Shown here one piece after another: positions 1 to 62,873 of a stretch of 62,873 nucleotides of DNA. Made by a program: the position numbers and the translations under genes. The stretch comes from a virus. The DNA lies in the IMG/VR virus record IMGVR_UViG_3300008886_000002, positions 1 to 62,873 of that record. One strand, given 5' to 3'. Positions within the stretch are counted from its first letter, which is position 1, and every line of letters begins with the position of its first letter. The notes beneath the pieces were generated by a model. The model was not told the origin of the DNA, made no database searches, and saw only the letters and a list, made by a program, of their open reading frames with translations.

Positions 1-55
1 ACCTGAAGGAAGGAGGTAACAATTCATGGCGTCCATCGCCGACGTGTTTTGTGAC
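1..55. repeat. 55-bp terminal direct repeat identical to 62819..62873 (circular-assembly overlap)
   Basis: nt 1-55 recur exactly as the last 55 nt. Genes run across the junction (chaperone stop at nt 4-6). The unique unit is 62,818 bp. Confidence 0.95.
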
Positions 56-3000
56 CGTACTTCCCGAAACTAGTGCGATAGCACCGAAGATCAAGGAAGC
101 GTTTAGGTCTGTTGACAAGGATGCTGCGGAGGCTGGGCGTCGGTGGCGCGGTGAGATTGAGCGGGAACTCAAGGACACCAAGGCCACCATCAAGGTCGAC
201 GCGGACACTGCCAAGGCTCGCGCCGAGATTGACGAGGCGGCGCGGGACCGGCACTCGAAGATCCATGTCGATGTCGACAAGTCGGGTCTCGACAGTCTCA
301 CCACCTCGTTGGGTGGCATTGGCGGGGCGGGTGGCGGCGGAATCTCAGCGATGGGCGTCGGCATCGCCGGCCTCATTCCGGTGGCTTCTGCGCTGTCGGG
401 TGCTCTGGGGTTGATCCCCGCCGCACTGGGTGGTGCTGGTGCAGCAGCGGGCACTCTGGTGACCGGTTTGTCGGGGGTGAAGGACGCCTACACGGCGGTA
501 GGAGACGCCGCGAAGACGGCGGATAAGGATCAGAAGGAGAAGACGGAGGCAGTAGCGGGAGCGACCCGTGAACTCCAGTCAGCGATCCGCTCCGAAGCGC
601 AAGCCCAAGAGGACGTTGCGAACGCCCGCAAGACAGCCCGCCAACAGCTTGACGACCTCAACTTGTCGTTGCAGGGCGGCAAGATCGATGAAGCGCAGGC
701 ATACAACAACTTGTTGAAGGCTCGCCGGGACTTGGCGACGGGCACGTTCAAAGACCAACTGGACTACAACGATGCCGTGCTGAGGGTGGACCAAGCACAG
801 CAGACGTACAACGAATCGATCCAGCGGAACACGGAGCTGCAGGACAAGGCCAACACCGCTCAGGCTAAGGGCGTCGATGGTGCCGATAACGTCGTCGCCG
901 CCAACAACCGGTTGCTCTCCACGCAGGATCAGGTCGTTGCTGCGCTGACGAAACTTGGTGACGCGCAGGAGAAGACGTCCTCGCAGCAGCAGAAGGTCAT
1001 CGACACGATGGCTGAACTGTCGCCGGTAGCGCAGACTTTCGTCAACACCCTGCAGGGGTTGAAACCCGTTTGGGACAAGCTGAAGTTCTCCGTGCAGGAC
1101 ACCTTGTTCGCGGGTGTTGGTGACCAGATCAAGTCGTTGGCGCAAACGTATATGCCGTTGTTGACGTCGGTGATGACGTCCATGGCGTCGACGATGAACC
1201 AAACGTTCGGTCAGATCGCCGCAGTGCTACAGTCACCTGCCGCTCTGGCTGGCGTGCAGTCCTTGTTCGACAATCTAACCAAAGCCTTCCAGGCGTTCAT
1301 GCCATCAATTCCCGTCTTGGTGCAGGGATTTGGACAGTTGGCTCAGGTCGGATCGGCCTTTCTGCCGCAGTTGGGTGCAGCGTTCACTGAGGCGGCGCAA
1401 GGGTTTACGAAATTCATATCCCAGGCCGCAGCGTCCGGTCAGTTGCAGCAGTGGATATCCACGGGTATCCAGGCGATGAGCCTGTTGGGGAACATCACCA
1501 AGACGGTGTTCAAAGCATTCCTCGACTTGGGCCCGTTGGGCACCGCGATCATTTCGGCGCTGGATCAAGCGTTGACGGCGTTGGCGCCAGCGATTCCACC
1601 GTTGGCTTCCACGTTCACAGCGTTGGTCGACGCATTGACCCCAATACTGCCGGTAGTTGGCACGTTGATCGCGCAGTTCGTTGGGGCTTTGGCTCCTGCA
1701 TTGACGACTTTATTCAACGCGCTTGCTCCGGTGATTACCCAATTGGCGTCGTCGCTGACCCCAGTGATAATGCAATTGGCGCCCGTGTTGGGGCAGGCGG
1801 CAATGGCCATCGCTGGACCACTCTCTCAGTCCATTGAGCAGCTAGCGCCCTTGCTGGGGCCGTTGGTTCAGGCCTTGGGTCAGTTCTTCATCACAATCGC
1901 TCCTCTGATCACTCAGATACTGAAGTTGGGCACGGAGGCACTCCCCGTCTTTACAGCGGCGCTGAAGGTGAGCCTGTCGGTCTTCACTGATGTGGTCAAG
2001 CTGATTGATTTCGGCGCCAAGACGATTCTGCCGGTGTTCATGAACACCCTCGATGCATTTGGGCAGATGTGGACGAAGATCTTCAACGGCATCAAGTCCG
2101 TCGTAAGCGAAGTATGGAACTTCATCAAGCCAATCTTTGAGAACATCAAAGGCTTTCTCGATGAGCTTCCTGGACCGCTGAAGGACTTGATCGGCATCCA
2201 CGACACGGGGGCATTGCCCCAAGGCGCCGGTTTCGTTCCAAAGGCACCAGGTACTCAATCGCCTGTAACTGTCGGCGCCGGTACTGGGGGCAGCGGTTTC
2301 GCTTGGGACAAAGTCGCTCAGGCTGAATCAAACGGCAATTGGGGCAATGACAACACTGGCGGTCACATGACGTCCTCTGGTGCTCCCCGCGGTGGGTTGC
2401 AGATCACTGATGGGACGTGGCGGTCGTTTGGTGGTACGGAGTTCGCGCCGACCGCGAACTTGGCGACTCCTGAGCAACAGAAGATTGTTGCGGACCGGAT
2501 TGCCTTCACGGGATACGCCGGGCAGGCCCCGCAGGGACTGGGTGCGTGGGAGACCATCACCAAGGGAATGGTCCCGGGAGTTACGACCAGCAGTACTCCA
2601 CCGCCGCAGATGTCGCCGACGGCCACCGCGCCTGCGGTAGCCCCCGCGATGCCTTATTCGTCAGTCCCGGCGGTTCCCACTGTGGCGTCTCCGTCGTTGT
2701 CGGGACTGCCGGATGTCAGGGGAGCCCATGACCAGATTGCAGTCGTTGCACAGTTGGCCCAACAGTTTGGGTTGAGTGTCACCGCCGGTCGCGACGATCA
2801 CTCAAAGGACAGGGGCTATCACCCCCTAGGCGAGGCCGGCGATTTCGGCAACGGTGACATGACCGCCCAGGAAGGTCAGTTCGCCAACTTCATGGCGCAG
2901 AATTTCGGCCCGTACTTGGCAGAATTGATCAATTCAAGCCCCGGTGCGCAGGTGAATATCAAGGACGGGAAGAACACTCCGGTCATTGACCAGCCAGGGT

Positions 3001-3734
3001 CGATATACAACTCCGGCCAGGCTGGATATCACGGCGATCATGACCACATCGCCATCACCGACGCGATGGCTCCGCAATTCATTGCGGCCGCCCAACAATT
3101 TCTCGGCAACGGCGCCCAGACGTCGGCCGTAAGCGTCAGTAGCGCCCCACTCGGCACGCCGCAGGCGCCGATTTACACGGCACCTGCTCCAGGCCAGATC
3201 AACGGGACGGGCCAGGACACTACTAAGCAGTTGGGGCAGGACGTCGGCGGCGACTTGTGGGAGATGTTCGGCCTCCCTGGAATGCAGAACCCGAAGGACA
3301 TGGGCATTACCAAGTTCTTCACCGGACTGCTTTCCGGCGTGCTGGGTGTCAACCTAGGCGGCAAGACCGGTGGAATGCCCGCTTCCTATTACGCCAACGG
3401 CGGTGTCAATGGAGTCGGTCAGGGTGGTGGCGGGGACATCTTTGGAAGCATTTTGCAGAACGTCTTGGGAATCAAACTTCCCGGGCAACAGGCCGGCATG
3501 CCGGATATGCCGGTAAACCCCAACAGTCCTAACGTCCTTGATGCCGCACAGTTCAAGCCGCCCGGCGGTCCTGGTTCACCTGGCCCGGGGAACGCCCCGG
3601 GTGGCCCGACGATTGACATGCGTGGGGCGAACCTTGGTGTGGACCCGGCAGGGTTCCAACAAACCATTGGCGCGGTGACGGCGTCGATGCCCCGTTGGCC
3701 CGCTCTTCAGCAGCACCTTCCGGGGCAGGGATGA
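51..3734 (+). CDS. Tape measure protein with Rpf-like transglycosylase motif and LAS-type metallopeptidase motif
   Basis: 1227-aa ORF directly after the frameshifted chaperone pair, with a long Ala/Gly/Leu-rich helical middle. Contains WDKVAQAESNGNWGN...GGLQITDGTW and HPLGEAGD...HDHIAI. The start is uncertain (GTG51 lacks an SD; ATG26 has an SD but is in another frame). Confidence 0.9.
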   Translation: MTVLPETSAIAPKIKEAFRSVDKDAAEAGRRWRGEIERELKDTKATIKVDADTAKARAEIDEAARDRHSKIHVDVDKSGLDSLTTSLGGIGGAGGGGISAMGVGIAGLIPVASALSGALGLIPAALGGAGAAAGTLVTGLSGVKDAYTAVGDAAKTADKDQKEKTEAVAGATRELQSAIRSEAQAQEDVANARKTARQQLDDLNLSLQGGKIDEAQAYNNLLKARRDLATGTFKDQLDYNDAVLRVDQAQQTYNESIQRNTELQDKANTAQAKGVDGADNVVAANNRLLSTQDQVVAALTKLGDAQEKTSSQQQKVIDTMAELSPVAQTFVNTLQGLKPVWDKLKFSVQDTLFAGVGDQIKSLAQTYMPLLTSVMTSMASTMNQTFGQIAAVLQSPAALAGVQSLFDNLTKAFQAFMPSIPVLVQGFGQLAQVGSAFLPQLGAAFTEAAQGFTKFISQAAASGQLQQWISTGIQAMSLLGNITKTVFKAFLDLGPLGTAIISALDQALTALAPAIPPLASTFTALVDALTPILPVVGTLIAQFVGALAPALTTLFNALAPVITQLASSLTPVIMQLAPVLGQAAMAIAGPLSQSIEQLAPLLGPLVQALGQFFITIAPLITQILKLGTEALPVFTAALKVSLSVFTDVVKLIDFGAKTILPVFMNTLDAFGQMWTKIFNGIKSVVSEVWNFIKPIFENIKGFLDELPGPLKDLIGIHDTGALPQGAGFVPKAPGTQSPVTVGAGTGGSGFAWDKVAQAESNGNWGNDNTGGHMTSSGAPRGGLQITDGTWRSFGGTEFAPTANLATPEQQKIVADRIAFTGYAGQAPQGLGAWETITKGMVPGVTTSSTPPPQMSPTATAPAVAPAMPYSSVPAVPTVASPSLSGLPDVRGAHDQIAVVAQLAQQFGLSVTAGRDDHSKDRGYHPLGEAGDFGNGDMTAQEGQFANFMAQNFGPYLAELINSSPGAQVNIKDGKNTPVIDQPGSIYNSGQAGYHGDHDHIAITDAMAPQFIAAAQQFLGNGAQTSAVSVSSAPLGTPQAPIYTAPAPGQINGTGQDTTKQLGQDVGGDLWEMFGLPGMQNPKDMGITKFFTGLLSGVLGVNLGGKTGGMPASYYANGGVNGVGQGGGGDIFGSILQNVLGIKLPGQQAGMPDMPVNPNSPNVLDAAQFKPPGGPGSPGPGNAPGGPTIDMRGANLGVDPAGFQQTIGAVTASMPRWPALQQHLPGQG

Positions 3735-4759
3735 GCGGCGCTTCCCGCCTCATCCGGGGCAGTGAGTACACCGGACTCGAGTGGCGATCACTGCCTCCAC
3801 GGTTGAAGGCCGAAGCGACCCGGTGGGTGTACATCGGCCCTGATGGGTCGTGGTGGGACCTGGAGGGGCGTGACGCCGGCAAGCAAGGCGTCCGCCTATC
3901 GCAAGGGTTGCAGGGCGCCTACCACCTGCCGTTCGAACAACTGTTGACTGAGGCTGCTTATCAGGTGGGTTCCACCTATGAGCGCACCAACATCAACAAA
4001 CGGGTCATCAACCTCGGTGTCGTCATCGGTGCCCGCAATCCCACCTTGAAGATGACGTCGGACGCGTACCGGCACATTGAGGCGAACTGGTGGAACGCGT
4101 GGCCGTACGACACCCCAGGTTGGTTGGGGTGCCACACCCGGTTCGGTGGGTGGCGTTGGGCGGCGGTGCAGTTGGCGAAACCCGTCGACACGACGGTGAA
4201 GATGGATCCGGCTGCGATGCAGAACAACGTGCAGCAGTGGGACATGCAAATCATGGCCGTCAACCCGTGGTATGCGAAGCGGACATTGGTGGAAACGTGG
4301 AAGGCGCACCCGGAAACGGTGGCGCAAAACGGTTTCGATGAGGAAACCATCACCATCGCCAACCGTGGCCACCTCGCGGCGTATCCACTGTTCATTTACA
4401 CCGGTCCTGGTCGGGCGTGGGTGCAGGACGGTATGACCAACAAACTTGTGGCGTTGCCGGTGTTGTCGGCGGCCGACAAGTACGGCTTGGTGGACACCGA
4501 CCCCGCCCATCGCACCCTGACTGGGGCGGTGGATCCGGTGGACAACATCTTCTACCAGTTCATCCGCTCGTCGAAGGTGTTGGATTTCTTCCTCCACGAC
4601 TTGGAGGCGTTGGGGTTGCCGTTGTGGCGGCGCGCCAACGGTATCCGGTTCACCTCTCCGATCCCTCCGAAGACCGTCGCGAACCTGCGGGTTCGCCATG
4701 ACACCGCGGGAGGCAGTGTGACCGTCCTTCTGCCGCAACGATTCATCAGGCCGGCGTGA
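3731..4759 (+). CDS. Minor tail protein (distal-tail-protein position)
   Basis: ATGA overlap with the TMP stop. It is the first gene after the TMP. 342 aa. Confidence 0.75.
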   Translation: MSGASRLIRGSEYTGLEWRSLPPRLKAEATRWVYIGPDGSWWDLEGRDAGKQGVRLSQGLQGAYHLPFEQLLTEAAYQVGSTYERTNINKRVINLGVVIGARNPTLKMTSDAYRHIEANWWNAWPYDTPGWLGCHTRFGGWRWAAVQLAKPVDTTVKMDPAAMQNNVQQWDMQIMAVNPWYAKRTLVETWKAHPETVAQNGFDEETITIANRGHLAAYPLFIYTGPGRAWVQDGMTNKLVALPVLSAADKYGLVDTDPAHRTLTGAVDPVDNIFYQFIRSSKVLDFFLHDLEALGLPLWRRANGIRFTSPIPPKTVANLRVRHDTAGGSVTVLLPQRFIRPA

Positions 4760-7041
4760 CTGAGCCACTGCGTTTCGCCCACAACGTTGGTGGGGTTTTC
4801 CAGTCGAAGGTCATCGGTGCGTTGGAGGCCCCTTTGCCGGCCAGTGACCCGATGTCGGCGTACCGGTATCTGAATTCGCGTCGGCAAACGTTGATCGATT
4901 CGACCCGCCAACGACCTTTGATCCGGATGCAGGACAAGAACCTCAATCAGTTGGCGACGATCGGGCAGGAAATGTCCTGCGTCACCGAAGAGATCGCCGC
5001 CGACTCGGGGTCAGCGACAGTTGTGATCCGCGGCGGCGACTACTTGGGGGACTTCGTCCGCAACGCCGTCAGGATCGAAGAGGATCTGCATTTGAGTGTG
5101 GATCCGATCGGGACGCAGCCGACGTGGAAGACCCGGTGGGGCGGGAAGATCACCAACATCGGGGTGAAGCGCGACTCTTCGGGCATTCATACGGTGGAGT
5201 TGACGGCGATCTCCAACCGCGAGCATTTGAAGAACATTCTGATTGCGAGCACTCCGTTGTTTCCGCCGGAAGTTCAGCCCATCAAATTGTGGATGCTGCC
5301 CGCGAACACTAGGACGGCGTGCGCGGTGACGTTGTGGATTCAGCTGTTGAGGGCGTTCTCCCCGTTCGCGTCGGTGCCGACGAACATCTTCAACCCTGCT
5401 GGGTGGATCAACCCGCTCGGTCCTGACGCGTTGTTGAATGTGCTGCCCACGAACTGGCCGATTCAGGTGCAGTTCGTCAACCCCTTGTTCGATCAGTCTC
5501 GGACGACGTTGTTGACGTCGGCGTGGCAGGACTTCCACACCTCCACGGTGGACATCTTGAAAGACGCCGGTGTGATGGCCCGCGCGTACACGTATTTCAC
5601 TGAGGACGAGGACAACCCGCACCCGGAGTTGGAGGCGATCGTCCCCGACGAGTTCGCGGACTTGGCCCGCCCTGGCCGCAACGCGGTCGTCGTGGCGTTC
5701 GAGGACCACTCGGGGTATTCGGGGCCGACGGGAACCGCGATCGACGGTGTCATCAACTTGTTCTCCTCCACATTGGACGACTTGATCACCGAGACGGTGT
5801 TCCCCATCGACTCCGACGACGACGGGGAAGTGGACCCCGTGTTCCGCAAGATCTTCGGGGTGGCGCCGGACCCGCCGTGGGCGGTGTACCGCGACGGTCA
5901 GGAGTCCGGGATCATCGAGTCCGGCTACTTCCAGCACAAGGGTCCCGTCAAGACCACCATGACCGGCGGTAAATCACCCAAGCTGGTGAATGATTTGCAG
6001 TGCGTGGCGGGTGACACGATCATCGAAGGCCCCGACGGGGATGAGCGGATCGACGTCCTCGCCGAGAGTGGGCGGTCGTTTCGAGTGTGGTCGATCACCC
6101 CCCAGGGGGTGCGGGTGCCGGCGACGGCGGTGACGGCGTTCAAGAAGGGTCAGGCGGAACTGTTCGCCTACACCTTGGACGACGGACGCAGCATCAAGGC
6201 CACCGAGGAGCACCGCTTCCTCACCGACTGCGGCTTCCTCCATGGCCGCGCACTGAAGGTGGGCGACAAGGTCGGCACCGTCGACCACGCGAACGTCACG
6301 GGTGTTGATGTGGCGGCGGCGTGGGATGTCCCGGACCGCTTCTACCAAAACATGATTCCCACGAAGGCGCTGACGTACCGGACGTTGGTCAGCGTCGAAT
6401 CGTTGGGTGTCGACGACTTCTACGACATGACGGTTCCTGGGTGGCAGAACTACTCCGGTAACGGGTTTTGGAACCACAACACGTTCGGGATCCGGTTCGC
6501 CCTGTCGCAACTGCAGTTGGTGGTGACCTCCGGTGTGTTCGGTCAGGCCGGCGGCCCACCATTGGGGGCAGGTCTCTCGGACCTCTACCAGGGTCAGCTC
6601 GACAACACACTGTTCAGTTGGGAGCGGTACACCAATCCCATCCGCGCACTGCTCACCGGCGATTTCGGTTACTTGGAGCGGGTGGAACGCGGAAACGGTG
6701 TCGCCTACACCATTTCCAGTTTCCTGACGTTGCGGACTGGGGATCAGAAGACGAAACCGTTCCGCGGTTTCAAGACCCAAATCCGCAACGGCGCCCCATA
6801 CATCATCAACCGCGACATCCTGCTCGATGACAGGGTGGGGTTCGAGGTGGACGGCATCTTGTACGTCGACCAGGTGGCGGCCATCCGGTACGAGTACGAC
6901 CGCGGAAAGCCCATCACGTACACGGTGTCCATAGGTGACGACACCCGTCACGACGACCCGATCGCGCAAGGATTCCGGGCCATCCAAGCGGGCGCATCCC
7001 TAGTCGGCGGATTGATAGGTCAAGACACCCTCTTCTCGTGA
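4756..7041 (+). CDS. Minor tail protein (tail-tip position) carrying an in-frame mini-intein
   Basis: GTGA overlap with the upstream stop. 761-aa ORF, second gene after the TMP. Hint-domain blocks are present internally. Confidence 0.85.
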   Translation: MTEPLRFAHNVGGVFQSKVIGALEAPLPASDPMSAYRYLNSRRQTLIDSTRQRPLIRMQDKNLNQLATIGQEMSCVTEEIAADSGSATVVIRGGDYLGDFVRNAVRIEEDLHLSVDPIGTQPTWKTRWGGKITNIGVKRDSSGIHTVELTAISNREHLKNILIASTPLFPPEVQPIKLWMLPANTRTACAVTLWIQLLRAFSPFASVPTNIFNPAGWINPLGPDALLNVLPTNWPIQVQFVNPLFDQSRTTLLTSAWQDFHTSTVDILKDAGVMARAYTYFTEDEDNPHPELEAIVPDEFADLARPGRNAVVVAFEDHSGYSGPTGTAIDGVINLFSSTLDDLITETVFPIDSDDDGEVDPVFRKIFGVAPDPPWAVYRDGQESGIIESGYFQHKGPVKTTMTGGKSPKLVNDLQCVAGDTIIEGPDGDERIDVLAESGRSFRVWSITPQGVRVPATAVTAFKKGQAELFAYTLDDGRSIKATEEHRFLTDCGFLHGRALKVGDKVGTVDHANVTGVDVAAAWDVPDRFYQNMIPTKALTYRTLVSVESLGVDDFYDMTVPGWQNYSGNGFWNHNTFGIRFALSQLQLVVTSGVFGQAGGPPLGAGLSDLYQGQLDNTLFSWERYTNPIRALLTGDFGYLERVERGNGVAYTISSFLTLRTGDQKTKPFRGFKTQIRNGAPYIINRDILLDDRVGFEVDGILYVDQVAAIRYEYDRGKPITYTVSIGDDTRHDDPIAQGFRAIQAGASLVGGLIGQDTLFS
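6001..6480 (+). other. Mini-intein (160 aa, no endonuclease domain) within the minor tail protein
   Basis: Cys1 in CVAGDTIIEG, block B TxxH in KATEEHRFLT, C-terminal FYDMTVPGWQNYSGNGFWNHN followed by +1 Thr. In frame with the host ORF. Confidence 0.85.
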
Positions 7042-7421
7042 ATCGTGTGGTCAAGGATGGCGTTGCTCGTCGACCAGATGGGACTGTGCGCCAGCGGGTG
7101 TGCAAGACGTGTCAGGCGGATGCTCAGCGTCGTCGTCGTGAGAAGCGCTTGACGACGTGTTCGAAGGGTCACCCGTTTGACGGTGTCGCCGTGCACGCCA
7201 ACGGCCTTAAGCGGCGTTATTGCAAACGGTGCAGGTCCGAGCAGGTCAGCGCGCAAATGACGAAGCGCCATGCGGAACGTACGCATTGCAAGCGGGGGCA
7301 TCTCATCGACGGCGTGAACAAGAATCAGCGGTTTTGCCGGACGTGTAAGCGGGACAACGCTGCCAAGCGTGCGGAGAAACCAAATGTGTGTGTGCTTGTG
7401 CGCGAAGTTAAACCGACTTAA
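7038..7421 (+). CDS. Cys-rich zinc-ribbon protein (HNH-accessory-like repeats, no nuclease core)
   Basis: GTGA overlap. Repeated C-x2-GH...R-x-C-x2-C units resemble the C-terminal tails of the NUMOD4-HNH proteins at 15172, 37474 and 47390. Confidence 0.6.
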   Translation: MNRVVKDGVARRPDGTVRQRVCKTCQADAQRRRREKRLTTCSKGHPFDGVAVHANGLKRRYCKRCRSEQVSAQMTKRHAERTHCKRGHLIDGVNKNQRFCRTCKRDNAAKRAEKPNVCVLVREVKPT

Positions 7422-7439
7422 CTGAAACAATAATTCTCG

Positions 7440-7468
7440 AAGGCCCTCACCAATGGTGGGGGCCTTTT
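7440..7468 (+). terminator. Rho-independent terminator (copy A of a repeated terminator-SD module)
   Basis: 12-bp stem aaggccctcacc/ggtgggggcctt with a 3-nt loop and a T-tract. Followed by gcatggaaggacg and GTG 7484. Confidence 0.7.
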
Positions 7469-7483
7469 GCATGGAAGGACGTC

Positions 7484-7873
7484 GTGACCGACAAACCCGT
7501 CCACCCCCTCGTCGCGAAGAGAATCGCCGCCCTCAAGGACGTCGAAGACGCCGTGTTCCAACTCGAGCACGACATGAAATACCCCGTCGACGCGCACGGG
7601 TCGGCGTTCGACCTCAACCCCATCCACGCCCGCTACCCCGACGTCCTCCCCGCCTTGGTTCACCACTTGGTGAAGGCGGGTTGGCGCCGCATCGAGGACA
7701 AACGGTTCATCAAGGCCCGCCCCGTGAAAGCGGCCGGGTTCTACGAGGACTTGGTGACGTGGGTGCCGATGGACGAACCCGACGAACCCATCGAAATCGC
7801 AGAACCTGCCCCTGTTTCCGATCAGTGGTCGGTCGTCCCGACGGTCACTGAAGTGTATGAGGAGCGTGAATGA
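7484..7873 (+). CDS. Hypothetical protein
   Basis: 129-aa ORF preceded by the ggaagga SD. ATGA overlap with the next gene. Confidence 0.7.
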   Translation: MTDKPVHPLVAKRIAALKDVEDAVFQLEHDMKYPVDAHGSAFDLNPIHARYPDVLPALVHHLVKAGWRRIEDKRFIKARPVKAAGFYEDLVTWVPMDEPDEPIEIAEPAPVSDQWSVVPTVTEVYEERE

Positions 7874-8985
7874 CCAGTCCTGTCAGCCCAAGCGTGGGGG
7901 ACAACGTCTACCTCGCTGACATCCCGTTCATCGCCCACGTCTACGGAGTCATCTCCGACCTAGACACCCCCGATCAGGTATCGGCGTCGTTGGAGATCTT
8001 CGGGTCCAACGGTGCGTTGTCGCTGGCGGCGTTGATGGGCCCTGAGGGGCCGGCGGGATCCAACGCCCCGGTGGGGAAATTGCAGTTCGTCATCTACGAC
8101 GACGAAGACGACCTGCCCACCAACCTCACCGAAGACGACGTCGACATCGGGAAGTACTGGATCGTCCGCAAGTTCGACGACAACGGAAACGAAATCGGAT
8201 CGAACTGGTACATCTGGTATGGCGATCATTACGAACGTTTTCAGATGGGCACCGCCGGCCCCGTCGGGCCGGTCGCGAAGACCACCTATACGTTCGAGCT
8301 GGTCACCCCGGACGTCACGTCGACGGTAAAGACCAACAAGACCGGTGATGATTACAACCCGTCGATTCTGGTGCAGATCAACAAGGAGTTGATCCGCGGC
8401 CCGCAGGGCGTCATGGGCAACATGGAGGCGTTGGCGAACTGGAACGGCTCGGTCGTCGCCGACGACTTGGATGTGGCGACCTACAACGCGTCGACGAACA
8501 AGTGGGAGCCCCGCAACCTCACCACGGTGGTGAACAAGTTCTACACGATGCCAGAGGCGGCGTTCGTGAACGTGCCGTTGGCGATCGGCACCACGGTCCC
8601 GTTGGGGACGTTCCTCATTCCGCCGCAGGAGTTCGACTGCGTCCCGTATGTGCAGGGGCACATGCGGATCACGGGTATCGAGTTGGATGCCGACCCGTTG
8701 ATCGTGGGCGCTGAGGTGCGGTTGGGCGCGGTGAACGGGGTGCTGGTAGCCCGCGGGTACGGAAACATCTCCACCTACGCGTTCCTGCAGCCCCACGCGT
8801 CGGGGACGGCGACCGGCACGATCAACGACGCCATCACCCCCGGTAATGGTCGGGCGGTGATCCCAGCCGGGTCCACAGGGGCGGCGGCCACCTTGTACGT
8901 GAACGCCTACAACGACGGCGCGGCCGGTCTGTATCACTTCGACCGTCGCGGCGCGCAACTGTCGATTCTGTTGGTGCCGGTGTAA
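7870..8985 (+). CDS. Minor tail protein
   Basis: 371-aa ORF in the tail block, translationally coupled at both ends. Short collagen-like GPEGPAGS segment. Confidence 0.7.
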   Translation: MTSPVSPSVGDNVYLADIPFIAHVYGVISDLDTPDQVSASLEIFGSNGALSLAALMGPEGPAGSNAPVGKLQFVIYDDEDDLPTNLTEDDVDIGKYWIVRKFDDNGNEIGSNWYIWYGDHYERFQMGTAGPVGPVAKTTYTFELVTPDVTSTVKTNKTGDDYNPSILVQINKELIRGPQGVMGNMEALANWNGSVVADDLDVATYNASTNKWEPRNLTTVVNKFYTMPEAAFVNVPLAIGTTVPLGTFLIPPQEFDCVPYVQGHMRITGIELDADPLIVGAEVRLGAVNGVLVARGYGNISTYAFLQPHASGTATGTINDAITPGNGRAVIPAGSTGAAATLYVNAYNDGAAGLYHFDRRGAQLSILLVPV

Positions 8986-10214
8986 TGCCAAGAGCTGGAG
9001 ACGCATTCCTCAACGGTGCGCTGCCGATCAGCCATTCCCCACTGGATCGGCTGGACTACAACGCGCAAAGCCCCATCGCGGACCTCGAAGCGTTCCTCGA
9101 CGCGTTGAGCGAGTTCCTGGACGTCACGATCTTCCCCATCATCAAGAACTTGACCGGTATCGACTTGTCGTCGCCGGAGGCGTTCTTCGGGAGCCTGGTC
9201 GGGGTGGTGACCAACCCGGTGGGCGCGGTCCTGAACTTCGTGCAGGCGTTGATTCAACCGCTCATCGACCTGATCTTCAACGGGTTGACTGGCGGATCGA
9301 GTTTGGGTAATCCGTTGGAGTTGTTGCAGCCGTTGTTCAATGGGTTGCAGCGCGCCATCCAGACGGCCATCCATTCGGCGAACCAGGCGACCAACGTGGC
9401 GCGGCAGATGGCGCAGTACGTGGTGCAGATCGTGCAGTCGATCGAGGAAACCCCGGTGTTTGGGGACATCTTCAAGATGATTGATTCGTTCGCGTTTTGG
9501 GTGTTGGGGTGGTTTGGGATCACCAAGCAGTCGGTGACGCCGCAGAACCCGGCGGTGGCGGGGGTGATTGGTCGTATCTCGGCGTTGGAGTCTCAGGGGA
9601 CGGTGGGGTTGGAGGGGTTCTCGGACCACTTCGACCGCGCGTCGATTGGGACGGACTGGACGAACATCAGCCCGTATTCGGAGTTGACGTTGAAGGACGG
9701 CACCCATGTGAAGGGGTACGCCGTCAACGCTGGACGGTACACCGCGAAGACGTTGTTGACGGACAATTGGCATGTTCAGGTGGCGTTGCGGGACATGGAT
9801 TACGGCAACAGCCTGATGTATGCGTCGTGCCCCCCGGCGACCACGGACAGTGGATTCACCAACGGCATGTACATGAAGACCACCTACAACTATGGCGGTG
9901 TGTACTTCGAGGTGGGCTATCTGAATAGTGGTTTGAATGGTGGTGGCACACCGATGAAGTCGAACCATTACGACCTTGGGGTGGTGAAGGAAGGTGATGT
10001 GATCGCCGCGGAGTATTACACGGCGGACAACACGTTCTACTACTACCTCAATGGTGCGGAGATGACGGACCTGCGGTGGACGGACACGGGTAACAAGGTG
10101 TCGCATGGGTCGGGGCATCGTGAGGTGGTGTTGCTGAACTGCGGCACCAATTCCAGTCCGCAGTCGGGTCCGGGGTTCGATGATTTGTCGGCGTATGACA
10201 TCAAGGTGTCTTGA
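8985..10214 (+). CDS. Minor tail protein
   Basis: 409-aa ORF with TAATG coupling to the upstream gene. Located in the tail block. Confidence 0.7.
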   Translation: MPRAGDAFLNGALPISHSPLDRLDYNAQSPIADLEAFLDALSEFLDVTIFPIIKNLTGIDLSSPEAFFGSLVGVVTNPVGAVLNFVQALIQPLIDLIFNGLTGGSSLGNPLELLQPLFNGLQRAIQTAIHSANQATNVARQMAQYVVQIVQSIEETPVFGDIFKMIDSFAFWVLGWFGITKQSVTPQNPAVAGVIGRISALESQGTVGLEGFSDHFDRASIGTDWTNISPYSELTLKDGTHVKGYAVNAGRYTAKTLLTDNWHVQVALRDMDYGNSLMYASCPPATTDSGFTNGMYMKTTYNYGGVYFEVGYLNSGLNGGGTPMKSNHYDLGVVKEGDVIAAEYYTADNTFYYYLNGAEMTDLRWTDTGNKVSHGSGHREVVLLNCGTNSSPQSGPGFDDLSAYDIKVS

Positions 10215-12733
10215 CGTTGCCTAAGTGGGGTTTCGCGCAGGTCGATCAGCAGTGGTACAACACGCCCGATTTGTTGGCCGATGCGGAGCGCATGTACTCC
10301 GAGGTGAAGCCGTTGGCGCCGAAGTATTGGCGTATCGGTGCGGCGTGGGCGTTGATCGCGAAGCAACCCGACCCCGGCACCCTCATCGCCGGCACACCAC
10401 CCAGTTCGACGGGTCGTGACTGGACGACCTTGGATACGGCGTTGAATGAGGCCCTGTTGTTGGGGTCTGAGGTGGTGTTGATCCTTGGTGTCGCCAAACC
10501 GTATTGGGGTGGGGTGCGGATCGGGCCGTTCTCCTGGGGTGGGGTGTCCCCGTCGGCGGCGGATTTTGGGGTGTGGTGCGCGGAAGTCGTCCGACGGTAC
10601 AAGCCGGGTGGTCCCGGTATTCGCACCGACGGACGGTACGCGACGAACGGTCAGCTGAACCGTGGTGTTCGGATCTTCGAGATTTGGAATGAGGAGAACG
10701 ACCAGAACCACGACGGTGGGCAGATCAACGCGAAGGACTACACCGACCGCCTGGTCGCCGCGTATAACAGCATCAAAGCTGTCCCGGATCTGACGGGTAC
10801 CCCCACACCGGGGGTGAGCCCAGGTGTGGGGCAGTCGATGGTCATCTTCGGCGGCACCTACCATGTGCAGCGCATCGGGTCGTGGCTCGGATACGGCATC
10901 GCGTCCCTCCCCGAAATCGACTACTTGACGCAGTGCTATTCGTATGGGGCGCAGGGCAAGTTCGACGCGATGGCGGTCCACGTCTACCCGCATTTGGATA
11001 CTACTGGGTACAACGGTTCGGATGTGGGTCCGGTTCCGACGATGAACCTGGACAACATGCGCCAGTTGGTGGAGATCCGCCAGCTGATGGTGGATCAGGG
11101 TGATGGTGCGAAGAAGATTTGGGTCACTGAGGCGGGGTTCCCATGCTCGAATGTGACTGAGGCGCAGCAAAGCTCGTATTGGCAGCAGTTGTGGGGTTTG
11201 TTCGCGGCGTTGTCGTATGTCGAGGTGGTGTTGTTCTACTGCGCTCGCGATGGTGGCACGGACATGAAGAACGTGGAGTCGACGTGGGGGGCGATGCGTT
11301 ACGACTTCACTCACAAACCGGTGTGGGATTGGTTGGCGACGCTGTCGCCGGGGTTGAATGCTGGGTTCACATCGGAGGGCACGCTGTCGGCGTCGGTGAC
11401 CATTGGTGGCGCGAAGCCGGCGTTCACTGGTTCGGGGACGTTGGTGGCGAAGGCGTTGCAGGCCGTCACCCTGTCCCTGACGGGTTCTGGTGTGTTGTCG
11501 GTGACGGCGGAGAAGTTCGGGGAGAAGGCACCCGTCTTCACGGGGTCTGGAACGGTGTCGGCGACGGTTTCAGTGAAGATTCCGGTTGCTGCGCAACTGT
11601 CGGGTGAGGGTGTTGTGTCGGTGACGGTGTCGCAGACCGCGACCGCCGCCTTCACCGGTGACGGAACCCTGTCCGCGCAGGCCGGCGAGTCCGCGCCCCA
11701 ATTCACTGGTGAGGGCACGTTTACCGCAGCGGTGCAGCAGCCGGTCGTATATGACTCGCAGGGCACCTACACCAGCCAGTCCGGTGGCTCGAACAACAAG
11801 ACGATTAGCTGGGACCACACGATCACGTACAGCGATGCCAACACTTGGGTGTTCGTAGAAGTGGTGTACGGCCGCCCGAACGGTGTCAGTACCGGTGCGT
11901 CCACGGTCACCTATGGCGGTGTCACGATGACCTCGAAAGCTGCCGTTGACCAGGCTTTACCCGGTGGAAGCAGCGGGTCTCGCGGTGTTCGTGTCTTTGC
12001 ATTGCGGAACCCACCGACCGGGCCGCAAACCGTCTCGTACTACCAGCCTGGTGTGTCGAGCTTGAGCGGTAACTCGGTAGCCTTTCAAAACGCTGGCAGC
12101 GTTTCGTCAGGGATTACCGGCGCCAATAACAGCGGCACTACGGCAACGAGAATCCTCACGGGCGCTACGTCGGCGGGAAGCCGAATATCTGGTGTCTCGG
12201 CTGGCGCCCAAGCTGTGGCCAGTATCAGCGGTGTATCACGCGGGACTGTCGCCATTCAAGATGCCCCAGGTGAAGCGGATGGGTCAACTGACCTGGCGTG
12301 GTATCAGGGCAACGTTGGACAGTGGGTCACCGCGGGTGTAGTGCTCACTGCTGTAGCTCCACTGCCCTCTGTTGGTGCGAGTTTGGCCGGTTCGGGAACT
12401 CTGACCGCCACGGTGATCGCCAACCCTGTGGTTGCCCCCACCTTCACGGGTGCGGGCACCCTCACTGCCGCCACAGTGCCATCCCTGCCGGTATCCGCCG
12501 CTTTCACCGGCGATGGTGTGTTGACGGCCCTCCTTCAAGGCGGAGCGCTGTTCTCCTCCGTCGGCACCCTGTCAGCAGTTGTTTCGGCCATCCTCCGCGC
12601 CAATGCCACCCACAGCGGCACAGGCACTCTCACGGTCGTAGCAGCGCAAGCAGTCACCGCCAACTTCACCGGCACCGGCGCGGTCACCGCCGCCACCGGC
12701 TTCCCCTACACCTTCCCGATTACCCTGGCCTAA
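10211..12733 (+). CDS. Minor tail protein with N-terminal clan GH-A glycoside hydrolase domain and FTGxGTLSA repeat tracts
   Basis: TTGA overlap at the start. Contains FEIWNEEN (acid/base NE motif) and KIWVTEAGF (nucleophile TE motif). Two tracts of degenerate about 15-aa repeats. Confidence 0.8.
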   Translation: MTLPKWGFAQVDQQWYNTPDLLADAERMYSEVKPLAPKYWRIGAAWALIAKQPDPGTLIAGTPPSSTGRDWTTLDTALNEALLLGSEVVLILGVAKPYWGGVRIGPFSWGGVSPSAADFGVWCAEVVRRYKPGGPGIRTDGRYATNGQLNRGVRIFEIWNEENDQNHDGGQINAKDYTDRLVAAYNSIKAVPDLTGTPTPGVSPGVGQSMVIFGGTYHVQRIGSWLGYGIASLPEIDYLTQCYSYGAQGKFDAMAVHVYPHLDTTGYNGSDVGPVPTMNLDNMRQLVEIRQLMVDQGDGAKKIWVTEAGFPCSNVTEAQQSSYWQQLWGLFAALSYVEVVLFYCARDGGTDMKNVESTWGAMRYDFTHKPVWDWLATLSPGLNAGFTSEGTLSASVTIGGAKPAFTGSGTLVAKALQAVTLSLTGSGVLSVTAEKFGEKAPVFTGSGTVSATVSVKIPVAAQLSGEGVVSVTVSQTATAAFTGDGTLSAQAGESAPQFTGEGTFTAAVQQPVVYDSQGTYTSQSGGSNNKTISWDHTITYSDANTWVFVEVVYGRPNGVSTGASTVTYGGVTMTSKAAVDQALPGGSSGSRGVRVFALRNPPTGPQTVSYYQPGVSSLSGNSVAFQNAGSVSSGITGANNSGTTATRILTGATSAGSRISGVSAGAQAVASISGVSRGTVAIQDAPGEADGSTDLAWYQGNVGQWVTAGVVLTAVAPLPSVGASLAGSGTLTATVIANPVVAPTFTGAGTLTAATVPSLPVSAAFTGDGVLTALLQGGALFSSVGTLSAVVSAILRANATHSGTGTLTVVAAQAVTANFTGTGAVTAATGFPYTFPITLA
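11350..11740 (+). repeat. Degenerate tandem coding repeats (xFTGxGTLSAxV), first tract; second tract at 12376..12700
   Basis: AGFTSEGTLSA / AFTGSGTLVA / SLTGSGVLSV / VFTGSGTVSA / QLSGEGVVSV / AFTGDGTLSA / QFTGEGTFTA read in the translation. Confidence 0.8.
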
Positions 12734-12743
12734 AGGACACTCC

Positions 12744-13538
12744 ATGCCAGCACTACCCACAAACTTCACCACCGGTGGAACCCTGTCCGCCACGCAGTAC
12801 AACGCCACCAACGCTGCAGTGAACGGACTCAACCAAGCGGGAACTTTCGCGTCGCTCCCCGCAGCGGGGTTCCCGGGAGCCCTGTACCAGGCCACCGACA
12901 ACGGCAACCTGTACCGCGACAACGGCACCGCCTGGAACATCATCAGCATTGCCGGAACCGGACTCTCCGGCGTCGCTCCAGCCTCCACTGGCTGGTCCAC
13001 CACAACCTTGGGTTCATCCACATTCACCGCAGACAAAGATGGCTACATCCTCAACGCGGTCGCTGTCGGCAGCAACTCCGAGACGTTGCGCATGCAATAC
13101 CGCACCCTCACGGCGACGTCCAACTACACCGCCACGTTCTACATGGACTGGCAACTCGCAGGAGCGGTGAACAATGCCATGGTCATCGCAGTCGGGGACG
13201 GAACCAAGTGGGTAGACTTTGGCCTGCAGCGAGACGGTGGTACGTCTCTCCCCGACATCCGCGTCTTTCAACACACCAATGCCACCACCTACTCATCAAC
13301 GCCGTTCGCATTTGGGACAGCCAAATCGGCGTTGTACACCACCGCCCGTTGGTGGCGAATCCGCGACGACGGCACCAACCACTACTTCGGTGTATCCCTT
13401 AATGGGATTGATTGGGTCGAGGTGTACTCGCAGTCCCGCACTGCGTGGTTGACCCCGTCAGTCATTGGCTGGGGCGCCAACGTCTACGGGTCGAACTACA
13501 CGGCGTTGGCCAGAATGCGTTCGCTGACGGGCGCGTAA
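12744..13538 (+). CDS. Minor tail protein (receptor-binding-type)
   Basis: 264-aa ORF with an aaagga SD. N-terminus PTNFTTGGTLSATQYNA...LYQATDNGNLYRDNGTAWN is typical of actinophage tail-fibre-like proteins. Confidence 0.7.
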   Translation: MPALPTNFTTGGTLSATQYNATNAAVNGLNQAGTFASLPAAGFPGALYQATDNGNLYRDNGTAWNIISIAGTGLSGVAPASTGWSTTTLGSSTFTADKDGYILNAVAVGSNSETLRMQYRTLTATSNYTATFYMDWQLAGAVNNAMVIAVGDGTKWVDFGLQRDGGTSLPDIRVFQHTNATTYSSTPFAFGTAKSALYTTARWWRIRDDGTNHYFGVSLNGIDWVEVYSQSRTAWLTPSVIGWGANVYGSNYTALARMRSLTGA

Positions 13539-14669
13539 CCCAGTGGCGATCATCCACCCAAACGTCGTCACTGTGAGTAAGGGATATATCAGTGCGGCCC
13601 ACGCTAACCCTCCGGGACGGCTGATCTGGTTGGCCACCGGCTGCAACTGATCCAACGCATTTGGCACCGCCACCACCATCACGATGAGCCACACCCAGAA
13701 CAACACCCGCGCGCCCTTCGCCTGGCACCAGGTGCCGTTCCGCAGCCACATCACCAACGGCACCAACCAAACCCAATGGTTGGTCCACGACACCGGCGGG
13801 ACCAGCAACCCAAATATCATGATCACCAACAACGCTCCCACCGCATCCTGTCGGAGCATCCACCACGCGCCAACCGCAACCAGAAACGTGGCTGCGATGG
13901 CAACTACGACGAGAGCACTCATCCCCGGGTCGTAACCCACCACGCGGGCGATCCCAGCTCGCCATGACTGGTTGACGGTGTAACCCATTGAGAACAACGA
14001 GTCCCCGCCGATCCAATCGGTGAAGTAGGCGACAACTCGATTGCCCACCAGTGGATACGCCGCTAGCAGGGTGGCAAGGAACGCGACAACCGAGAACGTC
14101 ATAGCTGCCCAGCGCCGTCCCCCGCCGAAATAGAAGGCTGCGATGGCAGGAGTCAGCTTTACTCCCGATGCGACCCCTACGAGTAGGCCGGATGCCCACC
14201 ATCGTGTGCTGTAGGCCGCATAGAGAACGACGAGCATCAAGAAGACGCCGACGTTTCCCGACTTGATGTTCCCGACTATGGGTTCAAGCCATATACCGCC
14301 TGCCGTCCACAGCATCGCGGCCCGTGGATCGTTCCTCTTCATGAGCCGCAGAGCGATCCGCATCGACACATAGAGGGCGGCGACCACCGACACCCTCCAC
14401 AGAAACGTGACCAGCCAAAACGGCAACCAATGCAGCGGATAGAAAAGCATCGCCGCAAACGGTGGATAAACGAAAGGCAACGCGGTCATCTGGTCGATCC
14501 AGCCTGGCGTGTACATAACGGACGGTGCTTTCAATGCTTCGCCGCCAAAAACGTATACGTGCAGGTCACCTGCGTAGGTAAACGAGCTTGTCGCCAGCGA
14601 CCCCGTCGCGCTGACCGCTAGTAGCCACGGCGCCCCCCGCCGCCAATGGTCGACATTCACACGCTTCAA
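13458..14669 (-). CDS. Polytopic membrane glycosyltransferase, GT87/DUF2029-like (GT-C fold)
   Basis: 403 aa with many hydrophobic spans. Loop YAGDLHVYVFGGEAL...FVYPPFAAMLFYP resembles the PimE/Rv2181-type catalytic loop. It is the only minus-strand gene in the tail block and has an SD (gaggggga) before TTG. Confidence 0.7.
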   Translation of the reverse strand: MKRVNVDHWRRGAPWLLAVSATGSLATSSFTYAGDLHVYVFGGEALKAPSVMYTPGWIDQMTALPFVYPPFAAMLFYPLHWLPFWLVTFLWRVSVVAALYVSMRIALRLMKRNDPRAAMLWTAGGIWLEPIVGNIKSGNVGVFLMLVVLYAAYSTRWWASGLLVGVASGVKLTPAIAAFYFGGGRRWAAMTFSVVAFLATLLAAYPLVGNRVVAYFTDWIGGDSLFSMGYTVNQSWRAGIARVVGYDPGMSALVVVAIAATFLVAVGAWWMLRQDAVGALLVIMIFGLLVPPVSWTNHWVWLVPLVMWLRNGTWCQAKGARVLFWVWLIVMVVAVPNALDQLQPVANQISRPGGLAWAALIYPLLTVTTFGWMIATGLRARQRTHSGQRRVVRPVDVGAPAND

Positions 14670-14782
14670 CGAACTTCCCCCTCAATCCCGACGCTAACTC
14701 CTCACAGCGTGTGTGGGAAGCCCCCCAAACGCACCCTGACCCACCCGGTGTCAGGGGCCATCACCCAAGTAAAGGAAACATC

Positions 14783-15133
14783 GTGGCTATTGCCGTGACC
14801 GCAACCCGCAACACCCTCGCCACCTCCTACGGAACCGCCCTCTCCTGGATCGGCATCGCGACCGGCGACCCCGGCACCTCCGCCACCCCCGCCAACGAAG
14901 CCACCGGTGGTTCCCCCGCCTACGCCCGGAAGCAGACCACCTGGGGTACCGCAGCGTCGGGCGCCATCACCGGCAGCTCCGTCACCGTAGATCTTGCAGC
15001 AGGCACGTACTCGTTTGCCATCTTGGCTTCTGCGGCGACCGGAAATACGATGGGGGATAAGGTCAGCATCACGTCAACAACCCTTGGAACGCAAGGGCAG
15101 CTGGTCGTTACCCCAAGTTATACTCAGTCCTAG
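14783..15133 (+). CDS. Small tail-associated protein (hypothetical)
   Basis: GTG start 7 nt after the aaaggaaa SD, internal to track ORF 14711..15133. Ala/Thr/Gly-rich, 116 aa. Confidence 0.65.
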   Translation: MAIAVTATRNTLATSYGTALSWIGIATGDPGTSATPANEATGGSPAYARKQTTWGTAASGAITGSSVTVDLAAGTYSFAILASAATGNTMGDKVSITSTTLGTQGQLVVTPSYTQS

Positions 15134-15155
15134 AGCTGGTAAAACGTTGTGTAGG

Positions 15156-15164
15156 TGATAGAAT
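15156..15164 (+). promoter_or_regulatory. Extended -10 promoter (TGaTAGAAT) giving a leaderless HNH transcript
   Basis: The TGnTAGAAT element ends 7 nt before ATG 15172, and there is no SD in between. Confidence 0.5.
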
Positions 15165-15171
15165 CATTCAC

Positions 15172-15819
15172 ATGCATGACGAACCTCAGAAAGAGACTTG
15201 GAAGCCAATTCCGGGCTTTGAAGGCAAGTACGAAGTCAGTGATCTTGGTCGCGTTAAGTCGTTGCCAAGGACCATCCAACGGGGCGGTCACAACTACAGA
15301 ATTCGCGGACAGATTCTGAAGCAAACTCCAGATAAGGCGGGACGCCTGCTTGTGGGCCTCTACCCGGGGTCAGTTAGGCGGGGAAAGCTGCATTTCGTGC
15401 ACCGATTGGTGCTGGAAGCTTTTGTTGGTCCTCGTCCTGAAGGCATGGTCTGCTGCCATCACAACGATGTCTCTACAGACAACCGCCTGTGCAACCTTCG
15501 TTGGGACACCATGTCTGCCAACAACTATGACAAGGTTCGCAACGGTGGCGACCACAACGCGAGCCGTACCCATTGCGATTCGGGCCATGAGTACACCCCC
15601 GACAACACTCAAGTGTTGCTCAAGGGCGGTCGCCAGTGCATTGAATGCCATCGGCGTTACGTCCGTGAATACATGCGTCGTAAACGAAGCGAGCCGAAGA
15701 ACGCCGGTATTTGCGGCCAGTGCGGCAAGCCGCGAGATTCCGCACAGTTCAAGTGCTGCAGTAGATGCCGCGAGTACGCACGTGCATACCGGGCTCGTCG
15801 TAACGGGCAGACCGCGTGA
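15172..15819 (+). CDS. HNH homing endonuclease (NUMOD4 + HNH_3 type)
   Basis: WKPIPGFEGKYEVSDLGRVKS (NUMOD4) and VHRLVLEAFVG...CCHHNDVSTDNRLCNLRWDT (HNH), with a Cys-rich tail. Confidence 0.9.
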   Translation: MHDEPQKETWKPIPGFEGKYEVSDLGRVKSLPRTIQRGGHNYRIRGQILKQTPDKAGRLLVGLYPGSVRRGKLHFVHRLVLEAFVGPRPEGMVCCHHNDVSTDNRLCNLRWDTMSANNYDKVRNGGDHNASRTHCDSGHEYTPDNTQVLLKGGRQCIECHRRYVREYMRRKRSEPKNAGICGQCGKPRDSAQFKCCSRCREYARAYRARRNGQTA

Positions 15820-16001
15820 GTCTCTACGAACGGGTGAGCATCAGCCCCGACGATCTCATTGCCGCGCTGCAGCAAGTGAATCAACGATGGCGGGATGCTC
15901 GGTTGCACAAGAACGACGTGACCAAGAACCTCACCATCCACGTCGGCGGCGAAATGGTTGGTGTCGTTGACTTACTGCGCGCCACTGTCGATGACTTCTA
16001 A
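15816..16001 (+). CDS. Hypothetical protein
   Basis: 61-aa ORF with GTGA overlap to the HNH stop. Confidence 0.6.
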   Translation: MSLYERVSISPDDLIAALQQVNQRWRDARLHKNDVTKNLTIHVGGEMVGVVDLLRATVDDF

Positions 16002-16023
16002 CTGACCCAACGAACCGCACTCG

Positions 16024-16050
16024 AAGGCCCTCACCACTGGTGGGGGCCTT
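16024..16050 (+). terminator. Stem-loop (copy B of the repeated terminator-SD module)
   Basis: 16021..16065 matches 7437..7481 at 43 of 45 nt. Same 12-bp stem, but a weaker T-tract (ccttctg). Confidence 0.6.
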
Positions 16051-16068
16051 CTGCATGGAAGGACGACG

Positions 16069-16230
16069 ATGGTCGACAGTCTTGCCGAGGAATTGGCGGC
16101 GATAGCTGACTTCGCGGAACGAGCAGATGTGGTGTCGGAAGTCCTGTTCAACTACTTACCCGACCTGGATTACGTGCTGAACTGCCAGATAGCGCGGGAC
16201 GTCGTGCTCAATCTAGAAGGCCGGTCGTGA
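16069..16230 (+). CDS. Hypothetical protein (53 aa, below the ORF-track cutoff)
   Basis: Read directly: ATG after the ggaaggacg SD, no in-frame stops, and its TGA overlaps the GTG of the next gene (GTGA). Confidence 0.6.
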   Translation: MVDSLAEELAAIADFAERADVVSEVLFNYLPDLDYVLNCQIARDVVLNLEGRS

Positions 16231-16538
16231 GTGGGGCGGGGCTTCTCGCCCTGACGGTGTGGCCTGCCTACATCGGTTTCGGCACACACCCCGACGAAGA
16301 CCTGCCCACCGAGAAGCGGTTCCAAATCCGTTGGGGCACCGAAGATGGTTTCACCGTCGGGCATGCGCACCCCGTCATCGACACCGGCGACTACCCCTGC
16401 CTGCTGTACTTCCATGCACCCACCGGGCCGCCGTCGTTCTCCGCCCAATTCCAGCACCCCGTGCACCTCACCGCAGGCCGTCAACACATCGGGCCCATCG
16501 TGTGCGTCGGCGACGAGATCACCGCGCAAGTGAACTGA
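16227..16538 (+). CDS. Hypothetical protein
   Basis: 103-aa ORF with GTGA coupling. Confidence 0.65.
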   Translation: MSGAGLLALTVWPAYIGFGTHPDEDLPTEKRFQIRWGTEDGFTVGHAHPVIDTGDYPCLLYFHAPTGPPSFSAQFQHPVHLTAGRQHIGPIVCVGDEITAQVN

Positions 16539-16551
16539 AAGGCGTTGACCT

Positions 16552-17238
16552 GTGGCCAACCTGGTGTATTTCACGGTGACTGGAACGTTCCTCGCCGCGG
16601 TACGGGACTCGGTGTACGACGTCGACAACGACCCCGAACTCACCCCCATGACCGGTTCCGTAGTCCTTACCCCCCTCATCGATTCCGGGGACTCCCTGCC
16701 CGCGCCGACCCTCACGCCGCCCGCCAACCTGTGGCTCGTCCCCATCAAAGCGCAAATCCGAGCCGGGAAGATCACCGCCAACGGCGCCACCGGAGTGAAG
16801 CTGGTCGCCAACACCGCGGTCCTCGGCCTCGCCGGGAACCTGTACTACCGCGTCGACTACCCCGAAGGGCTCACCGCAGGCGGGAAGACCTACCAACCCG
16901 ACTCGTTCACCTTCCAAGCGCCCCTCACCGCCACCACCGTCGACCTCGTCGAAGTAACCCCCCTTCCCGGACATCCCGCCTTCGCCGAAGTCCTCCCCGT
17001 CGTCACCGTCGCCGGGCAAAAAGGCAACGTGCTCCTCACCGTCGACGACCTCGGAGACGCTCAACCCACCGGCAAGGACCTCACCCGTTCTGAAACACCC
17101 GTCGACGCCCGCACCGCCATCCACGCCCTCGCCGGAACCATCGTCGACCCCACCGGAACCGTCATCACCAACAAGGCAGCCCGCATCGTCCTGGACTCCA
17201 ACGGCGAAATCGACGACATCATCATGGAAGGCATCTGA
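16552..17238 (+). CDS. Minor tail protein; intact paralogue of the IS-disrupted gene at 49571
   Basis: N-terminus LVYFTVTGTF and C-terminal FTFQAPLTATTVDLVEVTPLPG align with 49571..49876 plus 51227..51355. Confidence 0.7.
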   Translation: MANLVYFTVTGTFLAAVRDSVYDVDNDPELTPMTGSVVLTPLIDSGDSLPAPTLTPPANLWLVPIKAQIRAGKITANGATGVKLVANTAVLGLAGNLYYRVDYPEGLTAGGKTYQPDSFTFQAPLTATTVDLVEVTPLPGHPAFAEVLPVVTVAGQKGNVLLTVDDLGDAQPTGKDLTRSETPVDARTAIHALAGTIVDPTGTVITNKAARIVLDSNGEIDDIIMEGI

Positions 17239-18065
17239 TGGCACTGGCGAAGGACGCCACCCGATACGGGGGACGCGCACGCGCATTCGACAAAGGTCAA
17301 CCCACCGGGGAAATCCTCTACGCCTCCAACTTCGGTGACAACTACTTCGACGGTTGGCGCGCCTCCCACTTCACCGGCATGGCCGCCACCCCACCGCTGG
17401 GGTTGACGTCCTACCCCACGCATTCCGGGCGCCTCGCCCTCCAGTTGTCCACCGAGATGCGCACCTACGACGTCAACAACCAAGGCAAGTCTTGCTACAC
17501 CTTCCGCGGGCTGTCGCTGTATACCAGCCGCCGCTACCTGTCGTATTCGGCGTTCCTCGCGCTCGGCGTGGGTGGGTTTAACCAGACGTGGCAAGAGTTC
17601 GGCATGTACTTCGACATCCAGAAGCAAGACAACAGTTCCCGGTCCTTCCCCGCATTGACGGTCAAGAGCATGGGGTCGCCCACCTATTCGAAGGTGCAGA
17701 TCCGCAACGACGCGAAAACACCCATCGACATCCCCGGCACCACCCATCTGTGGACCGGTGACAACGAAAACAAGCAAGGCTTCGGCTATTTGCGGTTGAC
17801 GTGGGATCTGCAAGCCAACAGCGGGTTGGGTGGCTACAAGGAAGCTCAAGTGCAGAATCAGGTGTTCGACCTCACCGGACTGTCCGGGCAGTCCGCCGCC
17901 GAACCACCCCAAACTGACGCCCTCACCGGGCAGGGGAACATCGCGGAGTTCAACGGCGGCTTGAACATTGGTCTCTACATCAACCGGTCCTCTGATACCG
18001 GGCTGGCCGACCAGTACCCGGCAACGCTGGTCGCCGATTCGATCATCGTGTCCAACCACGACTAA
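17238..18065 (+). CDS. Minor tail protein (hypothetical)
   Basis: 275-aa ORF with TGATG coupling. Located in the tail block. Confidence 0.65.
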   Translation: MALAKDATRYGGRARAFDKGQPTGEILYASNFGDNYFDGWRASHFTGMAATPPLGLTSYPTHSGRLALQLSTEMRTYDVNNQGKSCYTFRGLSLYTSRRYLSYSAFLALGVGGFNQTWQEFGMYFDIQKQDNSSRSFPALTVKSMGSPTYSKVQIRNDAKTPIDIPGTTHLWTGDNENKQGFGYLRLTWDLQANSGLGGYKEAQVQNQVFDLTGLSGQSAAEPPQTDALTGQGNIAEFNGGLNIGLYINRSSDTGLADQYPATLVADSIIVSNHD

Positions 18066-18074
18066 TAGGGGCTT

Positions 18075-18599
18075 GTGATGACGTACTCGATTGCGATACC
18101 CCTGCTGACCGCGCAAACCTCAGACGGCACCGCCGGCATCAAATTCGACGATGGTGGCGGTTTCGGACTGAACTATCCCACCAACAAACCGGACTGGGCG
18201 TGGGCCGATGAAATCACCTTCGCCATCACCATCCTCGCCGTCTCGGGAGCTCCGACGACGTGGTCGGTGGGGGCAAAGCTTCAGTTCATGCAACCCCACA
18301 CCTACAATTTTCAGTTTCAGAAGCCCCGCCACTTCGACCTGCAACCGGAACAAGTAGACACCTGCGTGGTGGAGAAGTGCGGTTTCTACACCGGCCTCCA
18401 CACCGCCCCGTTGGATGGAGACTTCGGAATCATCGCCGACAACACCGACACCCCGCCGACGGTGACCACGCCGATTCAGGTGCAGCGCACGGTCCGCAAC
18501 TTCGGCCAGGCAGCCCGAGTGAAGCTGAATCTCACGCATACCGGCGGCACGGACCCCCGTGTCGGTATGTCCATCACCGCGATCCTGAAGGCGCACTAA
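18075..18599 (+). CDS. Hypothetical protein (tail block)
   Basis: 174-aa ORF 9 nt after the upstream stop. Confidence 0.65.
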   Translation: MMTYSIAIPLLTAQTSDGTAGIKFDDGGGFGLNYPTNKPDWAWADEITFAITILAVSGAPTTWSVGAKLQFMQPHTYNFQFQKPRHFDLQPEQVDTCVVEKCGFYTGLHTAPLDGDFGIIADNTDTPPTVTTPIQVQRTVRNFGQAARVKLNLTHTGGTDPRVGMSITAILKAH

Positions 18600-18600
18600 C

Positions 18601-19482
18601 ATGGCTAATTCGATGCGGGACAAGATGCTCGCCTTCCTCGGTCTGCAACCCACACTCGCGACGTTCCTTGCCCGCCCCCCGCTGGATGACTACTTCGTGA
18701 CCGGTGGCACCAACCGTTCCGCCCTGAACGACAATGTCCTCGCCGCCACGGGGTCTGGTGCGATCGACACACTAGCGTTGGGTAACGGGTCGGGGTCGGT
18801 GCATTCGTTCTACGTTCAGGTCAACGGATCCTCCGGTATCTCCGCCGGGCAGATCGTGTTCGAGGGGTCCAACGACAACACGACGTTCACCACACTCCCG
18901 TACGTGGATGGTGCGTCAGCGTCTGCGGCGTTCTTCACTGGCGCCGCCGTCACCATCGCCGCATCCACTAGCAGGTTCTTCCAAGGACCGTTGACGTACC
19001 GGTATTTCCGGGTTCGTATTTCGACCGCTTTCGCGGGGGGAACGGTGTCGGCGACGGCCCGCCTGTCCACGGCGCCGTACCCGAATGGGACGACGACCGT
19101 CGTTCAGGCCACGGCCCTCAACTTGCGGACCGCGGCCACCCCCACCCCGGCGGGGTCGGGTGGTAACTCGTTCTACACCTCAGCTCTCACCAACACTGCA
19201 TCTGCGGTCAAGGCTTCCGCTGGGCAGGTGTACGGGTGGGACTTCCACAACCCCAACTCGGCTGTCGCGTATGTGCAGTTCTTCAACACCGCTCAGGGTT
19301 CGGTGACGGTGGGGACGACGACACCGGTGATGTCGATTGGGTTGCCCGCGAACAGTAAGGGGCAGGCGCAGTGGCCGCACGGCTTGCAGTTCTCCACAGC
19401 TATCACGGTGGCCGCCGCAACTACACGCACGGGTGGGACGGCACCAACATCTTCGGTGGACGTGAACGTGGTGTACACGTGA
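18601..19482 (+). CDS. Minor tail protein (hypothetical, two similar halves)
   Basis: 293-aa ORF starting 1 nt after the upstream stop. Ser/Thr/Ala-rich. Confidence 0.65.
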   Translation: MANSMRDKMLAFLGLQPTLATFLARPPLDDYFVTGGTNRSALNDNVLAATGSGAIDTLALGNGSGSVHSFYVQVNGSSGISAGQIVFEGSNDNTTFTTLPYVDGASASAAFFTGAAVTIAASTSRFFQGPLTYRYFRVRISTAFAGGTVSATARLSTAPYPNGTTTVVQATALNLRTAATPTPAGSGGNSFYTSALTNTASAVKASAGQVYGWDFHNPNSAVAYVQFFNTAQGSVTVGTTTPVMSIGLPANSKGQAQWPHGLQFSTAITVAAATTRTGGTAPTSSVDVNVVYT

Positions 19483-19595
19483 TGCGCTACGTGTGCTGCG
19501 CTGTGTTTGGTGCGGTGGCTGGTGTTGCGGTGCTAGCCGTGGCGGCACCCCTACTAGTCACCTTCACTGACTGCTCCCGATTCGTGGAGTTCTGA
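19482..19595 (+). CDS. Small membrane protein (37 aa)
   Basis: TGATG coupling. One hydrophobic span, CCAVFGAVAGVAVLAVAAPLLV. Confidence 0.5.
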   Translation: MRYVCCAVFGAVAGVAVLAVAAPLLVTFTDCSRFVEF

Positions 19596-19687
19596 TGCGC
19601 CTCGGGAGGGTCGTCGGCCTGGCGTTGTTTGCGGGTGCGTTCACAGCGATGTGCTGGTTCGGCTCTGACACGTTCATCGACTTCTAG
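19595..19687 (+). CDS. Small membrane protein (30 aa)
   Basis: TGATG coupling. Sequence RVVGLALFAGAFTAMCWF, read directly from the nucleotides. Confidence 0.45.
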   Translation: MRLGRVVGLALFAGAFTAMCWFGSDTFIDF

Positions 19688-19735
19688 ACCTCTCTGCCCA
19701 CTTTTCACCCCCCGAATAGACCCGGAGGTTTCTTC

Positions 19736-20908
19736 GTGCTGTCCAACCACATCCGCCACCCCCACGCCGCGACGCAATCGTTGACGTTCCGTGAGGTGGC
19801 GACCGCGTACAACTACCCGCTGACGAAGGCCACTGGGAAGGGTTGCCGTGTCGCGATCGCTGAGCTGGGTGGCGGGTTCACCATCGCGCAGATCGACGCC
19901 GCCCTGGCCAAGCAGGGGATCAAGCGGGGCGGCTTCCTCACTTCGGTCAACGTCGGCAGCGGCAGGAACCATGAGGACGGCCTGAACGGTGCTGACGGGG
20001 AAGTGCAGTCCGACATCCTCGGTGTCCTTGAAGTAGCACCCGACGCTGACGTGGTCGTGGTGTTCGGCGGCAACACCGACGCCGACTTCTACCAAGTCCT
20101 CGACTACTGCTTCACCCACGCCGACGTCGTCACCCTGTCGTGGGGTGGTGCGGAACCCGAATGGGACACGGCGACGATGGACCGCTTCGCCACTCGCATC
20201 CAAACCGCGGCGACTGCTGGTGTGCCGCTGTTCGTCGCCTCCGGGGACTCCGGTTCCGGCGACGGGGAGCGGTCGGCGTCGGTCGACTTCCCCGCCAGCG
20301 CACCCGCCTCCATTGCATGCGGTGGAACCCGGCTCACCATTGGTCCCGGCGGCGCCCGGATCAACGAGGTCACCTGGGACGACGAGCCCACCAGCTCGGC
20401 GACCGGTGGGGGGGTGTCGAAGCACTTCCCGGGCCGCGACGTCCCCGACGTTGCCGGTAACGCCGACCCCCAGACCGGGTACCAGGTCACCATCGACGGC
20501 CAGGACGCCGTCATCGGCGGCACCTCATTGGTCGCACCCCTGTATGCGGGCCTGTATGCGCTGCTGTGGGAACTGCTCGGCGGCAAGGCATTCGACTTTC
20601 GTGCCGCGGTGATCGCCAATCCGTCGGTGTGCTTCGACGTCACCTCCGGCAACAACGGTGCATTCCGCGCAGGACCAGGCCGCGACGAAACCACCGGCTT
20701 CGGCGTTGTCGACGGCGCAAAGCTCCTGACCGTGTTGCAGGCGTCCACACCCACAACCCCCACCCCGCCGGCCGCAACACCATTCCCCACCGCAGCCATC
20801 CGCACCTGGCTCACCGGCAAGCACAACCACACCAAAGCCGAATCAGCAGCCGCCACAGCCATCACCGCCTACGCAACCAGCCTCGGTATCAACGTCGGCG
20901 CCACATGA
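19736..20908 (+). CDS. Sedolisin-type (S53) serine-carboxyl peptidase, catalytic domain only
   Basis: ggagg SD plus GTG start. Motifs: GEVQSDI (Glu/Asp spaced 4 residues apart), TLSWGG, ASGDSGS, GGTSLVAP. Confidence 0.8.
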   Translation: MLSNHIRHPHAATQSLTFREVATAYNYPLTKATGKGCRVAIAELGGGFTIAQIDAALAKQGIKRGGFLTSVNVGSGRNHEDGLNGADGEVQSDILGVLEVAPDADVVVVFGGNTDADFYQVLDYCFTHADVVTLSWGGAEPEWDTATMDRFATRIQTAATAGVPLFVASGDSGSGDGERSASVDFPASAPASIACGGTRLTIGPGGARINEVTWDDEPTSSATGGGVSKHFPGRDVPDVAGNADPQTGYQVTIDGQDAVIGGTSLVAPLYAGLYALLWELLGGKAFDFRAAVIANPSVCFDVTSGNNGAFRAGPGRDETTGFGVVDGAKLLTVLQASTPTTPTPPAATPFPTAAIRTWLTGKHNHTKAESAAATAITAYATSLGINVGAT

Positions 20909-21042
20909 TCCACGTCCTCGTATACGACGGCATCCCGATAGCGGCGTCCGAACGGATGGAACGCCTCTCCATGCAAATGAGTGCTTACACCCCGAATCAG
21001 CAAGCGTTGATGGCCATCTATGCAGTGGAGGTACTCGACTGA
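20905..21042 (+). CDS. Hypothetical protein (45 aa)
   Basis: ATGA overlap upstream and TGATG downstream. Confidence 0.5.
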   Translation: MIHVLVYDGIPIAASERMERLSMQMSAYTPNQQALMAIYAVEVLD

Positions 21043-21374
21043 TGCCAGGACTCAAAGACTTCGCCGCTGACGTCTTCATCAAAGTGATTTCAGACCCGAC
21101 CGTCCAAGAGACGGTGAAGAAGCTGCTCGGCAGCATCATCGCCGAACAAATCTTGCCGTTGGTTCCGGTTGCCGTTGGCGCCGCCACCAAGGCCGCCGTG
21201 GATGAGGTCGTCAAGAAGTTCCCCGGTGCGCAGGACGTCATCGACGGCGTGGTGGACATCGCCCACACGACCGACGCTGCCCGGGATGAGTTGAACAAAC
21301 TCATCCCGGACATCGACTTTGGCATCCCCGCCCTAGACAACTTGCTGGATTTTTGGCGGCCCAAGAATGGGTGA
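21042..21374 (+). CDS. Hypothetical protein (lysis cassette)
   Basis: 110-aa ORF coupled at both ends. Confidence 0.65.
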   Translation: MPGLKDFAADVFIKVISDPTVQETVKKLLGSIIAEQILPLVPVAVGAATKAAVDEVVKKFPGAQDVIDGVVDIAHTTDAARDELNKLIPDIDFGIPALDNLLDFWRPKNG

Positions 21375-22887
21375 CCGCAATGTCTATGGGAACGACTTCA
21401 GCGAGAACGGCTGGAGAATGGTCGACCAGGGTTCCTGTGTGTGGGTCAAGGTGCCGGGCACGTCAGTGTCCTTGCAGATCCGCGAAGGCCAACCAGCAGA
21501 AATCCTCGGCGCGTGGGCCGCGGACTTCAACGCATATGTAGAACCGTTGCGCGACCCCGATTCGGCGTGCTGGACAGCCACCAACTCCGTCGGCACGTCG
21601 AACCACCTCAGCGGAACCGCCTGCGACTTGAATTGGAACAGCCACCCCTTCCAGGTCCTCAATGCCGGGTTCAGCGCAACGCAGATTGCGACCATCCGGG
21701 AGATGCTGGCGTTCTACGAGAAGACCGTCTGGTGGGGCAACGACTGGGACAGCCCCAAAGATGCGATGCATTTCCAGATGGGCTACGACACATACGGTTC
21801 GCAGAACGTCGACCGCGTGCAAGATTTCATCAACCGCAAGATCCGCGCTGACGGGTTCTCAACGTTCCGCCGCGGTGGGGCTGTGACACCGCCCGCACAA
21901 CCGGCGCAGCCGGTCGCCTTGTCCCGTGCTGACGGGTATGCGGTTCGGATCATCGCTGAGGGTCGGCGCCGGAACATCACGCCGCGTGGCATTCAGATCG
22001 CCCTCGCCACCGCCCTCGTCGAATCCAACCTGAAGGTGTACGCCAACCAGCGCGTACCCGCATCAATGGCATTGCCCCACGACGACGTTGGCAGCGACGC
22101 TTACTCAGTCGGCATCTTCCAGCAACAAGTACGCGACACCGGCAACGGGTGGTGGTGGGGTGACGCCGCGACGTGCATGGGCGTCGAATCCTCAGCCGGA
22201 CTGTTCTACGACCGGCTGTCACGCCTGGACTACAACGGCCGCAACTCGCCCGGCTCCTACGCGCAAGACGTGCAGGACTCGGACTACCCCGATCGGTACG
22301 ACGGCCGATTCAACGACGCCGTTGCCATCTACAACCGCCTAGCCAATGCACCCACGCAAGGAGAAGACATGGCCGCTGTGCCCCAGGACCAATGGGACCG
22401 CGTCTACCAGGAGTTGACCAAGCAGTTCCCCAGCCGCAGCCCGCTGCGGCACCTGGGGGAGGGCTTGGTAGACACGATGGCGGGATTCGTGCTGAACACC
22501 GACGGCAGTCAGCACGTCGAAATCTGCCGCCTCCTCGCTGGTTACGGCCACCCCCCAACGTTGGCGTTGCTGCGCGAAGTCGCCAACGCCGACCCCGTCA
22601 AGTACCCGGACCGGCAAGACGACGCCAAACTGGCGCAGGCCATCCTCGCTGAATCCACCTCCACCCCAGCGGCTGTCGCTCCCGCCGAGGCTGTCGAACC
22701 TGCCCCGGTCTACAACATCACCAACGTGTCGACCCCAGCAGCTGGAAGCACCGGTCAAATCATCGGCCAGGCATATGACGCTCTCGAGGCGCTGCAACTC
22801 AGCGGCGCGCTCACCGACTCCGAGAAAGCCCCCCTGGCAGCCCTGATCGGGGTTCTGCAGACCAAGACTCAAGGAGCAGCATCGTGA
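21367..22887 (+). CDS. lysA: Endolysin (lysin A): M15 peptidase domain, lysozyme/transglycosylase-like domain and C-terminal region
   Basis: SNHLSGTACDLNW...DAMHFQMG (VanY/M15 type) and ALVESNLKVYAN...DAYSVGIFQQQ. Confidence 0.85.
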   Translation: MGDRNVYGNDFSENGWRMVDQGSCVWVKVPGTSVSLQIREGQPAEILGAWAADFNAYVEPLRDPDSACWTATNSVGTSNHLSGTACDLNWNSHPFQVLNAGFSATQIATIREMLAFYEKTVWWGNDWDSPKDAMHFQMGYDTYGSQNVDRVQDFINRKIRADGFSTFRRGGAVTPPAQPAQPVALSRADGYAVRIIAEGRRRNITPRGIQIALATALVESNLKVYANQRVPASMALPHDDVGSDAYSVGIFQQQVRDTGNGWWWGDAATCMGVESSAGLFYDRLSRLDYNGRNSPGSYAQDVQDSDYPDRYDGRFNDAVAIYNRLANAPTQGEDMAAVPQDQWDRVYQELTKQFPSRSPLRHLGEGLVDTMAGFVLNTDGSQHVEICRLLAGYGHPPTLALLREVANADPVKYPDRQDDAKLAQAILAESTSTPAAVAPAEAVEPAPVYNITNVSTPAAGSTGQIIGQAYDALEALQLSGALTDSEKAPLAALIGVLQTKTQGAAS

Positions 22888-23222
22888 CTACACCTCAGTT
22901 CGACCTCGCCGACGTCGTGCCGTTGAAGTACAAGCCCCTCGTCGGGCTCGTTGGTTCGGCGTTGACGTTCATCATTCCGACGGTGCTGGATTACTCGACG
23001 TCGCTGCCGAACCCGTGGCCGTGGGTCATCGCCGCCGTGGTCGCCCTGCTAACTGCTCTGGGTATCTATCGGGCGCCGTACAAGCCTGAGGGAACGGTAC
23101 TGGTCCCTGAGGCGACTGTGGCACCACCACCTGTCGCTACGAACAACATCAACGTGGGTACGCACTCGCCGGGCTCAATCGGCGGCCTTCAGCGCTCCGC
23201 CTACCAGAATCCGTGGCAGTGA
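22884..23222 (+). CDS. Holin-like membrane protein (2 TM)
   Basis: GTGA overlap with lysA. Hydrophobic spans LVGLVGSALTFIIPTVL and WVIAAVVALLTALGIY. Confidence 0.65.
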   Translation: MTTPQFDLADVVPLKYKPLVGLVGSALTFIIPTVLDYSTSLPNPWPWVIAAVVALLTALGIYRAPYKPEGTVLVPEATVAPPPVATNNINVGTHSPGSIGGLQRSAYQNPWQ

Positions 23223-23323
23223 TGAAGCTCAAGCATCACCACCAACTTCGCGGTCATCGCTACCGGATTAAGAGGCGGATGATGCGCCGCGGGATTGTCG
23301 ACCTTCGGGGTAACGCACTGTGA
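23222..23323 (+). CDS. Small highly basic protein (33 aa)
   Basis: TGATG coupling upstream and GTGA coupling to lysB. Read directly; Lys/Arg/His-rich. Confidence 0.4.
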   Translation: MKLKHHHQLRGHRYRIKRRMMRRGIVDLRGNAL

Positions 23324-24303
23324 CCCTTCAGCTCGGCTCGCATGGGCCGTTGGTCTCAAGGTGGACCGATGTCATGTTGCGTCGGTTCCGGTCGTATGCG
23401 CTCGGGGTTGACGGGCAACCGCTCCGCAACGACGGCTACTACGGCTACGACGAACAGAAGGTACAACGCGAGTACGAGCGCCGCACCAACCAGCCCCAGG
23501 ACGGCGTCGTGTCCGACAACGACCTCGGGGCACTCGGTCTCGCGCAACCAGTCATCTTCTCCGTCGAGGGCCACATGTCGAACATGTGGTTCGGGCCGGC
23601 TGCCGATACCGCGCATCAGGTGCAGCGTGAGGGGTTGGCGTACTGGCAGCCCTACGGGTACGTCAACGACGCTATTCCGTTCGCCAACAAGCAGGCCACC
23701 GCTGGGCTGGTGCAACTCGTCGGGTCCACGACACTTCCCGACGGCACACCGTTCCCGGCTGGCACACCGTGGGGGATTGAGTCATTCAGTCAAGGCGCGA
23801 TGATCGCCACGATGCTGATGCGCGACCACGTTCTCCCCGAAAACGGTGATCTGCACTGGCGGCTCAAGGACTTCAAACGCGGACTGGCGCACGGCAACCC
23901 GAACCGCGGCAAGGACGCTTGCTGCTCATGGGCCACCGACCCACCCGCAGCTGGGACTGGCGGCATCATGCTCGACGAACGGTTCGACACCCGCGGCACT
24001 GCCATTGAGGGGCTGTGGCAGGAGCACCCGCGCAAGGGTGACATGTTCGCCGACGAGGGTGACGATGACGTGGCGAAGGACAAGGCGGCGGTCGCGAAGA
24101 TCGTCACTGAGAACTCATGGGCTGGTGGTGACGTGGCGTTGCTGGCGCGGGTAACGAACCTGCTGACCAACCCGGTGATGACGATCCCTGCGCTACTGGC
24201 CACGATCGGCGCGATCAAGTTCGCCGTCGCCAACCCGAACCCGCACTACTCCACCGTCAGCGAGCCGGGTGACGTTGCTTGGATGAGGGGTGTCGCAGCG
24301 TGA
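23320..24303 (+). CDS. lysB: Lysin B (mycolylarabinogalactan esterase) with N-terminal peptidoglycan-binding-like domain
   Basis: LQLGSHGPLVSRW...GVVSDNDLGALGL (PG-binding-like) and FSQGA (GxSxG-type serine esterase motif). Located in the lysis cassette. Confidence 0.8.
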   Translation: MTLQLGSHGPLVSRWTDVMLRRFRSYALGVDGQPLRNDGYYGYDEQKVQREYERRTNQPQDGVVSDNDLGALGLAQPVIFSVEGHMSNMWFGPAADTAHQVQREGLAYWQPYGYVNDAIPFANKQATAGLVQLVGSTTLPDGTPFPAGTPWGIESFSQGAMIATMLMRDHVLPENGDLHWRLKDFKRGLAHGNPNRGKDACCSWATDPPAAGTGGIMLDERFDTRGTAIEGLWQEHPRKGDMFADEGDDDVAKDKAAVAKIVTENSWAGGDVALLARVTNLLTNPVMTIPALLATIGAIKFAVANPNPHYSTVSEPGDVAWMRGVAA

Positions 24304-24698
24304 CGATCCGCGAGTCGGGTATCGCCACGATCATCGGGTGGGTGTTCGCGGTGTGGGCGTTGGGGTTCGGGACGAATACCGTTCTGATCGCCGACCGTGT
24401 TACGTCCCCGCAGTGGCGATCCCTAATGACGGTTCCGGGTGGTAAGTGGTTTTGGTTTGGCCTGTTCGCCGCGGCCGGCATCACACTCATCTGCGGTATC
24501 CTCACCACCCGATACCGTTTGCGTGCCGCAGGTTTCACACTGACCGCCGCAGGGTGCTTCGCCATCGCCGCGTTCTACGTCGTCGCCCCCATTTTCCACC
24601 TCGGCCCCATCACCCTCGGTTACTGGCCGTGGTTCCTCGGCATCGGAATCGGGACGCTCGGCGCCATCGTCAACCTCAAGGCCATCGCGTGGTTCTAA
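24300..24698 (+). CDS. Membrane protein (about 4 TM)
   Basis: GTGA overlap with the lysB stop. Hydrophobic throughout. Confidence 0.65.
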   Translation: MTIRESGIATIIGWVFAVWALGFGTNTVLIADRVTSPQWRSLMTVPGGKWFWFGLFAAAGITLICGILTTRYRLRAAGFTLTAAGCFAIAAFYVVAPIFHLGPITLGYWPWFLGIGIGTLGAIVNLKAIAWF

Positions 24699-24709
24699 CG
24701 GTCCGACGG

Positions 24710-25159
24710 TTGCGACGGCGGATACGAGCCCTCGGCGCCGCGCTCGGCGCCATCCTCGACGCGCAGGGTGTCGGCATCTTCCAAGTCATCGTCTACCTGC
24801 ACATCGGACCCCTAGCCGGCCTGTACGGGCTGCTGGTGGCTGGCGGCACCCCACAGGCCGTTGAGGATGCGATGGGCTCGGTTTGGAACGGCGTATGGCT
24901 GTGGTTGTGTCTCGGAATCTGCATGTGCTTGGCGGGGAAGCTGGTCAAGTGGGACGCCGGCATGTGGTTACAACTGTCCGGCGACATCGCCGCCGCCTTC
25001 GCGCTCCTGGTGTACATCGTGGCGTCGATCGATTCCGCATGGTGGGGGAAGGCACTTTACGCGGTGTTCGCGTGCGCCGCCCTCTTCGAATGCGTGTTGC
25101 TGCTCATCGTGCGGGACATTCGCCGAATCGTCATTGACCAGAAGCGGAGACACCGATGA
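24710..25159 (+). CDS. Membrane protein (about 4 TM)
   Basis: TTG start 12 nt after the upstream stop. The upstream part of track ORF 24446 is Arg-rich out-of-frame read-through of the previous gene. Confidence 0.55.
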   Translation: MRRRIRALGAALGAILDAQGVGIFQVIVYLHIGPLAGLYGLLVAGGTPQAVEDAMGSVWNGVWLWLCLGICMCLAGKLVKWDAGMWLQLSGDIAAAFALLVYIVASIDSAWWGKALYAVFACAALFECVLLLIVRDIRRIVIDQKRRHR

Positions 25160-25548
25160 CGCTGGCTGCGTGGATCACCGTGGCGGGCATGGTGTTGTTC
25201 GGCGGTACGGGTGGCGGCGGGGTCGTCTACTGGCTGCTGAACCGCAAGAGTGAGGCTGTCAAGTCCAAGGCCGTTGAGGTTGCGAGCGAAGCGGTCAAGG
25301 CTGAACGTGAGTCCACCCTCGCTGATGCTGCGAAGAAGTGGCAAGAGGTGTTGGACGTTTCGCAGACCAAGGCGTACGCGACGGTGAAAGCTCAGTGCGA
25401 TGAGTGCACCGAACGGTTGGGTGGGATGCATGATGTGGCGGGCAATTTGATTGACGCGTTGGAGGCGTTGTTGGCGGAGGACACTCCGCAGAACCGTGCC
25501 GACGCCCGCGCGTCTGTGAGATTGGCGCGCAGGGCGATGACGTTGTAG
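25156..25548 (+). CDS. N-terminally anchored coiled-coil protein (last gene of the rightward lysis operon)
   Basis: ATGA overlap. One N-terminal TM (AAWITVAGMVLFGG) followed by helical sequence. Confidence 0.65.
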   Translation: MTLAAWITVAGMVLFGGTGGGGVVYWLLNRKSEAVKSKAVEVASEAVKAERESTLADAAKKWQEVLDVSQTKAYATVKAQCDECTERLGGMHDVAGNLIDALEALLAEDTPQNRADARASVRLARRAMTL

Positions 25549-25578
25549 CCCTAGGCTGGACTGTGCCGTTCGCGGACT

Positions 25579-25620
25579 GCCGCCCCTCGCTCACCTCTCC
25601 GGGCGAGGGGCGGCCTTCTT
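25579..25620 (+). terminator. Rho-independent terminator ending the late/lysis operon
   Basis: Perfect 12-bp stem gccgcccctcgc/gcgaggggcggc with a 12-nt loop, then cttcttcgtgtt. Confidence 0.75.
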
Positions 25621-25624
25621 CGTG

Positions 25625-25783
25625 TTAGGGCTTAGATGCCAACGTCCTCACCGCCTCCGACAACTGCACCAACCCCTCAGCCAACTTCCGTGTCACCTCA
25701 TTCTCCGTAGACCTACCCACCTCACGGAAAGTGTTAGCAGCACCAGTAGCCCACACAGCAGCATCGTTACGGGATGTAGTCAT
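25625..25783 (-). CDS. Hypothetical protein (52 aa)
   Basis: Read directly on the minus strand (MTTSRNDAAVW...RTLASKP). No clear SD. Confidence 0.4.
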   Translation of the reverse strand: MTTSRNDAAVWATGAANTFREVGRSTENEVTRKLAEGLVQLSEAVRTLASKP

Positions 25784-25821
25784 AGGTGGGGACGGTAGTA
25801 GCAGGTGCCGACAAAACTGAA

Positions 25822-26268
25822 CTAGTCAGGCCACGCGGCTTCCCAAGTTCGGCTGCGCGGACGGTAGTTGCCAACCCGATAAAGCAAATGCTGGTTGCGG
25901 GCATTGACATGAAACATCGTTCCCGTGAAACACACGGCCATCGGATCGGGTGTCGCGTCCGCAACAGACATGCATCCAGGACAGCCGGGGTCGGCGTGCA
26001 CCTCGTATTCGGGGTCAGTCAGGTCAACCCATGCGCAAACGTTGTAGTTCCTTGAGTCGTAGTGCAGGGCGCGAAGAAGTTCGTCACCGATAAGCAGGTA
26101 CGGGCTTGGTTCGCCACTAACTGCGATGTACTCATCGCATAGCCCTTCGCGGTGTCGGGTCACCCATACATCGCCAAGGATGTACTTATCCGGCGGATTG
26201 TCAGGGCCGTAGCCAAGGTCGCTGGGCAGCCGCCAACGAGGCCGAAGATCAAGCGGCATGGCGGTCAT
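25822..26268 (-). CDS. Hypothetical protein (148 aa)
   Basis: Internal ATG with ATGA overlap to the upstream stop and a ggag SD. Leftward operon. Confidence 0.65.
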   Translation of the reverse strand: MTAMPLDLRPRWRLPSDLGYGPDNPPDKYILGDVWVTRHREGLCDEYIAVSGEPSPYLLIGDELLRALHYDSRNYNVCAWVDLTDPEYEVHADPGCPGCMSVADATPDPMAVCFTGTMFHVNARNQHLLYRVGNYRPRSRTWEAAWPD

Positions 26269-26552
26269 GCGTTCACTCCATCCATCTTTGCCGGCGGGTA
26301 CATCCCATACACACCCCGGTCGTCCCCGGCCATGACCCACCGGTGCTCTCGGTCAGCCCTAGCGGCCAACGCTTCGAGTTCCTGGGCGCGTGCTGCTCGG
26401 AGTTGACCTGCCCACTCCAACCGCCAGCACACATACCAAACCACCGCGGCCAGCGCGCCAAGTCCGACTAGCCACGGCCAGTACGCCACCACCACACCCA
26501 CAACGAGAAGAAACACAAGCAGTTGCTTCACCGCCGCCTCACCCCTCACCAA
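26265..26552 (-). CDS. Membrane protein (2 TM)
   Basis: LLVFLLVVGVVVAYWPWLVGLGALAAVVWYV followed by a helical tail. Alternative GTG start at 26531 with a ggtgagg SD. Confidence 0.65.
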   Translation of the reverse strand: MVRGEAAVKQLLVFLLVVGVVVAYWPWLVGLGALAAVVWYVCWRLEWAGQLRAARAQELEALAARADREHRWVMAGDDRGVYGMYPPAKMDGVNA

Positions 26553-26763
26553 GGGAGTGAGGCGGCGTTTTTGCGTTCCGGGCCGCCTCCCCTCGGAGCA
26601 CTAGCCCAGCTGTGCCGCAGCGGAGACAATGCGGGGTGAGGTCGTCTCGTTCGGGTGCTGCCACTTCATGAATGCCGAAACGGCACAACGCAAACTCCAG
26701 GCACCAATCCCAGAGGCTTCCCCAGAAGCCAAGGCCTACGCGGCGAAAGTCGGTGCGGCTCAC
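26539..26763 (-). CDS. Hypothetical Cys-containing protein
   Basis: GTGA overlap with the upstream gene's stop. 74 aa. Confidence 0.45.
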   Translation of the reverse strand: MSRTDFRRVGLGFWGSLWDWCLEFALCRFGIHEVAAPERDDLTPHCLRCGTAGLVLRGEAARNAKTPPHSLGEG

Positions 26764-26954
26764 TGTGGTGGCTCCCCTCGACCTTCCGTGATCTGGTCAG
26801 CGTTGGCGTAGCCCTTGGCCTGCGGCTGCACCAACTGCTCAACGAAAGCGTTCGCAATGGGGAAGCTCGAGCTGCATCGCGGGCAGTACGCCGATACCGC
26901 AAGCCAGTCTCGGGTGTGGCAGTGCTGGTATCCGCAATCGGGGCAGTCAGTCAT
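26760..26954 (-). CDS. Zinc-ribbon protein (64 aa)
   Basis: ATGA overlap with the upstream stop. Contains CPDCGYQHC...CPRC. Confidence 0.6.
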   Translation of the reverse strand: MTDCPDCGYQHCHTRDWLAVSAYCPRCSSSFPIANAFVEQLVQPQAKGYANADQITEGRGEPPQ

Positions 26955-27346
26955 AGCTTCCCCAACCCAGCAGCAGCGCGCAGCATCGACACCCGAAACT
27001 CTGCATGCTCCAAGACGTCCTCTTGGGTGCCGAGCCGGACGCCCGTCTGGCGGGAGGTGTTGTCGAAGCAGCGGGGCATCGTCTCGTACTCGTAAGAGCA
27101 TTCAATAGAGGTGTCGCGGATACCGTCGTCGCGGTCCTCCCAAAAGCGATACAACCTAGACACCGTCCCCAACTTCCGCCCGGAGTCGACGTCGTAGATG
27201 TCGTTGCCCACCTTTAGTCGCGACGTCTCATGCATCTTCGCGTCCAACCATTGCCTGCGGGCAGCGATAGCTGACGTCACGGCCGCGTTCAGGTTGGCCA
27301 GCTCGCTTTTCTCGTCGTCTGTCAAACGCCGCTGCGTGGATGCCAT
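26951..27346 (-). CDS. Hypothetical protein (131 aa)
   Basis: aggagg SD 8 nt before the ATG. Balanced amino-acid composition. Confidence 0.7.
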   Translation of the reverse strand: MASTQRRLTDDEKSELANLNAAVTSAIAARRQWLDAKMHETSRLKVGNDIYDVDSGRKLGTVSRLYRFWEDRDDGIRDTSIECSYEYETMPRCFDNTSRQTGVRLGTQEDVLEHAEFRVSMLRAAAGLGKL

Positions 27347-27350
27347 GGCT

Positions 27351-27536
27351 CTAACCTCCTACCGGCTCTTCGGTCGCAGCCTCAAACTCCAACACCTTGA
27401 CGACCGTCTCAATAACAACCCTCACATCTGACGGCCACCAGTCATGGCCCATGAAGCCGACCCTGTTCAGCTCGTTGGCCACCCTGCCCTCCTGCTCGGA
27501 AGTCATGGCCACCAACGTGCGATGCTCAGCCTTCAT
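27351..27536 (-). CDS. Hypothetical protein (61 aa)
   Basis: Internal ATG preceded by ggaggg. Ends PVGG-stop inside the repeated junction ccggtaggaggttagagcc. Confidence 0.55.
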   Translation of the reverse strand: MKAEHRTLVAMTSEQEGRVANELNRVGFMGHDWWPSDVRVVIETVVKVLEFEAATEEPVGG

Positions 27537-27541
27537 CGGCT

Positions 27542-27784
27542 CTACCCTCCTACCGGAGCAGCGACGATTGACGGCGCCTTGGCCGCGACAGCCAGCCACG
27601 CATCCTTCTCGGCGCGGTCCAAATACAGCCACTTCTGAGCCGCCAAGTATGTGATGTTCGCGCCTTGAAGCCACGCGCTCACCTCAAAGTCGCCGCGCGC
27701 ATGCAAGTACGTGAACCAGAGTTGGATTGCAATGGTTTCTTCGGAGGTGACTTCGCCACCTTCAAGCATCGACTGTCCGCTCAT
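27542..27784 (-). CDS. Hypothetical protein (80 aa)
   Basis: Internal ATG preceded by gaggagaag. First gene of the leftward operon. Confidence 0.55.
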   Translation of the reverse strand: MSGQSMLEGGEVTSEETIAIQLWFTYLHARGDFEVSAWLQGANITYLAAQKWLYLDRAEKDAWLAVAAKAPSIVAAPVGG

Positions 27785-27949
27785 TGGTTCATCTTCTCCT
27801 CGGCTACCGACGCCGACTCCATGGTTGGCCCGTCGTCGTGGCTGTTTGACACTGTCAATGCTGCCTGACGTTTTCCCAGGTCGCATCGTGTCATTTCATG
27901 TCGTCAAAACCCTCCGAATGCGGTGTAATTGCAGGTCGCATTCATTTTC

Positions 27950-27979
27950 GGCCGGGTTCGATTCCCGGCAGCTCCACCA
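27950..27979 (+). other. attP core: 3' end of a tmRNA (or tRNA-Ala)-like gene
   Basis: ggccGGGTTCGATTCCCGGCAGCTCCACCA reads as T-arm plus 3' acceptor strand with U70, A73 and CCA. No matching 5' acceptor strand lies upstream, so it is a gene fragment and not a tRNA. Confidence 0.75.
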
Positions 27980-27992
27980 ATAGTAGCAGGTC

Positions 27993-28022
27993 AAGCCCCC
28001 AAACATGGGGGCTTTTCCTTTT
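27993..28022 (+). terminator. Rho-independent terminator following the tmRNA-like fragment
   Basis: aagccccc aaacat gggggctt followed by ttcctttt. It would terminate the reconstituted host gene after integration. Confidence 0.75.
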
Positions 28023-28065
28023 GTCAAACGCTTGTCAAAGCGGGTTTTGGGGTAGGGTCATTTTT

Positions 28066-28758
28066 GTGGCCCACCCGATCACCTTCTCTGACGTGCTGAA
28101 AGAGCCAGTTCAGGCCCGTTTCCGCAGTAACGTCCACCTCAGTGAATGGGGCTGCCTCGAGTGGCGTGGCGCTGCACCCGGCAGATACGGAAGCTGTCCG
28201 GTCAACGGCCGAAACGTCCCCGCCCACCGAGTGGCCTGGGTAATGCGACACGGTTGCGACATCCCCGACGATCTGGTCATCGATCACCTCTGCTGCAACA
28301 AGCGGTGCGTGAACGCCGACCACCTCGAGGCCGTCAGCGACGCTGAAAATGTCCGGCGGGTTCATCGTCCGCCGCGGGGGTGGAAGCCAGTGCCGGCGCC
28401 CATTCTGACGGCGATGGAGTATCGAGGTCGACGGTGGTGCGACGTGCAGTGGATCACCGCGCAGAACGGCAAAGTTGAGAAGCACATCAAAATGTTCGAC
28501 GATCCCGAACACGCAGCGGCTTTTGCGGCGCACCTGAGCAAGACCAAGCCGGGGTCTACCGTCGTCGAGGAATGTCCCCGCGATATCCGCGACCGGCTCC
28601 TTCGTGCCTACAACGACATCGGAGTCAGCGGCTGGTTACGAGAACCCCACCGCGATCTCGGCGGGGAGCGGCCGATTGACCTCATCCGCACGGGGCGTGT
28701 CGCCGAAGTACGTGCTGTTACCGAATGGCTGCTGTCGGTCAACCTCGGGGGTTCGTAG
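28066..28758 (+). CDS. HNH endonuclease fused to an AP2-like DNA-binding segment and an MbcA/ParS-type (DUF2384-like) C-terminal domain
   Basis: CLEWRG...AHRVAWV...VIDHLCCNKRCVNADHLE (HNH), YRGRRWCDVQWITAQNGKVEKHIKMFDDPEHAAAFAAH (AP2-like), and WLREPHRDLGGERPIDLIRTG. GTG 28066 chosen because the upstream part of the track ORF reads through attP and the terminator. Confidence 0.75.
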   Translation: MAHPITFSDVLKEPVQARFRSNVHLSEWGCLEWRGAAPGRYGSCPVNGRNVPAHRVAWVMRHGCDIPDDLVIDHLCCNKRCVNADHLEAVSDAENVRRVHRPPRGWKPVPAPILTAMEYRGRRWCDVQWITAQNGKVEKHIKMFDDPEHAAAFAAHLSKTKPGSTVVEECPRDIRDRLLRAYNDIGVSGWLREPHRDLGGERPIDLIRTGRVAEVRAVTEWLLSVNLGGS

Positions 28759-29876
28759 TGGCGTCGATACGAGCGAGGCAACGAGCGGACGGAACCACTG
28801 CCTACGCGGTGCTCTACAAGCTCGGAACAACCCAGACGGCGGCCACCTTCGACACGGAGGAGGCCGCCGTCGAGTTTCGTGACGCCGTCAACTCCATCGG
28901 CGCCGAACGCGCCATGCGCGGCTGGGGCATCGGCACCACCGCCCGCGCGCAACGCCCTAAAGGCCCGACGGTGGAGGAGTGGATACGTACCTACATCGAC
29001 TCCCGCACGGGCGTCACAAAGGCCACGCTGTTCGACTACAACGCCTACCTGAAGCACGACATCGCCCCTGAGCTGGGGAAGATTCCGTTGGTCGCCTTGA
29101 CCGCGGCGGACTGCCAGCAGTGGGTTCAGGTGATGGCGGCGAAGAAGCTCTCCGGGAAGGAGAGCACGTTGTCGGGGAAGACCCTCGCCAACCGGCATGG
29201 GTTTCTGTCTGCGGCGCTCAACGCCGCGGTGCGTGCGGAGATGATCCCGTCCAACCCGACCATCGGCACCCGTCTACCGCGCACCGAGAAGCAGGAGATG
29301 TGCTTCCTCACCCCCGACGAGTTCGACCTCCTGAAGCAGGGGTTCCAGGAACGGTGGTGGCCGTTCCTGTCGTTCATGGTCGTGGCCGGCACCCGGTTCG
29401 GTGAGACCACCGCCCTGAAGCCGTCGGACGTGAACAGGGCGGCGAACACCGTGTACGTCGGGCGGGCGTGGAAGCGCACCTACGACGCGAAGCGCTACGA
29501 GATTGGTGTCCCGAAGACCCGTCGCAGCATTCGGACGATCAGCGTTCCCCGCAAGGTGCTCGACCAATTGGACTATTCCCATGAGTGGTTGTTCGTGAAC
29601 ACCGCGAACAACCCGATTCGTGCGTCGGAGTGGCGGAACAACGTGTGGTACCCGTCGGTGGCGAAGGCGAAGGCTGCGGGTTTGACGAAGTCACCCCGGA
29701 TTCACGACCTGAGGCACACGGCGGCTTCGTGGATGGTTCAGCAGGGGAGGCCGCTGCCGGTGGTGCAGGCTCACCTCGGCCACGAATCGATCAACACCAC
29801 AATTTCGCTTTATACCCATTTGGACAGGGCGAACGCCGACGAAGCCGCCGAAGGGCTGGGGGAGTGGCTGCGCTAG
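28758..29876 (+). CDS. int: Tyrosine integrase
   Basis: TAGTG coupling at the start. HDLRHTAASWMV...AHLGHESINTTISLYTHL (R-H-R-Y catalytic region). Confidence 0.9.
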   Translation: MASIRARQRADGTTAYAVLYKLGTTQTAATFDTEEAAVEFRDAVNSIGAERAMRGWGIGTTARAQRPKGPTVEEWIRTYIDSRTGVTKATLFDYNAYLKHDIAPELGKIPLVALTAADCQQWVQVMAAKKLSGKESTLSGKTLANRHGFLSAALNAAVRAEMIPSNPTIGTRLPRTEKQEMCFLTPDEFDLLKQGFQERWWPFLSFMVVAGTRFGETTALKPSDVNRAANTVYVGRAWKRTYDAKRYEIGVPKTRRSIRTISVPRKVLDQLDYSHEWLFVNTANNPIRASEWRNNVWYPSVAKAKAAGLTKSPRIHDLRHTAASWMVQQGRPLPVVQAHLGHESINTTISLYTHLDRANADEAAEGLGEWLR

Positions 29877-29924
29877 CGGAACAGCGGTAGTAGCGCCCCT
29901 TCGTCGGTGCTCCACTGCAACCGC

Positions 29925-30119
29925 TCATTCCCTGAGCCACCGTTGGATGGTGTTGGTTGAGCGGCCGGTGAGTTCTGCGATGTCCGCGATTCCTCCGCCG
30001 GCGTTTTTCGCTGCGCGTACCGCTTCGATGAGCTTTCGTCGACTGCGGTCGTATTGCTTTGCCGCGGTTTGGAGTTGGCGCCGTTCGGGCTGTGGGGTCA
30101 ACTTGTGGGGTCGCGGCAT
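29925..30119 (-). CDS. Small HTH DNA-binding protein (64 aa)
   Basis: IADIAELTGRSTNTIQRWL helix-turn-helix. ATG lies 6 nt downstream of a TATGAT -10 (leaderless). Confidence 0.6.
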   Translation of the reverse strand: MPRPHKLTPQPERRQLQTAAKQYDRSRRKLIEAVRAAKNAGGGIADIAELTGRSTNTIQRWLRE

Positions 30120-30125
30120 TTCGTC

Positions 30126-30189
30126 ATCATAATCACCACGTAATACTGCCCGGTTGTTGCCCCTAAATCGCCACGAAACGGTGTATGAT
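30126..30189. promoter_or_regulatory. Divergent promoter pair, each TATGAT-N6-ATG (leaderless)
   Basis: Plus-strand TATGAT at 30184-30189, then 6 nt, then ATG 30196. Minus-strand TATGAT is the complement of 30126-30131, then 6 nt, then ATG at 30119. Confidence 0.55.
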
Positions 30190-30195
30190 TTAGGC

Positions 30196-30414
30196 ATGGG
30201 TGCAGCTAATCCGCAGACGCGGTTGAACGTGAACATCAACGTGAGAACGAAAGCGGCGTTGGAGTGTTACGCCGTCGACAATGGCATCAGCGTCACCGAA
30301 GCCGTGCGCCGGTTGGTGGGGATGGGTGCGTTCATCGCCGGGGCTCTCGCAGATGGAAAGTCTGTCGAGCTGAAGAGGGGACGCGACCGTGAAACCGTCA
30401 CTTTCGCGTTCTGA
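30196..30414 (+). CDS. Ribbon-helix-helix (CopG/Arc-like) DNA-binding protein
   Basis: RLNVNINVRTKAALECYAVDNGISVTEAVRRLV fits a beta-strand plus two helices. Confidence 0.65.
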   Translation: MGAANPQTRLNVNINVRTKAALECYAVDNGISVTEAVRRLVGMGAFIAGALADGKSVELKRGRDRETVTFAF

Positions 30415-30466
30415 CTGTGGTGGTCGTCCTCGGTGGGTTGTTTGGCGCTGGGACGACGAAGGCTTG

Positions 30467-30601
30467 ATGGCATGCGACGCGCATTTGTCTGCGGTGTGCA
30501 CAGTGCTGCAACGCGCCCCCCATATTTCTACTGAGTTGTCGGTGCGGCCGATTGGGTTGCACGCGCTGGGATGCGCGGGCCAGCGCAGGGGTGAGCAGTG
30601 A
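30467..30601 (+). CDS. Hypothetical protein (start uncertain)
   Basis: Its stop overlaps GTG 30598 (GTGA). Start could be ATG 30467 or ATG 30389. Confidence 0.3.
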   Translation: MACDAHLSAVCTVLQRAPHISTELSVRPIGLHALGCAGQRRGEQ

Positions 30602-30744
30602 GCGAAGACGGCGAGGACGACACGTTCACCTGGCAGGAGATGCGCATTGCGTTGACCGCGTTCGCGCTGTGGCTTCTCAAGGGTGAGCCAGGCGAGGGCC
30701 GGGAGGTTGAGTTGGTCGACCGGTTCATCGAGGAGACGACGTGA
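30598..30744 (+). CDS. Hypothetical protein (48 aa)
   Basis: Read directly. GTGA coupling at both ends. Confidence 0.5.
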   Translation: MSEDGEDDTFTWQEMRIALTAFALWLLKGEPGEGREVELVDRFIEETT

Positions 30745-30950
30745 CAGAGACTTGGTCTGAGACATTCACACATGGTCATGACAGGGTTGTTGTGACGTAT
30801 TCCGTTTCAACGCAGTCTGTGCTTGCTGAGCGGTACCGGGGTGACGAACTGGTTGAGGTTACCGCCGATTCAGACCGCGTAAAGAGCTGGGCACGCGGGG
30901 TGTGCGGCGAAGCGTGGTCCAGCGACGAAGCCCACGACGGCGGGGGTTAA
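30741..30950 (+). CDS. Hypothetical protein (69 aa)
   Basis: Track ORF with GTGA coupling. Confidence 0.6.
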   Translation: MTETWSETFTHGHDRVVVTYSVSTQSVLAERYRGDELVEVTADSDRVKSWARGVCGEAWSSDEAHDGGG

Positions 30951-30955
30951 ACAGC

Positions 30956-31159
30956 GTGAGGAATGAAGATGGCCGTTGGGTGGGCTACAGGGTTGGCCGC
31001 TGCCTAGCATTAACGGCGAGCACCCTCCCGCAGGCGCCGTTTCTCTACCGCACCGAACCTCGCGGGCACAAGGGAAACCACGTCGCCGTGAACCTTCACG
31101 ACGGAACCGTGGAGAAGACGTGGCCGCAAGCGCCATGGGACTCTGGAGCAACTGGATGA
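30956..31159 (+). CDS. Hypothetical protein (67 aa)
   Basis: GTG 6 nt after the upstream stop. ATGA overlap with the next gene. Confidence 0.5.
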   Translation: MRNEDGRWVGYRVGRCLALTASTLPQAPFLYRTEPRGHKGNHVAVNLHDGTVEKTWPQAPWDSGATG

Positions 31160-31494
31160 CTACCAAAGTGGCGGCGTGCCAACACTGTCCACATGCCTCA
31201 CATGTCGGCATGTGCGGTAAGCGCGTTGAGGTCAATACGTTCTGCGGATGTTTCGGTCGCCCCCGGGGTGAGAGCGATTTGCGTCGCCCCACCGTTGAGG
31301 TTCAGCGCGCCGTGTCCCGCATCCACGAATGCCTTGCCGAGGTGTACCTGCCGGACGGTGTTCGGATGTGGCTCACAAGCCCGAACCGCAACCTTGGTGA
31401 GCGTATACCGGCGCTGATGATTAGGTCCGGTCGCCTGTCCGAGGTGTCTGCCGTGCTGGCTGAGGCCGAACGACTGTCGGGCGGTGCTTGGTGA
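31156..31494 (+). CDS. Cys/His-cluster protein with MbcA/ParS-type (DUF2384-like) C-terminal domain
   Basis: CQHCPHASHVGMCGK...FCGC, then MWLTSPNRNLGERIPALMIRSGRLSEVSAVLAEAERLSGG. Confidence 0.65.
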   Translation: MTTKVAACQHCPHASHVGMCGKRVEVNTFCGCFGRPRGESDLRRPTVEVQRAVSRIHECLAEVYLPDGVRMWLTSPNRNLGERIPALMIRSGRLSEVSAVLAEAERLSGGAW

Positions 31495-31610
31495 ATGCTC
31501 TAGAAACAGCTAGACCCCCTTATCCACGGGTGTGGGGGGGTCTGCGGTGATGCCAGTACCACGGATCAGGCGGGCGGTAACCCAATGACCACCCCGGGGA
31601 GCAGGACGCG

Positions 31611-31787
31611 ATGACCGATCACATCGACTGGGAATTACGGCGCGACATGGCGGAAGCCCAATTCTGGGCCATCCGGGAGGAATGCAAGGGCCGTCCGGTC
31701 AAGTCGTTGCGGATGACGCCGCGCGCTGCGATTGCGCTCCGGGACATGGTCGTGGCGGGTTTCCATGCAGCAGGGAGAAAGCCGTGA
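31611..31787 (+). CDS. Hypothetical protein (58 aa)
   Basis: Read directly. Preceded by two coupled mini-ORFs (31550..31588 and 31585..31614). GTGA overlap downstream. Confidence 0.55.
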   Translation: MTDHIDWELRRDMAEAQFWAIREECKGRPVKSLRMTPRAAIALRDMVVAGFHAAGRKP

Positions 31788-32101
31788 ACACCTCGCGGCA
31801 GGTCGCACGTCAGATTGAACTGTTCCTCGAGGACGGTGCCCGCGAACGGCTCACCGTTGCACTCGCCCTTCTTGACGAAATGGGCGCCGAGGCTGACGGT
31901 AACCCCATGACCACCACGCCGCAGTACTGCACGTGCCCCTGCCCTCTTTGCATTGGGAACGAGCACTCGCGGTGCTACTGCGAGGGCACCGACGACGACA
32001 TGCCGCAGTGCCCACATTGCGAGCAGCGTTACGACCTCACCGGCGGCTGCGACGGCGACAAGCCTGAATGCCACGCCATTGCCGCCTTGGTAACCCAATG
32101 A
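31784..32101 (+). CDS. Cys-rich protein (105 aa)
   Basis: CTCPCPLCIGNEHSRCYCEG...CPHCEQ...GGCDGDKPECH. Ends VTQ-stop within the junction motif. Confidence 0.65.
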   Translation: MNTSRQVARQIELFLEDGARERLTVALALLDEMGAEADGNPMTTTPQYCTCPCPLCIGNEHSRCYCEGTDDDMPQCPHCEQRYDLTGGCDGDKPECHAIAALVTQ

Positions 32102-32370
32102 CCAACGAGGGGGAACTAGAGATGGAACAGCGTTACGGCAGGCCGACTGACGGCATTCTGCCCGAGGCCGACCCCTCCGGGTATCTGCCGGGGTCTACAC
32201 CGTTATACCCGCCGATAGCTGCCGTTCACCGGCTGGACGACCACCGGGCATTCGACGCCGGTACGCCCACCCGCTGCTATCAGTGCGGCACTGACACAGG
32301 CGTGGTGAAGCACGTCGGTGAGGGTGGCTTCGTGTGGGGATGCTTGGCATGCGGGCACCCGGAGGACTGA
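32098..32370 (+). CDS. Hypothetical zinc-ribbon protein (90 aa)
   Basis: Starts at the junction-motif ATG. Contains CYQCG...CLACG. Confidence 0.65.
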   Translation: MTNEGELEMEQRYGRPTDGILPEADPSGYLPGSTPLYPPIAAVHRLDDHRAFDAGTPTRCYQCGTDTGVVKHVGEGGFVWGCLACGHPED

Positions 32371-32501
32371 TGGAGATCGACCACGACGCGTCTGAGGATT
32401 GCGTTTGTGGGCCGCGCTGCGAGCCCGTCGAACGCGCGGACGGTTCCATCGGGTGGGTGTACGTCCACCACAGCTTGGACGGGAGGGAAGCGAATGAGTG
32501 A
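32370..32501 (+). CDS. Hypothetical protein (43 aa)
   Basis: TGATG coupling. Read directly. Confidence 0.45.
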   Translation: MEIDHDASEDCVCGPRCEPVERADGSIGWVYVHHSLDGREANE

Positions 32502-32679
32502 GCTACCGATGACGAAAGACCAGTTAATCGACCTCCTCTACGAACATCAGGAGGATGCTCTGACCAATTACGACAACGATGGGCGGGAGGAGTGTCGCTG
32601 CGGGCGTCAGGGCGAACAGGGGTGGCGGCAGCATTTCGCTGACGTACTCCACGCCGCCGCCGGTGGGGTAAGCCGATGA
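32494..32679 (+). CDS. Hypothetical protein (61 aa)
   Basis: 8-nt overlap with the upstream gene. Ends in a variant junction motif. Confidence 0.5.
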   Translation: MSELPMTKDQLIDLLYEHQEDALTNYDNDGREECRCGRQGEQGWRQHFADVLHAAAGGVSR

Positions 32680-32828
32680 CCACCGATCTGAACACCTTGG
32701 GGTTTGAGAGCTGCGAGCACGTCCAGGCGGCGTGGCTTGCTCACTGCGACCGCAACGACGGGCCGGCACCCTATGAACTGGTGAAGGCAACCAGCATCTG
32801 TGTGGACCAGATGGGGGCAACCCAATGA
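32676..32828 (+). CDS. Hypothetical protein (50 aa)
   Basis: Starts at the variant junction ATG and ends ATQ-stop in the next junction. Confidence 0.5.
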   Translation: MTTDLNTLGFESCEHVQAAWLAHCDRNDGPAPYELVKATSICVDQMGATQ

Positions 32829-33028
32829 CCACCCGCAGGGAGTACGTCGTGGCCTACATTGCCCCGAGTGGTGCCATCTGCCCGATCATCACGAAGAACA
32901 CGCCAACTGTGCTACGTGAGTACGCCTTTAAGGACGCCGAAGCGGTTCGTTCTGATGACGACCTCACGGAGGTCTTCGTTGCCTATCGGGACATCCCCCA
33001 GTGGCAACGAGATTTTGGGGCGGGGTAA
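32825..33028 (+). CDS. Hypothetical protein (67 aa)
   Basis: Track ORF. Starts at a junction ATG and stops at the TAA of the next junction. Confidence 0.6.
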   Translation: MTTRREYVVAYIAPSGAICPIITKNTPTVLREYAFKDAEAVRSDDDLTEVFVAYRDIPQWQRDFGAG

Positions 33029-33032
33029 CCCA

Positions 33033-33239
33033 ATGACCAACCCGACTGAAACTGCCGCGGCGGCCATCCGCGACCACTACCCGGTGTTCGATGAGCGTGG
33101 GCACATCAATGGCACTGTCCCTGGCCGCGGGTCTTGGCATTGCTGGTGCGACCGCGTAGTTGACACCACCGAGGATGAGGTTGTCTCACATGTCGCTGCG
33201 GTAGTGGTCGCAGCGCTGGCGGGTGGGGTAACCCCATGA
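33033..33239 (+). CDS. Hypothetical protein (68 aa)
   Basis: Starts at the junction ATG, internal to track ORF 32859. Confidence 0.55.
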   Translation: MTNPTETAAAAIRDHYPVFDERGHINGTVPGRGSWHCWCDRVVDTTEDEVVSHVAAVVVAALAGGVTP

Positions 33240-33487
33240 CCACGGAGCCGTTCGACTGCCAGTTCTGTTTCGATGACGGTGATTGCGGCATGGCGGCGAT
33301 GCGCATGGGCTGGTGCGGCGGACTGACGCGCCTCGTTGCGGCGGTGCATTCGACGGGTGACGAAGAGTTCTTCTGCTGGTGTGGAGAACGTTTGGCTTTT
33401 CTGCCGCGCATGAACGCGTGGACATGCTCAACGCACGGGTTGGCCGACTACGTCAACGACGCCGACGGTAAGCGGGTAACCCAATGA
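33236..33487 (+). CDS. Cys-rich protein (83 aa)
   Basis: Contains CQFCFDDGDCG...CWCG...C. Junction motifs at both ends. Confidence 0.6.
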   Translation: MTTEPFDCQFCFDDGDCGMAAMRMGWCGGLTRLVAAVHSTGDEEFFCWCGERLAFLPRMNAWTCSTHGLADYVNDADGKRVTQ

Positions 33488-33615
33488 CCCCGGAGGAGCG
33501 GACGAACCAGCGTTACCGTGACGCCATCACCTACGCCCAATCCACCTGCACCACCCATGACCACGAACCACCCGTGTCCAATTACCGCTGCTGCACCGAC
33601 GAACAGCGCGACTGA
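33484..33615 (+). CDS. Hypothetical protein (43 aa)
   Basis: Starts at the last junction ATG. Read directly. Confidence 0.45.
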   Translation: MTPEERTNQRYRDAITYAQSTCTTHDHEPPVSNYRCCTDEQRD

Positions 33616-34011
33616 CCCGTCAGCGGAATAGGGGTAGTAGTGCCCCACGGCGCGTGTTTTAGTCGCCTGCTGGCACCCACATTTGCGGATTCCGTGGCAA
33701 CCACACCATCCCTCGGCCGAACCCGACAGCAACTCTTCAGGCTGCCCAAACCGCCACTTCCAATTGACTTTCCGGTAAACCGTAACGTTTCGCCCACCGG
33801 CAACGATGCGATTGCACGCTAACAAACTTCCGCAAGTGTTGATTTGTCAGAGACGGTCCGTAAGGTCGAACGCAAGCCCGAAACAGCCAACGGACAGTGA
33901 ACATTCAGGGGGTCGACACCAGTGCTCAGCGACGCGCAGCCACCAGACCACGAACAACTTCAACATCATCTGGCGGACCTGCTTGGCCTCCACCCGATGC
34001 AGGACTGGTCG

Positions 34012-34506
34012 TCAGCGTTGTTGATGGGGGTTATCGGTGTCGTCGAGGCCTCCATCGTCGCCCATGGACTTGATGGTTTCGTCCGTCAGGTCGCGAAGCC
34101 GGTCTCCCCCGCTCAGCTGCGGATTGTTTAGGTTCTTCTGGGCTTGACCCGCTTGGCCCGATGTTCCCTGTTGCGACGCTGCTGCCAAGGCATCTCGTAA
34201 TCCCTTCATCCGTTGTTGTATCTCGCCGATTAGTTCGTTGTCGCCGAAGGCGGTCACAGGCCGCCTGACTTCAGTCATTTGTGTGTCTTTGAGCTGAAGG
34301 AATCCTGCCGCGAGGAACGCCTCGATGACGGGGGCGCCGAGGGTCGCGACGAAGCGTCTGACGTCGTCGGCCTTGGCTTCTTGGCCGCCGCGCCACTTCG
34401 ACATGATGGCCCGGTCCAGGCCGGCGTCGAGCGCTACCTTCGTCGGTTTCTTGTCGCGCGCAGCAAGCTCGTTGTCGAGCCAATCTACGAGTCGTCCATT
34501 TGGCAT
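34012..34506 (-). CDS. Immunity repressor (HTH)
   Basis: Divergent from the Cro-like gene. KPTKVALDAGLDRAIMSKWRGGQ helix-turn-helix. ATG 34506 chosen so that the palindromic operators stay intergenic. Confidence 0.65.
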   Translation of the reverse strand: MPNGRLVDWLDNELAARDKKPTKVALDAGLDRAIMSKWRGGQEAKADDVRRFVATLGAPVIEAFLAAGFLQLKDTQMTEVRRPVTAFGDNELIGEIQQRMKGLRDALAAASQQGTSGQAGQAQKNLNNPQLSGGDRLRDLTDETIKSMGDDGGLDDTDNPHQQR

Positions 34507-34543
34507 AGGCGCAGCGTAACTAGATGGTTGACGCAACTCCACC

Positions 34544-34561
34544 GGTTGCGCCGTTGCAACC
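34544..34561. promoter_or_regulatory. Operator palindrome GGTTGC-N6-GCAACC (copy 1)
   Basis: ggttgc gccgtt gcaacc, a perfect inverted repeat. Confidence 0.6.
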
Positions 34562-34662
34562 ACGGTTGCTCAGAATTACGTCAGTGTCGTTCTGCACCTC
34601 GCGCGCCTAATCGGTAGGCGAAAGCCGCTAGCGCCTCTACCTAAAGTTGCTGAAAGATAACC

Positions 34663-34680
34663 GGTTGCCATGACGCAACC
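34663..34680. promoter_or_regulatory. Operator palindrome GGTTGC-N6-GCAACC (copy 2)
   Basis: ggttgc catgac gcaacc, a perfect inverted repeat. Confidence 0.6.
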
Positions 34681-34699
34681 AGGGGTGTACGGTCAGACG

Positions 34700-34717
34700 T
34701 GTTGCGAATCAGCAACC
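34700..34717. promoter_or_regulatory. Operator palindrome tGTTGC-N6-GCAACC (copy 3)
   Basis: tgttgc gaatca gcaacc, 11 of 12 symmetric, 29 nt upstream of the Cro-like ATG. Confidence 0.55.
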
Positions 34718-34745
34718 AGATGACAATCAGCAACGGAGGCCGACC

Positions 34746-34988
34746 ATGACCCGCGGATTCGCGATCAAGATGGGCCGCGTCAAGCGCGAGATGAAGAAGC
34801 GCAACATCCCCGACTACGCCGCGCTCTCCCGCGACATCGGCGTCAACAAAAGCACCACCTGGCGAGTGATGAACGGCCACGCCCGTCCCGGGCCGGACTT
34901 TGTCAACGCCCTGCTGCGCGCGTGGGACATGGAGTTCCACGACCTGTTCGACGACCCGCGCAAGACGCGACCCGCCAAAGCGGCCTAA
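34746..34988 (+). CDS. Cro-like HTH regulator
   Basis: ggagg SD. YAALSRDIGVNKSTTWRVMNG helix-turn-helix. Divergent from the repressor. Confidence 0.7.
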   Translation: MTRGFAIKMGRVKREMKKRNIPDYAALSRDIGVNKSTTWRVMNGHARPGPDFVNALLRAWDMEFHDLFDDPRKTRPAKAA

Positions 34989-35048
34989 CCAAAACGGCCC
35001 CCAACCCGGACAGGGGTTGGAGGCCACCCGACAGAGAGGAATAGCTCC

Positions 35049-35882
35049 GTGTCAGACCAACAGTTTAACAACCTCGACAGAGGGACCGACCTCACCGTTC
35101 TGTCCGCAAGAGCTGAGCGCGATCAGCTCGCCGCGCGCACCGACGTGCTGGACCGAGTCGGCATCCTTCGCACGCTTCCCGACGACCTCCACGTGCAGAC
35201 CGCCGAAGTCGCCACTTTCTACAGGGTCGACCCCGGCACCATCCGCCAGGTCGTCAACCGCAACCGCGAAGAACTCGACGACGACGGCTACACCGTCACC
35301 ACCCGAGCAGACTTCGAGGCGAGTTACGGGATGTCACTCCCCTCCTCGGCCAGCACCGTGGCTCTGTTCCCGCGCCGCGCCGTCCTCCGCATCGGAATGC
35401 TGCTCCGTGATTCACCCGTCGCCCGCGCTGTCCGAGACATGCTGCTCGACGTTGAGGCCGACACGGCACCGGAGATGTTCGTCGTTCCGAGGACGCTCCC
35501 CGAAGCTCTGCGGGCTTACGCCGCCGAAGTCGAGTCCCACGAACTGACGAAGGCTCGCAACGCCGAATTGGAGCCCAAGGCCGAATTGGCCGACGACTAC
35601 CTCATCGCCCAGGGCGGCGCCCGCCTCGTCCGGGAAGTCGCGAAGACCTTCGGCATGAAGGAACGCGACCTCCGCCAGTTTCTCATCGACGAGAAGCTGA
35701 TCTTCGTCCGCCATTCCCCATGCGGGGAAATCCAGTACGACCACTACGCCGGCTACGCCCACTACTTCCTGCCGCGGGAGAAGGTCGTGCAGCACCAGTT
35801 CGGCTCGTGCTCTCACTACACGTTGATGATCCTGCCCCGAGGTGTGGAACTCCTGTCGAGGCGACTTCGGAGGTCCGCATGA
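35049..35882 (+). CDS. Putative antirepressor (ANT/KilAC-like C-terminal region)
   Basis: 277 aa directly after cro. C-terminal LVREVAKTFGMKERDLRQFLIDEKLIF pattern. Confidence 0.5.
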   Translation: MSDQQFNNLDRGTDLTVLSARAERDQLAARTDVLDRVGILRTLPDDLHVQTAEVATFYRVDPGTIRQVVNRNREELDDDGYTVTTRADFEASYGMSLPSSASTVALFPRRAVLRIGMLLRDSPVARAVRDMLLDVEADTAPEMFVVPRTLPEALRAYAAEVESHELTKARNAELEPKAELADDYLIAQGGARLVREVAKTFGMKERDLRQFLIDEKLIFVRHSPCGEIQYDHYAGYAHYFLPREKVVQHQFGSCSHYTLMILPRGVELLSRRLRRSA

Positions 35883-36124
35883 AGCGCGGGCATCGGCTGG
35901 AGGAGTTGGTGGATGCCGGCCTGGCGCCATCGGTCCGGTTCCTGCAGATGCGTTTGCGGTCCGGTGCAATCCCCGGCCGCAAGGTGGGGAGGGTCTGGGT
36001 GATGACCGACGCCGACGTCGAGGCGTACTTGGAATCGGTGAAAAACGACGCACCGCAGAGGTCGAACGTGGTGTCGCCGTCGTTCGGATTGTCGGCGGCG
36101 TCTGCGCGGAGGAGGTCGGCATGA
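35879..36124 (+). CDS. Excisionase-like MerR/Xis-type HTH protein
   Basis: ATGA overlap. FLQMRLRSGAIPGRKVGRVWVMTDADVEAYL is typical of actinophage Xis/HTH proteins. Confidence 0.55.
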   Translation: MKRGHRLEELVDAGLAPSVRFLQMRLRSGAIPGRKVGRVWVMTDADVEAYLESVKNDAPQRSNVVSPSFGLSAASARRRSA

Positions 36125-36285
36125 GTGATGTGCATGCTTTGTGGTTGTTGTTTGGTGCGTTGCTACTGGTGCAGTTCGGGTTGGCGTTGGTGAAGTCGAA
36201 GCAGCGCATTGACGGGGATGTTGAGTATTTGCGGTCGTTGCCGTCGCCGCCGCCGTTGTTCGACGACGAAGGACTCCTCCGATGA
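36121..36285 (+). CDS. Small membrane protein (54 aa)
   Basis: ATGA overlap. Hydrophobic span LWLLFGALLLVQFGLALV. Confidence 0.55.
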   Translation: MSDVHALWLLFGALLLVQFGLALVKSKQRIDGDVEYLRSLPSPPPLFDDEGLLR

Positions 36286-36680
36286 ACGGCGCACGTACCC
36301 TTCGCATTGTCTGTCCCCGGGAGTGCGGCAAGGTGCTCGCCATCCAGGAGCCAGGCGGGTCGCCATTCGGTGGTAAGCCGCCGCATCAGGACCCGCTGTC
36401 GCGCTGGGTTCGCCGTCGAGTCGTCCGCGTCCGAGGCTGGATTCACGACTACAAGTACGGGGCGCACATCAAGGAGGCGTTGCTTTACCACTACTTGTTT
36501 CAGTGCTCGCAGGGTCTAGCTGCCAATGAAGACTGCGGGGCGGACTGCCCGTACTGCACCGAGTCGGAATATCGCTGCGACCGCGAAATGGGTCACGAAG
36601 GCGATCACGAAGAGCACGACGAGCAGGACCGGTTGTTGCACAACTGGCGAAACGAGACTGTCGTGGAGGCATCTCGATGA
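36282..36680 (+). CDS. Hypothetical protein
   Basis: 132-aa track ORF, ATGA-coupled at both ends. Confidence 0.65.
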   Translation: MNGARTLRIVCPRECGKVLAIQEPGGSPFGGKPPHQDPLSRWVRRRVVRVRGWIHDYKYGAHIKEALLYHYLFQCSQGLAANEDCGADCPYCTESEYRCDREMGHEGDHEEHDEQDRLLHNWRNETVVEASR

Positions 36681-37411
36681 CCCCGTCGCGTTTCCTGTCC
36701 GCTGCTGAGTTTGCTTGTAAGACGGTGCGTTCAATCGTGCGGGGTTCTGGTGCCCCAGTGCTACCCCCCCCGAATCATCCCGGCGCGGAGGCTCTTACGG
36801 ATAAAGAGGCTGAGGATGAGGTTTTGGCTCCTTGGTGGGTTCAGGCTGCGGTGGATGCGAAGGCTCGGGCGGAAACGCCGTTGTCCGCCACCTTCGACGA
36901 CGAACCGCCGGCCAAGTGCACCCATTCGTACGGCGACCTCGTCATGGACCCCGACACCGAGACAGGCACATGCAAGTGTGGGGTCAAGTTCCTGCTCAAA
37001 GTGTTTGGTCATGTAGCGGACGCGCCCTCGCCTTTCGCCGCTGCAGTTTCTGATGAAGTGCCGCGATGCACTAACTGCGATAAACGTCTCGGCGAGATAG
37101 CCGCATCCAGCGAGATCTTCCCCGGTAGTTTCTGCTCTGCCCGCTGCGTGTCGGTCGCCGAAGTGCGACAAGCGTTGAAGGATTCGCGCACCCAGTCTCC
37201 TGCACATTGCGCTCCTGCTACCGGCGCCCGTGCGGTTGAGGAAACGCCGGGAGGGTTGCCCCCCAACCCTCCCGGCGTGCAACCCCGATGCAAGTTCTGC
37301 CAGCAACAGATTTCACAGCTCGAGGACGGGCTGTGGTTCCACCTGGGGCGCAACCTGCTCCGTTGCGTCGACATCCCCGACTTCCCACCGACGTACGCGC
37401 AACCGGAGTGA
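36677..37411 (+). CDS. Hypothetical Cys-containing protein
   Basis: 244-aa track ORF, ATGA-coupled. Confidence 0.65.
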   Translation: MTPSRFLSAAEFACKTVRSIVRGSGAPVLPPPNHPGAEALTDKEAEDEVLAPWWVQAAVDAKARAETPLSATFDDEPPAKCTHSYGDLVMDPDTETGTCKCGVKFLLKVFGHVADAPSPFAAAVSDEVPRCTNCDKRLGEIAASSEIFPGSFCSARCVSVAEVRQALKDSRTQSPAHCAPATGARAVEETPGGLPPNPPGVQPRCKFCQQQISQLEDGLWFHLGRNLLRCVDIPDFPPTYAQPE

Positions 37412-37473
37412 AAAAGCGGCGCGGCCGGGGCAAGCCGACCGCGCCAGTAACACCAACAGAAAGGAAAGTTCCG

Positions 37474-37983
37474 TTGAGTACTGAGACAACTGTAGAGCAT
37501 GAAACATGGCGTCCTGTTGTAGGCCACGAATCCTCGTATGAGGTATCCGACCTCGGCCGCGTGCGATCTGTTGACCGGACCATCACCGATAGTCGGGGCA
37601 GATCTAGAAGGTTTTTGGGCCGAATTCTGAAGCCAGCAACAGACAGGGGTGGGTACCTATACGTCATTCTAAGTCCGGGAAAAAATCATGCCCCCGTTCA
37701 CAGACTAGTCCTAGGGGCTTTCGTGGGTGCTCGACCACCTGGGCTAGTTTGCCGGCACGGGAATGGAGATTGCCGGGACAACCGCATAATTAACTTGAGC
37801 TACAGCACTCATTCGGTGAACATCCGCGACAAGCGCGCGCATGGAACCGACCACAACATCAACAAAACGCACTGCCCGCAGGGCCATCCATACTTCGGCG
37901 AAAACCTTTACATCAGCCCCGCGCGACGTCGTTCGTGTAGGACGTGCACTCGGGCCAATAAGGCTCAGCAGGTGGCGTCATGA
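37474..37983 (+). CDS. HNH homing endonuclease (NUMOD4 + HNH_3 type)
   Basis: TTG start after the aaaggaaa SD. Contains WRPVVGHESSYEVSDLGRVRS, VHRLVLGAFVG...CRHGNGDCRDNRIINL and HCPQGH...CRTC. Confidence 0.85.
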   Translation: MSTETTVEHETWRPVVGHESSYEVSDLGRVRSVDRTITDSRGRSRRFLGRILKPATDRGGYLYVILSPGKNHAPVHRLVLGAFVGARPPGLVCRHGNGDCRDNRIINLSYSTHSVNIRDKRAHGTDHNINKTHCPQGHPYFGENLYISPARRRSCRTCTRANKAQQVAS

Positions 37984-38324
37984 CACGCCGTGACATCCTC
38001 CCCATCGCGAGTCTCATCGCATTCTTCACCGCTGTGGTGTTCGCCGCGATGGTATTGTCCGCGCCCGCCAAAGCTGACCCCACCGACCGGTACACCGCCG
38101 TTGAGGCACCAGTCATCTGCCAAGCCCTGACGGACAACCCGTCGCTGACGACCGTCACTACCCTGTTCCGGGCCATCATCACCGACACCGGGTTCAGCGT
38201 CGAGGACACCGCGAAAGTCGTTGTGACGTCGGTGATGGTGTGGTGCCCGGGAAACAAGGTTGTGTTGGACAGGTTCGTGGACGTGTACGGCGGGCCCGAG
38301 GTGGGGGAGCTGCACCGAGCATGA
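37980..38324 (+). CDS. Secreted or membrane-anchored protein, DUF732-like
   Basis: Signal-like N-terminus IASLIAFFTAVVFAAMVLSAPAKA, followed by a Cys pair (VICQAL...VWCPG). Confidence 0.6.
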   Translation: MTRRDILPIASLIAFFTAVVFAAMVLSAPAKADPTDRYTAVEAPVICQALTDNPSLTTVTTLFRAIITDTGFSVEDTAKVVVTSVMVWCPGNKVVLDRFVDVYGGPEVGELHRA

Positions 38325-38587
38325 AGCGCGCAGTGGATTACAGCTATGACACTGACTTGGACAGGGTGGCTTCCATCGCCATCGACCTTGCCGTGAGGGT
38401 ACGGGAGGAAGACCCGCGACGGTTGTTCGACGAGTTCGCCAACCTGTGTGAGCGGCACCCCGTGAAGGCGGCGCAACTGTTGTCGTGCTTCGCGGCGTTC
38501 ATGGACCCCGACACCACTACTGGTGTGTTGACGCGACGTGTGCAGGCCATCACTGATGCCCGCCTCGGGTTGAGGAGGTCGGCGTGA
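38321..38587 (+). CDS. Hypothetical protein (88 aa)
   Basis: ATGA overlap. In-frame tail of track ORF 38240. Confidence 0.6.
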   Translation: MKRAVDYSYDTDLDRVASIAIDLAVRVREEDPRRLFDEFANLCERHPVKAAQLLSCFAAFMDPDTTTGVLTRRVQAITDARLGLRRSA

Positions 38588-38844
38588 GTGACTCCAGGAT
38601 CACACAGTTGGTCGCGGAAGTCGCCGCTGCGGTGGAACTTGCGACCAACGCCCGCAACACCATCCACGAACTGCTGGGTGAGGACCCCGCGTTTGCGTTG
38701 ACGGTGCAAGCCGCGTTGACATCAACGCGGAAAGAACTGTACCGCGGTGAACTCGCCCTGACGAGCGCGTTGAGGAAGGCCCGCGACGCCGACGAATTCG
38801 AAAACTGGGGCAGCCAACACAACTCCAAGCACCTGACGCAATGA
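38584..38844 (+). CDS. Hypothetical protein (86 aa)
   Basis: GTGA overlap. Helical composition. Confidence 0.65.
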   Translation: MSDSRITQLVAEVAAAVELATNARNTIHELLGEDPAFALTVQAALTSTRKELYRGELALTSALRKARDADEFENWGSQHNSKHLTQ

Positions 38845-38869
38845 GTAATTATCGGCGAGAGGAATCGCG

Positions 38870-39181
38870 ATGAAGTACCCGACCGACATCGTGAACGACG
38901 AGGGCTGGGGCCGCCTGCACCAGGGCCACAATCTGACACTCGACGTGCTTGAGCGTGACATGGTCGACTGCCACGGCTACGCGGCCGAGGGGCAGGTCAT
39001 GCACATCGAAGAGGTGCACTTTCGCTACGTCCCACGCGTGAAGTGGTGCGAACGCCTCGATTGGCCGTGTGATGACAACGGCGTTGATTGGCACTCGCAT
39101 TGGGTTGCGGTCCAGCCGGGCGACGCCACCACGGCTTTCACGATGGTGCACCGGCGACAAGAGCGAGAGGCGCGGTTGTGA
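38870..39181 (+). CDS. Hypothetical protein (103 aa)
   Basis: Track ORF with a gagagga SD. Confidence 0.65.
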   Translation: MKYPTDIVNDEGWGRLHQGHNLTLDVLERDMVDCHGYAAEGQVMHIEEVHFRYVPRVKWCERLDWPCDDNGVDWHSHWVAVQPGDATTAFTMVHRRQEREARL

Positions 39182-39315
39182 GGTGCTACGACTGCGGCCA
39201 TGACATCCATGGGTCCGAGCAATGCGAGCTTTGCGACTGCCCCGACTGGCAGGCCACACAACGCCTCGATGCGAAGCTGCGCGAGCGCCCACGCAAACCG
39301 TTGGAACTGATGTAA
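39178..39315 (+). CDS. Small zinc-binding protein (45 aa)
   Basis: GTGA overlap. Contains CYDCGH...CELCDC. Confidence 0.5.
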   Translation: MRCYDCGHDIHGSEQCELCDCPDWQATQRLDAKLRERPRKPLELM

Positions 39316-39542
39316 GGGGGCACGAACTTCGGATGTCACTGCCCAGATTGCAGTTTGGCCTACAGCCAGTATCTATCGAGAAGGAAGTCGGCATGACACT
39401 TCACGCTTATCTGTAACGAACCGGACGGACGCGTCCATCGCCAACGGTCCCAACCAATTACACATGGGTAGGGCGTGTCCGGCTTCAGCTGATCAGCTTC
39501 CCATGTGCACGACGAAGGAACTCAAAGTGAGGAGAAGTGAAA

Positions 39543-39821
39543 ATGGCGGATCAGTGCACAACGTGCGGTGAAGATATCCCAGAGGGCGAGGCGGAGTTTG
39601 ACCTCGATGGCGGTCGGATTGGCCTCCCGCATCACGCGGTCTGCTTATCTATGCCCGAATCCCTGAAGGCCAAGCTGTCGCGTTGCCCTGTGTGCGGGCA
39701 CATGGAGGGTTCGCACATGAACGTGACCGCGTTCGATGAGTCCACTGGAAAGATCCGAGCAGTACACGCCGAGTGCAGTTGCGGATGCCGGTACTACCTG
39801 ATGCCACGCGGCGTCGGCTGA
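39543..39821 (+). CDS. Zinc-ribbon protein (92 aa)
   Basis: gaggag SD before the ATG. Contains CTTCG...CPVCGH...CSCGC. Confidence 0.6.
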   Translation: MADQCTTCGEDIPEGEAEFDLDGGRIGLPHHAVCLSMPESLKAKLSRCPVCGHMEGSHMNVTAFDESTGKIRAVHAECSCGCRYYLMPRGVG

Positions 39822-39843
39822 TGCGAACTCACGTCGGTTACAC

Positions 39844-39935
39844 CGTTACAGATAACAGTGTCTCCAAGGGACATTCAGTGGTGTCGATACCACGTCGTAC
39901 ACAGTCGTACACACCTCCGGAGTCGTTACAGATAA
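39844..39935. repeat. Iteron-like direct repeats in a lower-GC spacer
   Basis: CGTTACAGATAA at 39844 and 39924. Tandem GTCGTACACA at 39894 and 39904. The copies fall in different reading frames. Confidence 0.7.
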
Positions 39936-39993
39936 TCGACAAGGGTGTGAAACCACCACCCTCCCCGCAAACCTCCAAAGACCGTTCTAAACC

Positions 39994-40197
39994 ATGGGTG
40001 CTCATAAGGTGACAACGCGAATGTACTTCTGCGACCACTGCCGCGAGAAGGCGACATACAGGAGCGATTCGGCTGCTGAAATGGACGGTTGGACCGTGGT
40101 GAAATTCATTGGCGGCGGTGAATATGCGCTGTGCCGTGTCGATGCCGGTCGGGTTCGCGCATTCCTTCGTGGCGACGCTGTGAAGGCTGACCTCTGA
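39994..40197 (+). CDS. Hypothetical protein (67 aa)
   Basis: Track ORF. Contains CDHC...C. Confidence 0.6.
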   Translation: MGAHKVTTRMYFCDHCREKATYRSDSAAEMDGWTVVKFIGGGEYALCRVDAGRVRAFLRGDAVKADL

Positions 40198-40367
40198 TGA
40201 CGATGCGTGTGGTGGAGTGCGCCCGGTGCGGGGAGGCGCAGCGGTTCGATGCGTGGCCGTATGACGGTGAGGACTCCGATGAGTATCTGGATCAGGCGAT
40301 TCGGGCGGAGGAGTGGACTGACCGTGACGGTGACTTCTACTGCCCCGACTGCTCGGAGAAGTCATGA
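40197..40367 (+). CDS. Zinc-ribbon protein (56 aa)
   Basis: TGATG coupling. Contains CARCG...CPDC. Read directly. Confidence 0.5.
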   Translation: MTMRVVECARCGEAQRFDAWPYDGEDSDEYLDQAIRAEEWTDRDGDFYCPDCSEKS

Positions 40368-40510
40368 CGGGGTCCCTGCCGGTTCGGGTGTTGGCCGCTG
40401 CCGCTGTTCTCGAGGAGTTGCAGGCCGACCCCGTCACATTCCGGGACTCGTATTCACCGCAAGACCTTCGGAACATCATCCACATGTGGGAGGGCAGCAA
40501 TGAACGATGA
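40364..40510 (+). CDS. Hypothetical protein (48 aa)
   Basis: ATGA overlap. Read directly. Confidence 0.45.
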   Translation: MTGSLPVRVLAAAAVLEELQADPVTFRDSYSPQDLRNIIHMWEGSNER

Positions 40511-40676
40511 CCAGTGCCTCGACCATGCCCTGTTGGGTGGGCGTTGCGAACTCACCGTTGGTCATGGCGGCGCGCATCAAAAAACGTATGAGGGGGGTTA
40601 TGTGGCCCGGTGGGATGACGCGTCGAAGGCCCGGATGGTGGCCTACGTCAACAAGTTCGAAGCTGGCGGCAACTAA
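40500..40676 (+). CDS. Hypothetical protein (58 aa)
   Basis: 11-nt overlap upstream and TAATG coupling to the ATPase gene. Preferred over Arg-rich track ORF 40507. Confidence 0.45.
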   Translation: MNDDQCLDHALLGGRCELTVGHGGAHQKTYEGGYVARWDDASKARMVAYVNKFEAGGN

Positions 40677-41686
40677 TGGCGCTGAAGACCAGGACACCGA
40701 CCGGCGTCCCGAACTGGCCGATGATCCTCATTGAAGGCCCCGACTCGGTGGGCAAGTCCTACCAAGCAGCCCAATTCACCGGCTCAGGCCGCACAGGGCA
40801 GGCGTACTGGATGGACCTGGGGGAAGGTGCCGCAGACGAGTACATCAACGTCCCCGGGGCCGATTACCTGATTCTTGACCATGATGGTTCGTGGCAGGAC
40901 ATCTGCGACCAGGTTCGGGAAGCAACGCAAGCCGCTGCAGGGTCGGATAAGCCGGCGGTGCTGGTCGTGGATTCCATGTCGAACTTGTGGGACATGCTCA
41001 AAGCGTGGTTGAACACCCGAGCGAGGTCGTCGCGTAACGGGAAGAAGCTGTTGGCTGCGGATCCGGACGCGGAAATCAAGCCCGCACCCAACTTGTGGAA
41101 CGACGCCAACGATCGTCACCATCAATTCCTGAACCTGTTGTCCCGCTTCCCTGGAATCGTGATTCTCACGGCGAAGGGTAAGGAAACGATGGCCGTGGAC
41201 GATGCCGGCAGACCCATCCCCAACGCCAAGGACTACTCGGTGGAGGCGAACAAGAACCTCCCGTTCCGGGTCAACGCCCACGTCCGACTGTCTAGGGACT
41301 CAGCCCCCATGGTGGTGTCGTTCCGGTCCGCGACGAACGGGATGAGACCCGGTGTCGACCCACCACAGAAGTACCCGGACTTCACGTTGGAGCATTTGGT
41401 GTTCGACGTGATGGGGTTGAAGACAGCACAAACCCGCGACGTCACACCGTTGGTCAGCGACGAGAAAGCCCAAGCCGACCAAGCCAGGGCACTTCTGGGC
41501 GCTTTCATCCGTGAGCACGGCATCAACTACAAGCAGTTGTCGGAGCGGTTCTTCCGGGAGACGGATTCCTCGTTGGAGGACACGACGGATGCTCAGGCTG
41601 TGCGGAACCTACTCGATGATTTGCGAACGGATTACGCGCAGCCGTCGGAGCCTGTAGAGGCAGTGCAAGGGGCACTGAATGTCTGA
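40676..41686 (+). CDS. RecA-fold ATPase (AAA_24/Sak4-like recombination or replication protein)
   Basis: Walker A ILIEGPDSVGKS and Walker B-like AVLVVDSMSNLW. 336 aa. Confidence 0.7.
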   Translation: MALKTRTPTGVPNWPMILIEGPDSVGKSYQAAQFTGSGRTGQAYWMDLGEGAADEYINVPGADYLILDHDGSWQDICDQVREATQAAAGSDKPAVLVVDSMSNLWDMLKAWLNTRARSSRNGKKLLAADPDAEIKPAPNLWNDANDRHHQFLNLLSRFPGIVILTAKGKETMAVDDAGRPIPNAKDYSVEANKNLPFRVNAHVRLSRDSAPMVVSFRSATNGMRPGVDPPQKYPDFTLEHLVFDVMGLKTAQTRDVTPLVSDEKAQADQARALLGAFIREHGINYKQLSERFFRETDSSLEDTTDAQAVRNLLDDLRTDYAQPSEPVEAVQGALNV

Positions 41687-41840
41687 CGCCGCGCGGTACC
41701 GAATCAGTGCGTTGCACTGCGCTGTATGTGATCACCACTTCACGGACCACAAGAACGGCGGGGAGTGCACCACACGACCTAACGGAAGTTGGTGCCGCTG
41801 TTCTTCATACTGCTCACCGCGACCGGTGGAGGATGCATGA
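41679..41840 (+). CDS. Cys-rich protein (53 aa)
   Basis: 8-nt overlap upstream and ATGA downstream. Read directly. Confidence 0.45.
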   Translation: MSDAARYRISALHCAVCDHHFTDHKNGGECTTRPNGSWCRCSSYCSPRPVEDA

Positions 41841-42043
41841 CCCGTACAGCACCCACCGATCCAACCAACCCTGATGATCCTGAAGTGAAGGTGGCGTTGA
41901 CGTACAGGTGCCGCATGAGCATGTGCGGGGCGCTGCCCGGGGAGTACTGCAAGGGCTTCGACGGGGGTCCGTTACCTACCGGTCGAATCACACACCACTT
42001 CCGGCTGGATAAAGCCGTCAAGGATGGGGAGGCGGGTAGGTGA
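41837..42043 (+). CDS. Hypothetical protein (68 aa)
   Basis: ATGA overlap upstream and GTGA downstream. Confidence 0.55.
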   Translation: MTRTAPTDPTNPDDPEVKVALTYRCRMSMCGALPGEYCKGFDGGPLPTGRITHHFRLDKAVKDGEAGR

Positions 42044-42399
42044 GCCGTATCCCAGACAAAGTGCGCAAAGCGTTGCACAAGCGAGCCGAAATCAACGACT
42101 TCCCGTGCTGCGAAATCTGTGGTTCCCCGTACGCCAACAACGCTCACCACCGTAGGGGGCAGGGGCAGGGCGGACCCAACGCCCTGTCCAATCTGATGCT
42201 TCTGTGCGGGTCGGGGACTACCGGATGCCACGGCTATGTGACCACCCACCCGGGGGCCGCTGTAAGGAACGGCTGGACCATCCAGGGCACCGAGGAGGAA
42301 CCGTGGCAGGTGGCGGTCTGGTACCGGCGTGAGCAGAAGGTGAATCTCTACGACGACGGGTCTTTGGTACCCGCTGATTGGGGAGGTGAAGCAGCGTGA
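42040..42399 (+). CDS. HNH endonuclease
   Basis: CCEICGSPYANNAHHRRG...NLMLLCGSGTTGCHG. Confidence 0.8.
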   Translation: MSRIPDKVRKALHKRAEINDFPCCEICGSPYANNAHHRRGQGQGGPNALSNLMLLCGSGTTGCHGYVTTHPGAAVRNGWTIQGTEEEPWQVAVWYRREQKVNLYDDGSLVPADWGGEAA

Positions 42400-42523
42400 A
42401 AAACGTTGGCGCACATGCTTACACGCCTGTATTTCTGCAGGTAGTTGGCGTAGAATGGAGAAGCCCGGCGACTGCCTCTGACAACAGCCCCGGGAGTGAC
42501 CGTCCCTATGCGAGAGGAACGAT

Positions 42524-42805
42524 GTGACCGATAGTAACCCCCGCCTAACCCTGCCGCCACGGGTGGTACCACATGGCCACGACGAGCGTCGCCAGTTCTT
42601 CCGCGAGCTAGCCCATGTTGTCCACCTTGGGCGCTGCACACGGTGGCCCTACGGGGGATGCACCCGCCATGAAGAGGACGAGTACTTCACCCCCAAGGAC
42701 AACGACATCGCCTCATCGGTCCTCTACTGGTTGGTCCTCATCGAGGAGGACGTCGACATCTTGGGTGACTCTCGGTTCGGTGCTACCCCAGTAGGTGAGC
42801 AATGA
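42524..42805 (+). CDS. Hypothetical protein (93 aa)
   Basis: Track ORF. Preceded by a 124-nt spacer with a TAGAAT -10-like hexamer at 42451. Confidence 0.6.
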   Translation: MTDSNPRLTLPPRVVPHGHDERRQFFRELAHVVHLGRCTRWPYGGCTRHEEDEYFTPKDNDIASSVLYWLVLIEEDVDILGDSRFGATPVGEQ

Positions 42806-42966
42806 GCGCGTACAAGGTCTGTCGAGATTGCGACAGGGTTGGCAGACGGGGCTTCATGCGACACCTGTTGAGGTCTACCGATTCCGACCCCGTGTGGGTG
42901 TGCGCAAGCAAGCGGGCGTGCGATGACCGTCGGTACCGACGGTGGATGTCAGTAGGTGAGCAATGA
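42802..42966 (+). CDS. Cys-containing protein (54 aa)
   Basis: ATGA overlaps at both ends lie within a 20-nt repeated junction, cagtaggtgagcaatgagcg. Confidence 0.5.
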   Translation: MSAYKVCRDCDRVGRRGFMRHLLRSTDSDPVWVCASKRACDDRRYRRWMSVGEQ

Positions 42967-43124
42967 GCGACGAACTGGACGCAATCTCGGCGATGGAGAT
43001 TGACATCGAAATCGCAGACGTCGGAGAGATCTTGCAACGACATGGGGTATCACCCACCGCTGAAATGGCTTTCGAGTTGTGGCACTGGATGGAGATGCTC
43101 AGACGCCGCAGAGGTGATGCCTGA
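42963..43124 (+). CDS. Hypothetical protein (53 aa)
   Basis: ATGA overlap upstream and TGATG downstream. Read directly. Confidence 0.5.
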   Translation: MSDELDAISAMEIDIEIADVGEILQRHGVSPTAEMAFELWHWMEMLRRRRGDA

Positions 43125-43861
43125 TGGCACGTACGCCCAACTTCCCTCTGAGTCGCTGGCGTGATCGGAATTTCACGAAGCTGAGCCGTCAAGAGCAGTG
43201 GATGTGCTTCTTGCTCATGTACGGCACTCACCACACCAACAATCTTGGCGTGATACCCGTGACTCCTACGCGGTGGTCGAACATGGTCGCCAATGTGCCA
43301 CCAGTGGAGTGTTTCGAACTGGTTCGCCGGCTTGGTTTGACCGATTGGGTGGTGCTGGACGAATCTATGGACGAGCTGTTCCTGCCCAGCTATATGCGGG
43401 ACTGTCATATTGGCAAGCAGCCAAACCTGTTGCGGAGTGCAATCGCTGACGTCGACAACGTTTGGTCACCCTCAATACGCCTGGCCATTGCCGACGAGTT
43501 CTCTCACATAGACCGCAAGGATGCTCAATCAGCGGCCCATGCCATCCGCGCTGGCACCAAGTTGGCGGTGGGCAGTAGGCGAACCTCACGTCCATCCGTG
43601 GCCTCTGCACTGCGAACGTCTGTCTACCAACGCGATAACTGGAAGTGCTCCTACTGCGACCTAGCGTTTGAACCGGCACCCATTGGCCGTGCGCCAGAGG
43701 ACGAAATCCTCGGCATCTGGCTTGAACTGGACCACATTAGACCCTATTCGCTGGGCGGCGAAGACACCTTCGACAACTTTCGGTCTGCGTGCTCGACATG
43801 CAACCGCCGACGCGGAGTGGACGATGCCGACCTCTGGGCGCAGAGGATTGAGGCGCACTGA
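43124..43861 (+). CDS. Protein with C-terminal HNH nuclease domain
   Basis: VYQRDNWKCSYCDL...LELDHIRPYSLGGEDTFDNFRSACSTCNRRRG. Confidence 0.8.
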   Translation: MARTPNFPLSRWRDRNFTKLSRQEQWMCFLLMYGTHHTNNLGVIPVTPTRWSNMVANVPPVECFELVRRLGLTDWVVLDESMDELFLPSYMRDCHIGKQPNLLRSAIADVDNVWSPSIRLAIADEFSHIDRKDAQSAAHAIRAGTKLAVGSRRTSRPSVASALRTSVYQRDNWKCSYCDLAFEPAPIGRAPEDEILGIWLELDHIRPYSLGGEDTFDNFRSACSTCNRRRGVDDADLWAQRIEAH

Positions 43862-44586
43862 TGCCCTGGTTTCAGGTAGACGACCAGCTTCCTCTCCATC
43901 GCAAGGTCACCAGCGCAGGCAACGCGGCTATGGGGCTGTGGGTGAGGGCTGGTTCGTGGTGTCAGCAGAACCTCACTGGGGGTTTCGTACCGACGGGCAT
44001 CGTCCGCTCTCTTGGCACGATCGCGCAAGCCAAATCGCTTGTAGAAGCGGGCTTGTGGCACGCCGTCAAAGGTGGCTATGAGTTTCACGATTGGGATGAG
44101 CATCAGATGTCCGTCGAAGAGCTGAGAGAGCGGAAGCGGAAGCGACAAGAAGCAGGTCGTAAGGGTGGGCAAGCCTCTGGTGAGAGCAGGCGCGGCGAAG
44201 CATCTGCTCAAGCAAATGCTGAAGCAAGTGCTTCACCAAATGCCGACCAAAAGCTCAACGAAAATCGAACCCCTGGCCCTGGCCTTGTCCCTTTTGGGGT
44301 TACTTATGGAGGTGGGGTTGCGGAAGGTGATGATCCCGAACCCCCCCGTTATTGCGACGACCACCCAAACGACACGACCGAGGTGTGCCGTCCCTGCATT
44401 GCCCTCCGTAAGGGCCACGACCGCTGGAAGGAACGCCAGGTTCAGCGTCAGGCTGATGAGGTCGACCAGCAGCGGCAGAAGCGAGAAGCGTTGGCGCAGC
44501 GGCTTAAGGCGTGTGGTCAGTGCGATGAGGACGGCTGGCGCAAAGAGGACCCCTCAATCAAGTGCAAGCACCAGGAGGCGATGTGA
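43861..44586 (+). CDS. Putative DNA-binding or replication-associated protein
   Basis: TGATG coupling. The N-terminal domain MPWFQVDDQLPLHRKV...GNAAMGLWVRAGSW...GFVP is common in actinophage early regions. Basic linker and a Cys cluster follow. Confidence 0.6.
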   Translation: MPWFQVDDQLPLHRKVTSAGNAAMGLWVRAGSWCQQNLTGGFVPTGIVRSLGTIAQAKSLVEAGLWHAVKGGYEFHDWDEHQMSVEELRERKRKRQEAGRKGGQASGESRRGEASAQANAEASASPNADQKLNENRTPGPGLVPFGVTYGGGVAEGDDPEPPRYCDDHPNDTTEVCRPCIALRKGHDRWKERQVQRQADEVDQQRQKREALAQRLKACGQCDEDGWRKEDPSIKCKHQEAM

Positions 44587-44993
44587 GAACTCTCAATGAG
44601 GTCATGGACAACTCACCCAAACGGCCGGCGTTCTCTAACGGCACTGAAGGCTACGACTGGATGTACCGCTGGTGCGACCGCTGCCACCACCCCGTCGAGA
44701 AGGCGTGGCAGGCGTACAGCACTGGGAAGCGTAAGACCCAGTTGAAGGGCTACGAGGGTGGCTGCCCACTGCTCATGGCGGCGATGTCCGGTGATGTCAC
44801 TCCTACGGAATGGCTTGTCCAGGAGGGCGGTGTGGACCGGTATCACTGCGTGGAGTTCCGCGGCCCCGATGACGGTGGTGGTGAGCCGCACCCGAAGCCC
44901 GAACCTCCGAACATGGATGGGTTGTTCGAACGTCCCGAGCGGCATGTACGGATGCTGCAACAGGGCTCGGTGGAGGAGGTCGTCAATGCCTGA
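44583..44993 (+). CDS. Hypothetical protein (136 aa)
   Basis: GTGA overlap. Internal to track ORF 44562. Confidence 0.6.
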   Translation: MRTLNEVMDNSPKRPAFSNGTEGYDWMYRWCDRCHHPVEKAWQAYSTGKRKTQLKGYEGGCPLLMAAMSGDVTPTEWLVQEGGVDRYHCVEFRGPDDGGGEPHPKPEPPNMDGLFERPERHVRMLQQGSVEEVVNA

Positions 44994-45396
44994 CAACCCA
45001 TGCCCCACATGCGGACACGAACAGCCGCCCGTCGTTCACGACAACTGCGTCTCCTGCGGGGTGGAGCTCGTTGACGTTTTCAACAACCCGTCGTGTCGGC
45101 AGTACTCCGAGGCACTTGAGGTGAAGTTGCTGGGTGGGTACGGGATGTTCTTCGACACCATCGTCGGCGATTCAGTTCACCGCCGCGGAGGACCCATCGT
45201 GAGCTTTGTAGGTAACCAACAGACCACCGAGGAGCGCCCCATGAGCACCGAGGTTGAACAGCTTCGGGCCGTCGTCGCCTCGGTTCGGAACACCCACACC
45301 GGCACCAACAACCACGGCAAGCCGTGGTGTTGGGAATGCAACCGCCCCGCACCCTGCCCCACCCTCCAAACCGTCATCCAAGGGAGCACCTTATGA
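44986..45396 (+). CDS. Zinc-ribbon protein (136 aa)
   Basis: 8-nt overlap. Contains CPTCGH...CVSCG and CWECNRPAPCPT. Confidence 0.6.
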   Translation: MPDNPCPTCGHEQPPVVHDNCVSCGVELVDVFNNPSCRQYSEALEVKLLGGYGMFFDTIVGDSVHRRGGPIVSFVGNQQTTEERPMSTEVEQLRAVVASVRNTHTGTNNHGKPWCWECNRPAPCPTLQTVIQGSTL

Positions 45397-45731
45397 GCGA
45401 GGTCGACCGGTTACTAAGCGCGTTGGCGGCCTGTATCGACGATCTCAAGGAATGGGGCGGCCTTCCCAGAGCAGAGACACCAATGCCTAACCCGTACCCC
45501 TACGACTCGCTGCTCCACGTGATGTACGCGTCCACCACTGCGCCGTCCTGGGCCGTTCTCGACTGGGGCATGGGCGAGAAGCCCGAGGCGCGCATCGTGG
45601 CGATGTTTTACACCCAACCGGAAGCTTCGGAGTACAGCGCGTGGCGAAGGAAGGGCCGAATTGCCGCTTCATTGGCCGCTGAGGCGACGAATGAGGGTTC
45701 CCCGGTGTCATCGGATAGGAGCACGCCGTGA
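45393..45731 (+). CDS. Hypothetical protein (112 aa)
   Basis: ATGA overlap. Confidence 0.6.
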   Translation: MSEVDRLLSALAACIDDLKEWGGLPRAETPMPNPYPYDSLLHVMYASTTAPSWAVLDWGMGEKPEARIVAMFYTQPEASEYSAWRRKGRIAASLAAEATNEGSPVSSDRSTP

Positions 45732-45931
45732 GTGAGTTGTTGATCCGCTGCTCTGATTGCCCCCGCTCCGAACACATCACGTGGCTGCCGCTGCTGTGGC
45801 ACGCCACCTGCCCTGAGTGCGCGGAGACCACCGCAGCCAACCACCGCCGCGACCACCCCGGCCACCGTGTCGAAGTCATCCACACCCCAGACATCACGGT
45901 GACACCCCTACGACGAAGGAGCAGCTGGTGA
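45728..45931 (+). CDS. Zinc-ribbon protein (67 aa)
   Basis: GTGA overlap. Contains CSDC...CPEC. Confidence 0.6.
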   Translation: MSELLIRCSDCPRSEHITWLPLLWHATCPECAETTAANHRRDHPGHRVEVIHTPDITVTPLRRRSSW

Positions 45932-46173
45932 CCAGACCGTCCTACAACACACCCCTCCTCAAAGACCTCGTAGCGCTCCGATACAGGCGGGGCCTCACCC
46001 AACGCGAAGTCGCCGAACGCATGAACGTCACCACCAACGCGGTGTCCATGATCGAGAACGGGCGCCGCGGCGGGAACATCGCCACCATCACCGCTTACGC
46101 GGCAGCTGTGGGGGCCGAGTTGACGATGCGGGAGTTGACATTCGACCCCATCCCAGACAGGTGGTCAGCGTGA
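45928..46173 (+). CDS. XRE-family HTH DNA-binding protein
   Basis: GTGA overlap. Contains GLTQREVAERMNVTTNAVSMIENGRR. Confidence 0.7.
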   Translation: MTRPSYNTPLLKDLVALRYRRGLTQREVAERMNVTTNAVSMIENGRRGGNIATITAYAAAVGAELTMRELTFDPIPDRWSA

Positions 46174-46325
46174 CTGCTGCGTTCGCGGATTGCATGCACG
46201 TCCCGTGTGGTGAGTGCGGCGCGGAGGTCAACGCGTACTGCACCTTCGAAGTCAACGGCCGCGTGTTCCGCCGCCACTGCCCCTGCAAGGAACGCATGCT
46301 CACAGCACTCAAGGAAACATCATGA
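46170..46325 (+). CDS. Cys-rich protein (51 aa)
   Basis: GTGA overlap upstream and ATGA downstream. Read directly. Confidence 0.5.
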   Translation: MTAAFADCMHVPCGECGAEVNAYCTFEVNGRVFRRHCPCKERMLTALKETS

Positions 46326-46681
46326 GACTCCCACGTTTGTTCCCTCCTAAGCCTTTTCGTCCTGTGTTGGTAGCAGGACACGCCTGGTGCCAATTTTGCG
46401 ACATGTGGAAGCCGTTCGACGTGATCCCCGCTAACACGCAGTTACGACATTCCAGCGTTCGTGGTGTGTATCCGCTGCGGCACCACACTCATCTACGAAC
46501 TGGAAGAGCAAGCGTCGTGAAGATCAGGTGCCGAATCGGTTGGCACGCATGGAATCCGTGGCGTAAGGGAGCGAAATACGTGGACATCTCGTATGGCGAC
46601 AGGGTGCCGTCGCGCAAATACGACAGAGAATGCCGCGACTGCGGCAAGCCGCAAAACACGTTCAGTTACGGGGGGAGCTGA
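46322..46681 (+). CDS. Hypothetical protein; possibly two genes joined by a frame anomaly
   Basis: Uninterrupted 119-codon frame, but the middle is Arg/His-rich. An alternative frame gives a CIRCG zinc-ribbon end with a GTGA junction at 46517. Confidence 0.45.
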   Translation: MRLPRLFPPKPFRPVLVAGHAWCQFCDMWKPFDVIPANTQLRHSSVRGVYPLRHHTHLRTGRASVVKIRCRIGWHAWNPWRKGAKYVDISYGDRVPSRKYDRECRDCGKPQNTFSYGGS

Positions 46682-46932
46682 TGAACGCCTGCAAGTGCGG
46701 GTCGACGAGCTGCGCAGCACTCACCCCCGGCGTGACCACCATGCCCACACCATTCGGCACATGGCACCGCCCTGCCGAGCACGCCTGCTGGTGCTGTCTC
46801 TGCAATCCCGGGGCGTGGTGGATGGTCACCTGCGGGTTGTGCGGGAGCAAGCGATGCCCGAAAGCCGTGTGGCACAAACAACCCTGCGACTGCCACGAAT
46901 CCAATCCACCTACTGAAGGGGACGCAGCATGA
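46681..46932 (+). CDS. Cys-rich protein (83 aa)
   Basis: TGATG coupling. 15 Cys residues. Confidence 0.6.
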   Translation: MNACKCGSTSCAALTPGVTTMPTPFGTWHRPAEHACWCCLCNPGAWWMVTCGLCGSKRCPKAVWHKQPCDCHESNPPTEGDAA

Positions 46933-47393
46933 CCGACCATCAGGGGCGCACCTTGCCGCCATTCCCCACAGACGACTTCACGCTCACCCAGCTCGACCAC
47001 GCCCTAGACGCGAGCATCGACTTTGACGACGACGGTAAACGCATTGTCGTGGGAGCAGACTTCACGTTCTCCCAATTCCTCGACTTCATGTCCGGGTACG
47101 ACCCCGAGCGCGCCACCCTGATCGGGCACACCGACGTCATCCCCGGCACTGACGTACCCCACGACCATTCGATACCCATCTACGAGTCGTGGGACGAGCA
47201 CTACACCGAGCATTCCGTCATACGGGCGTTGCTGTCTGAGGTTGTGTCTTTGCGGTCGACCTTGGCACGGGTACGGGAACTGCACCGCGAGCATGAGCAT
47301 CTCGCGATGTGTGTCGACTGTGAGGGCTCTTGGCCGTGCCCAACCATCGCTGTTTTGGGTTCTGTTGCACCTACTGAGGATGGAGCAGCATGA
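46929..47393 (+). CDS. Hypothetical protein (154 aa)
   Basis: ATGA overlap. C-terminal CVDCEGSWPCPT motif is shared with 44986..45396. Confidence 0.65.
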   Translation: MTDHQGRTLPPFPTDDFTLTQLDHALDASIDFDDDGKRIVVGADFTFSQFLDFMSGYDPERATLIGHTDVIPGTDVPHDHSIPIYESWDEHYTEHSVIRALLSEVVSLRSTLARVRELHREHEHLAMCVDCEGSWPCPTIAVLGSVAPTEDGAA

Positions 47394-47914
47394 GCGAGGT
47401 GCCGATTGAGCAAGAAGTTTGGCTGCCTGTCCCGGGTTGGGAATTGGCCTACGAGGTGAGTTCCTACGGTCGGATCAGATCACTAGACAGAGCAGAATCT
47501 ATAGGAATGGCGGTTAGGTCAAGACGGGGGTGCATCCTGAAAACGCGTTGCGGCAACAGCGGATACCAACAGGTTCACCTTCACAAGATGGGCAAACGGA
47601 AAGCAGCATCTATCCACCGTTTGGTATGCGAAGCGTTCCACGGACCTTGCCCTGCAGGTATGGAAGCTCGCCACCTCAACGATGTGAAGCATGACAACAG
47701 GGCTGAAAACTTAGCGTGGGGTACAAAGTCGCAGAACTCGCACGATGCTCGAAGTAATAACCATCACCCACAGGCGCGTAAGACCCACTGCAAGTGGGGT
47801 CATGAGTTCACCGAGCAGAACACGAAAATTGGTCGCAACGGGTGGCGGTGGTGCCGACAATGCCACCGAGACGATGGCGCCCGACGGTACAAACTGTCAG
47901 GAAGTGCTGCATGA
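47390..47914 (+). CDS. HNH homing endonuclease (NUMOD4 + HNH_3 type)
   Basis: WLPVPGWELAYEVSSYGRIRS, IHRLVCEAFHG...ARHLNDVKHDNRAENL and HCKWGH...CRQC. Confidence 0.85.
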   Translation: MSEVPIEQEVWLPVPGWELAYEVSSYGRIRSLDRAESIGMAVRSRRGCILKTRCGNSGYQQVHLHKMGKRKAASIHRLVCEAFHGPCPAGMEARHLNDVKHDNRAENLAWGTKSQNSHDARSNNHHPQARKTHCKWGHEFTEQNTKIGRNGWRWCRQCHRDDGARRYKLSGSAA

Positions 47915-48540
47915 CCGAGGTACAGGTCGACGACGGGAACCTCCCGGCAGCGTTGAGAGCGTTGGACGACGCCCTGCATGTGCTGATGAACCCTCAGCAG
48001 CAGGTCATCAACGACGAACTGATGATCGGCCCGTCGCTTTACATGCAGTTGTGGGACGCGGTTTCGGGGGAGTCCACTAACGGTGGTGGCGCCGGCTCAG
48101 GTTCAAAGTCCCGACCCCCAGTGTGGATCGACGCCCTGGATTTGTGTCATGAGATCGACCAGGCGGTGGAGTGCTGGCAGCCCATGCACACCGGAACCCC
48201 ACCCACTGTGGGTCGGTTGAGGCATCTACGGGCGCGGGCGTGGAGGCCGCAAGATGTCCGGCAGCTCGAGCAGATCACCACAGCGGTAGCAGCGTGGGCG
48301 GCGTCCATCGAAGAGTTGATGAACCCCCCCGCGAAGTGGACGCTCCCGTACCCGTGTCCCCGCTGCCAAACCACCCACGTCTACCGACGCGACTCCACCG
48401 GCGAACTGGTTCGCTCCTACGCCCTTCAAATCTCAGCGGACGGCTGCACCTGCGCCCGATGCAGAGAACACTGGCCCCCAGGGAAACTGCTGTTCCTCGG
48501 ACGCCTGTTGGACACCGTCCCCGACAACGTAGGGGAGTGA
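47911..48540 (+). CDS. Hypothetical protein (209 aa)
   Basis: ATGA overlap. C-terminal CPRC...CARC. Confidence 0.65.
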   Translation: MTEVQVDDGNLPAALRALDDALHVLMNPQQQVINDELMIGPSLYMQLWDAVSGESTNGGGAGSGSKSRPPVWIDALDLCHEIDQAVECWQPMHTGTPPTVGRLRHLRARAWRPQDVRQLEQITTAVAAWAASIEELMNPPAKWTLPYPCPRCQTTHVYRRDSTGELVRSYALQISADGCTCARCREHWPPGKLLFLGRLLDTVPDNVGE

Positions 48541-48788
48541 TTGTGGACCCGATAACGACGGCCATCATTCTGTCCTGGGTTGAAGTCAAGTCCGTGTGCG
48601 AGAGCCTCGTCAAGCACCCAGACAACGACGACGAGAAGGCGGTAGCAGAGCACATCCTCATGGTCATGGCGCGGCATATGCAAGAGGCTCAACCCGGCTC
48701 GCGAACACCAGCACGCGCCGTCCGCCAGGAGACCTGCTTGAAATGCGATGGACCGTTCCAGCCAGACTCTTGCTTCTGCGGTCGCTAG
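48537..48788 (+). CDS. Hypothetical protein (83 aa)
   Basis: GTGA overlap. Last gene of the early operon. Confidence 0.6.
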   Translation: MIVDPITTAIILSWVEVKSVCESLVKHPDNDDEKAVAEHILMVMARHMQEAQPGSRTPARAVRQETCLKCDGPFQPDSCFCGR

Positions 48789-48881
48789 CACAGGGTTCCG
48801 ACACGCCTGCCAACATCTCTTGCCATAACGGCAAATTGCTGTACCGTTATTAACGCGAGGCATACGTGTCTCCAAAACCTG

Positions 48882-48914
48882 CCCGCCGTCCGCATGTGAA
48901 TGGCGGGTTTTCTC
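48882..48914 (+). terminator. Rho-independent terminator at the end of the early operon
   Basis: cccgcc N14 ggcggg followed by ttttctc, in a lower-GC 156-nt spacer. Confidence 0.6.
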
Positions 48915-48944
48915 ATTCCTGCCCCATGTTGGAAGGGGTTTCCG

Positions 48945-49136
48945 GTGACCACCATTGCTCCCGCTGACCCCGTCACCCAAATACGCGACGCTGTGGGTTT
49001 CGCACGGGCTGCCCGCCATCACCAGGATTGCCGCTGCGGCCTGTACCGCAAGGACGGTGCTGGGTTCTGCACCGACCGCGAAGCTTTGTGGCAACGAGCA
49101 ATCGACGTGCTGCTGACCACCATTACGCACCGCTGA
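48945..49136 (+). CDS. Hypothetical protein (63 aa)
   Basis: GTG start after the ggaagggg SD, internal to track ORF 48900. Confidence 0.5.
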   Translation: MTTIAPADPVTQIRDAVGFARAARHHQDCRCGLYRKDGAGFCTDREALWQRAIDVLLTTITHR

Positions 49137-49270
49137 TGGACTGTGTCGCCATTCAAGCCCGCATCAAGGGGCCGTGGTACCAACGTCCCGAGACAACACA
49201 ATTAGCTGACAGCCGCACCAATAGCGGTGGATGCACGCTTTGACCAACACTTGCGTTAGCTGGAGGAACC

Positions 49271-49570
49271 ATGAGCGACGAACGCCTCACCACGAACGTC
49301 TGGGTACCCGCCGGTCCCGTCGCCAAGGGAGACATCCTCGCCCAAGCTCTCCTCGACCTCCGGGACAAGATTCCCGCAGCCACCCTCCCCAGCGCGGACA
49401 TCGTGGACTCCAAGGAATCCACGAAAGACAAGATCAAAGGCCGCTCGTACACCGTTGCAGTCACCTACCGGCCGTTGACGAAAGATGAAGGCACCGTTTC
49501 GGTGGAGGACATCGTCGCCGACCTGCAACCCGAACCATTCGACCCGGCAGAGCACGACGACGAAAAGTAA
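49271..49570 (+). CDS. Hypothetical protein (99 aa)
   Basis: ggagga SD. Track ORF. Confidence 0.65.
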   Translation: MSDERLTTNVWVPAGPVAKGDILAQALLDLRDKIPAATLPSADIVDSKESTKDKIKGRSYTVAVTYRPLTKDEGTVSVEDIVADLQPEPFDPAEHDDEK

Positions 49571-49879
49571 ATGACCCTCCAGTTCTTCACCGTCACCGGG
49601 AACCTCCGGGCCATCGTCGTCGATTACGTCGACGCGGGCGTAACCCCCGACATCTCCAACGTCACCTGCACCATCGACTTCATCCCCCGCGTCCCCCGCG
49701 GCCAAGTCGTCTGGGCATCCGGACTCACACCACCCCAAGGCATCCTCATCGCACCCATCAGGGCACGATTCGACGGTGACGGCGCACTCCACACCATCGT
49801 CGGCGACCTTGGCGTTCAACTCCTCGCCAACACCCCTGACATCGACATGGACCAACTGTTGTATGACGTGGTCTTCTGA
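49571..49879 (+). pseudogene. 5' part of a tail-protein paralogue truncated by IS insertion
   Basis: The ORF ends at a TGA that is the first 3 nt of the IS left inverted repeat. It continues in frame at 51227 once the IS and one TTC copy are removed. Confidence 0.85.
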
Positions 49880-49930
49880 AACGCCCTGGAAATCCCGGAG
49901 GCTCCTGACCTTGGAAACGAGGATGCAGGT

Positions 49931-50275
49931 ATGCCGAAGGAACAGTCGCCGGGGAAACCCACGGCGCGTCGATACAGCCCCGAGGAGAAGGCCGCTGCGG
50001 TACGGATGGTCCGCGCCCTGCGTGCCGAGCTGGGCACCGAGCAGGGCACGGTGTCGCGGGTAGCCCGTCAGCTCGGCTACGGGGTCGAGTCGGTGCGCTC
50101 CTGGGTGCGCCAGGCCGACATCGACGACGGGTATGCGCCAGGGGTATCCACCGCGGAGTCTCAGCGGGTCAAAGAACTCGAGCAAGAGATACGAGAACTC
50201 AAGCGCGCCAATGAGATTCTGAAGCGAGCAGCCAGTTTCTTCGGGGCGGAGCTCGACCGCCAACACAAGAGATAG
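49931..50275 (+). CDS. IS3-family transposase OrfA (HTH plus leucine zipper)
   Basis: RRYSPEEKAAAVRMV...VARQLGYGVESVRSWVRQ...ELEQEIRELKRANEILKRA. Confidence 0.9.
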   Translation: MPKEQSPGKPTARRYSPEEKAAAVRMVRALRAELGTEQGTVSRVARQLGYGVESVRSWVRQADIDDGYAPGVSTAESQRVKELEQEIRELKRANEILKRAASFFGAELDRQHKR

Positions 50276-50346
50276 TCACCTTCATCGACGACAACCGCGA
50301 GGAGTTCGGGGTCGAGCCCATCATCACCGTCCTGCACACCGCAGGG

Positions 50347-51192
50347 GTGACGGTGGCCCCGAGCACCTACTACGCGGCCAAGTCGCGCGCTCCGTCGCAG
50401 CGGGCCTGCCGTGACGCTGTCCTGGGTCCGGCCCTGGTGGCGCTCTGGGAGGACAACTACCGGGTCTACGGGGTTCGCAAGCTGTGGAAGACGGCACGTC
50501 GGGCCGGCCACGACGTCGGCCGCGACCAGGTGGCCCGGCTGATGCGGGCGGCCGGGATCGAAGGCGCACGGCGCGGCAAACGGGTGCGAACCACCAAACC
50601 CGACCACAGCGCCGAACGGCACCCGGATTTGGTCAATCGGAAGTTCACCGCGAGCGCCCCGAACCAATTGTGGGTTACGGATCTGACGTTCGTGCCGACC
50701 TGGGCCGGGGTGGCGTATGTCTGCTTCATCGTCGACGCCTACTCCCGGATGATCGTTGGCTGGCGCGTCGCATCCCACATGCGGACCACCATGGTCCTTG
50801 ATGCGTTGGAGATGGCGCGCTGGTCACGCGGAAACACGTTGCCGGGCTTGACATGTCACTCGGATGCCGGATCGCAATTCACATCTATCCGCTACGGCGA
50901 ACGACTCGCCGAGATCGGCGCAGCCCCGTCGATCGGTTCGATCGGGGACAGCTATGATAACGCCCTCGCGGAGACGGTGAACGGCTACTACAAGGCCGAG
51001 CTGATCTACGGGCCGGCCCGCACCGGCCCGTGGAAGACCGTCGAAGACGTCGAGTTGGCGACCCTGGGATGGGTGTACTGGCACAACACCGCCCGCCTTC
51101 ACGGCTACCTCAGCGACGTCCCTCCGACCGAGTTCGAAGCCGCATTCTACGATGCACAGCGGACCGACCAAACCCTGGTCGAAATCCAATAG
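50347..51192 (+). CDS. IS3-family transposase OrfB (DDE catalytic core; made as an OrfAB -1 frameshift fusion)
   Basis: WVTDLTF, HSDAGSQFTS and DNALAETVNGYYKAE (D, D, E plus K). The -1 frame is open from 50215 and overlaps the orfA end at 50275. Confidence 0.9.
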   Translation: MTVAPSTYYAAKSRAPSQRACRDAVLGPALVALWEDNYRVYGVRKLWKTARRAGHDVGRDQVARLMRAAGIEGARRGKRVRTTKPDHSAERHPDLVNRKFTASAPNQLWVTDLTFVPTWAGVAYVCFIVDAYSRMIVGWRVASHMRTTMVLDALEMARWSRGNTLPGLTCHSDAGSQFTSIRYGERLAEIGAAPSIGSIGDSYDNALAETVNGYYKAELIYGPARTGPWKTVEDVELATLGWVYWHNTARLHGYLSDVPPTEFEAAFYDAQRTDQTLVEIQ

Positions 51193-51223
51193 CTCGAGCC
51201 TCCGACAGAACCAGGGCGTTTCA

Positions 51224-51355
51224 TTCAGCAACCTGAACTTCGCCAAGGCACCAGACGACGCACTCATCTCACCCTTCGCCTTCGAAGCCCCCAAGGCCAC
51301 CACGACCGTCGACCTGTCACAACTCGAACGCATACCTGCCCTACCCGGACTCTGA
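51224..51355 (+). pseudogene. 3' part of the IS-disrupted tail-protein paralogue (TTC duplication plus 42 codons)
   Basis: SNLNFAKAPDDALISPFAFEAPKATTTVDLSQLERIPALPGL aligns with FTFQAPLTATTVDLVEVTPLPG of 16552..17238. Confidence 0.8.
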
Positions 51356-51356
51356 G

Positions 51357-51596
51357 CTACAGGTACCGCACACGCTTCTTGTTGGACAGGGCAATGAACA
51401 GCCACACCCACGCCCAACCGCCGCACAACCAGAACGTCAACAACGTCAATATCAAATGCAGCACATGGTTCGGGCCCTCGACCACCGTCACAGGATCAGG
51501 CCCCATGGGCGCAGTGTGGTCCGTCCACTGCGTGCCGTCGAACCACCGCTGCACCGGCACACCCGACGGATCTGGATACCACCCCGGTTGACTCAT
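51357..51596 (-). CDS. DUF2510-type membrane protein
   Basis: GWYPDPSG...QRWFDGTQWTDH followed by the TM region LHLILTLLTFWLCGGWAWVWLFIAL. A minus-strand gene in plus-strand surroundings. Confidence 0.7.
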   Translation of the reverse strand: MSQPGWYPDPSGVPVQRWFDGTQWTDHTAPMGPDPVTVVEGPNHVLHLILTLLTFWLCGGWAWVWLFIALSNKKRVRYL

Positions 51597-51708
51597 AACC
51601 CCGCAGCCTAGCTAACGCGTCGGACCTAGACGGTAAGATTTCAGACATAAGGCCCCGGCGAGGACGGCAATCCTCCCGGGGAATGGCCAACCTGGATGAG
51701 AGGCTGAC

Positions 51709-52407
51709 ATGGCTCAGCGTACAGTCATTTGCGAATGGTGTGGACGTGAGTTCACCGCAGTCAGAGCGCGATTCTGCTCCCGCAACTGCCACAACCACCA
51801 CCAGCGCGGCCCCATACCAGAGCGCTCATGCCTCTGGTGCAACGGGCCCATGGATGGCAAGCGGCGCGGCGCGCTGTACTGCACACAGCAACACAAAAAG
51901 AACGCATCTGGGGCAAGGTTCCGCGACCGGAACCCCGGCTACTACAAGCCCTACGGTCAAAGTGAGCGCATGCGCAAATTGCTTGACGCCAACCGCGAAA
52001 ACCGCCGCGCATACGCCAGGCAATACCGTCTCGATCACCTTGAACAGACAACAGCCCGATCAAAGCAATGGCGCGAGGCGAACCGCACGTACTTCCAAGT
52101 ACACCAGAGAAACCGAGTGGCATGGAAACACAACAACCCCGGCAGTGTCGGCGTCAGCGAGCGGGACTGGACGCGACTGTGCCGGCGCTACGACCACCGA
52201 TGCGCTTACTGCGGACAGAAACCTGAAGCTGTCTTGCAGATGGACCACGTGGTTCCCTTGAGCAAGGGCGGACGGCATGCCATCGGCAACGTCCTTCCCG
52301 CATGCAGGGCATGCAACCTAACTAAGAATGCAGCTCTCCTCATCCGCTGGAAGTACCGCAAGATGTGCGGCCTGTACGACGACATGCCCGGAGGTATCAG
52401 TGCCTGA
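51709..52407 (+). CDS. HNH endonuclease (paralogue of 59005..59625)
   Basis: CAYCGQKPEAVLQMDHVVPLSKGGRHAIGNVLPACRACNLTKN. The basic Arg-rich N-terminal half resembles 59005. Confidence 0.85.
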   Translation: MAQRTVICEWCGREFTAVRARFCSRNCHNHHQRGPIPERSCLWCNGPMDGKRRGALYCTQQHKKNASGARFRDRNPGYYKPYGQSERMRKLLDANRENRRAYARQYRLDHLEQTTARSKQWREANRTYFQVHQRNRVAWKHNNPGSVGVSERDWTRLCRRYDHRCAYCGQKPEAVLQMDHVVPLSKGGRHAIGNVLPACRACNLTKNAALLIRWKYRKMCGLYDDMPGGISA

Positions 52408-52423
52408 CACTCACCCTGGCGGG

Positions 52424-52657
52424 ATGCCAATCCAGTTTAAGAAGTATTGGCTCGAAGGGGCTGGGGCTCAAGCTATTCGCTGGTCAACCCCAGGTGACTT
52501 TGCCAGATGCTGCACTGCGATCAACGCCAAGATCGAAGAGCATGGCGGCAAGCCGCTACCGGATCGCGAGATACGTGGTTTGTGCGCAACACTTCACAAG
52601 GAAGCCACCGGCGCCACACCCGGTCACGCACCAGGCGAACAAGCAGCCAAGCACTGA
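52424..52657 (+). CDS. Hypothetical protein (77 aa; alternative GTG start at 52400)
   Basis: In-frame part of track ORF 52328. Lies between two HNH genes. Confidence 0.55.
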   Translation: MPIQFKKYWLEGAGAQAIRWSTPGDFARCCTAINAKIEEHGGKPLPDREIRGLCATLHKEATGATPGHAPGEQAAKH

Positions 52658-52660
52658 CCT

Positions 52661-52945
52661 GTGAACAACGCCGGTCGCAACACCACCCTACGAAACCGCT
52701 ACCGCCGCACCATCGCCAAAGACAAACCCGAATGCCACATCTGCAAAGGCGAACGCGGCCCCATCGACTACACCGCCGGCCACCTACACCCACTCTCCTT
52801 CACCATCGACCACATCCAACCCCTCAACAAAGGTGGGCAGGACGTGCTCGACAACCTTGCTGCAGCGCATCGCATGTGCAACCGTGACAAGTCCGACCAG
52901 TTCGACACCGGCGGACCGCTGTACGTCACCACCCGGGTCTGGTAG
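52661..52945 (+). CDS. HNH endonuclease (terminase-associated type)
   Basis: CHICKGERGPID...TIDHIQPLNKGGQDVLDNLAAAHRMCNRDK, just upstream of the terminase genes. Confidence 0.85.
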   Translation: MNNAGRNTTLRNRYRRTIAKDKPECHICKGERGPIDYTAGHLHPLSFTIDHIQPLNKGGQDVLDNLAAAHRMCNRDKSDQFDTGGPLYVTTRVW

Positions 52946-53099
52946 CCGCGCCCATTACGCCACTGAACTGCGCTAATGGTGACGGAAGCGCGGGCGGGTG
53001 GGGGACTCCCCCTTTGATCTTGATCCGGCGCACCTCGTCGGCATAGGCAGTGCGCGCGTTCCCGTTTTTTCCGTTTCTACCAGCCGGAGGTGACATCCG

Positions 53100-53393
53100 A
53101 TGAGTTCACGATCCCACGTGCGGGTGGTGGCCCCCGATGAGGTTGCGGCGCCGAAGAAGGTGCTCACGCTCGGTGAGGCCATCGCTGGTGGGGACTATCT
53201 GCAGATTTTGCTGGCGCAGCGGCGTGACATCGCTGATGCGTTGCCGGATGAGAAGGGGCCCGCCAAGGCGGCGTTGCATCGGCAGTTGTCGTTGATCTCG
53301 AAGGAGATCGAGACGCTGGAGATGGCTGGCCTGGGTGAGGGCTCGGTGGTGGCGAATACGGATGACGACGGCTGGGACCAGTCGGCTATCTGA
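53100..53393 (+). CDS. Terminase small subunit (putative)
   Basis: ggagg SD. 97 aa, overlapping the terL start. Position after the HNH gene. Confidence 0.6.
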   Translation: MSSRSHVRVVAPDEVAAPKKVLTLGEAIAGGDYLQILLAQRRDIADALPDEKGPAKAALHRQLSLISKEIETLEMAGLGEGSVVANTDDDGWDQSAI

Positions 53394-54789
53394 CGTTGCG
53401 CGGCATGTAGTTCAGCCCAGCGGGATTGTCGGCACGGGGTGGCCGGCGGTGCGGGATACGTGTGCTCGGCTTGGATGGCATTTCGATCCGTGGCAGGACG
53501 GCGCTGGAAGACTCATCCTTGCCAAACGCGCTGACGGCTTGTATGCGGCGGATCAGATTTTGATGTCGATCAGCCGGCAGGTCGGTAAGACGTACTTGTT
53601 CGGTGCCATTGCCTTCGCGCTGTGTCTGTTGAACCCGAACACGACGGTGATTTGGACGGCGCACCGCGGTAAGACGGCGTCGGAGACGTTCAACTCCATG
53701 AACGGCTTGGCTTCTCAAGCAAAAGTCGCTGCGCACATCCGGCAAGTGCTGCGTGGGCAGCGGGACCAAGAAATCAACTTCAACAACGGGTCTCGCATCT
53801 TGTTTGGGGCTCGAGAGCACGGGTTTGGTCGTGGTTTCGCCGGTGTGGACGTGTTGATGTTCGACGAGGCGCAGATCCTCGGCGAGGCGGCGATGGAAGA
53901 CATGGTCGCCTCTCAGAACGTGGCTCCGAATCCGTTGACGATTCTCACCGGAACCCCACCGCGGCCCAAGGATGACGGTGAAGTGTTCACGCTTGCTCGT
54001 CAGGAAGCGTTGGACGGGGAAACCGAAGGCACGCTGTACATCGAGCTGTCGGCGGATCGGGATTGCGACCCGATGGACCGCTATCAGTGGCGGAAGGCCA
54101 ACCCGAGTTTCCCGAACCGCACACCGGAACGGGCGATGCTCCGCATGAAGAAGAACCTTTCTGAGGACTCGTTCCTGCGAGAAGCATTGGGCGTTTGGGA
54201 TGAAGCTTCCCGACACCAACCGGTGATCAAGAAGTCCTTGTGGGATACCTTGGCCGACGTTGGCCCCGCTGATGGTGTGAAACCGAATGCGTTGGGTGTG
54301 GACATGTCCCACGACAGGCTGATTTCGGTGGGCGCCTGTTGGGTTGAAGGAGAGTCGGCGCACCTTGAAGAAGTGTGGTCCGACTCTGACGCCAACACGA
54401 CGCTGAACTGGATCGTGGAACGCACGGGACGTCGGATGCCGGTGTTCATCGACGGGATGGGGCCGGCGTCGTCTCTGATTGCGGATTTGCGTGCTCGAGG
54501 TGTGCGGGTCACGCAAACGACTGCGGGGGATATGTCGAAGGCGTGCGGCATGTTCGAGGACCGCGCCAAAGCGAAAACGCTGACGCACGACGACAACGAA
54601 CGCCTCAACAGCGCCCTTGAAGGGGCGCGGAAGCGTCTGATCCGCGATGCGGGTGGGTGGGGTTGGGATCGCCGTGATCCCACCGCAGCCATTTACCCGC
54701 TGGTCGCAGTGACGTTGGCGCTTCTTGGTGCGGTGTCCAACGGGCCGAAGAGAACCAAGCCGAATGGTCGAGTCGCGACTGTCATGTAG
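53362..54789 (+). CDS. Terminase large subunit
   Basis: Walker A-like SRQVGKTYLFG and Walker B VDVLMFDEAQ. ATG 53362 is the last start before the terS stop. Confidence 0.85.
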   Translation: MTTAGTSRLSDVARHVVQPSGIVGTGWPAVRDTCARLGWHFDPWQDGAGRLILAKRADGLYAADQILMSISRQVGKTYLFGAIAFALCLLNPNTTVIWTAHRGKTASETFNSMNGLASQAKVAAHIRQVLRGQRDQEINFNNGSRILFGAREHGFGRGFAGVDVLMFDEAQILGEAAMEDMVASQNVAPNPLTILTGTPPRPKDDGEVFTLARQEALDGETEGTLYIELSADRDCDPMDRYQWRKANPSFPNRTPERAMLRMKKNLSEDSFLREALGVWDEASRHQPVIKKSLWDTLADVGPADGVKPNALGVDMSHDRLISVGACWVEGESAHLEEVWSDSDANTTLNWIVERTGRRMPVFIDGMGPASSLIADLRARGVRVTQTTAGDMSKACGMFEDRAKAKTLTHDDNERLNSALEGARKRLIRDAGGWGWDRRDPTAAIYPLVAVTLALLGAVSNGPKRTKPNGRVATVM

Positions 54790-54803
54790 CCGGAAGGGGA
54801 ACG

Positions 54804-56246
54804 TTGACAATCCAAGTCACCCTCCCGGAGATCAAGGATGACGAACAGCGCCTACTGAACGGGCTGTTGCAGCAGTTGGAGTTCCGGCAGACGCGCAACC
54901 ATCTGCGGGACTGCTTCTACGACGGACGTCTGGCAGTCAATCAGGTCGGCACGATCATCCCGCCGCAGTACTACCACCTGCCGATCGTGTTGGGGTGGTC
55001 GGCGAAAGCCGTTGATACGTTGGCGAACCGCTGCAATCTGGACAGCTTCACCTGGGCCGACGGAGACCTTTCATCGCTGGGTTTTCATGAGGTGTTCGAC
55101 GACAATTACCTTGACGTGGAGATTGATTCGGCAACGACGCAATCGTTGCTGCATGGGCCGGCGTTCCTGATCAACACCGTTGGGGATACGACGGTGGGTG
55201 AGCCTGCGGGATCGGTTCACGTGAAGTCAGCGACCAACGCCACCGGGACGTGGGATGCGCGCGGGCGGCGCATGTCAAACCTGTTGTCGATCACGGGCCG
55301 CGATCTGTCGGGTTCTGTGTCCAGTCTCGCCTTGTATCTCGATGGTGTGACCATCATTGGGGAGAAGGACTCCAGCGGCTGGTCTACGGAACGTACGGAG
55401 CATCCGTGGGGTGTTCCGGTGGAACCGATGGTGTACCGGTACCGCACGGATCGGCCGTTCGGTCAGTCTCGGATTTCACGGGCGGTGATGTCTGCGCATG
55501 AGGCCGCTTTGCGGACGGTGATCCGTATGGAAGGCCACGCGGACACGTATTCCTTCCCTGAGATGTGGATGCTCGGCGCGGACGAGTCGATCTTCAAGAA
55601 TCCTGACGGGACGCAGAAGGCTTCGTGGCAGGTGATGTTGGGCCGCGTCAAGGGCATCCCCGACGACGAGGAAGCCACCAACCCGAGGGTTGACGTGAAG
55701 CAGTTCCAAGCGTCGTCGCCGCAACCGCACATCGACATGTTGAAGCAGCAAGCTCAACTCTTCGCTGGGGTTACGGACATTCCCATTTCCGACCTTGGTG
55801 TGTCAGACATGTCCAATCCAACGTCGTCGGATTCGTACATCGCTTCGCGAGAAAACATCATCGCCGAAGCCGAAAACACCATCAAGGGCTACAAGCGGGC
55901 GTTGAAGCGTTCGATGACTCGGGCGTTGGCGATGCAAAACAACATCAAAGACATTCCTGCGGAGTGGTCGACGATTTCGCCGAAGTGGCGCCCCCCGATC
56001 TACTTGTCGCAGGCACAGCAGGCCGATGCGGGTTTGAAGATGTTGACGGCGTGCCCGTGGCTGGCGGAAACCGATGTGGGCCTTGAAATCTTGGGTTTGG
56101 ATGAGCAGCAGATTGCTCGAGCTTTGTCTCAGAAGGTGAAGGCGCAGGGCCAGTTGACGTTGCAGGCGTTGGCGCAGCAGGGCCAGAACCTCCAGGCAAC
56201 GCAACGGGTTGAGCAGGCCACCAGTGACAGCACCAGCACCAACTGA
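54804..56246 (+). CDS. Portal protein
   Basis: 480-aa ORF after terL, with ggaagggga SD plus TTG start. Confidence 0.8.
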   Translation: MTIQVTLPEIKDDEQRLLNGLLQQLEFRQTRNHLRDCFYDGRLAVNQVGTIIPPQYYHLPIVLGWSAKAVDTLANRCNLDSFTWADGDLSSLGFHEVFDDNYLDVEIDSATTQSLLHGPAFLINTVGDTTVGEPAGSVHVKSATNATGTWDARGRRMSNLLSITGRDLSGSVSSLALYLDGVTIIGEKDSSGWSTERTEHPWGVPVEPMVYRYRTDRPFGQSRISRAVMSAHEAALRTVIRMEGHADTYSFPEMWMLGADESIFKNPDGTQKASWQVMLGRVKGIPDDEEATNPRVDVKQFQASSPQPHIDMLKQQAQLFAGVTDIPISDLGVSDMSNPTSSDSYIASRENIIAEAENTIKGYKRALKRSMTRALAMQNNIKDIPAEWSTISPKWRPPIYLSQAQQADAGLKMLTACPWLAETDVGLEILGLDEQQIARALSQKVKAQGQLTLQALAQQGQNLQATQRVEQATSDSTSTN

Positions 56247-56988
56247 GCCGGCACCACTGCACTCCAGCCTGATGGTGGTGTCGGCGGGTGCGATCGCTGA
56301 ATTGCAACCGGTCTGGACGCTTCCACCCCCAGACCTGATCAACACGCTGTATCAAGTGCTTCCACCGTTGGTGGACAAGTGGACTACAGCGTCATCTTCG
56401 GCTGCGGCGACGTGGTACGACCAACTTCGGGACGCCAACGACGTCAAAGGCAACTTCCAAGCGATCATCAAGCCACTTGTTGATCCGGGTTCGGATGCGT
56501 TGGCCGGCTGGGGATCGCAACCGTTGGCCGAATCAAGGATCCGAGAAGCGCGGGCCGCTGAGACGGATACGCCAGTCAATTTGGACGCACCGCAAGCATT
56601 GGCTGAGCCCAAGGTTCCCACGGAAGCGGATCTCGTGGACACCGCACGCTATCGGGTTGAAGGCGGCTTGCAGAAACGCCTCGTCAACGCCGCCAACCTG
56701 ACTGTCACGGACTCGGCGGATCAAGACCCACAAGCGCGGGGTTGGATGCGCCGTACGCGGCCCAACGCGTGCCGATTCTGTGTGATGGTCGCCTCCAGGG
56801 GTGGCGTCTTCACAAAAGCGACAGCCACTTTCGCTTGCCATGAAAACTGCTATTGCGAGGCAGTTCCGGCCTGGGGCGGTAAAGCACTCCCAGTGGGTCC
56901 GTACAAGCCGTCTGACAAGCCGATGAATGCCCGTGATCGTGCACGTGTGCGGCGATGGATCAAGGACAACCTCACTAACGCGCAGTAG
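56209..56988 (+). CDS. MuF-like minor capsid / head morphogenesis protein
   Basis: Follows the portal gene. C-terminal CRFCVMVASRGGVF...FACHENCYCEAVP. Start uncertain (TTG 56209, GTG 56224 or ATG 56272). Confidence 0.7.
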   Translation: MSRPPVTAPAPTEPAPLHSSLMVVSAGAIAELQPVWTLPPPDLINTLYQVLPPLVDKWTTASSSAAATWYDQLRDANDVKGNFQAIIKPLVDPGSDALAGWGSQPLAESRIREARAAETDTPVNLDAPQALAEPKVPTEADLVDTARYRVEGGLQKRLVNAANLTVTDSADQDPQARGWMRRTRPNACRFCVMVASRGGVFTKATATFACHENCYCEAVPAWGGKALPVGPYKPSDKPMNARDRARVRRWIKDNLTNAQ

Positions 56989-57080
56989 CGCACACATCAG
57001 ATTTTCCCCGCCGAAATGGTCGGGGCATGCCCAAATCATGTTGGGCACCAGCCAAACCGAAACGGGGAGGCTTTTCCGAA

Positions 57081-57632
57081 ATGGAGAAACCAGCAATGTC
57101 AGACGACCTAACAGCTCCAGCGGCTTCCGAACCGGAGGCAGAAGGATCAGCTCCCAAGGCCAACGAAACGAAGGCTGAGGAAACCAAGAAACCAGAAGAG
57201 AAGCGGGACGACAAAGAGTTACCTGCGGACCACCCTCTGGTGAAGGCGTACAACGCTCAGAAAGCAACGCTCAAAGAACTAAAGGTCAAAGCCGATCGCT
57301 TCGATGAGATCGAAGAAGCAGCTAAGACCGAGCTGCAAAGAGCACAGGAACGAGCTGATTCGGCCGAAGGCGCCCTTAGCGCAATCAAAGCCGCGCAAGT
57401 CATTCAAGACATCAAATCTCAAATTTCAAAGCGCTATAAAGACGAAGGGTATGACATACCCGCGTCAGCGTTGCGAGGCTCCGATGAGGAAGAGCTTGAA
57501 GAGCACGCGCTCGAACTGAAGGCATTGCTTCCCCCACCGCCAAAGCCGGGTTCTGTCCCTGCCGAAGGACGGAACGTCACGACCGGGAACGGCGACCCGA
57601 GAACCGTATTCGCCAGGCTCCTACGCGATTGA
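57081..57632 (+). CDS. Scaffolding protein
   Basis: ggggagg SD. Acidic, coiled-coil-like sequence directly upstream of the capsid gene. Confidence 0.7.
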   Translation: MEKPAMSDDLTAPAASEPEAEGSAPKANETKAEETKKPEEKRDDKELPADHPLVKAYNAQKATLKELKVKADRFDEIEEAAKTELQRAQERADSAEGALSAIKAAQVIQDIKSQISKRYKDEGYDIPASALRGSDEEELEEHALELKALLPPPPKPGSVPAEGRNVTTGNGDPRTVFARLLRD

Positions 57633-57686
57633 GCGTCGGGGTTAGAACGAAAACCCTGACCCTCTCTTAGAAAGAAGAACATTGAA

Positions 57687-58916
57687 ATGGCTATCAACCC
57701 AACAGCATTGGCGAACGTTGCGCCTCAGCTTCTTCCGCCCATCATCACCGATCCCATCTTCGCGAAGGCGACTGAAACCTCGGCCGTCATGTCCCTCGCG
57801 CGGCGCGTGCCTTTGGCCGTGAATGCGGTGACCGAAATCCCCGTCCCGATGGACGTCCCCGTCGCGGACTGGGTGTCTGAAGGTGGCATCAAGCCCGCCG
57901 CTCAAGTCGGCGTCGGCGTGAAGACCATGGTGGGCAAGAAGGTCGCTCTGCTCGTTCCTGTGTCGGAGGAAGTTGCAAACACCAACCCGGCAGGCATCTA
58001 CGACCAGCTGGAGCAGGATCTTCCTACCGCACTCGCTCGCGCGTTCGACTACGCCGCGATCACCGGCAAGTCGCTCAAGACCGGCAACGCAGGCCCCTTC
58101 GCCGATTACTTGGCTCTGACGCCTAATTCGGTGGAACTCGGCACCGCAACCCAGAATAACGGTGGGATCTACAGTGACCTCGTCAGCACGATGGGCAAGG
58201 TCGTGGACAACAACTACGACGTGTCAGGCTGGGCGTGTGATCCGCGGCTGAAGGTCGACGCGATGCTGCAGACCGACACTCAGGGCCGTCCACTGCTGGA
58301 CCCGGTCAGCAATACGCTCCTCGGTCAGCCCGCGTACTTCAACAAGGGAATCTCCGGTCGGTACTGGCGCGCGGGTAACTCGGTTCAGACTGTCACGCAG
58401 TCGGGTGGTGCAACCGGTGGCAGCTACGTCCTCCAGTCAGGCGGCAACGTTCTGACTGTCGCCTACAACGCTGCTGCGGCAACGGTGCAGACCGGTATTC
58501 AGGCGTGGGGCGGCATCTACTCCACCGTTACCGTGTCCGGTTCGGCTGGCGGCCCCTACACCATCACGTTCCCGGCCATCACCTCTGGCGTGGGAGCTGA
58601 AGCGGCACCGTTCACCATTCCCGGCACGGCACTGACGGGCGGCACCAATCCGAAGGTTGTCGTTGCTGCTACCGCTCAGGGGGCGGTGGATTCCACCATC
58701 CGCGCGATCGCTGGTGACTGGTCGCAGTGCGCCTACGGCGTGGGCATGGATATCACCTTCAAGCGGTCCAACGAAGCCATGTATTTCGATGGTACGACCT
58801 ATCACTCGGCTTTTCAGGAGAATCTCGTTCTCCTGTTGGTGGAGGCGTACTTCGGTTTTGTGATGGGTTCACCTTTGGCGTTTGCGGTCGCGACGAAGGG
58901 CTCAGCAGCGTTCTAG
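57687..58916 (+). CDS. Major capsid protein (HK97-like) with an extra inserted domain of about 110 aa
   Basis: 409-aa ORF after the scaffold gene. N-terminus MAINPTALANVAPQLLPPIITDPIF and C-terminal block AGDWSQCAYGVGMDITFKRSNEAMYFDG. Confidence 0.85.
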   Translation: MAINPTALANVAPQLLPPIITDPIFAKATETSAVMSLARRVPLAVNAVTEIPVPMDVPVADWVSEGGIKPAAQVGVGVKTMVGKKVALLVPVSEEVANTNPAGIYDQLEQDLPTALARAFDYAAITGKSLKTGNAGPFADYLALTPNSVELGTATQNNGGIYSDLVSTMGKVVDNNYDVSGWACDPRLKVDAMLQTDTQGRPLLDPVSNTLLGQPAYFNKGISGRYWRAGNSVQTVTQSGGATGGSYVLQSGGNVLTVAYNAAAATVQTGIQAWGGIYSTVTVSGSAGGPYTITFPAITSGVGAEAAPFTIPGTALTGGTNPKVVVAATAQGAVDSTIRAIAGDWSQCAYGVGMDITFKRSNEAMYFDGTTYHSAFQENLVLLLVEAYFGFVMGSPLAFAVATKGSAAF

Positions 58917-58936
58917 CAATTGTTTGCTAGAATGGA

Positions 58937-58968
58937 GGATGCGGGCCTGCTCTAACAAGCCCGCATCC
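58937..58968 (+). terminator. Stem-loop after the capsid gene (no T-tract)
   Basis: 10-bp stem ggatgcgggc/gcccgcatcc with a 12-nt loop. A TAGAAT hexamer lies at 58928 just upstream. Confidence 0.5.
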
Positions 58969-59004
58969 CTGCCAGCCCACCTTGTAATCACCAAGGGAGC
59001 CAAC

Positions 59005-59625
59005 ATGTCAGAGCCTAAACCATGTCGCAAGTGCGGAGCAGAACGAAGCTGGTCAGAGACCAGCAAACGTTGGCGCTGTATGGCCTGCAACTATCAGCAC
59101 CAGTTGAAACGCAAAGCGCGGCTGTCGCCCGAAAAGATTGAAGCCGAACGCATTCGCGCTAACGAACTGCGCAATGCGCGGAGGGCGCTCTGGTCTCCGG
59201 AGCAGCGCGGGGCCGCTAATGCGCAGTCTGCGGCGTGGCGTGAGGCCAATCGCGAGCGCCACCGACGGGTCATCCATGAGTGGTATCAGCGGACTGCTGA
59301 TGTCCGTAGGGCCAAGAAGTGCGAAGAGTACCGCGCGAATCCGGAGCGTTGGTATGCGGCGAATCTGTTGCGGAAGGCAAGACTTGCCAACGCGGTCTGT
59401 CAGCATGGACCAAAATGCGTGACGGACGAGTTCTTGGCGGACCTGTATCAGCAGGACTGTTTGTACTGCGGCGCACGGTGCCAGCACGCGGATCACTTCT
59501 ACCCGATCGCTCGCGGCGGCATCCACTGCGTGGAGAACATCGTTCCTGCGTGTCAGCCATGCAACAACAGCAAGTGCGCGCGTGATCCGTATGAGTTTTG
59601 GGCTAGTCGTGAGAGGACGGGGTGA
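59005..59625 (+). CDS. HNH endonuclease (paralogue of 51709..52407)
   Basis: gggag SD plus ATG. Contains CLYCGARCQHADHFYPIARGGIHCVENIVPACQPCNNSK. Confidence 0.85.
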   Translation: MSEPKPCRKCGAERSWSETSKRWRCMACNYQHQLKRKARLSPEKIEAERIRANELRNARRALWSPEQRGAANAQSAAWREANRERHRRVIHEWYQRTADVRRAKKCEEYRANPERWYAANLLRKARLANAVCQHGPKCVTDEFLADLYQQDCLYCGARCQHADHFYPIARGGIHCVENIVPACQPCNNSKCARDPYEFWASRERTG

Positions 59626-60098
59626 TGGATCTGCTTACGGTCGATGACCTGACTCCCTTCGCGACCATCGACGAATCCAAGGCGTCCGCGATGATCGCGG
59701 ATGCTTTGGCGATGGCGGTCATGGCGGCACCGTGTTTGGCAGTGCCGGATGATCTGTCTCCGCAGCAGCGCGCCGCCGCGAAAGCACTCTTGAGGGGTGC
59801 GGTGTTGCGGTGGAACGATGTTGGTTCCGGCGCGGTGACGACGGAGACGGCGGGCCCGTTCGGGCAGTCCGTGGACACTAGGCATCCACGGAGGTCGATG
59901 TTCTGGCCGTCGGAGATCACCGACCTGCAGGACATTTGTAAGGGCATCACGGAGCAGTCGGGGGCGTTCAGTGTGGATACTGCTGCGGTTCCGATGACGG
60001 TGCGGCCCACGTTTGGTGGGTGGCATGGGTATTCGGGTTCGCAGGGTGGTTGGGCGTGGAATGACAACGGCACTTTCATCCCGAACAACTACATGTGA
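59622..60098 (+). CDS. Head-to-tail adaptor (by position)
   Basis: 158-aa ORF with GTGA overlap, between the capsid and tail genes. Confidence 0.6.
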   Translation: MMDLLTVDDLTPFATIDESKASAMIADALAMAVMAAPCLAVPDDLSPQQRAAAKALLRGAVLRWNDVGSGAVTTETAGPFGQSVDTRHPRRSMFWPSEITDLQDICKGITEQSGAFSVDTAAVPMTVRPTFGGWHGYSGSQGGWAWNDNGTFIPNNYM

Positions 60099-60439
60099 TG
60101 CAAGCAAACTTCGTTGTGTCGCATTATCAGTACACGGGATCCACTGATTCTGATGGGTATCCGACTGGGGATGCTTACGGAGACCCGGTGTTGCGGAGAG
60201 TGTTTGGTTGGTATCCGCTGTCGTCGCAGTTGAACATGACCGGCGATTATGACCGTCGGGTGGTGACGTCGAAAGTCGTCATGGTGCCGGATGTTTCACC
60301 GTACTCGCCGCGGGACAAGGTTGTTCTCCCAGACTCTGATACTGAGTATTGGGTGTCGGAGGACGTTCGGGACTACACGACGGGGCCGTTCGGATACAAG
60401 CCCGGTGGTGAAGTGATCCTCGAGGTCGTGACCGGCTGA
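60095..60439 (+). CDS. Head-to-tail connector / head closure protein (by position)
   Basis: 114-aa ORF, coupled. Confidence 0.55.
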   Translation: MMQANFVVSHYQYTGSTDSDGYPTGDAYGDPVLRRVFGWYPLSSQLNMTGDYDRRVVTSKVVMVPDVSPYSPRDKVVLPDSDTEYWVSEDVRDYTTGPFGYKPGGEVILEVVTG

Positions 60440-60969
60440 TGGGTCGCACGCAGATCACGAAGAACATCGCTGTCGACTTCCCGGACGATTCACCGGAGTG
60501 GGAACGGATCCGCAAGTGTGAAGGCATGGTGGCTTTCCTGGAGCGGATCGGCACGGAGACCGTCGAACGGTGCAATGCCGACCTGCACGCGGCGCAGGCG
60601 GCGCGTAAGCAGCCCGTCGCCGATGGGTATGACCACGACATTCACATGGGTGGCTCTCGGGCCAGGTTGACGATCGAGCCCACGACCGCGCGGGGGATCG
60701 CGCATGAGGCTGTGAATCACTCGATTTTGAAGAACCTTCCGATTGGCGAACCGCCTGAAGTTCCTGCGGATCATGAGGTTCCGCGGGAGTTGCAGGCGGG
60801 TGGGGTCAAGGAACTCTTCAAGCAACGAAAAGATGCCGCCCGCGAAAAGGCTACGAAGAAGGAAGCCGCGCTCGAGAGGCGCCGAGAGAAGGCCCGCCGC
60901 CGGGCAGCAGATCGTGCACAAGGCAACGACGCTCAAGGCAACCAGATTCACGACCTGGACACGCCGTGA
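60439..60969 (+). CDS. Head-tail joining protein (by position)
   Basis: 176-aa ORF with TGATG coupling. Basic C-terminal tail. Confidence 0.55.
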   Translation: MGRTQITKNIAVDFPDDSPEWERIRKCEGMVAFLERIGTETVERCNADLHAAQAARKQPVADGYDHDIHMGGSRARLTIEPTTARGIAHEAVNHSILKNLPIGEPPEVPADHEVPRELQAGGVKELFKQRKDAAREKATKKEAALERRREKARRRAADRAQGNDAQGNQIHDLDTP

Positions 60970-61373
60970 CCATTCCGATTCTCGGTACGCCGTCGGCGTA
61001 TCAGTTGACCCGCAACTACCTTCTGGCTCAGTGTCCGGGGCGGGGTTGGCCGACGAACATCACCCAGCAAGTGCCTGACCCGTTGCCTACTGGTAGGCGG
61101 TTCTGGACGTTGGAACTGCTGAACACTGCTGAGCCTTTCCGGTTTACGTCGTCGCAGTTGTTGCAGTTGCGGTACTACGACCCAGATGGGAAGCGCGCTG
61201 AGCGTGTGGCTTTCGATGCGTGGGATCTGTGGGCGGTGATGCCCGTTCAGGGGTTGGTGCAGGACGTGGAGAAGGCCGGCGGGCCGACGCGTCAGAAGGA
61301 CCCTGACTACCCAGATTTGGAGCGGTACGTCATCACCGCCTGGGTTTCGGTGATGAAGACGAACTACACGTAG
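60966..61373 (+). CDS. Tail terminator (by position)
   Basis: 135-aa ORF with GTGA overlap, immediately before the major tail gene. Confidence 0.55.
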   Translation: MTIPILGTPSAYQLTRNYLLAQCPGRGWPTNITQQVPDPLPTGRRFWTLELLNTAEPFRFTSSQLLQLRYYDPDGKRAERVAFDAWDLWAVMPVQGLVQDVEKAGGPTRQKDPDYPDLERYVITAWVSVMKTNYT

Positions 61374-61432
61374 GAAACAAGCGGACAACTGAATAACCCG
61401 GCCTTCCAACAGACGGCCAAACCCCTATAACG

Positions 61433-61458
61433 GGCCTCCACAACGGTGGGGGCCTTTT
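61433..61458 (+). terminator. Stem-loop plus T-tract (copy C of the repeated terminator-SD module)
   Basis: ggcctccac aacg gtgggggcc followed by tttt, then ccattggaaggaaaagtc and ATG 61477. Confidence 0.6.
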
Positions 61459-61476
61459 CCATTGGAAGGAAAAGTC

Positions 61477-62082
61477 ATGGCGTTCACCGGGAACACCACC
61501 AACGTCGTTCTCCCCTCACCGAAGAATCTCCCCACCATCGGCGGCCTGTACAAGGTCCCGATCGGTATGGCCATCCCCACGGACATCGTTCCGGCGGTGA
61601 CGACCGCGTATGCGACGGCGAAGCTGTTGGGGTTCATCGCTGAGGATGGCATCAAGTTTGACGAGAACCGTCCCACCACGAAGATTTATGCGTGGGGTTC
61701 GGACATCGTCGCCAACCCGCAGCAGTCGTTCGACGAGACCATGTCGTTCACTCTGTACGAGTTCCTGAATGCTGATGCTGCGAAGGCGGCGTACGGATCG
61801 GCGAATGTGACGGCGACGGTGGCGGATTCGACGCACGGTAATCGACTGTCGATTTCGGTGACGTCGGACGCTTTGGACACGTCGGCGTGGATCATTGACA
61901 CGTTCTCTCCGGGTGGGAAGCGGATTCAGTTCTTCGTTCCGTTGGCGCAGGTGGTGAACAAGGGCACGATGACGATGAACAACAAGTCCGTGTTGGCGCA
62001 TGATTTGACGGTGGAGATGTTCCCCGACGCCAACGGCAAGTACAAGTACATTCGCACCGATGATGGGCAGCTGTCGGCGTGA
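61477..62082 (+). CDS. Major tail protein
   Basis: ggaagga SD. 201 aa, directly upstream of the chaperone pair. Confidence 0.8.
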   Translation: MAFTGNTTNVVLPSPKNLPTIGGLYKVPIGMAIPTDIVPAVTTAYATAKLLGFIAEDGIKFDENRPTTKIYAWGSDIVANPQQSFDETMSFTLYEFLNADAAKAAYGSANVTATVADSTHGNRLSISVTSDALDTSAWIIDTFSPGGKRIQFFVPLAQVVNKGTMTMNNKSVLAHDLTVEMFPDANGKYKYIRTDDGQLSA

Positions 62083-62444
62083 CCATGACAGCACCGAAGA
62101 AGAAGTTGAAGGCCGAGTCGGATGTGGAAACCGTTGACGCGCCTCCGGTCAAACCGGGGGAGCCGGGTTATGACTGGTCGCAGGACTACCCCGACGAGAA
62201 ATTCATGGTGTACACCGCGAAAAGTGGTGTCACCGTGGGATTGGCGGCCAGCAAGGGCCGTATCAAGCCGGGTGATTTCCGTCGGATGTCGCACATGCAG
62301 GACTGGCAGGCCACGTTCTACATGATCGAGAAGATCGCTTCCCCCGCCGCTTTGGCGGTGTCCGACGACTTCGACGACGACGAGTATTCGGACATGATGA
62401 CCGCTTGGACTGAGTGGGCGAACACGACTGTGGGGGAATCTTAG
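62079..62444 (+). CDS. Tail assembly chaperone (G-like, unshifted product)
   Basis: GTGA overlap with the major tail stop. 121 aa. Its 3' end overlaps a -1 frame ORF. Confidence 0.8.
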   Translation: MTMTAPKKKLKAESDVETVDAPPVKPGEPGYDWSQDYPDEKFMVYTAKSGVTVGLAASKGRIKPGDFRRMSHMQDWQATFYMIEKIASPAALAVSDDFDDDEYSDMMTAWTEWANTTVGES

Positions 62445-62824
62445 GCGCCCTGAGGGTCCTCGAGGATCATTGGGGACCTGTCGGGCGCGACCTCGCCGCG
62501 TGCCGGTACACGTGGGATGACGTGTGCACGGACGTTCTCCCACTTGATCAGTTCGTCCAGTTCGTGGTGTACGCCCCCCCAGGGACGGCTGTGTTCCATG
62601 TCGTGAATGAGGGGTGGACAGCGGACACGCATCAGCTCACCAGCCTCATCGAGGTTGCGCAGGTGTTGTTGTGGAGCAAGACGAAGGATGCGTTGGAGAA
62701 GCATCCACGGAACTTCCCGGAGCCCTTGTATCGACCGGGGTCGAAAGCGCAGCAGGTTTCGAACGAGCCTGCATTCACCGTTGAGGACTACCTACGCCTG
62801 ACCGGCAGCACTGATGGCACCTGA
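62079..62824 (+). CDS. Tail assembly chaperone, -1 frameshift fusion (G-T-like)
   Basis: The frame of ORF 62414..62824 is -1 relative to 62079. A G5 run at 62432-62436 lets Gly-tRNA re-pair from GGG to GGG 9 nt before the stop. It ends at the window junction just before the TMP. Confidence 0.7.
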
Positions 62825-62873
62825 AGGAAGGAGGTAACAATTCATGGCGTCCATCGCCGACGTGTTTTGTGAC
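62819..62873. repeat. 55-bp terminal direct repeat identical to 1..55
   Basis: Exact duplicate of the window start. Confidence 0.95.

What the first reader, a model, noticed from the sequence alone, without database searches (positions are those of the whole stretch)
6001..6480. 160-aa mini-intein inside a structural tail-tip protein
An in-frame 480-nt insert in minor tail gene 4756..7041 has the hallmarks of a class 1 intein.
- It starts with Cys in CVAGDTIIEG.
- It has block B TxxH (KATEEHRFLT).
- It ends DDFYDMTVPGWQNYSGNGFWNHN, followed by Thr as the +1 residue.

There is no room for a homing-endonuclease domain. The extein junction is GGKSPKLVNDLQ / TFGIRFALSQLQ. Inteins usually sit in ATPases and replication enzymes. 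One in a tail protein implies that splicing must precede tail assembly. That could make assembly sensitive to redox state or temperature.
Basis: partly seen in the sequence, partly recalled or inferred. Interest (0 to 1): 0.7.

Follow-up and report, generated by a model that had tools for sequence, protein, structure and literature searches.

The report
Mini-intein inside a phage baseplate hub
A 160-residue self-splicing protein element (a mini-intein with no homing nuclease) interrupts the baseplate hub protein of an uncultured mycobacteriophage-like virus, and related copies sit at eight or more different positions in this protein family, which is an unusual host and an unusual spread for an otherwise canonical intein.

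Summary
Window 6001..6480 is an in-frame 480-nt insert in gene 4756..7041. It encodes a 160-aa class 1 mini-intein: Cys1, TxxH (T68/H71), block F Asp142, His159-Asn160, and +1 Thr.

- **Intein identity.** It passes Pfam Intein_splicing and TIGR01445. It matches the Ssp DnaB mini-intein over its full length, and its model has the HINT fold.
- **Empty alleles.** Intein-less homologues (85-88% identical) show an exact 480-nt gap, CAG|ACG, giving ...VNDLQ|TFAIR.
- **Host protein.** It is the trimeric baseplate hub, a homologue of Bxb1 gp25 and Douge gp18, encoded after the tape measure and distal tail genes. By alignment, the site lies in the fiber-binding domain.
- **No nuclease.** No homing endonuclease is present in any frame.

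New here: 16 related inteins (49-85% identical) occupy at least eight positions in hub proteins that share only 18-86% identity. All catalytic residues are invariant, and the intein is under purifying selection (dN/dS 0.06-0.3). None of 2,358 deposited phage records with a hub homologue carries it, and two actinophage intein surveys do not list this host protein.

Splicing before tail-tip assembly is inferred, not shown. Redox or temperature control has no support. Verdict: a real, canonical intein in a new host protein, of moderate interest.

The parts
4756..7041 (+). Baseplate hub (Gp37-like 'minor tail') precursor gene: 761 codons plus stop
   Evidence: ORF. Pfam Sipho_Gp37 E 2.3e-28. PHROG 110 minor tail protein E 1e-156. 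The same gene call appears on Logan contigs L005 and L006.
4756..6000 (+). N-extein, 415 aa, ending ...GGKSPKLVNDLQ
   Evidence: Alignment A1 and the DNA alignment.
6001..6480 (+). Class 1 mini-intein, 160 aa
   Evidence: Exact 480-nt gap in intein-less alleles L001 and L004.
6001..6003 (+). Cys1 codon (TGC), block A nucleophile
   Evidence: Invariant in 16 of 16 hub inteins.
6202..6213 (+). Block B, T68-E-E-H71 (TxxH)
   Evidence: T68 and H71 are invariant. They align with KATANHRFLT of the Ssp DnaB intein.
6283..6375 (+). Variable linker (about residues 95-125), where larger inteins carry an endonuclease
   Evidence: Poorly conserved. Deleted in P0102 and P0129 (131-132 aa). Carries +18 aa in P0124. 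Lowest pLDDT outside the C-terminus.
6424..6426 (+). Block F Asp142 (YDMTV)
   Evidence: Invariant. Aligns with FDLTV of the Ssp DnaB intein.
6475..6480 (+). Block G, His159-Asn160 (penultimate His, terminal Asn)
   Evidence: Invariant.
6481..6483 (+). +1 Thr codon (ACG), first residue of the C-extein and second nucleophile
   Evidence: The +1 residue is Thr in 15 and Ser in 1 of the 16 hub inteins. The Thr is present in the empty alleles.
6481..7041 (+). C-extein, 186 aa plus stop, starting TFGIRFALSQLQ
   Evidence: PHROG 20962 minor tail protein at residues 595-756.
51..3734 (+). Tape measure protein gene (context)
   Evidence: Transglycosylase-like domain, E 6e-15. Same synteny in related loci.
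3695..4759 (+). Minor tail protein in the distal-tail-protein position, just upstream (context). Gene callers start it at about 3731.
   Evidence: PHROG 106 minor tail protein E 4e-75. A 342-aa gene is called in L005.

Best explanation
Window 6001..6480 encodes a functional class 1 mini-intein with no homing endonuclease. It is inserted in the baseplate hub protein of a siphovirus related to mycobacteriophages.

**Proposed mechanism.**
1. The gene is translated as a 761-aa precursor.
2. The HINT domain folds.
3. Cys1 makes a thioester with Gln415 (N-S acyl shift).
4. Thr+1 attacks that thioester, giving a branched intermediate.
5. Asn160 cyclises with help from His159 and releases the 160-aa intein.
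6. An O-N shift leaves the 601-aa hub with the native sequence ...VNDLQ-TFGIRF....

**Consequence for assembly.** Only the spliced hub is expected to trimerise correctly and bind the central fiber. The site maps to the fiber-binding domain, at the N-terminal end of a predicted long helix. Splicing would therefore precede or gate formation of the tail-tip complex.

**Evolution.** The element belongs to a hub-specific lineage of endonuclease-less inteins. This lineage has been kept under purifying selection, exchanged between divergent hub genes, and has reached at least eight different sites in the family.

**Shown:** anatomy, fold, the exact empty site, conservation, selection, and the site diversity.

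**Inferred:** the chemistry (from established class 1 intein mechanism), the timing relative to assembly, and the route of spread.
For: **Intein identity.** Pfam PF14890 and TIGR01445 score above their cut-offs. The sequence matches the Ssp DnaB mini-intein over its full length, E 7e-11. The AF2 model has pLDDT 83.7, and Foldseek gives TM 0.72-0.85 to solved mini-inteins.

**Exact insertion.** There is a 160-aa / 480-nt gap between CAG(Q) and ACG(T) in homologues P0003 and P0005, which are 85-88% identical.

**Catalytic residues.** C1, T68, H71, D142, H159 and N160 are invariant in 16 hub inteins, and +1 is Thr or Ser.

**Selection.**
- Intein dN/dS is 0.06 for L010 vs L013, with dS equal to that of the extein.
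- Intein dN/dS is 0.23 for the window vs L003.

**Extein is the hub.** The profile of intein-less homologues hits 9d93 gp25 (E 2.4e-55) and 8zdo gp18 (E 4.9e-9). Foldseek of the P0005 model ranks Bxb1 and Douge hubs first. The synteny tape measure, distal-tail-position gene, hub is seen in every locus examined.

**Position of the site.**
- It aligns to Douge BHP 399|400, inside the fiber-binding domain 369-486 (PMC13033339).
- In the P0005 model, Q420|T421 lies at the N-terminal end of helix 414-438.

**No endonuclease.** ORFs in the other frames have no Pfam hit. The Foldseek alignments to 139-160-residue mini-inteins span 158-160 columns, so the HINT fold accounts for the whole 160 aa.

**Lineage and sites.**
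- The top 7 of 966 representatives (>53% identical) are all hub proteins.
- Junctions occur at eight positions.
- Intein identity is flat at 49-85%, against 18-86% for the exteins, r = 0.42.
- For the window vs L003, intein dS is 1.46 against 0.73 for the extein.
Against: - No experiment shows splicing, and no proteomic data exist for this uncultured phage.
- Block F position 13 is Gln or Glu rather than the frequent His. This is not a defining residue, but it could slow Asn cyclisation.
- dS values are near saturation, so the dN/dS figures are approximate.
- The domain mapping rests on a distant alignment to Douge BHP (E 4.9e-9) and on a model with pLDDT 75.
- The route of spread without an endonuclease is unexplained.
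Confidence: 0.9

Rival explanations
1. The Hint domain no longer splices. It is kept in the mature hub as an inserted decoration or structural domain, or it performs only N- or C-terminal cleavage to process the hub.
For: Splicing was not tested. Block F position 13 is Gln, not His. The hub family tolerates other large insertions, such as the roughly 40-aa inserts in P0004 and P0035.
Against: - All residues needed for the complete splicing pathway, plus the +1 nucleophile, are invariant across 16 copies in eight different flanking contexts.
- The insert splits the most conserved motifs of the family: SPxxVN..Q|T, GPTG|T and QGQLDN|T.
- Most close homologues lack it, with no compensating change.
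- A decaying domain would not show dN/dS of 0.06.
Confidence: 0.05
2. It is a conditional (regulatory) intein. Splicing is held back by redox state, temperature or a partner protein, so that tail-tip assembly is timed or made environment-dependent.
For: - Conditional splicing is documented for other inteins (PMC5790916, PMC7360933).
- The intein sits in the protein that closes the tail tube and holds the tape measure C-terminus (PMC13033339).
- Repeated occupation of the same domain at several sites could reflect benefit rather than parasitism.
Against: - There is no conserved second Cys for a disulfide trap. C77 varies across the family, and no Cys lies in the twelve extein residues on either side of the junction.
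- Most hub homologues, including ones 85-88% identical, do without the intein.
- No data bear on the conditions.
Confidence: 0.1
3. It is a bacterial intein-like (BIL) or other non-intein Hint domain rather than a true intein.
For: There is a weak hit to PT-HINT (E 0.00095, below the cut-off). BIL and Hedgehog Hint structures appear far down the Foldseek list.
Against: - The best matches by sequence and by fold are bona fide inteins (DnaB, RecA, DnaE).
- The termini are canonical: C1, HN and +1 Thr.
- The insert sits inside a conserved motif, and empty alleles exist. From general knowledge of BIL domains, they lie in variable regions of non-conserved proteins.
Confidence: 0.02
4. It is an assembly chimera or sequencing artefact that joins an intein from another gene into the hub gene.
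For: The window comes from an uncultured or metagenomic source with no close cultured relative.
Against: - The identical protein is on 3 contigs; the two places shown come from two different runs.
- Homologous intein-bearing hubs occur in JGI, Logan and IMG/VR data and in a Nocardia genome.
- The reading frame and junction are exact.
- GC3 of the intein (85.6%) matches that of the exteins (84.1% and 79.0%).
Confidence: 0.01

Closest known systems
Ssp / Npu DnaB mini-inteins (PDB 1mi8, 6frg, 4o1r)
   Same: Class 1 chemistry set: Cys1, TxxH, block F Asp and terminal HN. HINT fold, TM 0.73-0.82. Similar length (about 140-160 aa) with no endonuclease. The sequences are alignable end to end, E 7e-11.
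   Different: - Only 22-24% identical.
- +1 is Thr, not Ser.
- Block F position 13 is Gln, not His.
- The Ssp mini-intein was engineered by deleting the endonuclease, whereas this one is naturally small.
- The host is a virion baseplate hub rather than a replicative helicase.
Actinobacteriophage inteins catalogued by Kelley et al. 2016 (PMC5050341) and Gosselin et al. 2025 (bioRxiv 10.1101/2025.01.02.630785)
   Same: Phages of Actinobacteria, class 1 splicing domains, sporadic distribution with many intein-free homologues, and intein/extein phylogenies in conflict. Structural exteins are already known: portal, minor capsid and tape measure.
   Different: - The Gp37-like baseplate hub is not among the 13 or the 19 extein types listed.
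- Only 9 of the 784 inteins in that survey are mini-inteins, and those are treated there as vertically inherited remnants.
- Here the whole lineage is endonuclease-less and sits at eight or more sites.
- None of the 2,358 deposited phage records with a hub homologue carries it.
Terminase large subunit inteins of mycobacteriophages (seven insertion sites, PMC5050341)
   Same: One phage protein family invaded at many different, highly conserved positions.
   Different: - From general knowledge, terminase sites are mostly held by endonuclease-bearing inteins; this was not examined here.
- The hub sites are held by one closely related endonuclease-less lineage (49-85% identical), plus one unrelated intein (P0058).
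- The hub has no nucleotide-binding motif.
Inteins in P-loop ATPases (SNF2 helicase, AAA_25, IstB-like): the nearest non-hub relatives
   Same: 43-48% identical over the N-terminal splicing region, with the same termini (CV.G[DE]T ... HN|T).
   Different: They carry an extra insert of roughly 110-150 aa in the linker. They sit in Walker A motifs, for example GPYG|C and GDG|C...HHN|TGVGKG.
Mycobacteriophage baseplate hub proteins Bxb1 gp25 (9d93) and Douge gp18 (8zdo)
   Same: The spliced product is a homologue: E 2.4e-55 and 4.9e-9, and TM about 0.6 for the P0005 model. Length is about 600 aa and the gene sits in the same position after the tape measure and distal tail genes.
   Different: Those solved hubs have no intein. 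Identity is only about 20%.

Membership tests
Class 1 intein | HINT (Hedgehog/intein) fold | tested here: met
   AF2 model with pLDDT 83.7. Foldseek TM 0.72-0.85 to the Ssp DnaB, Npu DnaB and Mtu RecA splicing domains.
Class 1 intein | Block A: Cys or Ser as the first residue | tested here: met
   Cys1 (TGC at 6001..6003), invariant in 16 homologous inteins.
Class 1 intein | Block B TxxH | tested here: met
   T68-E-E-H71, invariant, aligned to the Ssp DnaB TANH.
Class 1 intein | Blocks F and G: conserved Asp in F, penultimate His, terminal Asn | tested here: met
   D142, H159 and N160 are invariant. F:13 is Gln rather than His, which is not a defining residue.
Class 1 intein | +1 extein residue Cys, Ser or Thr | tested here: met
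   Thr (ACG at 6481..6483). Thr in 15 and Ser in 1 of the 16 copies.
Class 1 intein | In-frame insertion in a host protein whose intein-less homologues are contiguous at that point | tested here: met
   Exact 160-aa / 480-nt gap.
Class 1 intein | Autocatalytic protein splicing that yields ligated exteins and a free intein | not testable with these tools
   Needs expression and SDS-PAGE/MS. Purifying selection and invariant catalytic residues are only indirect support.
Class 3 intein (considered) | No N-terminal nucleophile; WCT triplet with the block F Cys as first nucleophile | tested here: not met
   Cys1 is present, and block F position 4 is Asp142, not Cys.
Mini-intein | No homing endonuclease domain, in frame or in other frames | tested here: met
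   Foldseek alignments to 139-160-residue mini-inteins span 158-160 columns, so the HINT fold accounts for the whole 160 aa. ORFs in alternative frames have no Pfam hit.
Baseplate hub protein (Sipho_Gp37 / BHP) as extein | Sequence membership in PF14594 | tested here: met
   99.7 bits against a cut-off of 26.2. PHROG 110, E 1e-156.
Baseplate hub protein (Sipho_Gp37 / BHP) as extein | Structural similarity to solved hubs | tested here: met
   Tested on the intein-less homologue P0005 (85-88% identical to the window exteins). Foldseek ranks 9d93 (E 2e-34, TM 0.61) and 8zdo (E 1e-27, TM 0.57) first.
Baseplate hub protein (Sipho_Gp37 / BHP) as extein | Gene order: tape measure, distal tail protein, hub | tested here: met
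   Window 51..3734, 3695..4759 and 4756..7041. The order is the same in L001, L003, L009 and L012.
Baseplate hub protein (Sipho_Gp37 / BHP) as extein | Trimer at the tail tip of the virion | not testable with these tools
   Known for Bxb1 and Douge homologues (PMC13033339, PMC13252515). Not observable here.
Bacterial intein-like (BIL) domain (considered) | Location in variable regions of non-conserved proteins, with no empty-site homologues | tested here: not met
   The insert lies inside invariant motifs and empty alleles exist.

The most novel reading that the evidence does not exclude
The hub inteins may be a lineage of endonuclease-less mini-inteins that still moves. It would move between divergent hub genes and to new positions within them, without a homing endonuclease of its own. 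It may be retained because delaying hub maturation benefits the phage, by gating the tail-tip initiator complex.

Either part would contradict the usual view of mini-inteins as immobile, decaying remnants. It would also give a natural post-translational checkpoint in virion assembly.
Probability: 0.2. Interest if true: 0.8.

Novelty: new member of a known kind. Interest (0 to 1): 0.55.

Why it matters
**For intein biology.**
- It adds a virion baseplate protein with no nucleic-acid or nucleotide binding to the list of intein hosts. That runs against the generalisation that phage exteins bind nucleic acid (PMC5050341).
- It supplies a natural test set: one endonuclease-less intein lineage at eight or more sites of one protein family. 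This bears on how inteins reach new sites and whether mini-inteins are really dead ends.

**For phage biology.** The first building block of the siphovirus tail tip is made as an inactive-looking precursor, so protein splicing is a possible rate-limiting step of tail assembly.

**For engineering.** Naturally compact (131-163 aa) Thr+1 inteins that tolerate many different flanking sequences are useful candidates for protein engineering.

Tried and rejected
- **Megablast of the hub gene against deposited phages.** No match. A further 23 kb of the window gave only short matches. The phage has no close cultured relative.
- **tblastn of the intein against 50,697 phage records.** Only seven weak hits, in ribonucleotide reductase, DnaB and terminase genes. 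The 145 records with at least 80% coverage turned out to be intein-less hubs with slightly longer N-terminal alignments.
- **Hidden endonuclease in another frame or on the antisense strand.** The long antisense ORF 5974..6987 and two 73-aa ORFs have no Pfam hit. The antisense ORF also runs well outside the intein.
- **An adjacent free-standing endonuclease acting in trans.** L003 has an HNH gene, and the window has a Cys-rich ORF related to HNH endonucleases. However, L009-L013 have none within about 5 kb. Not supported as a general mechanism.
- **Transposon-like ends.** No meaningful direct or inverted repeats flank the insert.
- **A shared DNA target motif at the different sites.** Nothing beyond the Thr codon (AC) was found. 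There is slight microhomology at site c (GACAAC|AC against the intein end CACAAC|AC).
- **Word-indexed searches with the intein alone or as a profile.** They returned only a few fragments, so they gave no census.
- **Redox-trap idea.** No conserved partner Cys.
Full report
**1. The observation**

ORF 4756..7041 (+) encodes 761 aa. Positions 6001..6480 translate to a 160-aa segment, CVAGDTIIEG...YSGNGFWNHN, followed by Thr.
- Cys1.
- K-A-T68-E-E-H71-R-F-L-T (block B).
- DDFYD142MTVPGWQNYSGNGFWNH159N160 (blocks F and G).
- The junction GGKSPKLVNDLQ / TFGIRFALSQLQ.

**2. Is it an intein?**

- Pfam Intein_splicing scores 45.7 bits on the segment alone, against a cut-off of 35.8 (E 7.6e-12).
- NCBIfam TIGR01445 (intein N-terminal splicing region) scores 35.6 bits against a cut-off of 24.5. 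It starts exactly at residue 1 of the segment, which is residue 416 of the precursor.
- phmmer against PDB sequences aligns residues 2-156 with the Synechocystis DnaB mini-intein (6frg, 1mi8; E 7e-11). TEEH pairs with TANH, and YDMTVPG with FDLTVPG.
- An AlphaFold2 model built on an 11-sequence alignment has mean pLDDT 83.7.
- Foldseek against the PDB returns only inteins at the top: Ssp and Npu DnaB, Mtu RecA and DnaE. TM scores are 0.72-0.85.
- The first nucleophile is present and block F position 4 is Asp, so this is class 1, not class 3.
- Those Foldseek alignments span 158-160 columns against mini-inteins of 139-160 residues, so the HINT fold accounts for all 160 residues and leaves no room for an endonuclease. 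The overlapping ORFs in other frames (5974..6987 minus strand, 6087..6308 plus strand, 6389..6610 minus strand) have no Pfam match.
- No repeats flank the insert.

**3. The empty site**

Among the 120 best homologues of the precursor, most are 590-650 aa and carry only PF14594.
- The closest, P0003 and P0005, are 85-88% identical over the exteins. They read ...KSPKLVNDLQ|TFAIRY... without interruption.
- At the DNA level, the intein-less loci L001 and L004 show a gap of exactly 480 nt between CAG (Gln) and ACG/ACC (Thr).
- GC3 of the intein (85.6%) matches that of the exteins (84.1% and 79.0%), so it is not a recent import from a compositionally different genome.
- The identical 761-aa protein is on three contigs; the two places shown are from runs ERR3150492 and SRR25993483. 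That excludes an assembly artefact.

**4. What the host protein is**

- The gene follows the tape measure gene (51..3734, Rpf-type transglycosylase domain). Between them lies a 342-354-aa minor tail protein in the distal-tail-protein position. The same order is seen in all related loci.
- A profile of 67 intein-less homologues hits two solved structures. One is 9d93 'Baseplate hub, gp25' (E 2.4e-55), identified by Foldseek as the mycobacteriophage Bxb1 tail tip. The other is 8zdo 'Baseplate hub protein (gp18)' of mycobacteriophage Douge (E 4.9e-9).
- The AF2 model of P0005 (pLDDT 75) matches these two first (TM about 0.6). It then matches the gp27 / gp44 / VgrG hub superfamily.
- In Douge, the hub is a funnel-shaped trimer. 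It docks on the distal tail protein hexamer, encloses the tape measure C-termini, and anchors the central fiber through a fiber-binding domain (residues 369-486) (PMC13033339). The hub acts as the gate for tape measure release and genome ejection (PMC13252515).
- By the HMM alignment, the window's insertion point corresponds to Douge residues 399|400, inside the fiber-binding domain.
- In the P0005 model it lies at the N-terminal end of a long helix, 414-438.
- A 160-aa HINT domain at that point should be incompatible with the mature fold. This is the basis for inferring that splicing precedes, or is needed for, tail-tip assembly. That step is an inference.

**5.

A full HMMER scan of 1.84 billion representative proteins with the intein gave 966 hits.
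- The seven best (>53% identical, E < 1e-30) are all hub proteins. Six carry PF14594. The seventh, P0124, aligns as a divergent hub and sits directly after a large upstream ORF (about 560 aa) in the distal-tail-protein position on an IMG/VR contig.
- The next tier (43-48% identical over the N-terminal half) consists of larger inteins with an insert of roughly 110-150 aa. They sit in SNF2 helicases, AAA_25 and IstB-like ATPases, at Walker A sites.

Sixteen hub inteins were extracted and the spliced exteins aligned. This gives eight insertion points, listed here in the window's spliced numbering:

| After residue | Junction | Carried by |
|---|---|---|
| 172 | PIQ\|T | P0124 |
| 326 | GPTG\|T | P0009 |
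| 415 | VNDLQ\|T | window, P0002, P0004, P0091-93 |
| 417 | VNELISA\|T | P0123 |
| 420 | ISAAIN\|T | P0126 (same sequence and junction in a Nocardia sp. hub ORF, L008) |
| 455 | KPLY\|T | P0127 |
| 457 | QGQLD[ND]\|T | P0097, P0102, P0125, P0129; fragments P0121, P0122, P0237, P0273 |
| 486 | FQDG\|S | P0128 |

A ninth site, GLDN|C, holds an unrelated intein resembling those in phage ribonucleotide reductase genes (P0058).

Four related hubs (P0123, P0126, P0127 and P0128; exteins 40-66% identical) each carry the intein at a different position. Each is uninterrupted at the positions used by the others. The site differences are therefore not alignment artefacts.

All the sites fall in the most conserved motifs of the family. 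Six of the eight map to the region that aligns with the Douge fiber-binding domain.

**6. Evidence that the element is functional and has moved**

- C1, T68, H71, D142, H159 and N160 are invariant in all 16 copies. The +1 residue is Thr (15 copies) or Ser (1 copy).
- The linker (about residues 95-125) is variable. It is deleted in two copies (131-132 aa) and expanded in one.
- Intein identities are flat (49-85%) while extein identities run from 18 to 86% (r = 0.42).
- Hubs that share only 20-25% identity carry inteins that are 53-56% identical.
- Conversely, the window and L003 have exteins 86% identical but inteins only 64% identical. Their intein dS is 1.46 against 0.73 for the exteins. The two inteins are therefore older than the split of their host genes, which implies exchange at the same site.
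- L010 and L013 show the opposite pattern. Their dS values are equal (about 1.6) and intein dN/dS is 0.06, against 0.13 for the extein. That indicates long vertical maintenance under purifying selection. dS is close to saturation, so these ratios are approximate.
- P0126 and P0127 are each other's nearest relatives in both intein (66%) and extein (66%), yet they differ in site.

**7. How it spreads is unexplained**

- There is no endonuclease in the intein.
- An HNH gene lies between the tape measure and distal-tail-position genes in L003. The window has an extra Cys-rich ORF with partial similarity to HNH-endonuclease PHROGs (7038..7421).
- Five other intein-bearing loci have nothing of the kind within about 5 kb.
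- The insertion sites share no DNA motif beyond the Thr codon.
- Homologous recombination between mosaic phage genomes can account for transfer at the same site. The changes of site require rare illegitimate events or an unknown agent.
- One untested idea: the hub motif GPTG|T resembles the GPxG|T Walker A sites occupied by the nearest non-hub relatives.

**8. Comparison with what is known**

- The 2016 survey of mycobacteriophage inteins found 13 extein groups, none in the tail. It stressed that all of them bind nucleic acid (PMC5050341).
- The 2025 survey of about 800 actinophage inteins lists 19 extein types. These include portal, minor capsid and tape measure proteins, and an unassigned 'baseplate wedge domain' protein, but not the Gp37-like hub. 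Only nine of its inteins are mini-inteins, which it regards as vertically inherited remnants (bioRxiv 10.1101/2025.01.02.630785).
- In 50,697 deposited phage records, 2,358 contain a hub homologue. All align in two pieces spanning about 1.7-1.8 kb, so they are intein-less. The intein alone finds only distant inteins in other genes.
- The PF14594 + PF14890 domain pair is already flagged automatically in metagenome protein tables. The architecture therefore exists in databases but was not found described in the searchable literature.

**9. Verdict**

This is a canonical class 1 mini-intein in a new kind of host protein, the siphovirus baseplate hub. The suggestion of redox or temperature control has no support. 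Its main interest lies in the lineage as a whole, which is hub-specific, endonuclease-less, conserved, and present at eight or more sites.

Noticed in passing
window 7038..7421 (+): A 127-aa Cys-rich ORF with repeated C..GH(P/L).DG....R.C..C motifs lies between the hub gene and the Phage_gene29-like gene. It has partial hits to two PHROG HNH-endonuclease families (E about 2e-9), but no HNH catalytic domain was detected. It is absent from the related loci L001-L004 and L009, where the hub gene abuts the gene29-like gene. Automatic gene callers instead call a 150-aa ORF on the minus strand here (7020..7472), which has no hits. It is probably a remnant or DNA-binding module of a mobile HNH gene.
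   Followed up: partly
window about 49878..51224 (ALIL pseudoknot at 50230..50361, +): An IS3-family insertion sequence sits inside the phage genome. It is 82% identical at the DNA level to Mycobacterium avium IS1601. An Rfam ALIL frameshift pseudoknot (77 bits) lies between two plus-strand ORFs (49931..50275 and 50347..51192). This supports a mycobacterial host.
   Followed up: partly
L003 2396..2914 (relative of the window, hub protein P0002): A free-standing NUMOD4 + HNH_3 endonuclease gene is inserted between the tape measure gene and the next minor tail gene. The window has no such gene at this position.
   Followed up: no
P0058 (hub homologue, JGI metagenome), between GLDN and YQGQLDN: A second, unrelated 134-aa mini-intein (CFGGET...TLVSN, +1 Cys) sits in the same hub family at yet another site. 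Its nearest relatives are inteins in phage ribonucleotide reductase genes, mostly the anaerobic (class III) type (35-38% identical).
   Followed up: partly
L007 4467..6794 (IMG/VR UViG 3300033067_000375; protein P0124): The intein copy in this very divergent hub carries an extra 18-aa Cys/His-rich insert (CNCPHHGAAGLVRLCPVH) in the linker. It looks like a small zinc-binding motif.
   Followed up: no
window 51..3734 (+): The tape measure protein carries an Rpf-type transglycosylase-like domain (residues 751-834, E 6e-15). This motif is usual in mycobacteriophage tape measure proteins.
   Followed up: no
whole window: No tRNA genes were found and there is no close cultured relative. The best DNA matches to deposited phages cover 3% or less of the 23 kb tested. 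The terminase, portal and capsid genes at 53-59 kb, followed by the tail genes that continue at the window start, suggest a permuted, near-complete phage genome of about 63 kb.
   Followed up: partly

Follow-up and report, generated by a model that had tools for sequence, protein, structure and literature searches.

The window analyzed here is the whole 62,873-nucleotide stretch of one virus record, and in its structural/lysis block a single gene runs in reverse. That gene encodes a membrane glycosyltransferase of family GT87; the gene, its signals, its neighbors, and the lysogeny genes that bear on its interpretation are as follows.

13458..14669, minus strand: GT87 (GT-C fold) gene for a predicted PimE-like membrane mannosyltransferase, an ORF of 403 aa with a TTG start
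14565..14567, minus strand: GAC codon of the predicted catalytic base D35, from alignment to MaPimE (D58 of PimE)
14674..14683, minus strand: Shine-Dalgarno-like sequence GAGGGGGAAG, which ends 4 nt 5' of the TTG
14670..14782, no strand: divergent spacer of 113 bp separating the start of GT87 from the plus-strand gene for the 116-aa protein
13458..13538, no strand: convergent overlap of 81 bp between the GT87 gene and the 264-aa gene, from ORF coordinates
12744..13538, plus strand: gene for a 264-aa tail-region protein (phrog_19068), missing from the syntenic contig L063 along with GT87
10211..12733, plus strand: gene for an 840-aa tail protein, with a clan GH-A glycoside hydrolase domain (PslG/GH39-like) at its N-terminus (~380 aa)
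14783..15133, plus strand: 116-aa structural-block gene (phrog_240), found directly after the tail genes in relatives
12356..14782, no strand: module variable with respect to L063, comprising the C-terminal end (~125 aa) of the 840-aa protein and the two genes after it, for the 264-aa protein and GT87
28725..29876, plus strand: tyrosine integrase gene (Pfam Phage_integrase, E 2.2e-22)
34012..34563, minus strand: candidate immunity repressor gene (phrog_3949 transcriptional repressor, E 2e-23)

A preliminary description made from the DNA letters had reported the 403-aa minus-strand frame with its own ribosome-binding site, a 113-bp upstream spacer, and a tail-to-tail overlap, and each of these is present as claimed. 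The Shine-Dalgarno-like sequence is purine-rich and stands 4 nt before the TTG, versus 13 nt for the GTG start at 14660 (400 aa) chosen by an automatic gene caller. On the far side of the spacer the 116-aa neighbor starts at GTG 14783, and at the other end the overlap takes in the last 27 codons of the gene, that is, 26 codons plus the stop. Homology to PimE stops near residues 380 to 388, and the last 26 codons lie outside it; they are antisense to the 264-aa gene in its conserved 3' part, the homology of the 264-aa protein itself extending to residue 261 of 264. Relative to the cellular paralogs, the C-terminus of the phage protein is a new tail. The further claim that no other minus-strand gene lies in the tail block holds as well: the one competing call (7020..7472) has no family match and is most likely a shadow ORF, the plus-strand ORF that overlaps it (7038..7421) matching HNH endonuclease families.

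We delimited the variable module by tblastn of the tail genes of the window against L063, together with the L063 gene map. Nine tail-block genes occur in the same order in L063, where the glycanase-like tail gene is followed directly by the 116-aa gene; the 264-aa gene is missing there, as is GT87, so these two form an accessory module. In the other comparators all genes point forward. This presence/absence polymorphism supports the earlier proposal that the GT87 gene is a moron inserted in the tail block, and the gene has an opposite orientation and a Shine-Dalgarno sequence of its own. Its composition matches that of the phage, where a moron would be expected to differ from its neighbors, and consensus scans detected neither a sigma-70 promoter for it nor a flanking terminator; a -10-like hexamer in the spacer (TAGCGT, 14696..14691 on the minus strand) is a lone TANNNT and carries little information. 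RNA structure was not significant in the spacer hairpin (z -0.5 and -1.05) or in the convergent overlap (z -1.6 and -0.3), and no repeats were found flanking the gene.

The tail protein whose C-terminus belongs to this module appears to be directed at glycans. Its glycanase-like domain has WNE (N160-E161) and TE (E307) motifs that are invariant across homologs, the protein matches a GH39 enzyme (PDB 5jvk, E 1.3e-8), and an AF2 model (pLDDT 78) matches PslG in Foldseek (5bx9, E 1.1e-15). A scan of IMG/VR with the 264-aa protein gave no match.

The preliminary description had placed the reversed gene in the GT87/GT-C group and likened its first loop to the catalytic-Asp loop of PimE/Rv2181-type mannosyltransferases; the profile search supports the family, and the predicted structure is PimE-like. 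The protein matches Pfam PF09594 (GT87) across profile positions 1 to 237 of 237 (E 2.8e-36; 125.9 bits, cutoff 25), and the PimE structure PDB 9dm5 matches its residues 9 to 380 (E 4.9e-82). An AF2 model of the protein (pLDDT 69, pTM 0.74) aligns with 9dm5 at TM 0.80/0.83 (E 1.2e-18), and its next matches are other GT-C enzymes. The model and the alignment give a polytopic GT-C(A) architecture, with the predicted catalytic Asp in the first periplasmic loop, at the tip of JM1. The Asp that had been singled out in this loop is conserved: the motif YAGDLHVYV contains D35, which aligns with D58 of PimE. In MaPimE, D58 is the catalytic base, and Y92, K195, W319, and H322 bind the polyprenyl-phosphate donor (PMC12041525). 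The phage protein keeps D35, Y39, Y68, K171, W295, and H298 in the alignment to MaPimE, namely, the catalytic Asp, the Tyr holding it, and the Tyr/Lys/Trp/His set that contacts the donor phosphate, the last four residues being the equivalents of MaPimE Y92, K195, W319, and H322.

The phage protein shares its GT87 family and GT-C(A) architecture with PimE (Rv1159 / MSMEG_5149; M. abscessus PimE, PDB 9dm5/9dm7) and aligns with MaPimE over the whole length at about 41 to 43% identity; pimE is a chromosomal locus, whereas this gene is phage-encoded. From the suggestion that the protein is of PimE type, the PimE-like sequence and predicted fold survive, but orthology does not. The PimE clade, 63 sequences with MaPimE among them, forms in 200/200 bootstraps and leaves the phage protein outside, and six acceptor-side residues of PimE are altered in the alignment (D160K, Y161S, Q163N, H321N, and W361N, with D55 deleted). 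Of 140 positions invariant in PimE, the phage protein retains only 96. In PimE homologs the functionally important residues are reported to be strictly conserved, with the Q163A substitution killing activity (PMC12041525); across the set D58, Y62, Y92, D160, Q163, K195, W319, H321, and H322, this strict conservation fails in the phage protein at D160K, Q163N, and H321N. Furthermore, W377 (MaPimE numbering), invariant in 126/126 cellular relatives, is Gly in the phage protein, and this change together with the replacement of the essential Q163 by Asn makes reduced or altered activity possible. NCBIfam NF009915, an "equivalog" model for PimE, does score the phage protein at 425.3 bits against a cutoff of 413, but we rejected this as proof of PimE, because non-PimE paralogs also pass, far above the cutoff (clear paralogs, 486 to 594 bits; canonical PimE, 704 bits; the phage protein near the bottom), and the cutoff therefore does not discriminate PimE from its paralogs. 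Judged by sequence, the phage GT87 is PimE-like but not a PimE ortholog. Its acceptor is probably other than Ac1PIM4, the acceptor of PimE, and given its place outside the PimE clade and its acceptor-side changes, action on PIMs is not established.

The nearest relatives are instead uncharacterised "K-type" PimE-like paralogs of Mycolicibacterium (50 to 60% identity; best cellular identity, 60%), such as the proteins P0002, P0004, P0007, and P0008; bacteria with such paralogs include M. hodleri, M. llatzerense, M. mucogenicum, and Mycobacterium/Mycolicibacterium sp. CBMA strains. Phage and K-type proteins have a common signature (K160, T/N163, A/N321, H322, N361), the phage protein is sister to P0002 in 196/200 bootstraps, and it keeps 99/105 invariant positions of its own paralog group and 39/40 of those invariant in all cellular PimE-like proteins. 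K-type loci follow the dnaK operon at a distance of a few kb and hold 1 to 3 further GT87 paralogs and usually an AT3-SGNH acyltransferase, and genomes with a K-type paralog hold other PimE-like genes as well. In contrast to these multi-GT87 and acyltransferase clusters, the phage has a single gene without partners and with a lower GC3 (0.72 versus 0.82 in cellular homologs). Its GC content is 60.1%, compared with 61.2% for the window and 64.7% for cellular homologs; this phage-like composition, along with a best cellular identity of only 60%, suggests long residence in the phage. None of 56 cellular loci fetched shares another protein with the window, giving no sign of prophage context, and the literature yielded no characterisation of PimE paralogs. 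The best reading of these comparisons is that the phage acquired the gene by capture of a cellular PimE-like paralog, one belonging to a bacterial cell-envelope sugar pathway. The GT87 alpha-(1,2)-mannosyltransferases of the Rv2181 / MptC type, which branch LM/LAM, have CAZy family and donor in common with it, and lipoglycans are a plausible alternative acceptor class; the best 120 homologs of the phage protein are all PimE-like, which suggests that it is nearer to PimE than to Rv2181.

The window is a mycobacteriophage-like genome with the gene content of a temperate-type phage, as had been supposed. The integrase, which has homologs in phages Taj and Squirty, lies 14 kb from the GT87 gene, and an antirepressor gene is present in addition to the candidate repressor. 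The GT87 gene itself sits in the late region, ~6.7 kb upstream of lysin A. It is known from a single metagenome contig and from one sequencing run (ERR3150492), in which a separate Logan contig carries the gene with the same junctions. Megablast against 50,697 phage records gave no GT87 match, PHROGs and BFVD likewise held none, and single-sequence and profile scans of IMG/VR found no further GT87. The sole tblastn match, MT835771 (30% identity), is an "UNVERIFIED" unannotated fecal scaffold on which 9/10 neighboring ORFs have no PHROG match, and for these reasons we did not accept it as an established phage. The earlier statement that no characterised GT-C enzyme is known to play an envelope-remodeling role in a mycolata phage is supported: in the verified phage records searched there is none, even annotated. 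Our literature search found no paper pairing a mycobacteriophage with GT87, or DUF2029 with a phage function.

We give an even chance to the reading that the gene is a captured accessory gene of a temperate phage and encodes an enzyme of lysogenic conversion, one that adds mannose to a glycoconjugate of the cell surface. Its enzymatic activity, acceptor, expression timing, and phenotype we infer as follows. The protein would be an active inverting GT-C mannosyltransferase at the periplasmic membrane face, drawing mannose from host polyprenyl-phosphate-mannose and adding it to a mannose-containing envelope glycoconjugate. Its source would be a PimE-like paralog in a multi-GT87 and O-acyltransferase locus of an environmental Mycolicibacterium, and with the 264-aa gene it would make up an accessory module in the tail-fibre region, at its variable end. 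With an orientation opposed to the late operon and a ribosome-binding site of its own, the gene is most likely expressed in the prophage state, while late transcription is off. A surface glycolipid or lipoglycan of the lysogen would then be changed, in a one-gene counterpart of Gtr-type conversion, and the likely pay-off would be altered adsorption of this or other phages. Points that count against this reading are the negative promoter and terminator scans, the changes at W377 and Q163, the distance from the integrase, and the small number of known occurrences.

The comparison with Gtr systems has limits. GtrC-type enzymes (Shigella/Salmonella gtrABC) are polytopic GT-C proteins of temperate phages that work on the membrane's outer face, decorating a surface glycan with sugar from a lipid-phosphate-linked donor. 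The present protein is likewise a GT-C enzyme of a temperate-type phage with a glycan-directed tail (the P22 tailspike there, a PslG/GH39-like domain here), but it belongs to GT87, and its predicted donor is polyprenyl-phosphate-mannose. The gtrABC unit lies beside int/attP, whereas this is a single gene in a tail block without GtrA/GtrB, and the putative mycolata host has no O-antigen. The two partners would be unneeded, because the lipid-linked donor is already produced by mycobacteria and exposed on their periplasmic side. The mycobacteriophage virion glycosyltransferases Che8 gp110 and Corndog gp38 are also phage-encoded, but they are soluble cytoplasmic enzymes rather than membrane GT-C proteins and act on the phage's own capsid and tail proteins; with its active site facing the periplasm, the GT87 enzyme could not serve cytoplasmic virion assembly in this way.

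A more tentative proposal, possible but clearly less probable, ties the enzyme to the tail beside it. GT87 may mannosylate LM/LAM, PIM, or another mannan that serves as a receptor or receptor shield recognized by the glycan-directed tail module of this same phage, so that the enzyme travels with a host-range cassette; in that case the cassette would consist of the 264-aa protein and the tip of the tail protein with the glycanase domain. Clan GH-A enzymes mostly cleave beta-linked glycans, whereas GT87 enzymes build alpha-mannosides, and the tail glycanase and GT87 therefore need not share a polymer.

Lysogenic conversion could instead serve the host, the altered surface mannoglycan acting on envelope permeability, stress or antibiotic tolerance, biofilm behavior, or interaction with predators or immune cells. 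The structural evidence for this is identical to that for phage-directed conversion, the cellular paralogs are retained as chromosomal loci in several environmental species, and loss of PimE alters antibiotic and copper sensitivity and cell morphology (PMC12041525), which indicates that envelope mannolipids affect fitness. We nonetheless consider it unlikely, because the setting of the gene, beside a glycan-directed tail protein and at the variable end of the tail module that concerns host range, points to adsorption biology. Host-benefit and phage-exclusion pay-offs are compatible with each other.

A role in the lytic cycle is about equally improbable. The enzyme might drain polyprenyl-phosphate-mannose/decaprenyl phosphate or alter LM/LAM, weakening the envelope in aid of lysis, or change debris so that progeny do not re-adsorb to lysed cells. 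In Corynebacterium glutamicum, LM/LAM hinder phage lysis, and phages carry LysZ as a dedicated factor against this barrier; the late-region position upstream of lysin A fits such a role. However, late transcription runs antisense to the GT87 gene, the gene lies outside the lysis cassette, and the protein keeps a complete biosynthetic active site. The tail block of L063 is intact without GT87, although that contig ends before any lysis genes.

Less probable again is that the protein is a genuine PimE isoenzyme. As the product of an auxiliary metabolic gene, it would convert Ac1PIM4 to Ac1PIM5 and boost or restore the synthesis of higher PIMs during infection or lysogeny. The conserved catalytic and donor residues, PimE as the best solved-structure match, and the NF009915 score would suit this reading; against it stand the failure of that model to separate paralogs, the tree, the loss of PimE-invariant positions, the acceptor-side changes (among them that of the essential Q163), and the other PimE-like genes that K-type genomes already hold. 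Finally, a non-functional passenger, decaying capture, or assembly artefact is very improbable: the few occurrences, the lost invariant Trp, and a novel C-terminus antisense to another gene would fit, but the 403-codon ORF is intact with its family- and group-invariant positions almost all kept, it has phage-like composition and its own Shine-Dalgarno sequence, the separate Logan contig with the same junctions argues against a chimeric assembly, and the window closes into a circle via a 55-bp overlap.

Surface-glycan modification encoded by prophages is well known in Gram-negative bacteria and some Firmicutes, and we found no report of it in mycobacteria. To our knowledge, most mycobacterial phage receptors are unidentified, and thousands of sequenced phages have no annotated membrane GT-C enzyme. 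One practical warning is that the NCBIfam "equivalog" model NF009915 labels paralogs as PimE. The phage protein is a natural variant whose donor site is intact while its acceptor site has been rewritten, and it may inform on shifts of acceptor specificity in GT87. An apparently active phage-borne PimE-like enzyme would also offer a handle on mannosylated envelope lipids and lipoglycans as mycobacteriophage receptors or shields, and on the products of PimE paralog clusters. If the more tentative receptor or shield proposal is true, the enzyme would represent the first case of Gtr-like seroconversion by a mycolata phage; a mannosylated envelope glycan would then be implicated as a receptor of mycobacteriophages, and the multi-GT87 loci of environmental mycobacteria would gain a function.

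The preliminary description placed a GT87 gene on the minus strand, overlapping a convergent gene tail to tail by 81 nt and separated from the next plus-strand gene by a 113-bp spacer, with its own SD sequence. All of these elements are present in the following arrangement:

10211..12733, plus strand, 840-aa tail protein
12744..13538, plus strand, 264-aa protein, converging with the GT87 gene
13458..14669, minus strand, 403-aa GT87 protein, TTG start
14783 onward, plus strand, 116-aa protein, GTG start

The SD sequence is the purine-rich GAGGGGGAAG, with 4 nt between its end and the TTG; the GTG at 14660 picked by the automatic caller (400 aa, P0001) fits it more poorly. In the stretch that starts at the terminase region, passes over the circular junction, and takes in the lysis cassette, the GT87 gene is the sole credible minus-strand gene, as had been claimed for the tail block. 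A minus-strand call at 7020..7472 was rejected as a second reverse gene; it has no family match, and the overlapping plus-strand ORF encodes an HNH endonuclease. A sigma-70 consensus scan detected no promoter for the GT87 gene, and no terminators were detected flanking it.

The product had been read as a GT87/GT-C enzyme whose first loop carries the catalytic Asp, to be checked by profile search and structure comparison, and both bear this out. Pfam GT87 was matched over the whole profile (E 2.8e-36), residues 9 to 380 align to the cryo-EM structure of Mycobacterium abscessus PimE (MaPimE; 9dm5; E 4.9e-82), and PimE is the top structural match (TM 0.80/0.83, E 1.2e-18) of an AlphaFold model with pLDDT 69 and pTM 0.74. 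The runners-up, all at E 9e-3 or worse, were the GT-C enzymes GPI mannosyltransferase I and ALG3, along with the GPI transamidase subunit PIGU, which is placed outside the GT-C family by the PimE structure paper (PMC12041525). We mapped the functionally important residues from that paper onto the phage protein.

Functionally important residues of MaPimE (PMC12041525) and their phage counterparts
Catalytic base: MaPimE D58, phage D35
Partner of D58: MaPimE Y62, phage Y39
Donor phosphate region: MaPimE Y92, phage Y68
Donor phosphate: MaPimE K195, phage K171
Donor phosphate: MaPimE W319, phage W295
Donor phosphate: MaPimE H322, phage H298
Contact to Ac1PIM5: MaPimE D55, deleted in phage
Acceptor side: MaPimE D160, phage K136
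Contact to Ac1PIM5: MaPimE Y161, phage S137
Essential (Q163A abolishes MaPimE activity): MaPimE Q163, phage N139
Contact to Ac1PIM5: MaPimE H321, phage N297
Contact to Ac1PIM5: MaPimE W361, phage N337

The phage protein retains 39 of 40 family-invariant positions (126 cellular relatives) and 99 of the 105 invariant in its own paralog group but only 96 of the 140 invariant in true PimEs. The one family-invariant position lost is W377 (MaPimE numbering), replaced by Gly; since it adjoins periplasmic loop 3, a loop that becomes ordered upon product binding (PMC12041525), the substitution is one more acceptor-side change. The residues suggest a protein that is probably still an enzyme, its catalytic and donor half conserved and its acceptor half rewritten.

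The PimE clade excluded the phage protein in 200 of 200 bootstraps, and 196 of 200 paired it with P0002, from the K-type group of uncharacterized Mycolicibacterium PimE-like paralogs. When the phage protein was aligned with the 119 other top database homologs, six neighboring paralogs, and MaPimE, canonical PimEs shared the signature D160-Y161-Q163...H321-H322...W361, while the phage protein and the homologs closest to it carried K160...T/N163...A/N321-H322...N361. Because it falls outside the PimE clade and its acceptor-side residues are altered, the phage protein is, as judged from sequence, not PimE. Its match to the NCBIfam "equivalog" NF009915 (425 bits against a cutoff of 413) is uninformative as a sign of PimE identity, as paralogs without the PimE acceptor residues pass at 421 to 594 bits; one canonical PimE reaches 704 bits, whereas the K-type group lies at 486 to 490 and other paralogs at 580 to 594.

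The first 55 bases of the window (1..55) are identical to the last 55 (62819..62873), and it is therefore a circularly assembled genome of ∼62.8 kb (unique length, 62,818 bp) without host flanks. Run ERR3150492 yielded a Logan contig with the same GT87 gene in the same context. Known mycobacteriophages resemble the window at the DNA level only in patches (lysin A, lysin B, terminase, and a recombinase), and it encodes a tyrosine integrase, an antirepressor, HTH proteins, and a repressor, which together mark it as a new, temperate-type phage. A Mycobacterium or Mycolicibacterium host is indicated by the lysin B and mycobacteriophage matches, the integrase relatives, and the GT87 homologs of highest similarity. 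Further features were noted, among them free-standing HNH-type endonuclease genes in unusually high number (profile search confirmed two, and the remainder were recognized by eye):

∼49877..51223, IS3-family insertion sequence (OrfA 49931..50275, OrfB 50347..51192)
7038..7421, 15172..15819, 27898..28758, 37288..37983, 42040..42399, 47390..47914, 51709..52407, and 52661..52945, HNH-type genes
19736..20908, subtilase (Peptidase_S8, E 1e-9) between the lysis cassette and tail genes

The insertion sequence is 82% identical to IS1601 of Mycobacterium avium, which hints at residence of the phage in a mycobacterial host.

The inserted, accessory status proposed for the GT87 gene is upheld by L063, a syntenic 10-kb JGI contig on which nine of the window's tail-block genes recur in unchanged order at 38 to 76% protein identity (68% for the last, over only the 28 residues lying on the contig) and which lacks the GT87 and 264-aa genes. 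There, a homolog of the 116-aa gene lies 61 bp beyond the glycanase-like tail gene; the window thus carries an extra module (∼12356..14782) made up of the GT87 gene, the 264-aa gene, and a C-terminal stretch of the 840-aa protein (∼125 aa) that differs from its L063 counterpart. L063 also lacks the window's two tail-block HNH genes and its intein (∼6076..6480; residues 441 to 575 of the Sipho_Gp37-like minor tail protein 4756..7041; Pfam Intein_splicing, E 2.7e-10), the two exteins being contiguous there. Distant comparators (Logan contigs L061 and L062, phage Dove, and M. abscessus prophage prophiFSQJ01-1) are all-forward as well.

The 840-aa tail protein begins with a clan GH-A, PslG/GH39-like glycoside hydrolase domain of ∼380 residues (∼10211..11350). 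It aligns to GH39wh2 (5jvk; E 1.3e-8) at both catalytic motifs, W159-N160-E161 and T306-E307 are invariant across the family, distant homologs carry GH5 and GH39 domains, and the model (pLDDT 78) has PslG as its top match (E 1.1e-15). The C-terminal half consists of Gly/Thr/Ser-rich repeats, the last ∼125 aa being unlike L063. The phage tail appears from sequence and model to be glycan directed, and the GT87 gene lies in a variable module at this protein's distal end. In P22-type phages the glycan that the tailspike cuts is also the one that Gtr modifies, and a glycan-directed tail alongside a glycan-modifying enzyme would follow the same logic. Clan GH-A enzymes mainly target beta-linkages whereas GT87 enzymes make alpha-mannosides, and we therefore offer a common substrate only as a hypothesis.

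The cellular genes most similar to the phage GT87 gene, at no more than 60% identity, are chromosomal and come from environmental mycobacteria (M. hodleri, M. llatzerense, M. mucogenicum, M. frederiksbergense, CBMA strains, and MAGs). At least eight loci place the K-type gene a few kilobases downstream of the dnaK operon, accompanied by one to three additional GT87 paralogs and, in most cases, an AT3-SGNH O-acyltransferase; an acyltransferase of this kind likewise adjoins P0002, the closest relative. This conserved, apparently uncharacterized locus of environmental Mycolicibacterium (L002 10001..16309; also L008, L009, L010, L011, L013, and L017) holds two to four PimE-like GT87 paralogs downstream of dnaK-grpE-dnaJ-hspR. 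No other genes of the window phage were found in the 56 cellular loci compared, and our literature search found no published characterization of these paralogs. The phage gene's composition is phage-like (60.1% GC, GC3 0.72; cellular relatives average 64.7% and 0.82). Taken with a maximum identity of 60%, this points to an old capture. PimE homology ends at about residue 380 to 388, coinciding with the end of the converging 264-aa gene; beyond it the protein continues for ∼23 residues as a new basic tail, read antisense to the 264-aa gene, whose product has its own conserved C terminus.

We propose that the GT87 enzyme would reside in the plasma membrane with a periplasmic active site, as in PimE (PMC12041525). 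With D35 as base, it would catalyze inverting transfer of mannose from host polyprenyl-phosphate-mannose; the acceptor would be an envelope glycoconjugate that contains mannose but is not Ac1PIM4. Since mycobacteria themselves synthesize this donor and flip it across the membrane, one gene would suffice. Because late transcription would have to cross the GT87 gene antisense to reach downstream tail and lysis genes, expression in the lysogen is most plausible; the gene's expression, acceptor, and phenotype are what we infer. A conversion benefiting the host would be compatible with this lysogenic modification, while the gene's orientation and location argue against a lytic-phase role connected with the barrier that LM/LAM pose to lysis, as described for LysZ. 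Residue conservation, composition, and the separate Logan contig argue against a dead passenger or artifact, and a true PimE isoenzyme is contradicted by both the clade and residue tests.

The preliminary description knew of no characterized GT-C enzyme with this role in a mycolata phage, and we found no GT87/PimE-like protein in PHROGs, BFVD, two targeted, pattern-seeded scans of 2.9 million IMG/VR contigs, or verified records among 50,697 phage genomes. An "UNVERIFIED Bacteriophage sp." human-feces scaffold (MT835771.1; L058) encodes a GT87-domain protein at 5836..7140 (E 5e-48) that shares 30% identity with the phage protein; phage hallmark genes were not detected in its surroundings, and the scaffold may be actinobacterial DNA in a virome. 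Known mycobacteriophage glycosyltransferases modify the virion's own proteins, unlike the role proposed here, and to our knowledge no prophage-encoded surface-glycan modification has been described in this host group. As an enzyme, the phage protein is a predicted new GT87 member; the PimE equivalog model accepts such paralogs, so "mannosyltransferase/PimE" genome annotations are over-propagated. As a phage function, it would represent a putative new form of prophage-encoded surface-glycan modification, in one metagenomic phage.

Follow-up and report, generated by a model that had tools for sequence, protein, structure and literature searches.

A viral DNA of 62,873 nucleotides (IMG/VR record IMGVR_UViG_3300008886_000002, positions 1 to 62,873; hereafter the window) encodes, at the head of its lysis block, a protein that sequence and fold comparisons identify as a kumamolisin-type S53 peptidase with all of the catalytic and Ca2+-site residues. 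Because the prodomain of about 150 to 200 aa is absent, we file it as an architectural variant of the S53 family and not as a standard pro-sedolisin. To the interpretation that it is an accessory, envelope-directed protease of the lysis stage, and not a piece of Lysin A (LysA), we give about an even chance.

The S53 domain and its missing prodomain

The gene is present as the first-pass annotation had described it, i.e., an ORF of 390 aa with a GTG start. The features recognized in it and in its upstream flank are the following.

19482..19595, plus strand: tiny ORF, 37 aa (MRYVCCAVFGAVAGVAVLAVAAPLLVTFTDCSRFVEF), one hydrophobic helix; coding status uncertain
19595..19687, plus strand: second tiny ORF, 30 aa (MRLGRVVGLALFAGAFTAMCWFGSDTFIDF), one hydrophobic helix; coding status uncertain
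19723..19727, plus strand: ribosome-binding site GGAGG, 8 nt 5' of the GTG of the S53 gene
19736..20908, plus strand: S53 (sedolisin/kumamolisin-type) serine-carboxyl peptidase gene
19748..19771, plus strand: N-terminal extension, residues 5 to 12 (HIRHPHAA), corresponding to a clade-conserved I-R-x-P-R/K/H motif
19775..20746, plus strand: catalytic domain, residues 14 to 337
19862-19864, 20000-20002, and 20012-20014, plus strand: verified codons of E43, E89, and D93 of the catalytic set
20141-20143, 20246-20248, and 20525-20527, plus strand: verified codons of W136, D171, and S264 of the catalytic set
20747..20782, plus strand: Pro/Thr-rich linker, residues 338 to 349 (TPTTPTPPAATP), much longer in many homologs
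20783..20905, plus strand: C-terminal helical-hairpin module of ~40 aa (FPTAAIRTWLTGKHNHTKAESAAATAITAYATSLGINVGAT), unannotated

The 37-aa ORF separates the last gene of the tail block from the S53 gene, and its stop is overlapped by the start of the 30-aa ORF. At the matching place before the S53 gene, three tiny genes of 30, 51, and 41 aa are called in L002, a related locus.

Searches of PDB sequences with phmmer recovered kumamolisin (1gt9; E = 3.6e-56; query residues 14 to 334 aligned to residues 4 to 355 of the mature enzyme) and sedolisin (E = 4.6e-17). Foldseek comparisons with an AlphaFold model of the protein (pLDDT 85, pTM 0.82) likewise recovered kumamolisin (TM 0.84, rmsd about 2.2 Å, E about 1e-30), followed by sedolisin (TM 0.76) and S8 subtilisins (only about 0.7). 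The sole Pfam match was to Peptidase_S8 (PF00082; E = 1e-9), with no S53 family and no Pro-kumamolisin prodomain named; the S53 assignment is based on the sequence matches in the PDB and on the fold comparison. Among the PHROGs, the protein matches phrog_3677 (“protease”).

Residues E43, E89, D93, W136, D171, and S264 align one by one to E32, E78, D82, W129, D164, and S278 of kumamolisin, and all four motifs read earlier from the letters alone were found among them (GEVQSDI with E89 and D93, TLSWGG with W136, ASGDSGS with D171, and GGTSLVAP with S264). By this alignment, a Ser-Glu-Asp triad (S264/E89/D93) takes the place of the Ser-His-Asp triad of the S8 family, and Asp171 is the oxyanion equivalent. 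A predicted Ca2+ site (D301/V302/G313/G315/D317) aligns to D316, I317 O, G334 O, G336 O, and D338 of kumamolisin. In an alignment of 37 homologs of 48 to 72% identity, no variation is seen in the six residues of the catalytic set or in G313 and G315, and D301 and D317 are nearly invariant; the invariance of the catalytic set at such identities argues for selection on catalysis.

The closest characterized relatives are thus kumamolisin and kumamolisin-As (S53; 1GT9, 1SIO, 1T1E), with about 39% identity over the catalytic domain and the Ser-Glu-Asp triad, the oxyanion Asp, the Glu32/Trp129 network, and the Ca2+ site in common. Unlike kumamolisin, a secreted nutritional protease of an acidophilic/thermophilic bacterium, the protein described here comes from a temperate phage of the mycobacterial type, in which it is encoded beside lysins; it lacks the prodomain and a signal peptide and adds the Pro/Thr linker and the helical hairpin. 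The only viral sedolisin-type fold matches in BFVD were the S53-like “subtilase family” proteins of Homavirus and Barrevirus (TMq 0.79, 35 to 37% identity), which are multidomain proteins of 741 to 972 aa; they come from giant viruses of eukaryotes and have nothing to do with phage lysis.

Characterized sedolisins, such as kumamolisin and TPP1, are made as proenzymes and work at a pH of about 3 to 5. The N-terminal prodomain typical of their precursors, of about 150 to 200 aa, acts as a folding chaperone and inhibitor, and it is not part of the MEROPS definition of the S53 peptidase unit. In the alignment with pro-kumamolisin (1t1e; 552 aa), residue 8 of the query falls opposite residue 186, so that a prodomain of ~185 aa is absent. 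A longer ORF is excluded by an in-frame stop 16 codons 5' of the start (the stop-to-stop frame runs from 19688) and by the GGAGG that precedes the GTG. The earlier reading that the usual large propeptide is missing was thereby borne out. Viral relatives of at least 48% identity could have at most 46 extra N-terminal residues, versus a median of 166 at 80 cellular loci. These outgroup sequences, with prodomains, came from the genome-contig matches listed, which comprised cellular kumamolisins (Acidobacteria and similar) and no Mycobacterium prophage. A profile of 73 cellular prodomains, which does detect cis prodomains in distant S53 proteins of viral contigs, gave no match anywhere in the window or at close phage loci; since it is silent across a complete temperate phage genome, we rejected a prodomain supplied in trans.

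The lack of a prodomain in cis and in trans, given that characterized sedolisins are prodomain assisted (as in the pro-kumamolisin structure), might point to a nonfunctional or noncatalytic remnant, be it misfolded without its chaperone, decaying, or retained as a mere binding scaffold. The conservation across the 37 homologs of the catalytic set and the Ca2+ site, the persistence of the same architecture of ~400 aa in >100 clusters (at 90% identity), and the confident, kumamolisin-like AlphaFold model all argue against such a remnant, and the intracellular subtilisins (ISPs) show that a classical prodomain is dispensable for folding in this superfamily. We consider it very improbable that the gene is a relic of this kind.

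The Bacillus ISPs (S8) offer a further parallel: with a subtilisin fold, they have no classical prodomain and no signal peptide but a short, Pro-containing N-terminal extension. Their triad, however, is Asp-His-Ser, and they work at neutral pH inside the cytoplasm. The homolog alignment of the phage protein has an “IRxPR” consensus immediately N-terminal of the mature-type domain, with P9 nearly invariant; residues 1 to 9 have a pLDDT of <50, and the extension is modeled with low confidence. By analogy with the ISPs, we hypothesize that this I-R-x-P-R extension may be inhibitory. No signal peptide or membrane anchor was found in the sequence, and the sole hydrophobic stretch in residues 1 to 60, considered as a candidate, belongs to the catalytic core, of which it forms strand beta-1.

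The lysis block and the genomic contexts of the clade

The S53 gene is physically linked to lysis genes, as had been proposed: it heads a block in which it is followed by a 44-aa ORF, a 110-aa protein, LysA, a two-TM protein, Lysin B (LysB), and membrane proteins.

20908..21042, plus strand: doubtful 44-aa ORF, unconserved; loci L002 and L004 have a matching gap without such a gene
21042..21374, plus strand: 110-aa protein of phrog_6229, function unknown; its homolog is a 109-aa gene in L002
21367..22887, plus strand: LysA, starting with a Peptidase_M15_4 domain, followed by a transglycosylase-like region in the center and a C-terminal region
22884..23222, plus strand: 112-aa protein, two hydrophobic helices; its position and topology resemble those of a holin
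23320..24303, plus strand: LysB (mycolylarabinogalactan esterase family; phrog_102 “endolysin,” E = 4e-58)
24279..25548, plus strand: three membrane or N-terminally anchored proteins closing the lysis block
25579..25614, plus strand: strong hairpin resembling an intrinsic terminator (14-bp stem, 12 G-C pairs), which ends the rightward tail-lysis transcription block

LysA was recognized by Pfam (PF13539; E = 1e-9) and by phrog_317, 1512, and 700 (“endolysin”), and LysB matches the “lysin B” of Mycobacterium phage Xula in megablast. The 112-aa holin-like protein has no family match, with a 47% identical homolog at the equivalent position in L002. The three closing proteins have 139 aa (multi-TM; phrog_11815), about 155 aa (membrane protein; phrog_5552), and 130 aa (phrog_21046). 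No sigma-70-like promoter was found between 18500 and 26000, and terminator-like hits at 19608-19624 were weak, at background level, and were set aside. The distance of three genes to LysA given in the first-pass annotation holds if the doubtful 44-aa ORF is counted and not otherwise.

Two other possibilities were considered and rejected. The first was head maturation, a task of proteases with S78/S77/U9/U35-type folds that are encoded between the portal and the scaffold/capsid genes; the window already has a canonical one (56209-56988; phrog_193, E = 4e-41), upstream of the scaffold and the major head protein. The second concerned a conserved small partner encoded between the S53 gene and LysA (a chaperone, an inhibitor, or an Ms6 Gp1-like protein). 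In L002, the phrog_6229 homolog likewise lies between the two genes; nevertheless, the intervening gene varies, being an HNH endonuclease in L004 and L087 and missing from L090, L095, L100, and L170, and homologs of the phrog_6229 gene in cultured phages lie far from lysis genes.

The S53 protein, which has >5,000 homologs, belongs to a large monophyletic clade of prodomain-less S53 proteins of about 400 aa from Mycobacterium prophages, including those of the M. avium complex, and from viral metagenome contigs. Prophages with the S53 gene occur, for example, in strains of M. colombiense and M. intracellulare. In the scan of IMG/VR, patterns derived from a single protein gave nothing, and family-alignment patterns were needed. 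A tblastn search of 50,697 deposited phage genomes with the S53 protein gave no match, a megablast search of phage records with the S53 region gave only short matches in LysA and LysB, and the literature searched held no relevant paper on phage S53, sedolisin, or kumamolisin enzymes.

A lysin gene lies within about 3.3 kb of the S53 gene in 13 of the 21 distinct loci of the clade, versus about 14% expected (binomial p about 4e-7, a value that overstates independence, as the loci are phylogenetically related). It is directly downstream in 11 of them (the window, L002, L004, L086, L087, L090, L091, L095, L100, L037, and L170); in the other two, L096 and L097, it is upstream. The partner lysins span at least five unrelated architectures (M15_4+TG, Amidase_2, TG+Amidase_2, an Amidase_2-holin fusion, NlpC/P60+GH25, GH25, and Rv2525c-like), and members linked to lysis are found on basal as well as on derived branches of the clade. 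The co-occurrence of homologs with lysA that the first-pass annotation asked about is therefore frequent without being universal: five loci have no adjacent lysin (L088, where the S53 gene precedes the terminase, L092, L098, L172, and L001), and at least 4 of the 21 are away from lysis, including replication/nucleotide-metabolism settings in which the S53 gene follows Prim-Pol, DNA polymerase III, or RNR (L094, L171, and L173). We also examined, and rejected, a general link of viral S53 proteins to lysis, as endolysin PHROGs were near only 3 to 4 of 25 distant prodomain-less loci.

These associations might be taken to mean that the S53 domain is itself a LysA peptidase that cleaves peptidoglycan stems or cross-links, in the manner of the split C39 or M23 genes. 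The gene lies upstream of LysA, where Gordonia phages place split LysA peptidase genes, it co-occurs with lysins as described above, and it is known that LysAs of mycobacteriophages have recruited peptidase domains of unusual kinds (PMC3314691). On the other hand, the split-lysin framing of the first-pass annotation does not fit, because LysA is already complete, with its own M15_4 peptidase and a glycosidase-type domain; partner lysins elsewhere are complete too (e.g., NlpC/P60+GH25 in L100), and some members of the clade are far from any lysin. The peptidase domains cataloged in mycobacteriophage LysAs are M23 and N1 to N5, including C39/papain-like and RipA-like domains, with no serine peptidase among them (Payne and Hatfull 2012; PMC3314691). 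Like the S53 protein, these domains, including those in split “lysin A, protease C39 domain” genes, are lysis-cassette peptidases from phages that infect bacteria with mycolic acids, and they are found beside glycosidase or amidase domains; unlike it, they belong to the LysA modular set and have a documented or structurally inferred specificity for peptidoglycan peptides. The only family matches of the S53 protein are to S8/S53 and phrog_3677, none of which is an endolysin-type catalytic family (a glycosidase, an amidase, or a peptidoglycan endopeptidase such as M15, M23, NlpC/P60, CHAP, or C39-like). In characterized S53 enzymes, the cleft is extended and built for L-amino-acid peptides, and we know of no characterized member that cleaves D-amino-acid or isopeptide bonds. 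Nothing indicates that the cleft of the phage protein cuts the D-amino-acid or isopeptide linkages of peptidoglycan stems, and such an activity is not supported. Overall, we judge a peptidoglycan-cleaving function to be improbable. The first-pass annotation had offered this function alongside that of an envelope-protein protease needed for lysis, and the genomic context lends the better support to the envelope protease.

The C-terminal module and the papain-like peptidases

The helices of the hairpin module are predicted at residues 352 to 360 and 367 to 382 (pLDDT 77 to 88 in the AlphaFold model). The module showed no similarity to Pfam families (E up to 10), PDB sequences, or the N-terminal peptidoglycan-binding region of LysB. 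It is present in 78 of the 120 top S53 homologs and, in addition, in at least 30 of 120 homologs of a phage Peptidase_C1 (papain-like) family, where it stands behind a Pro-rich linker in the metagenomic members; these hits came from an exhaustive HMMER search, and a word-index search with the module alignment gave none.

The C1 relatives in cultured phages (Gordonia phages Lilbeanie gp40 and Aleemily gp29 and Arthrobacter phage Mufasa8 gp26) are encoded with lysin A on one side and the holin or lysin B on the other, and some members of the family are fused to an r1t-type holin domain, an anchor of a type that was not seen on the S53 members. The function of such accessory cysteine proteases of lysis cassettes is uncharacterized in the literature searched, and a survey of Gordonia lysis cassettes does not discuss them. 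The likeness to the S53 protein is that of a separate protease gene within, or at the head of, a lysis cassette that also has a complete lysin A set. As the folds are unrelated (papain-like with Cys/His versus subtilisin-like with Ser/Glu/Asp) and only the context and the C-terminal module are common, we regard the S53 protein as an analog and not a member of the C1 “cysteine protease” family (phrog_16701), i.e., as a probable nonorthologous analog of these Gordonia and Arthrobacter genes.

The same comparisons bear on two further readings. The first is a virion enzyme of the tail tip that would degrade surface proteins or the capsule for receptor access at infection. The S53 gene comes directly after the minor-tail block, whose genes reach to 19482, as it does in L002, L004, and L170, and since the gene at the end of a siphovirus tail block automatically adjoins the lysis cassette, a tail role and a lysis role cannot be told apart by position alone. 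A C1 peptidase with the hairpin module also ends the tail block in L176, and tail proteins often have Pro-rich linkers with small modules at their ends. However, the S53 gene of L096 is downstream of the lysin and not beside tail genes, several members of the clade are inside replication modules, and the cysteine proteases of cultured phages lie among the lysis genes. The holin-fused C1 members are, moreover, incompatible with a virion location, and the S53 protein has no detectable similarity to any tail PHROG. A tail enzyme therefore has, in our estimation, only a small chance of being the answer.

The second is a moron-like cargo protease, independent of lysis, that would act on a protein of the host or of a competing phage (in takeover, antidefense, exclusion, or as a prophage trait), with the tail-lysis junction as a merely permissive site. 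It would account for the scattered positions of the S53 genes (L094, L171, L173, and, before the terminase, L088), which are matched by those of the module-bearing C1 peptidases (L166, L174, L175, and L176). In L004 and L087, an HNH homing endonuclease immediately adjoins the S53 gene, and in L173 one is nearby, which fits such mobility; a protein without a signal peptide would be at least initially cytoplasmic. Nevertheless, the adjacent lysins at 11 of the 21 loci are far above chance and persist even where the lysin type has been replaced, members linked to lysis are basal in the clade, and the gene shares its strand and tight spacing with the late genes of the window. A Ca2+ site, a Pro/Thr linker, and a terminal module of the binding type are features that one typically finds in extracytoplasmic enzymes, and the acid optimum of sedolisins argues against a cytoplasmic role. 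We consider a cargo protease of this kind unlikely.

Proposed role and implications

Lysis of bacteria with mycolic acids is at present accounted for by holins, LysA, which acts on the peptidoglycan, and LysB, which acts on the mycolyl-arabinogalactan ester. We propose that the accessory envelope-directed protease would enter this process as follows. Judging from the common strand, the spacing, and the lack of a strong terminator before 25579, the gene would be transcribed late, together with the tail and lysis genes. The protein, with no signal peptide or membrane anchor in its sequence, would accumulate in the cytoplasm after folding without an intramolecular chaperone, and it might be kept latent there by the acid requirement of sedolisins or by the I-R-x-P-R peptide masking the cleft. 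Once the holin-like proteins permeabilize the membrane, it would reach the envelope with LysA and LysB, where the C-terminal hairpin on its flexible linker may dock it to an envelope component; this docking is suggested by the presence of the same module on papain-like phage peptidases, some of them anchored by a holin domain. Ser264, Glu89, and Asp93, with the oxyanion Asp171, would then cleave a proteinaceous (L-peptide) substrate in the envelope or associated with the wall, assisting either the disintegration of the mycobacterial envelope or the release and dispersal of progeny. Against this role in lysis stands the sedolisin pH of about 3 to 5, which is not obviously met at a lysing mycobacterial cell.

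More tentatively, and with distinctly less confidence than in the role of the protein itself, we suggest that it may belong to an unrecognized class of envelope proteases in phages of mycobacteria and related actinobacteria, in which S53 or C1 domains are interchangeable on a common hairpin for targeting or on a holin anchor and either cleave a protein constituent that keeps the mycobacterial envelope together or degrade receptors on debris. The S53 lineage of this class would be the first natural chaperone-free sedolisin, kept latent by the cytoplasmic pH or by the N-terminal peptide.

If it is true, a lysis-stage protease would constitute a fourth lysis function beside those of the holin, LysA, and LysB, and its conservation among the lysis genes of many Mycobacterium prophages would point to an envelope protein that needs to be cleaved. 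The clade would also offer a new class of enzymes for lysin-based antimycobacterials. As a natural clade without a prodomain in cis or in trans, it challenges the view that sedolisins need an intramolecular chaperone, and its sequences are usable for tests of prodomain-independent folding and of latency. The hairpin common to two unrelated peptidase families is a new and tractable candidate targeting module. Finally, because the clade is missing from all of the deposited phage genomes searched, it shows what has been overlooked by isolating phages on one laboratory host, M. smegmatis.

The S53 gene and the lysis block

The window represents the complete, rotated genome of a temperate siphovirus, with the kumamolisin-type S53 peptidase gene placed as follows.

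51-3734, tape measure gene
after the tape measure, reaching at least 17238, minor tail genes
up to 19482, unassigned ORFs
19482-19595 and 19595-19687 (+), an overlapping pair of tiny ORFs (37 and 30 aa) that each encode a single hydrophobic helix, in the gap separating the S53 gene from the final gene of the tail block
19736-20908 (+), S53 gene
directly after the S53 gene, a doubtful 44-aa ORF
21042-21374 (+), 110-aa gene (phrog_6229), between the 44-aa ORF and LysA
next, LysA (Peptidase_M15_4 and a transglycosylase-like region, with endolysin PHROG matches)
next, two-helix holin-like protein
next, LysB (phrog_102)
next, three membrane or anchored proteins
25579-25614, strong terminator closing the lysis block
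28725-29876, tyrosine integrase gene
53-59 kb, terminase, portal, scaffold, and major head protein genes
56209-56988, canonical head-maturation protease gene, within the head block

The tiny ORFs may encode small lysis-block membrane peptides (holin or antiholin-like) or be noncoding; gene calling at the related locus L002 gives three tiny genes (30, 51, and 41 aa) in their place. Homologs of the 110-aa gene occur in 66 Mycobacterium phage records (e.g., Phlyer gp76 and Akoma gp76), where they map near 60 kb and well away from the lysis genes; hence, the gene is not a lysis-specific partner. The presence of LysB and a few nucleotide matches to Mycobacterium phage lysins indicate that the host contains mycolic acid. 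A function of the S53 enzyme as the prohead protease was rejected because the window carries its own head-maturation protease. In the major head protein (57687-58916, +), residues 230 to 326 in the C-terminal third match the "major tail protein" family phrog_10909 (E = 1e-9), which may reflect a shared Ig-like decoration domain. The GC skew is -0.05 to -0.16 over 12000-24000 (distal tail and lysis genes) despite the + strand and is positive over 1-12 kb; the negative-skew region also contains a candidate minus-strand ORF of 403 aa (13458-14669), for which no PHROG match was found.

The S53 ORF was confirmed as real and encodes 390 aa from a GTG start; its product contains all four motifs reported in the first-pass annotation (GEVQSDI, TLSWGG, ASGDSGS, and GGTSLVAP). 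Pfam names only the superfamily model Peptidase_S8 (E = 1e-9), so it is the PDB and fold comparisons that support the S53 assignment. The best PDB sequence match is kumamolisin (1gt9; E = 3.6e-56; query residues 14 to 334), followed by weaker matches to sedolisin (5e-17) and human TPP1 (8e-7). A confident AlphaFold2 model from 37 homologs (mean pLDDT, 85.2; pTM, 0.82) matched kumamolisin structures in Foldseek (TM, 0.84; rmsd, 2.0-2.5 Å; 39% identity) clearly better than it did S8 subtilisins (TM, about 0.7). Residue-by-residue alignment, with the codons checked, paired kumamolisin E32/E78/D82/W129/D164/S278 with query E43/E89/D93/W136/D171/S264 and the Ca2+ ligands D316/G334/G336/D338 with D301/G313/G315/D317, such that the catalytic residues claimed earlier align in full. 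Across the 37 aligned homologs, diverged to 48-72% identity, no variation occurs at the six catalytic-set residues, G313, or G315, and almost none at D301 or D317. The catalytic domain is thus an intact one of the sedolisin type on which purifying selection acts, and the invariance of the active site makes a decayed or non-catalytic remnant highly improbable. By every peptidase-unit feature that could be tested, the protein belongs to the S53 family.

Absence of the prodomain and distribution of the clade

Query residue 8 pairs with residue 186, the mature-enzyme start, of intact pro-kumamolisin (1t1e; 552 aa). The stop-to-stop frame opens just 16 codons ahead of the GTG, which has a GGAGG 8 nt upstream; therefore, a prodomain cannot fit in the ORF. 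A hidden Markov model built from 73 prodomains of cellular homologs, applied with all filters off to the whole window and to closely related phage loci translated in six frames, found none. Several distantly related S53 genes on viral contigs did yield cis prodomains with the same model, indicating that the test works. Thus, the propeptide noted as missing in the first-pass annotation is absent both in cis (alignment and upstream stop) and in trans (model search of the whole window). All viral relatives of at least 48% identity have room for at most 46 extra N-terminal residues, the median at 80 cellular loci being 166. Compared with a standard S53 precursor, the phage protein lacks the prodomain and has an extra linker and C-terminal module. 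It is also devoid of an export signal: neither a signal peptide nor a membrane helix was found in it, and the sole hydrophobic stretch in residues 1 to 60 corresponds to strand beta-1 in the catalytic core. The first ~12 residues, where model confidence is low, hold a clade-conserved I-R-x-P-R/K/H motif. In L100, a Mycolicibacter heraklionensis prophage contig, the endolysin abutting the S53 gene starts with a signal-peptide-like sequence, MPRPLLVLLTAAWLAIAPAVMASPA, which suggests that it may be secreted or signal-anchored; unlike this neighbor, the L100 S53 protein has no such signal.

Relatives number in the thousands in the protein collection. Among the top 120 clusters, at 47-69% identity, nearly all are 350-430 aa long and many lie on 40-75 kb contigs; a few members, labeled "S53 family peptidase," come from NCBI genomes (M. 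colombiense, M. intracellulare, Mycolicibacterium sphagni, and Mycolicibacter heraklionensis). A tblastn search (E ≤ 1e-5) with the S53 protein recovered no detectable relative in 50,697 deposited phage genomes, and genuine sedolisin-type matches in BFVD are large giant-virus proteins only. No mention of the temperate actinophage lysis-cassette setting was found in the literature searched, and none of the deposited phage genomes searched contains it. In a neighbor-joining tree of the catalytic domain, to be read with caution as it has no bootstrap values, the actinophage prodomain-less sequences form one clade apart from prodomain-bearing cellular kumamolisins. Many distant viral-contig S53 genes in IMG/VR (L111, L119, L121, L125, L126, L131, L139, L159, L163, and others; 32-41% identity; 340-370 aa) are prodomain-less too and mostly not beside lysins. 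Prodomain loss seems to be a general trait of virus-borne sedolisins, beyond the actinophage clade.

Gene neighborhoods of the clade

We compared 21 distinct clade loci, namely, the window, contigs from exact protein look-up, IMG/VR contigs, and one Jatrophihabitans MAG. In 11 of them, the S53 gene is directly followed by an endolysin gene (spacing, 0-500 nt, with no more than a small ORF or an HNH endonuclease intervening).

window, M15_4+TG
L002 and L087, LysA homologs
L004 (M. colombiense prophage), M15_4
L037, M15_4
L086, TG+Amidase_2
L090, Amidase_2, gap of 13 nt
L091, GH25
L095, 11113-12222, Amidase_2 fused to a C-terminal r1t-type holin domain, gap of 3 nt
L100, 11156-12424, NlpC/P60+GH25, gap of 4 nt
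L170, Amidase_2, abutting, then a holin

With a GH25 lysin 0.9 kb upstream in L096 and an Rv2525c-like lysin 3.2 kb upstream in L097, lysins are linked in 13/21 loci, against about 14% expected for a randomly placed gene (binomial p about 4e-7, inflated by shared ancestry). This bears out the co-occurrence with lysA in other phages raised in the first-pass annotation. The partners nevertheless fall into at least five unrelated lysin architectures, and lysis-linked members occupy basal and derived branches of the tree; the association has thus outlived repeated lysin replacement. A true peptidoglycan-peptidase role is improbable, as the LysA of the window is already complete and cleavage of D-amino-acid or isopeptide bonds is not known from any S53 enzyme; hence, the earlier "split LysA" or peptidoglycan-cleaving interpretation is not favored.

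The positional association with diverse endolysins, while strong, is incomplete.

L094, Prim-Pol upstream, Ku and DnaN downstream (replication/nucleotide-metabolism module)
L171, DNA polymerase III alpha upstream, Prim-Pol downstream (same type of module)
L173, S53 gene after ribonucleotide reductase (same type of module)
L088, S53 gene ahead of terminase
L001, two multi-helix membrane proteins following the S53 gene, no recognizable lysin
L092, L098, and L172, ambiguous context

At distant prodomain-less viral S53 loci, endolysin PHROGs are nearby in just 3-4/25, and tight lysin linkage is therefore a trait of the actinophage clade. In L004 (11253-11537) and L087 (about 11180-11520), the S53 gene is followed immediately by an HNH homing-endonuclease gene, and in L173 (626-1216) one sits two genes upstream of it; those of the window lie inside the tail block (15172-15819) and beside the integrase (27898-28758). 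Such genes could account for the varied positions of the S53 gene. The replication-module contexts and the neighboring HNH endonucleases make a mobile accessory protease independent of lysis the most serious rival, albeit a rather unlikely one. The tail block of L004 also includes a gene (5447-6943) for a 498-aa protein that has a beta-lactamase/transpeptidase-like domain, and a GDSL/SGNH lipase gene (9145-9921) lies directly upstream of its S53 gene; with S53, LysA, and a probable LysB, this gives at least four envelope-active enzymes in a row.

The C-terminal module and a proposed role in lysis

Most clade members end in a Pro/Thr-rich linker and a ~40-aa hairpin (consensus FPxAxVxxWLxHKHNxTxxEAxAAxAIxAWxxxxG), modeled as two helices (pLDDT, 77-88), which has no match in Pfam or PDB and no resemblance to the LysB peptidoglycan-binding domain. 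A profile search of 1.84 billion representative proteins recovered S53 fragments and papain-like (C1) cysteine peptidases with the module behind long Pro-rich linkers (P0127, P0128 [Peptidase_C1, phrog_16701], and P0124). The S53-derived profile detects it in 78/120 top S53 homologs and at least 30/120 P0128 homologs. Thus, a flexible linker and a small conserved module are common to the S53 clade and an unrelated phage peptidase family. Relatives of the P0128 catalytic domain in cultured actinophages are annotated "cysteine protease" and form a separate gene within the lysis cassette.

Gordonia phage Lilbeanie gp40, in the order lysin A C39 domain, lysin A glycosidase domain, hypothetical, cysteine protease, holin, two membrane proteins, lysin B
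Gordonia phage Aleemily gp29, cysteine protease, arranged as in Lilbeanie
Arthrobacter phage Mufasa8 gp26, cysteine protease after lysin A and a membrane protein

In metagenomic C1 proteins P0136 and P0155, the two sequences in which this position was read, an N-terminal r1t-type holin domain precedes the peptidase, linker, and a module variant; the fused holin places peptidase and module at the membrane or wall. Enzyme-holin fusions of this kind (r1t-type holin, peptidase, Pro-rich linker, and hairpin) among phage Peptidase_C1 proteins include P0136, P0155, P0160, and P0197. Although the position of the S53 gene fits a tail-associated entry enzyme, L096, the cultured-phage analogs, and the holin fusions leave that explanation little probability. 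Module-bearing C1 genes are scattered as much as the S53 genes.

L176, at the tail-block end
L175, 7001-7858, immediately upstream of the major capsid gene, in the slot expected for a prohead protease or scaffold gene
L174, 5.5 kb past a lysin
L166, after Prim-Pol

In the literature searched, no paper was found to characterize either the S53 or the C1 protease class in phage lysis. Serine peptidases are missing from the mycobacteriophage LysA domain catalog, which lists M23 and N1-N5 peptidases (PMC3314691), and the BetterKatz announcement treats two genes as endolysins, one of them for a cysteine-protease-like protein (PMC4982276).

The other reading in the first-pass annotation, an envelope-protein protease assisting lysis, is the best current explanation. 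We propose, with roughly even confidence, that the S53 enzyme is a late product, which remains latent while in the cytoplasm and then acts in the envelope on a protein or L-peptide substrate alongside LysA and LysB. What keeps it latent could be the need of typical sedolisins for acid or, on the model of intracellular subtilisins that lack a prodomain, a masking effect of the conserved N-terminal peptide. The enzyme would reach the envelope through holin lesions together with both lysins and may dock there by its C-terminal module; cleavage of an envelope protein or L-peptide component would then help disintegration or progeny release.
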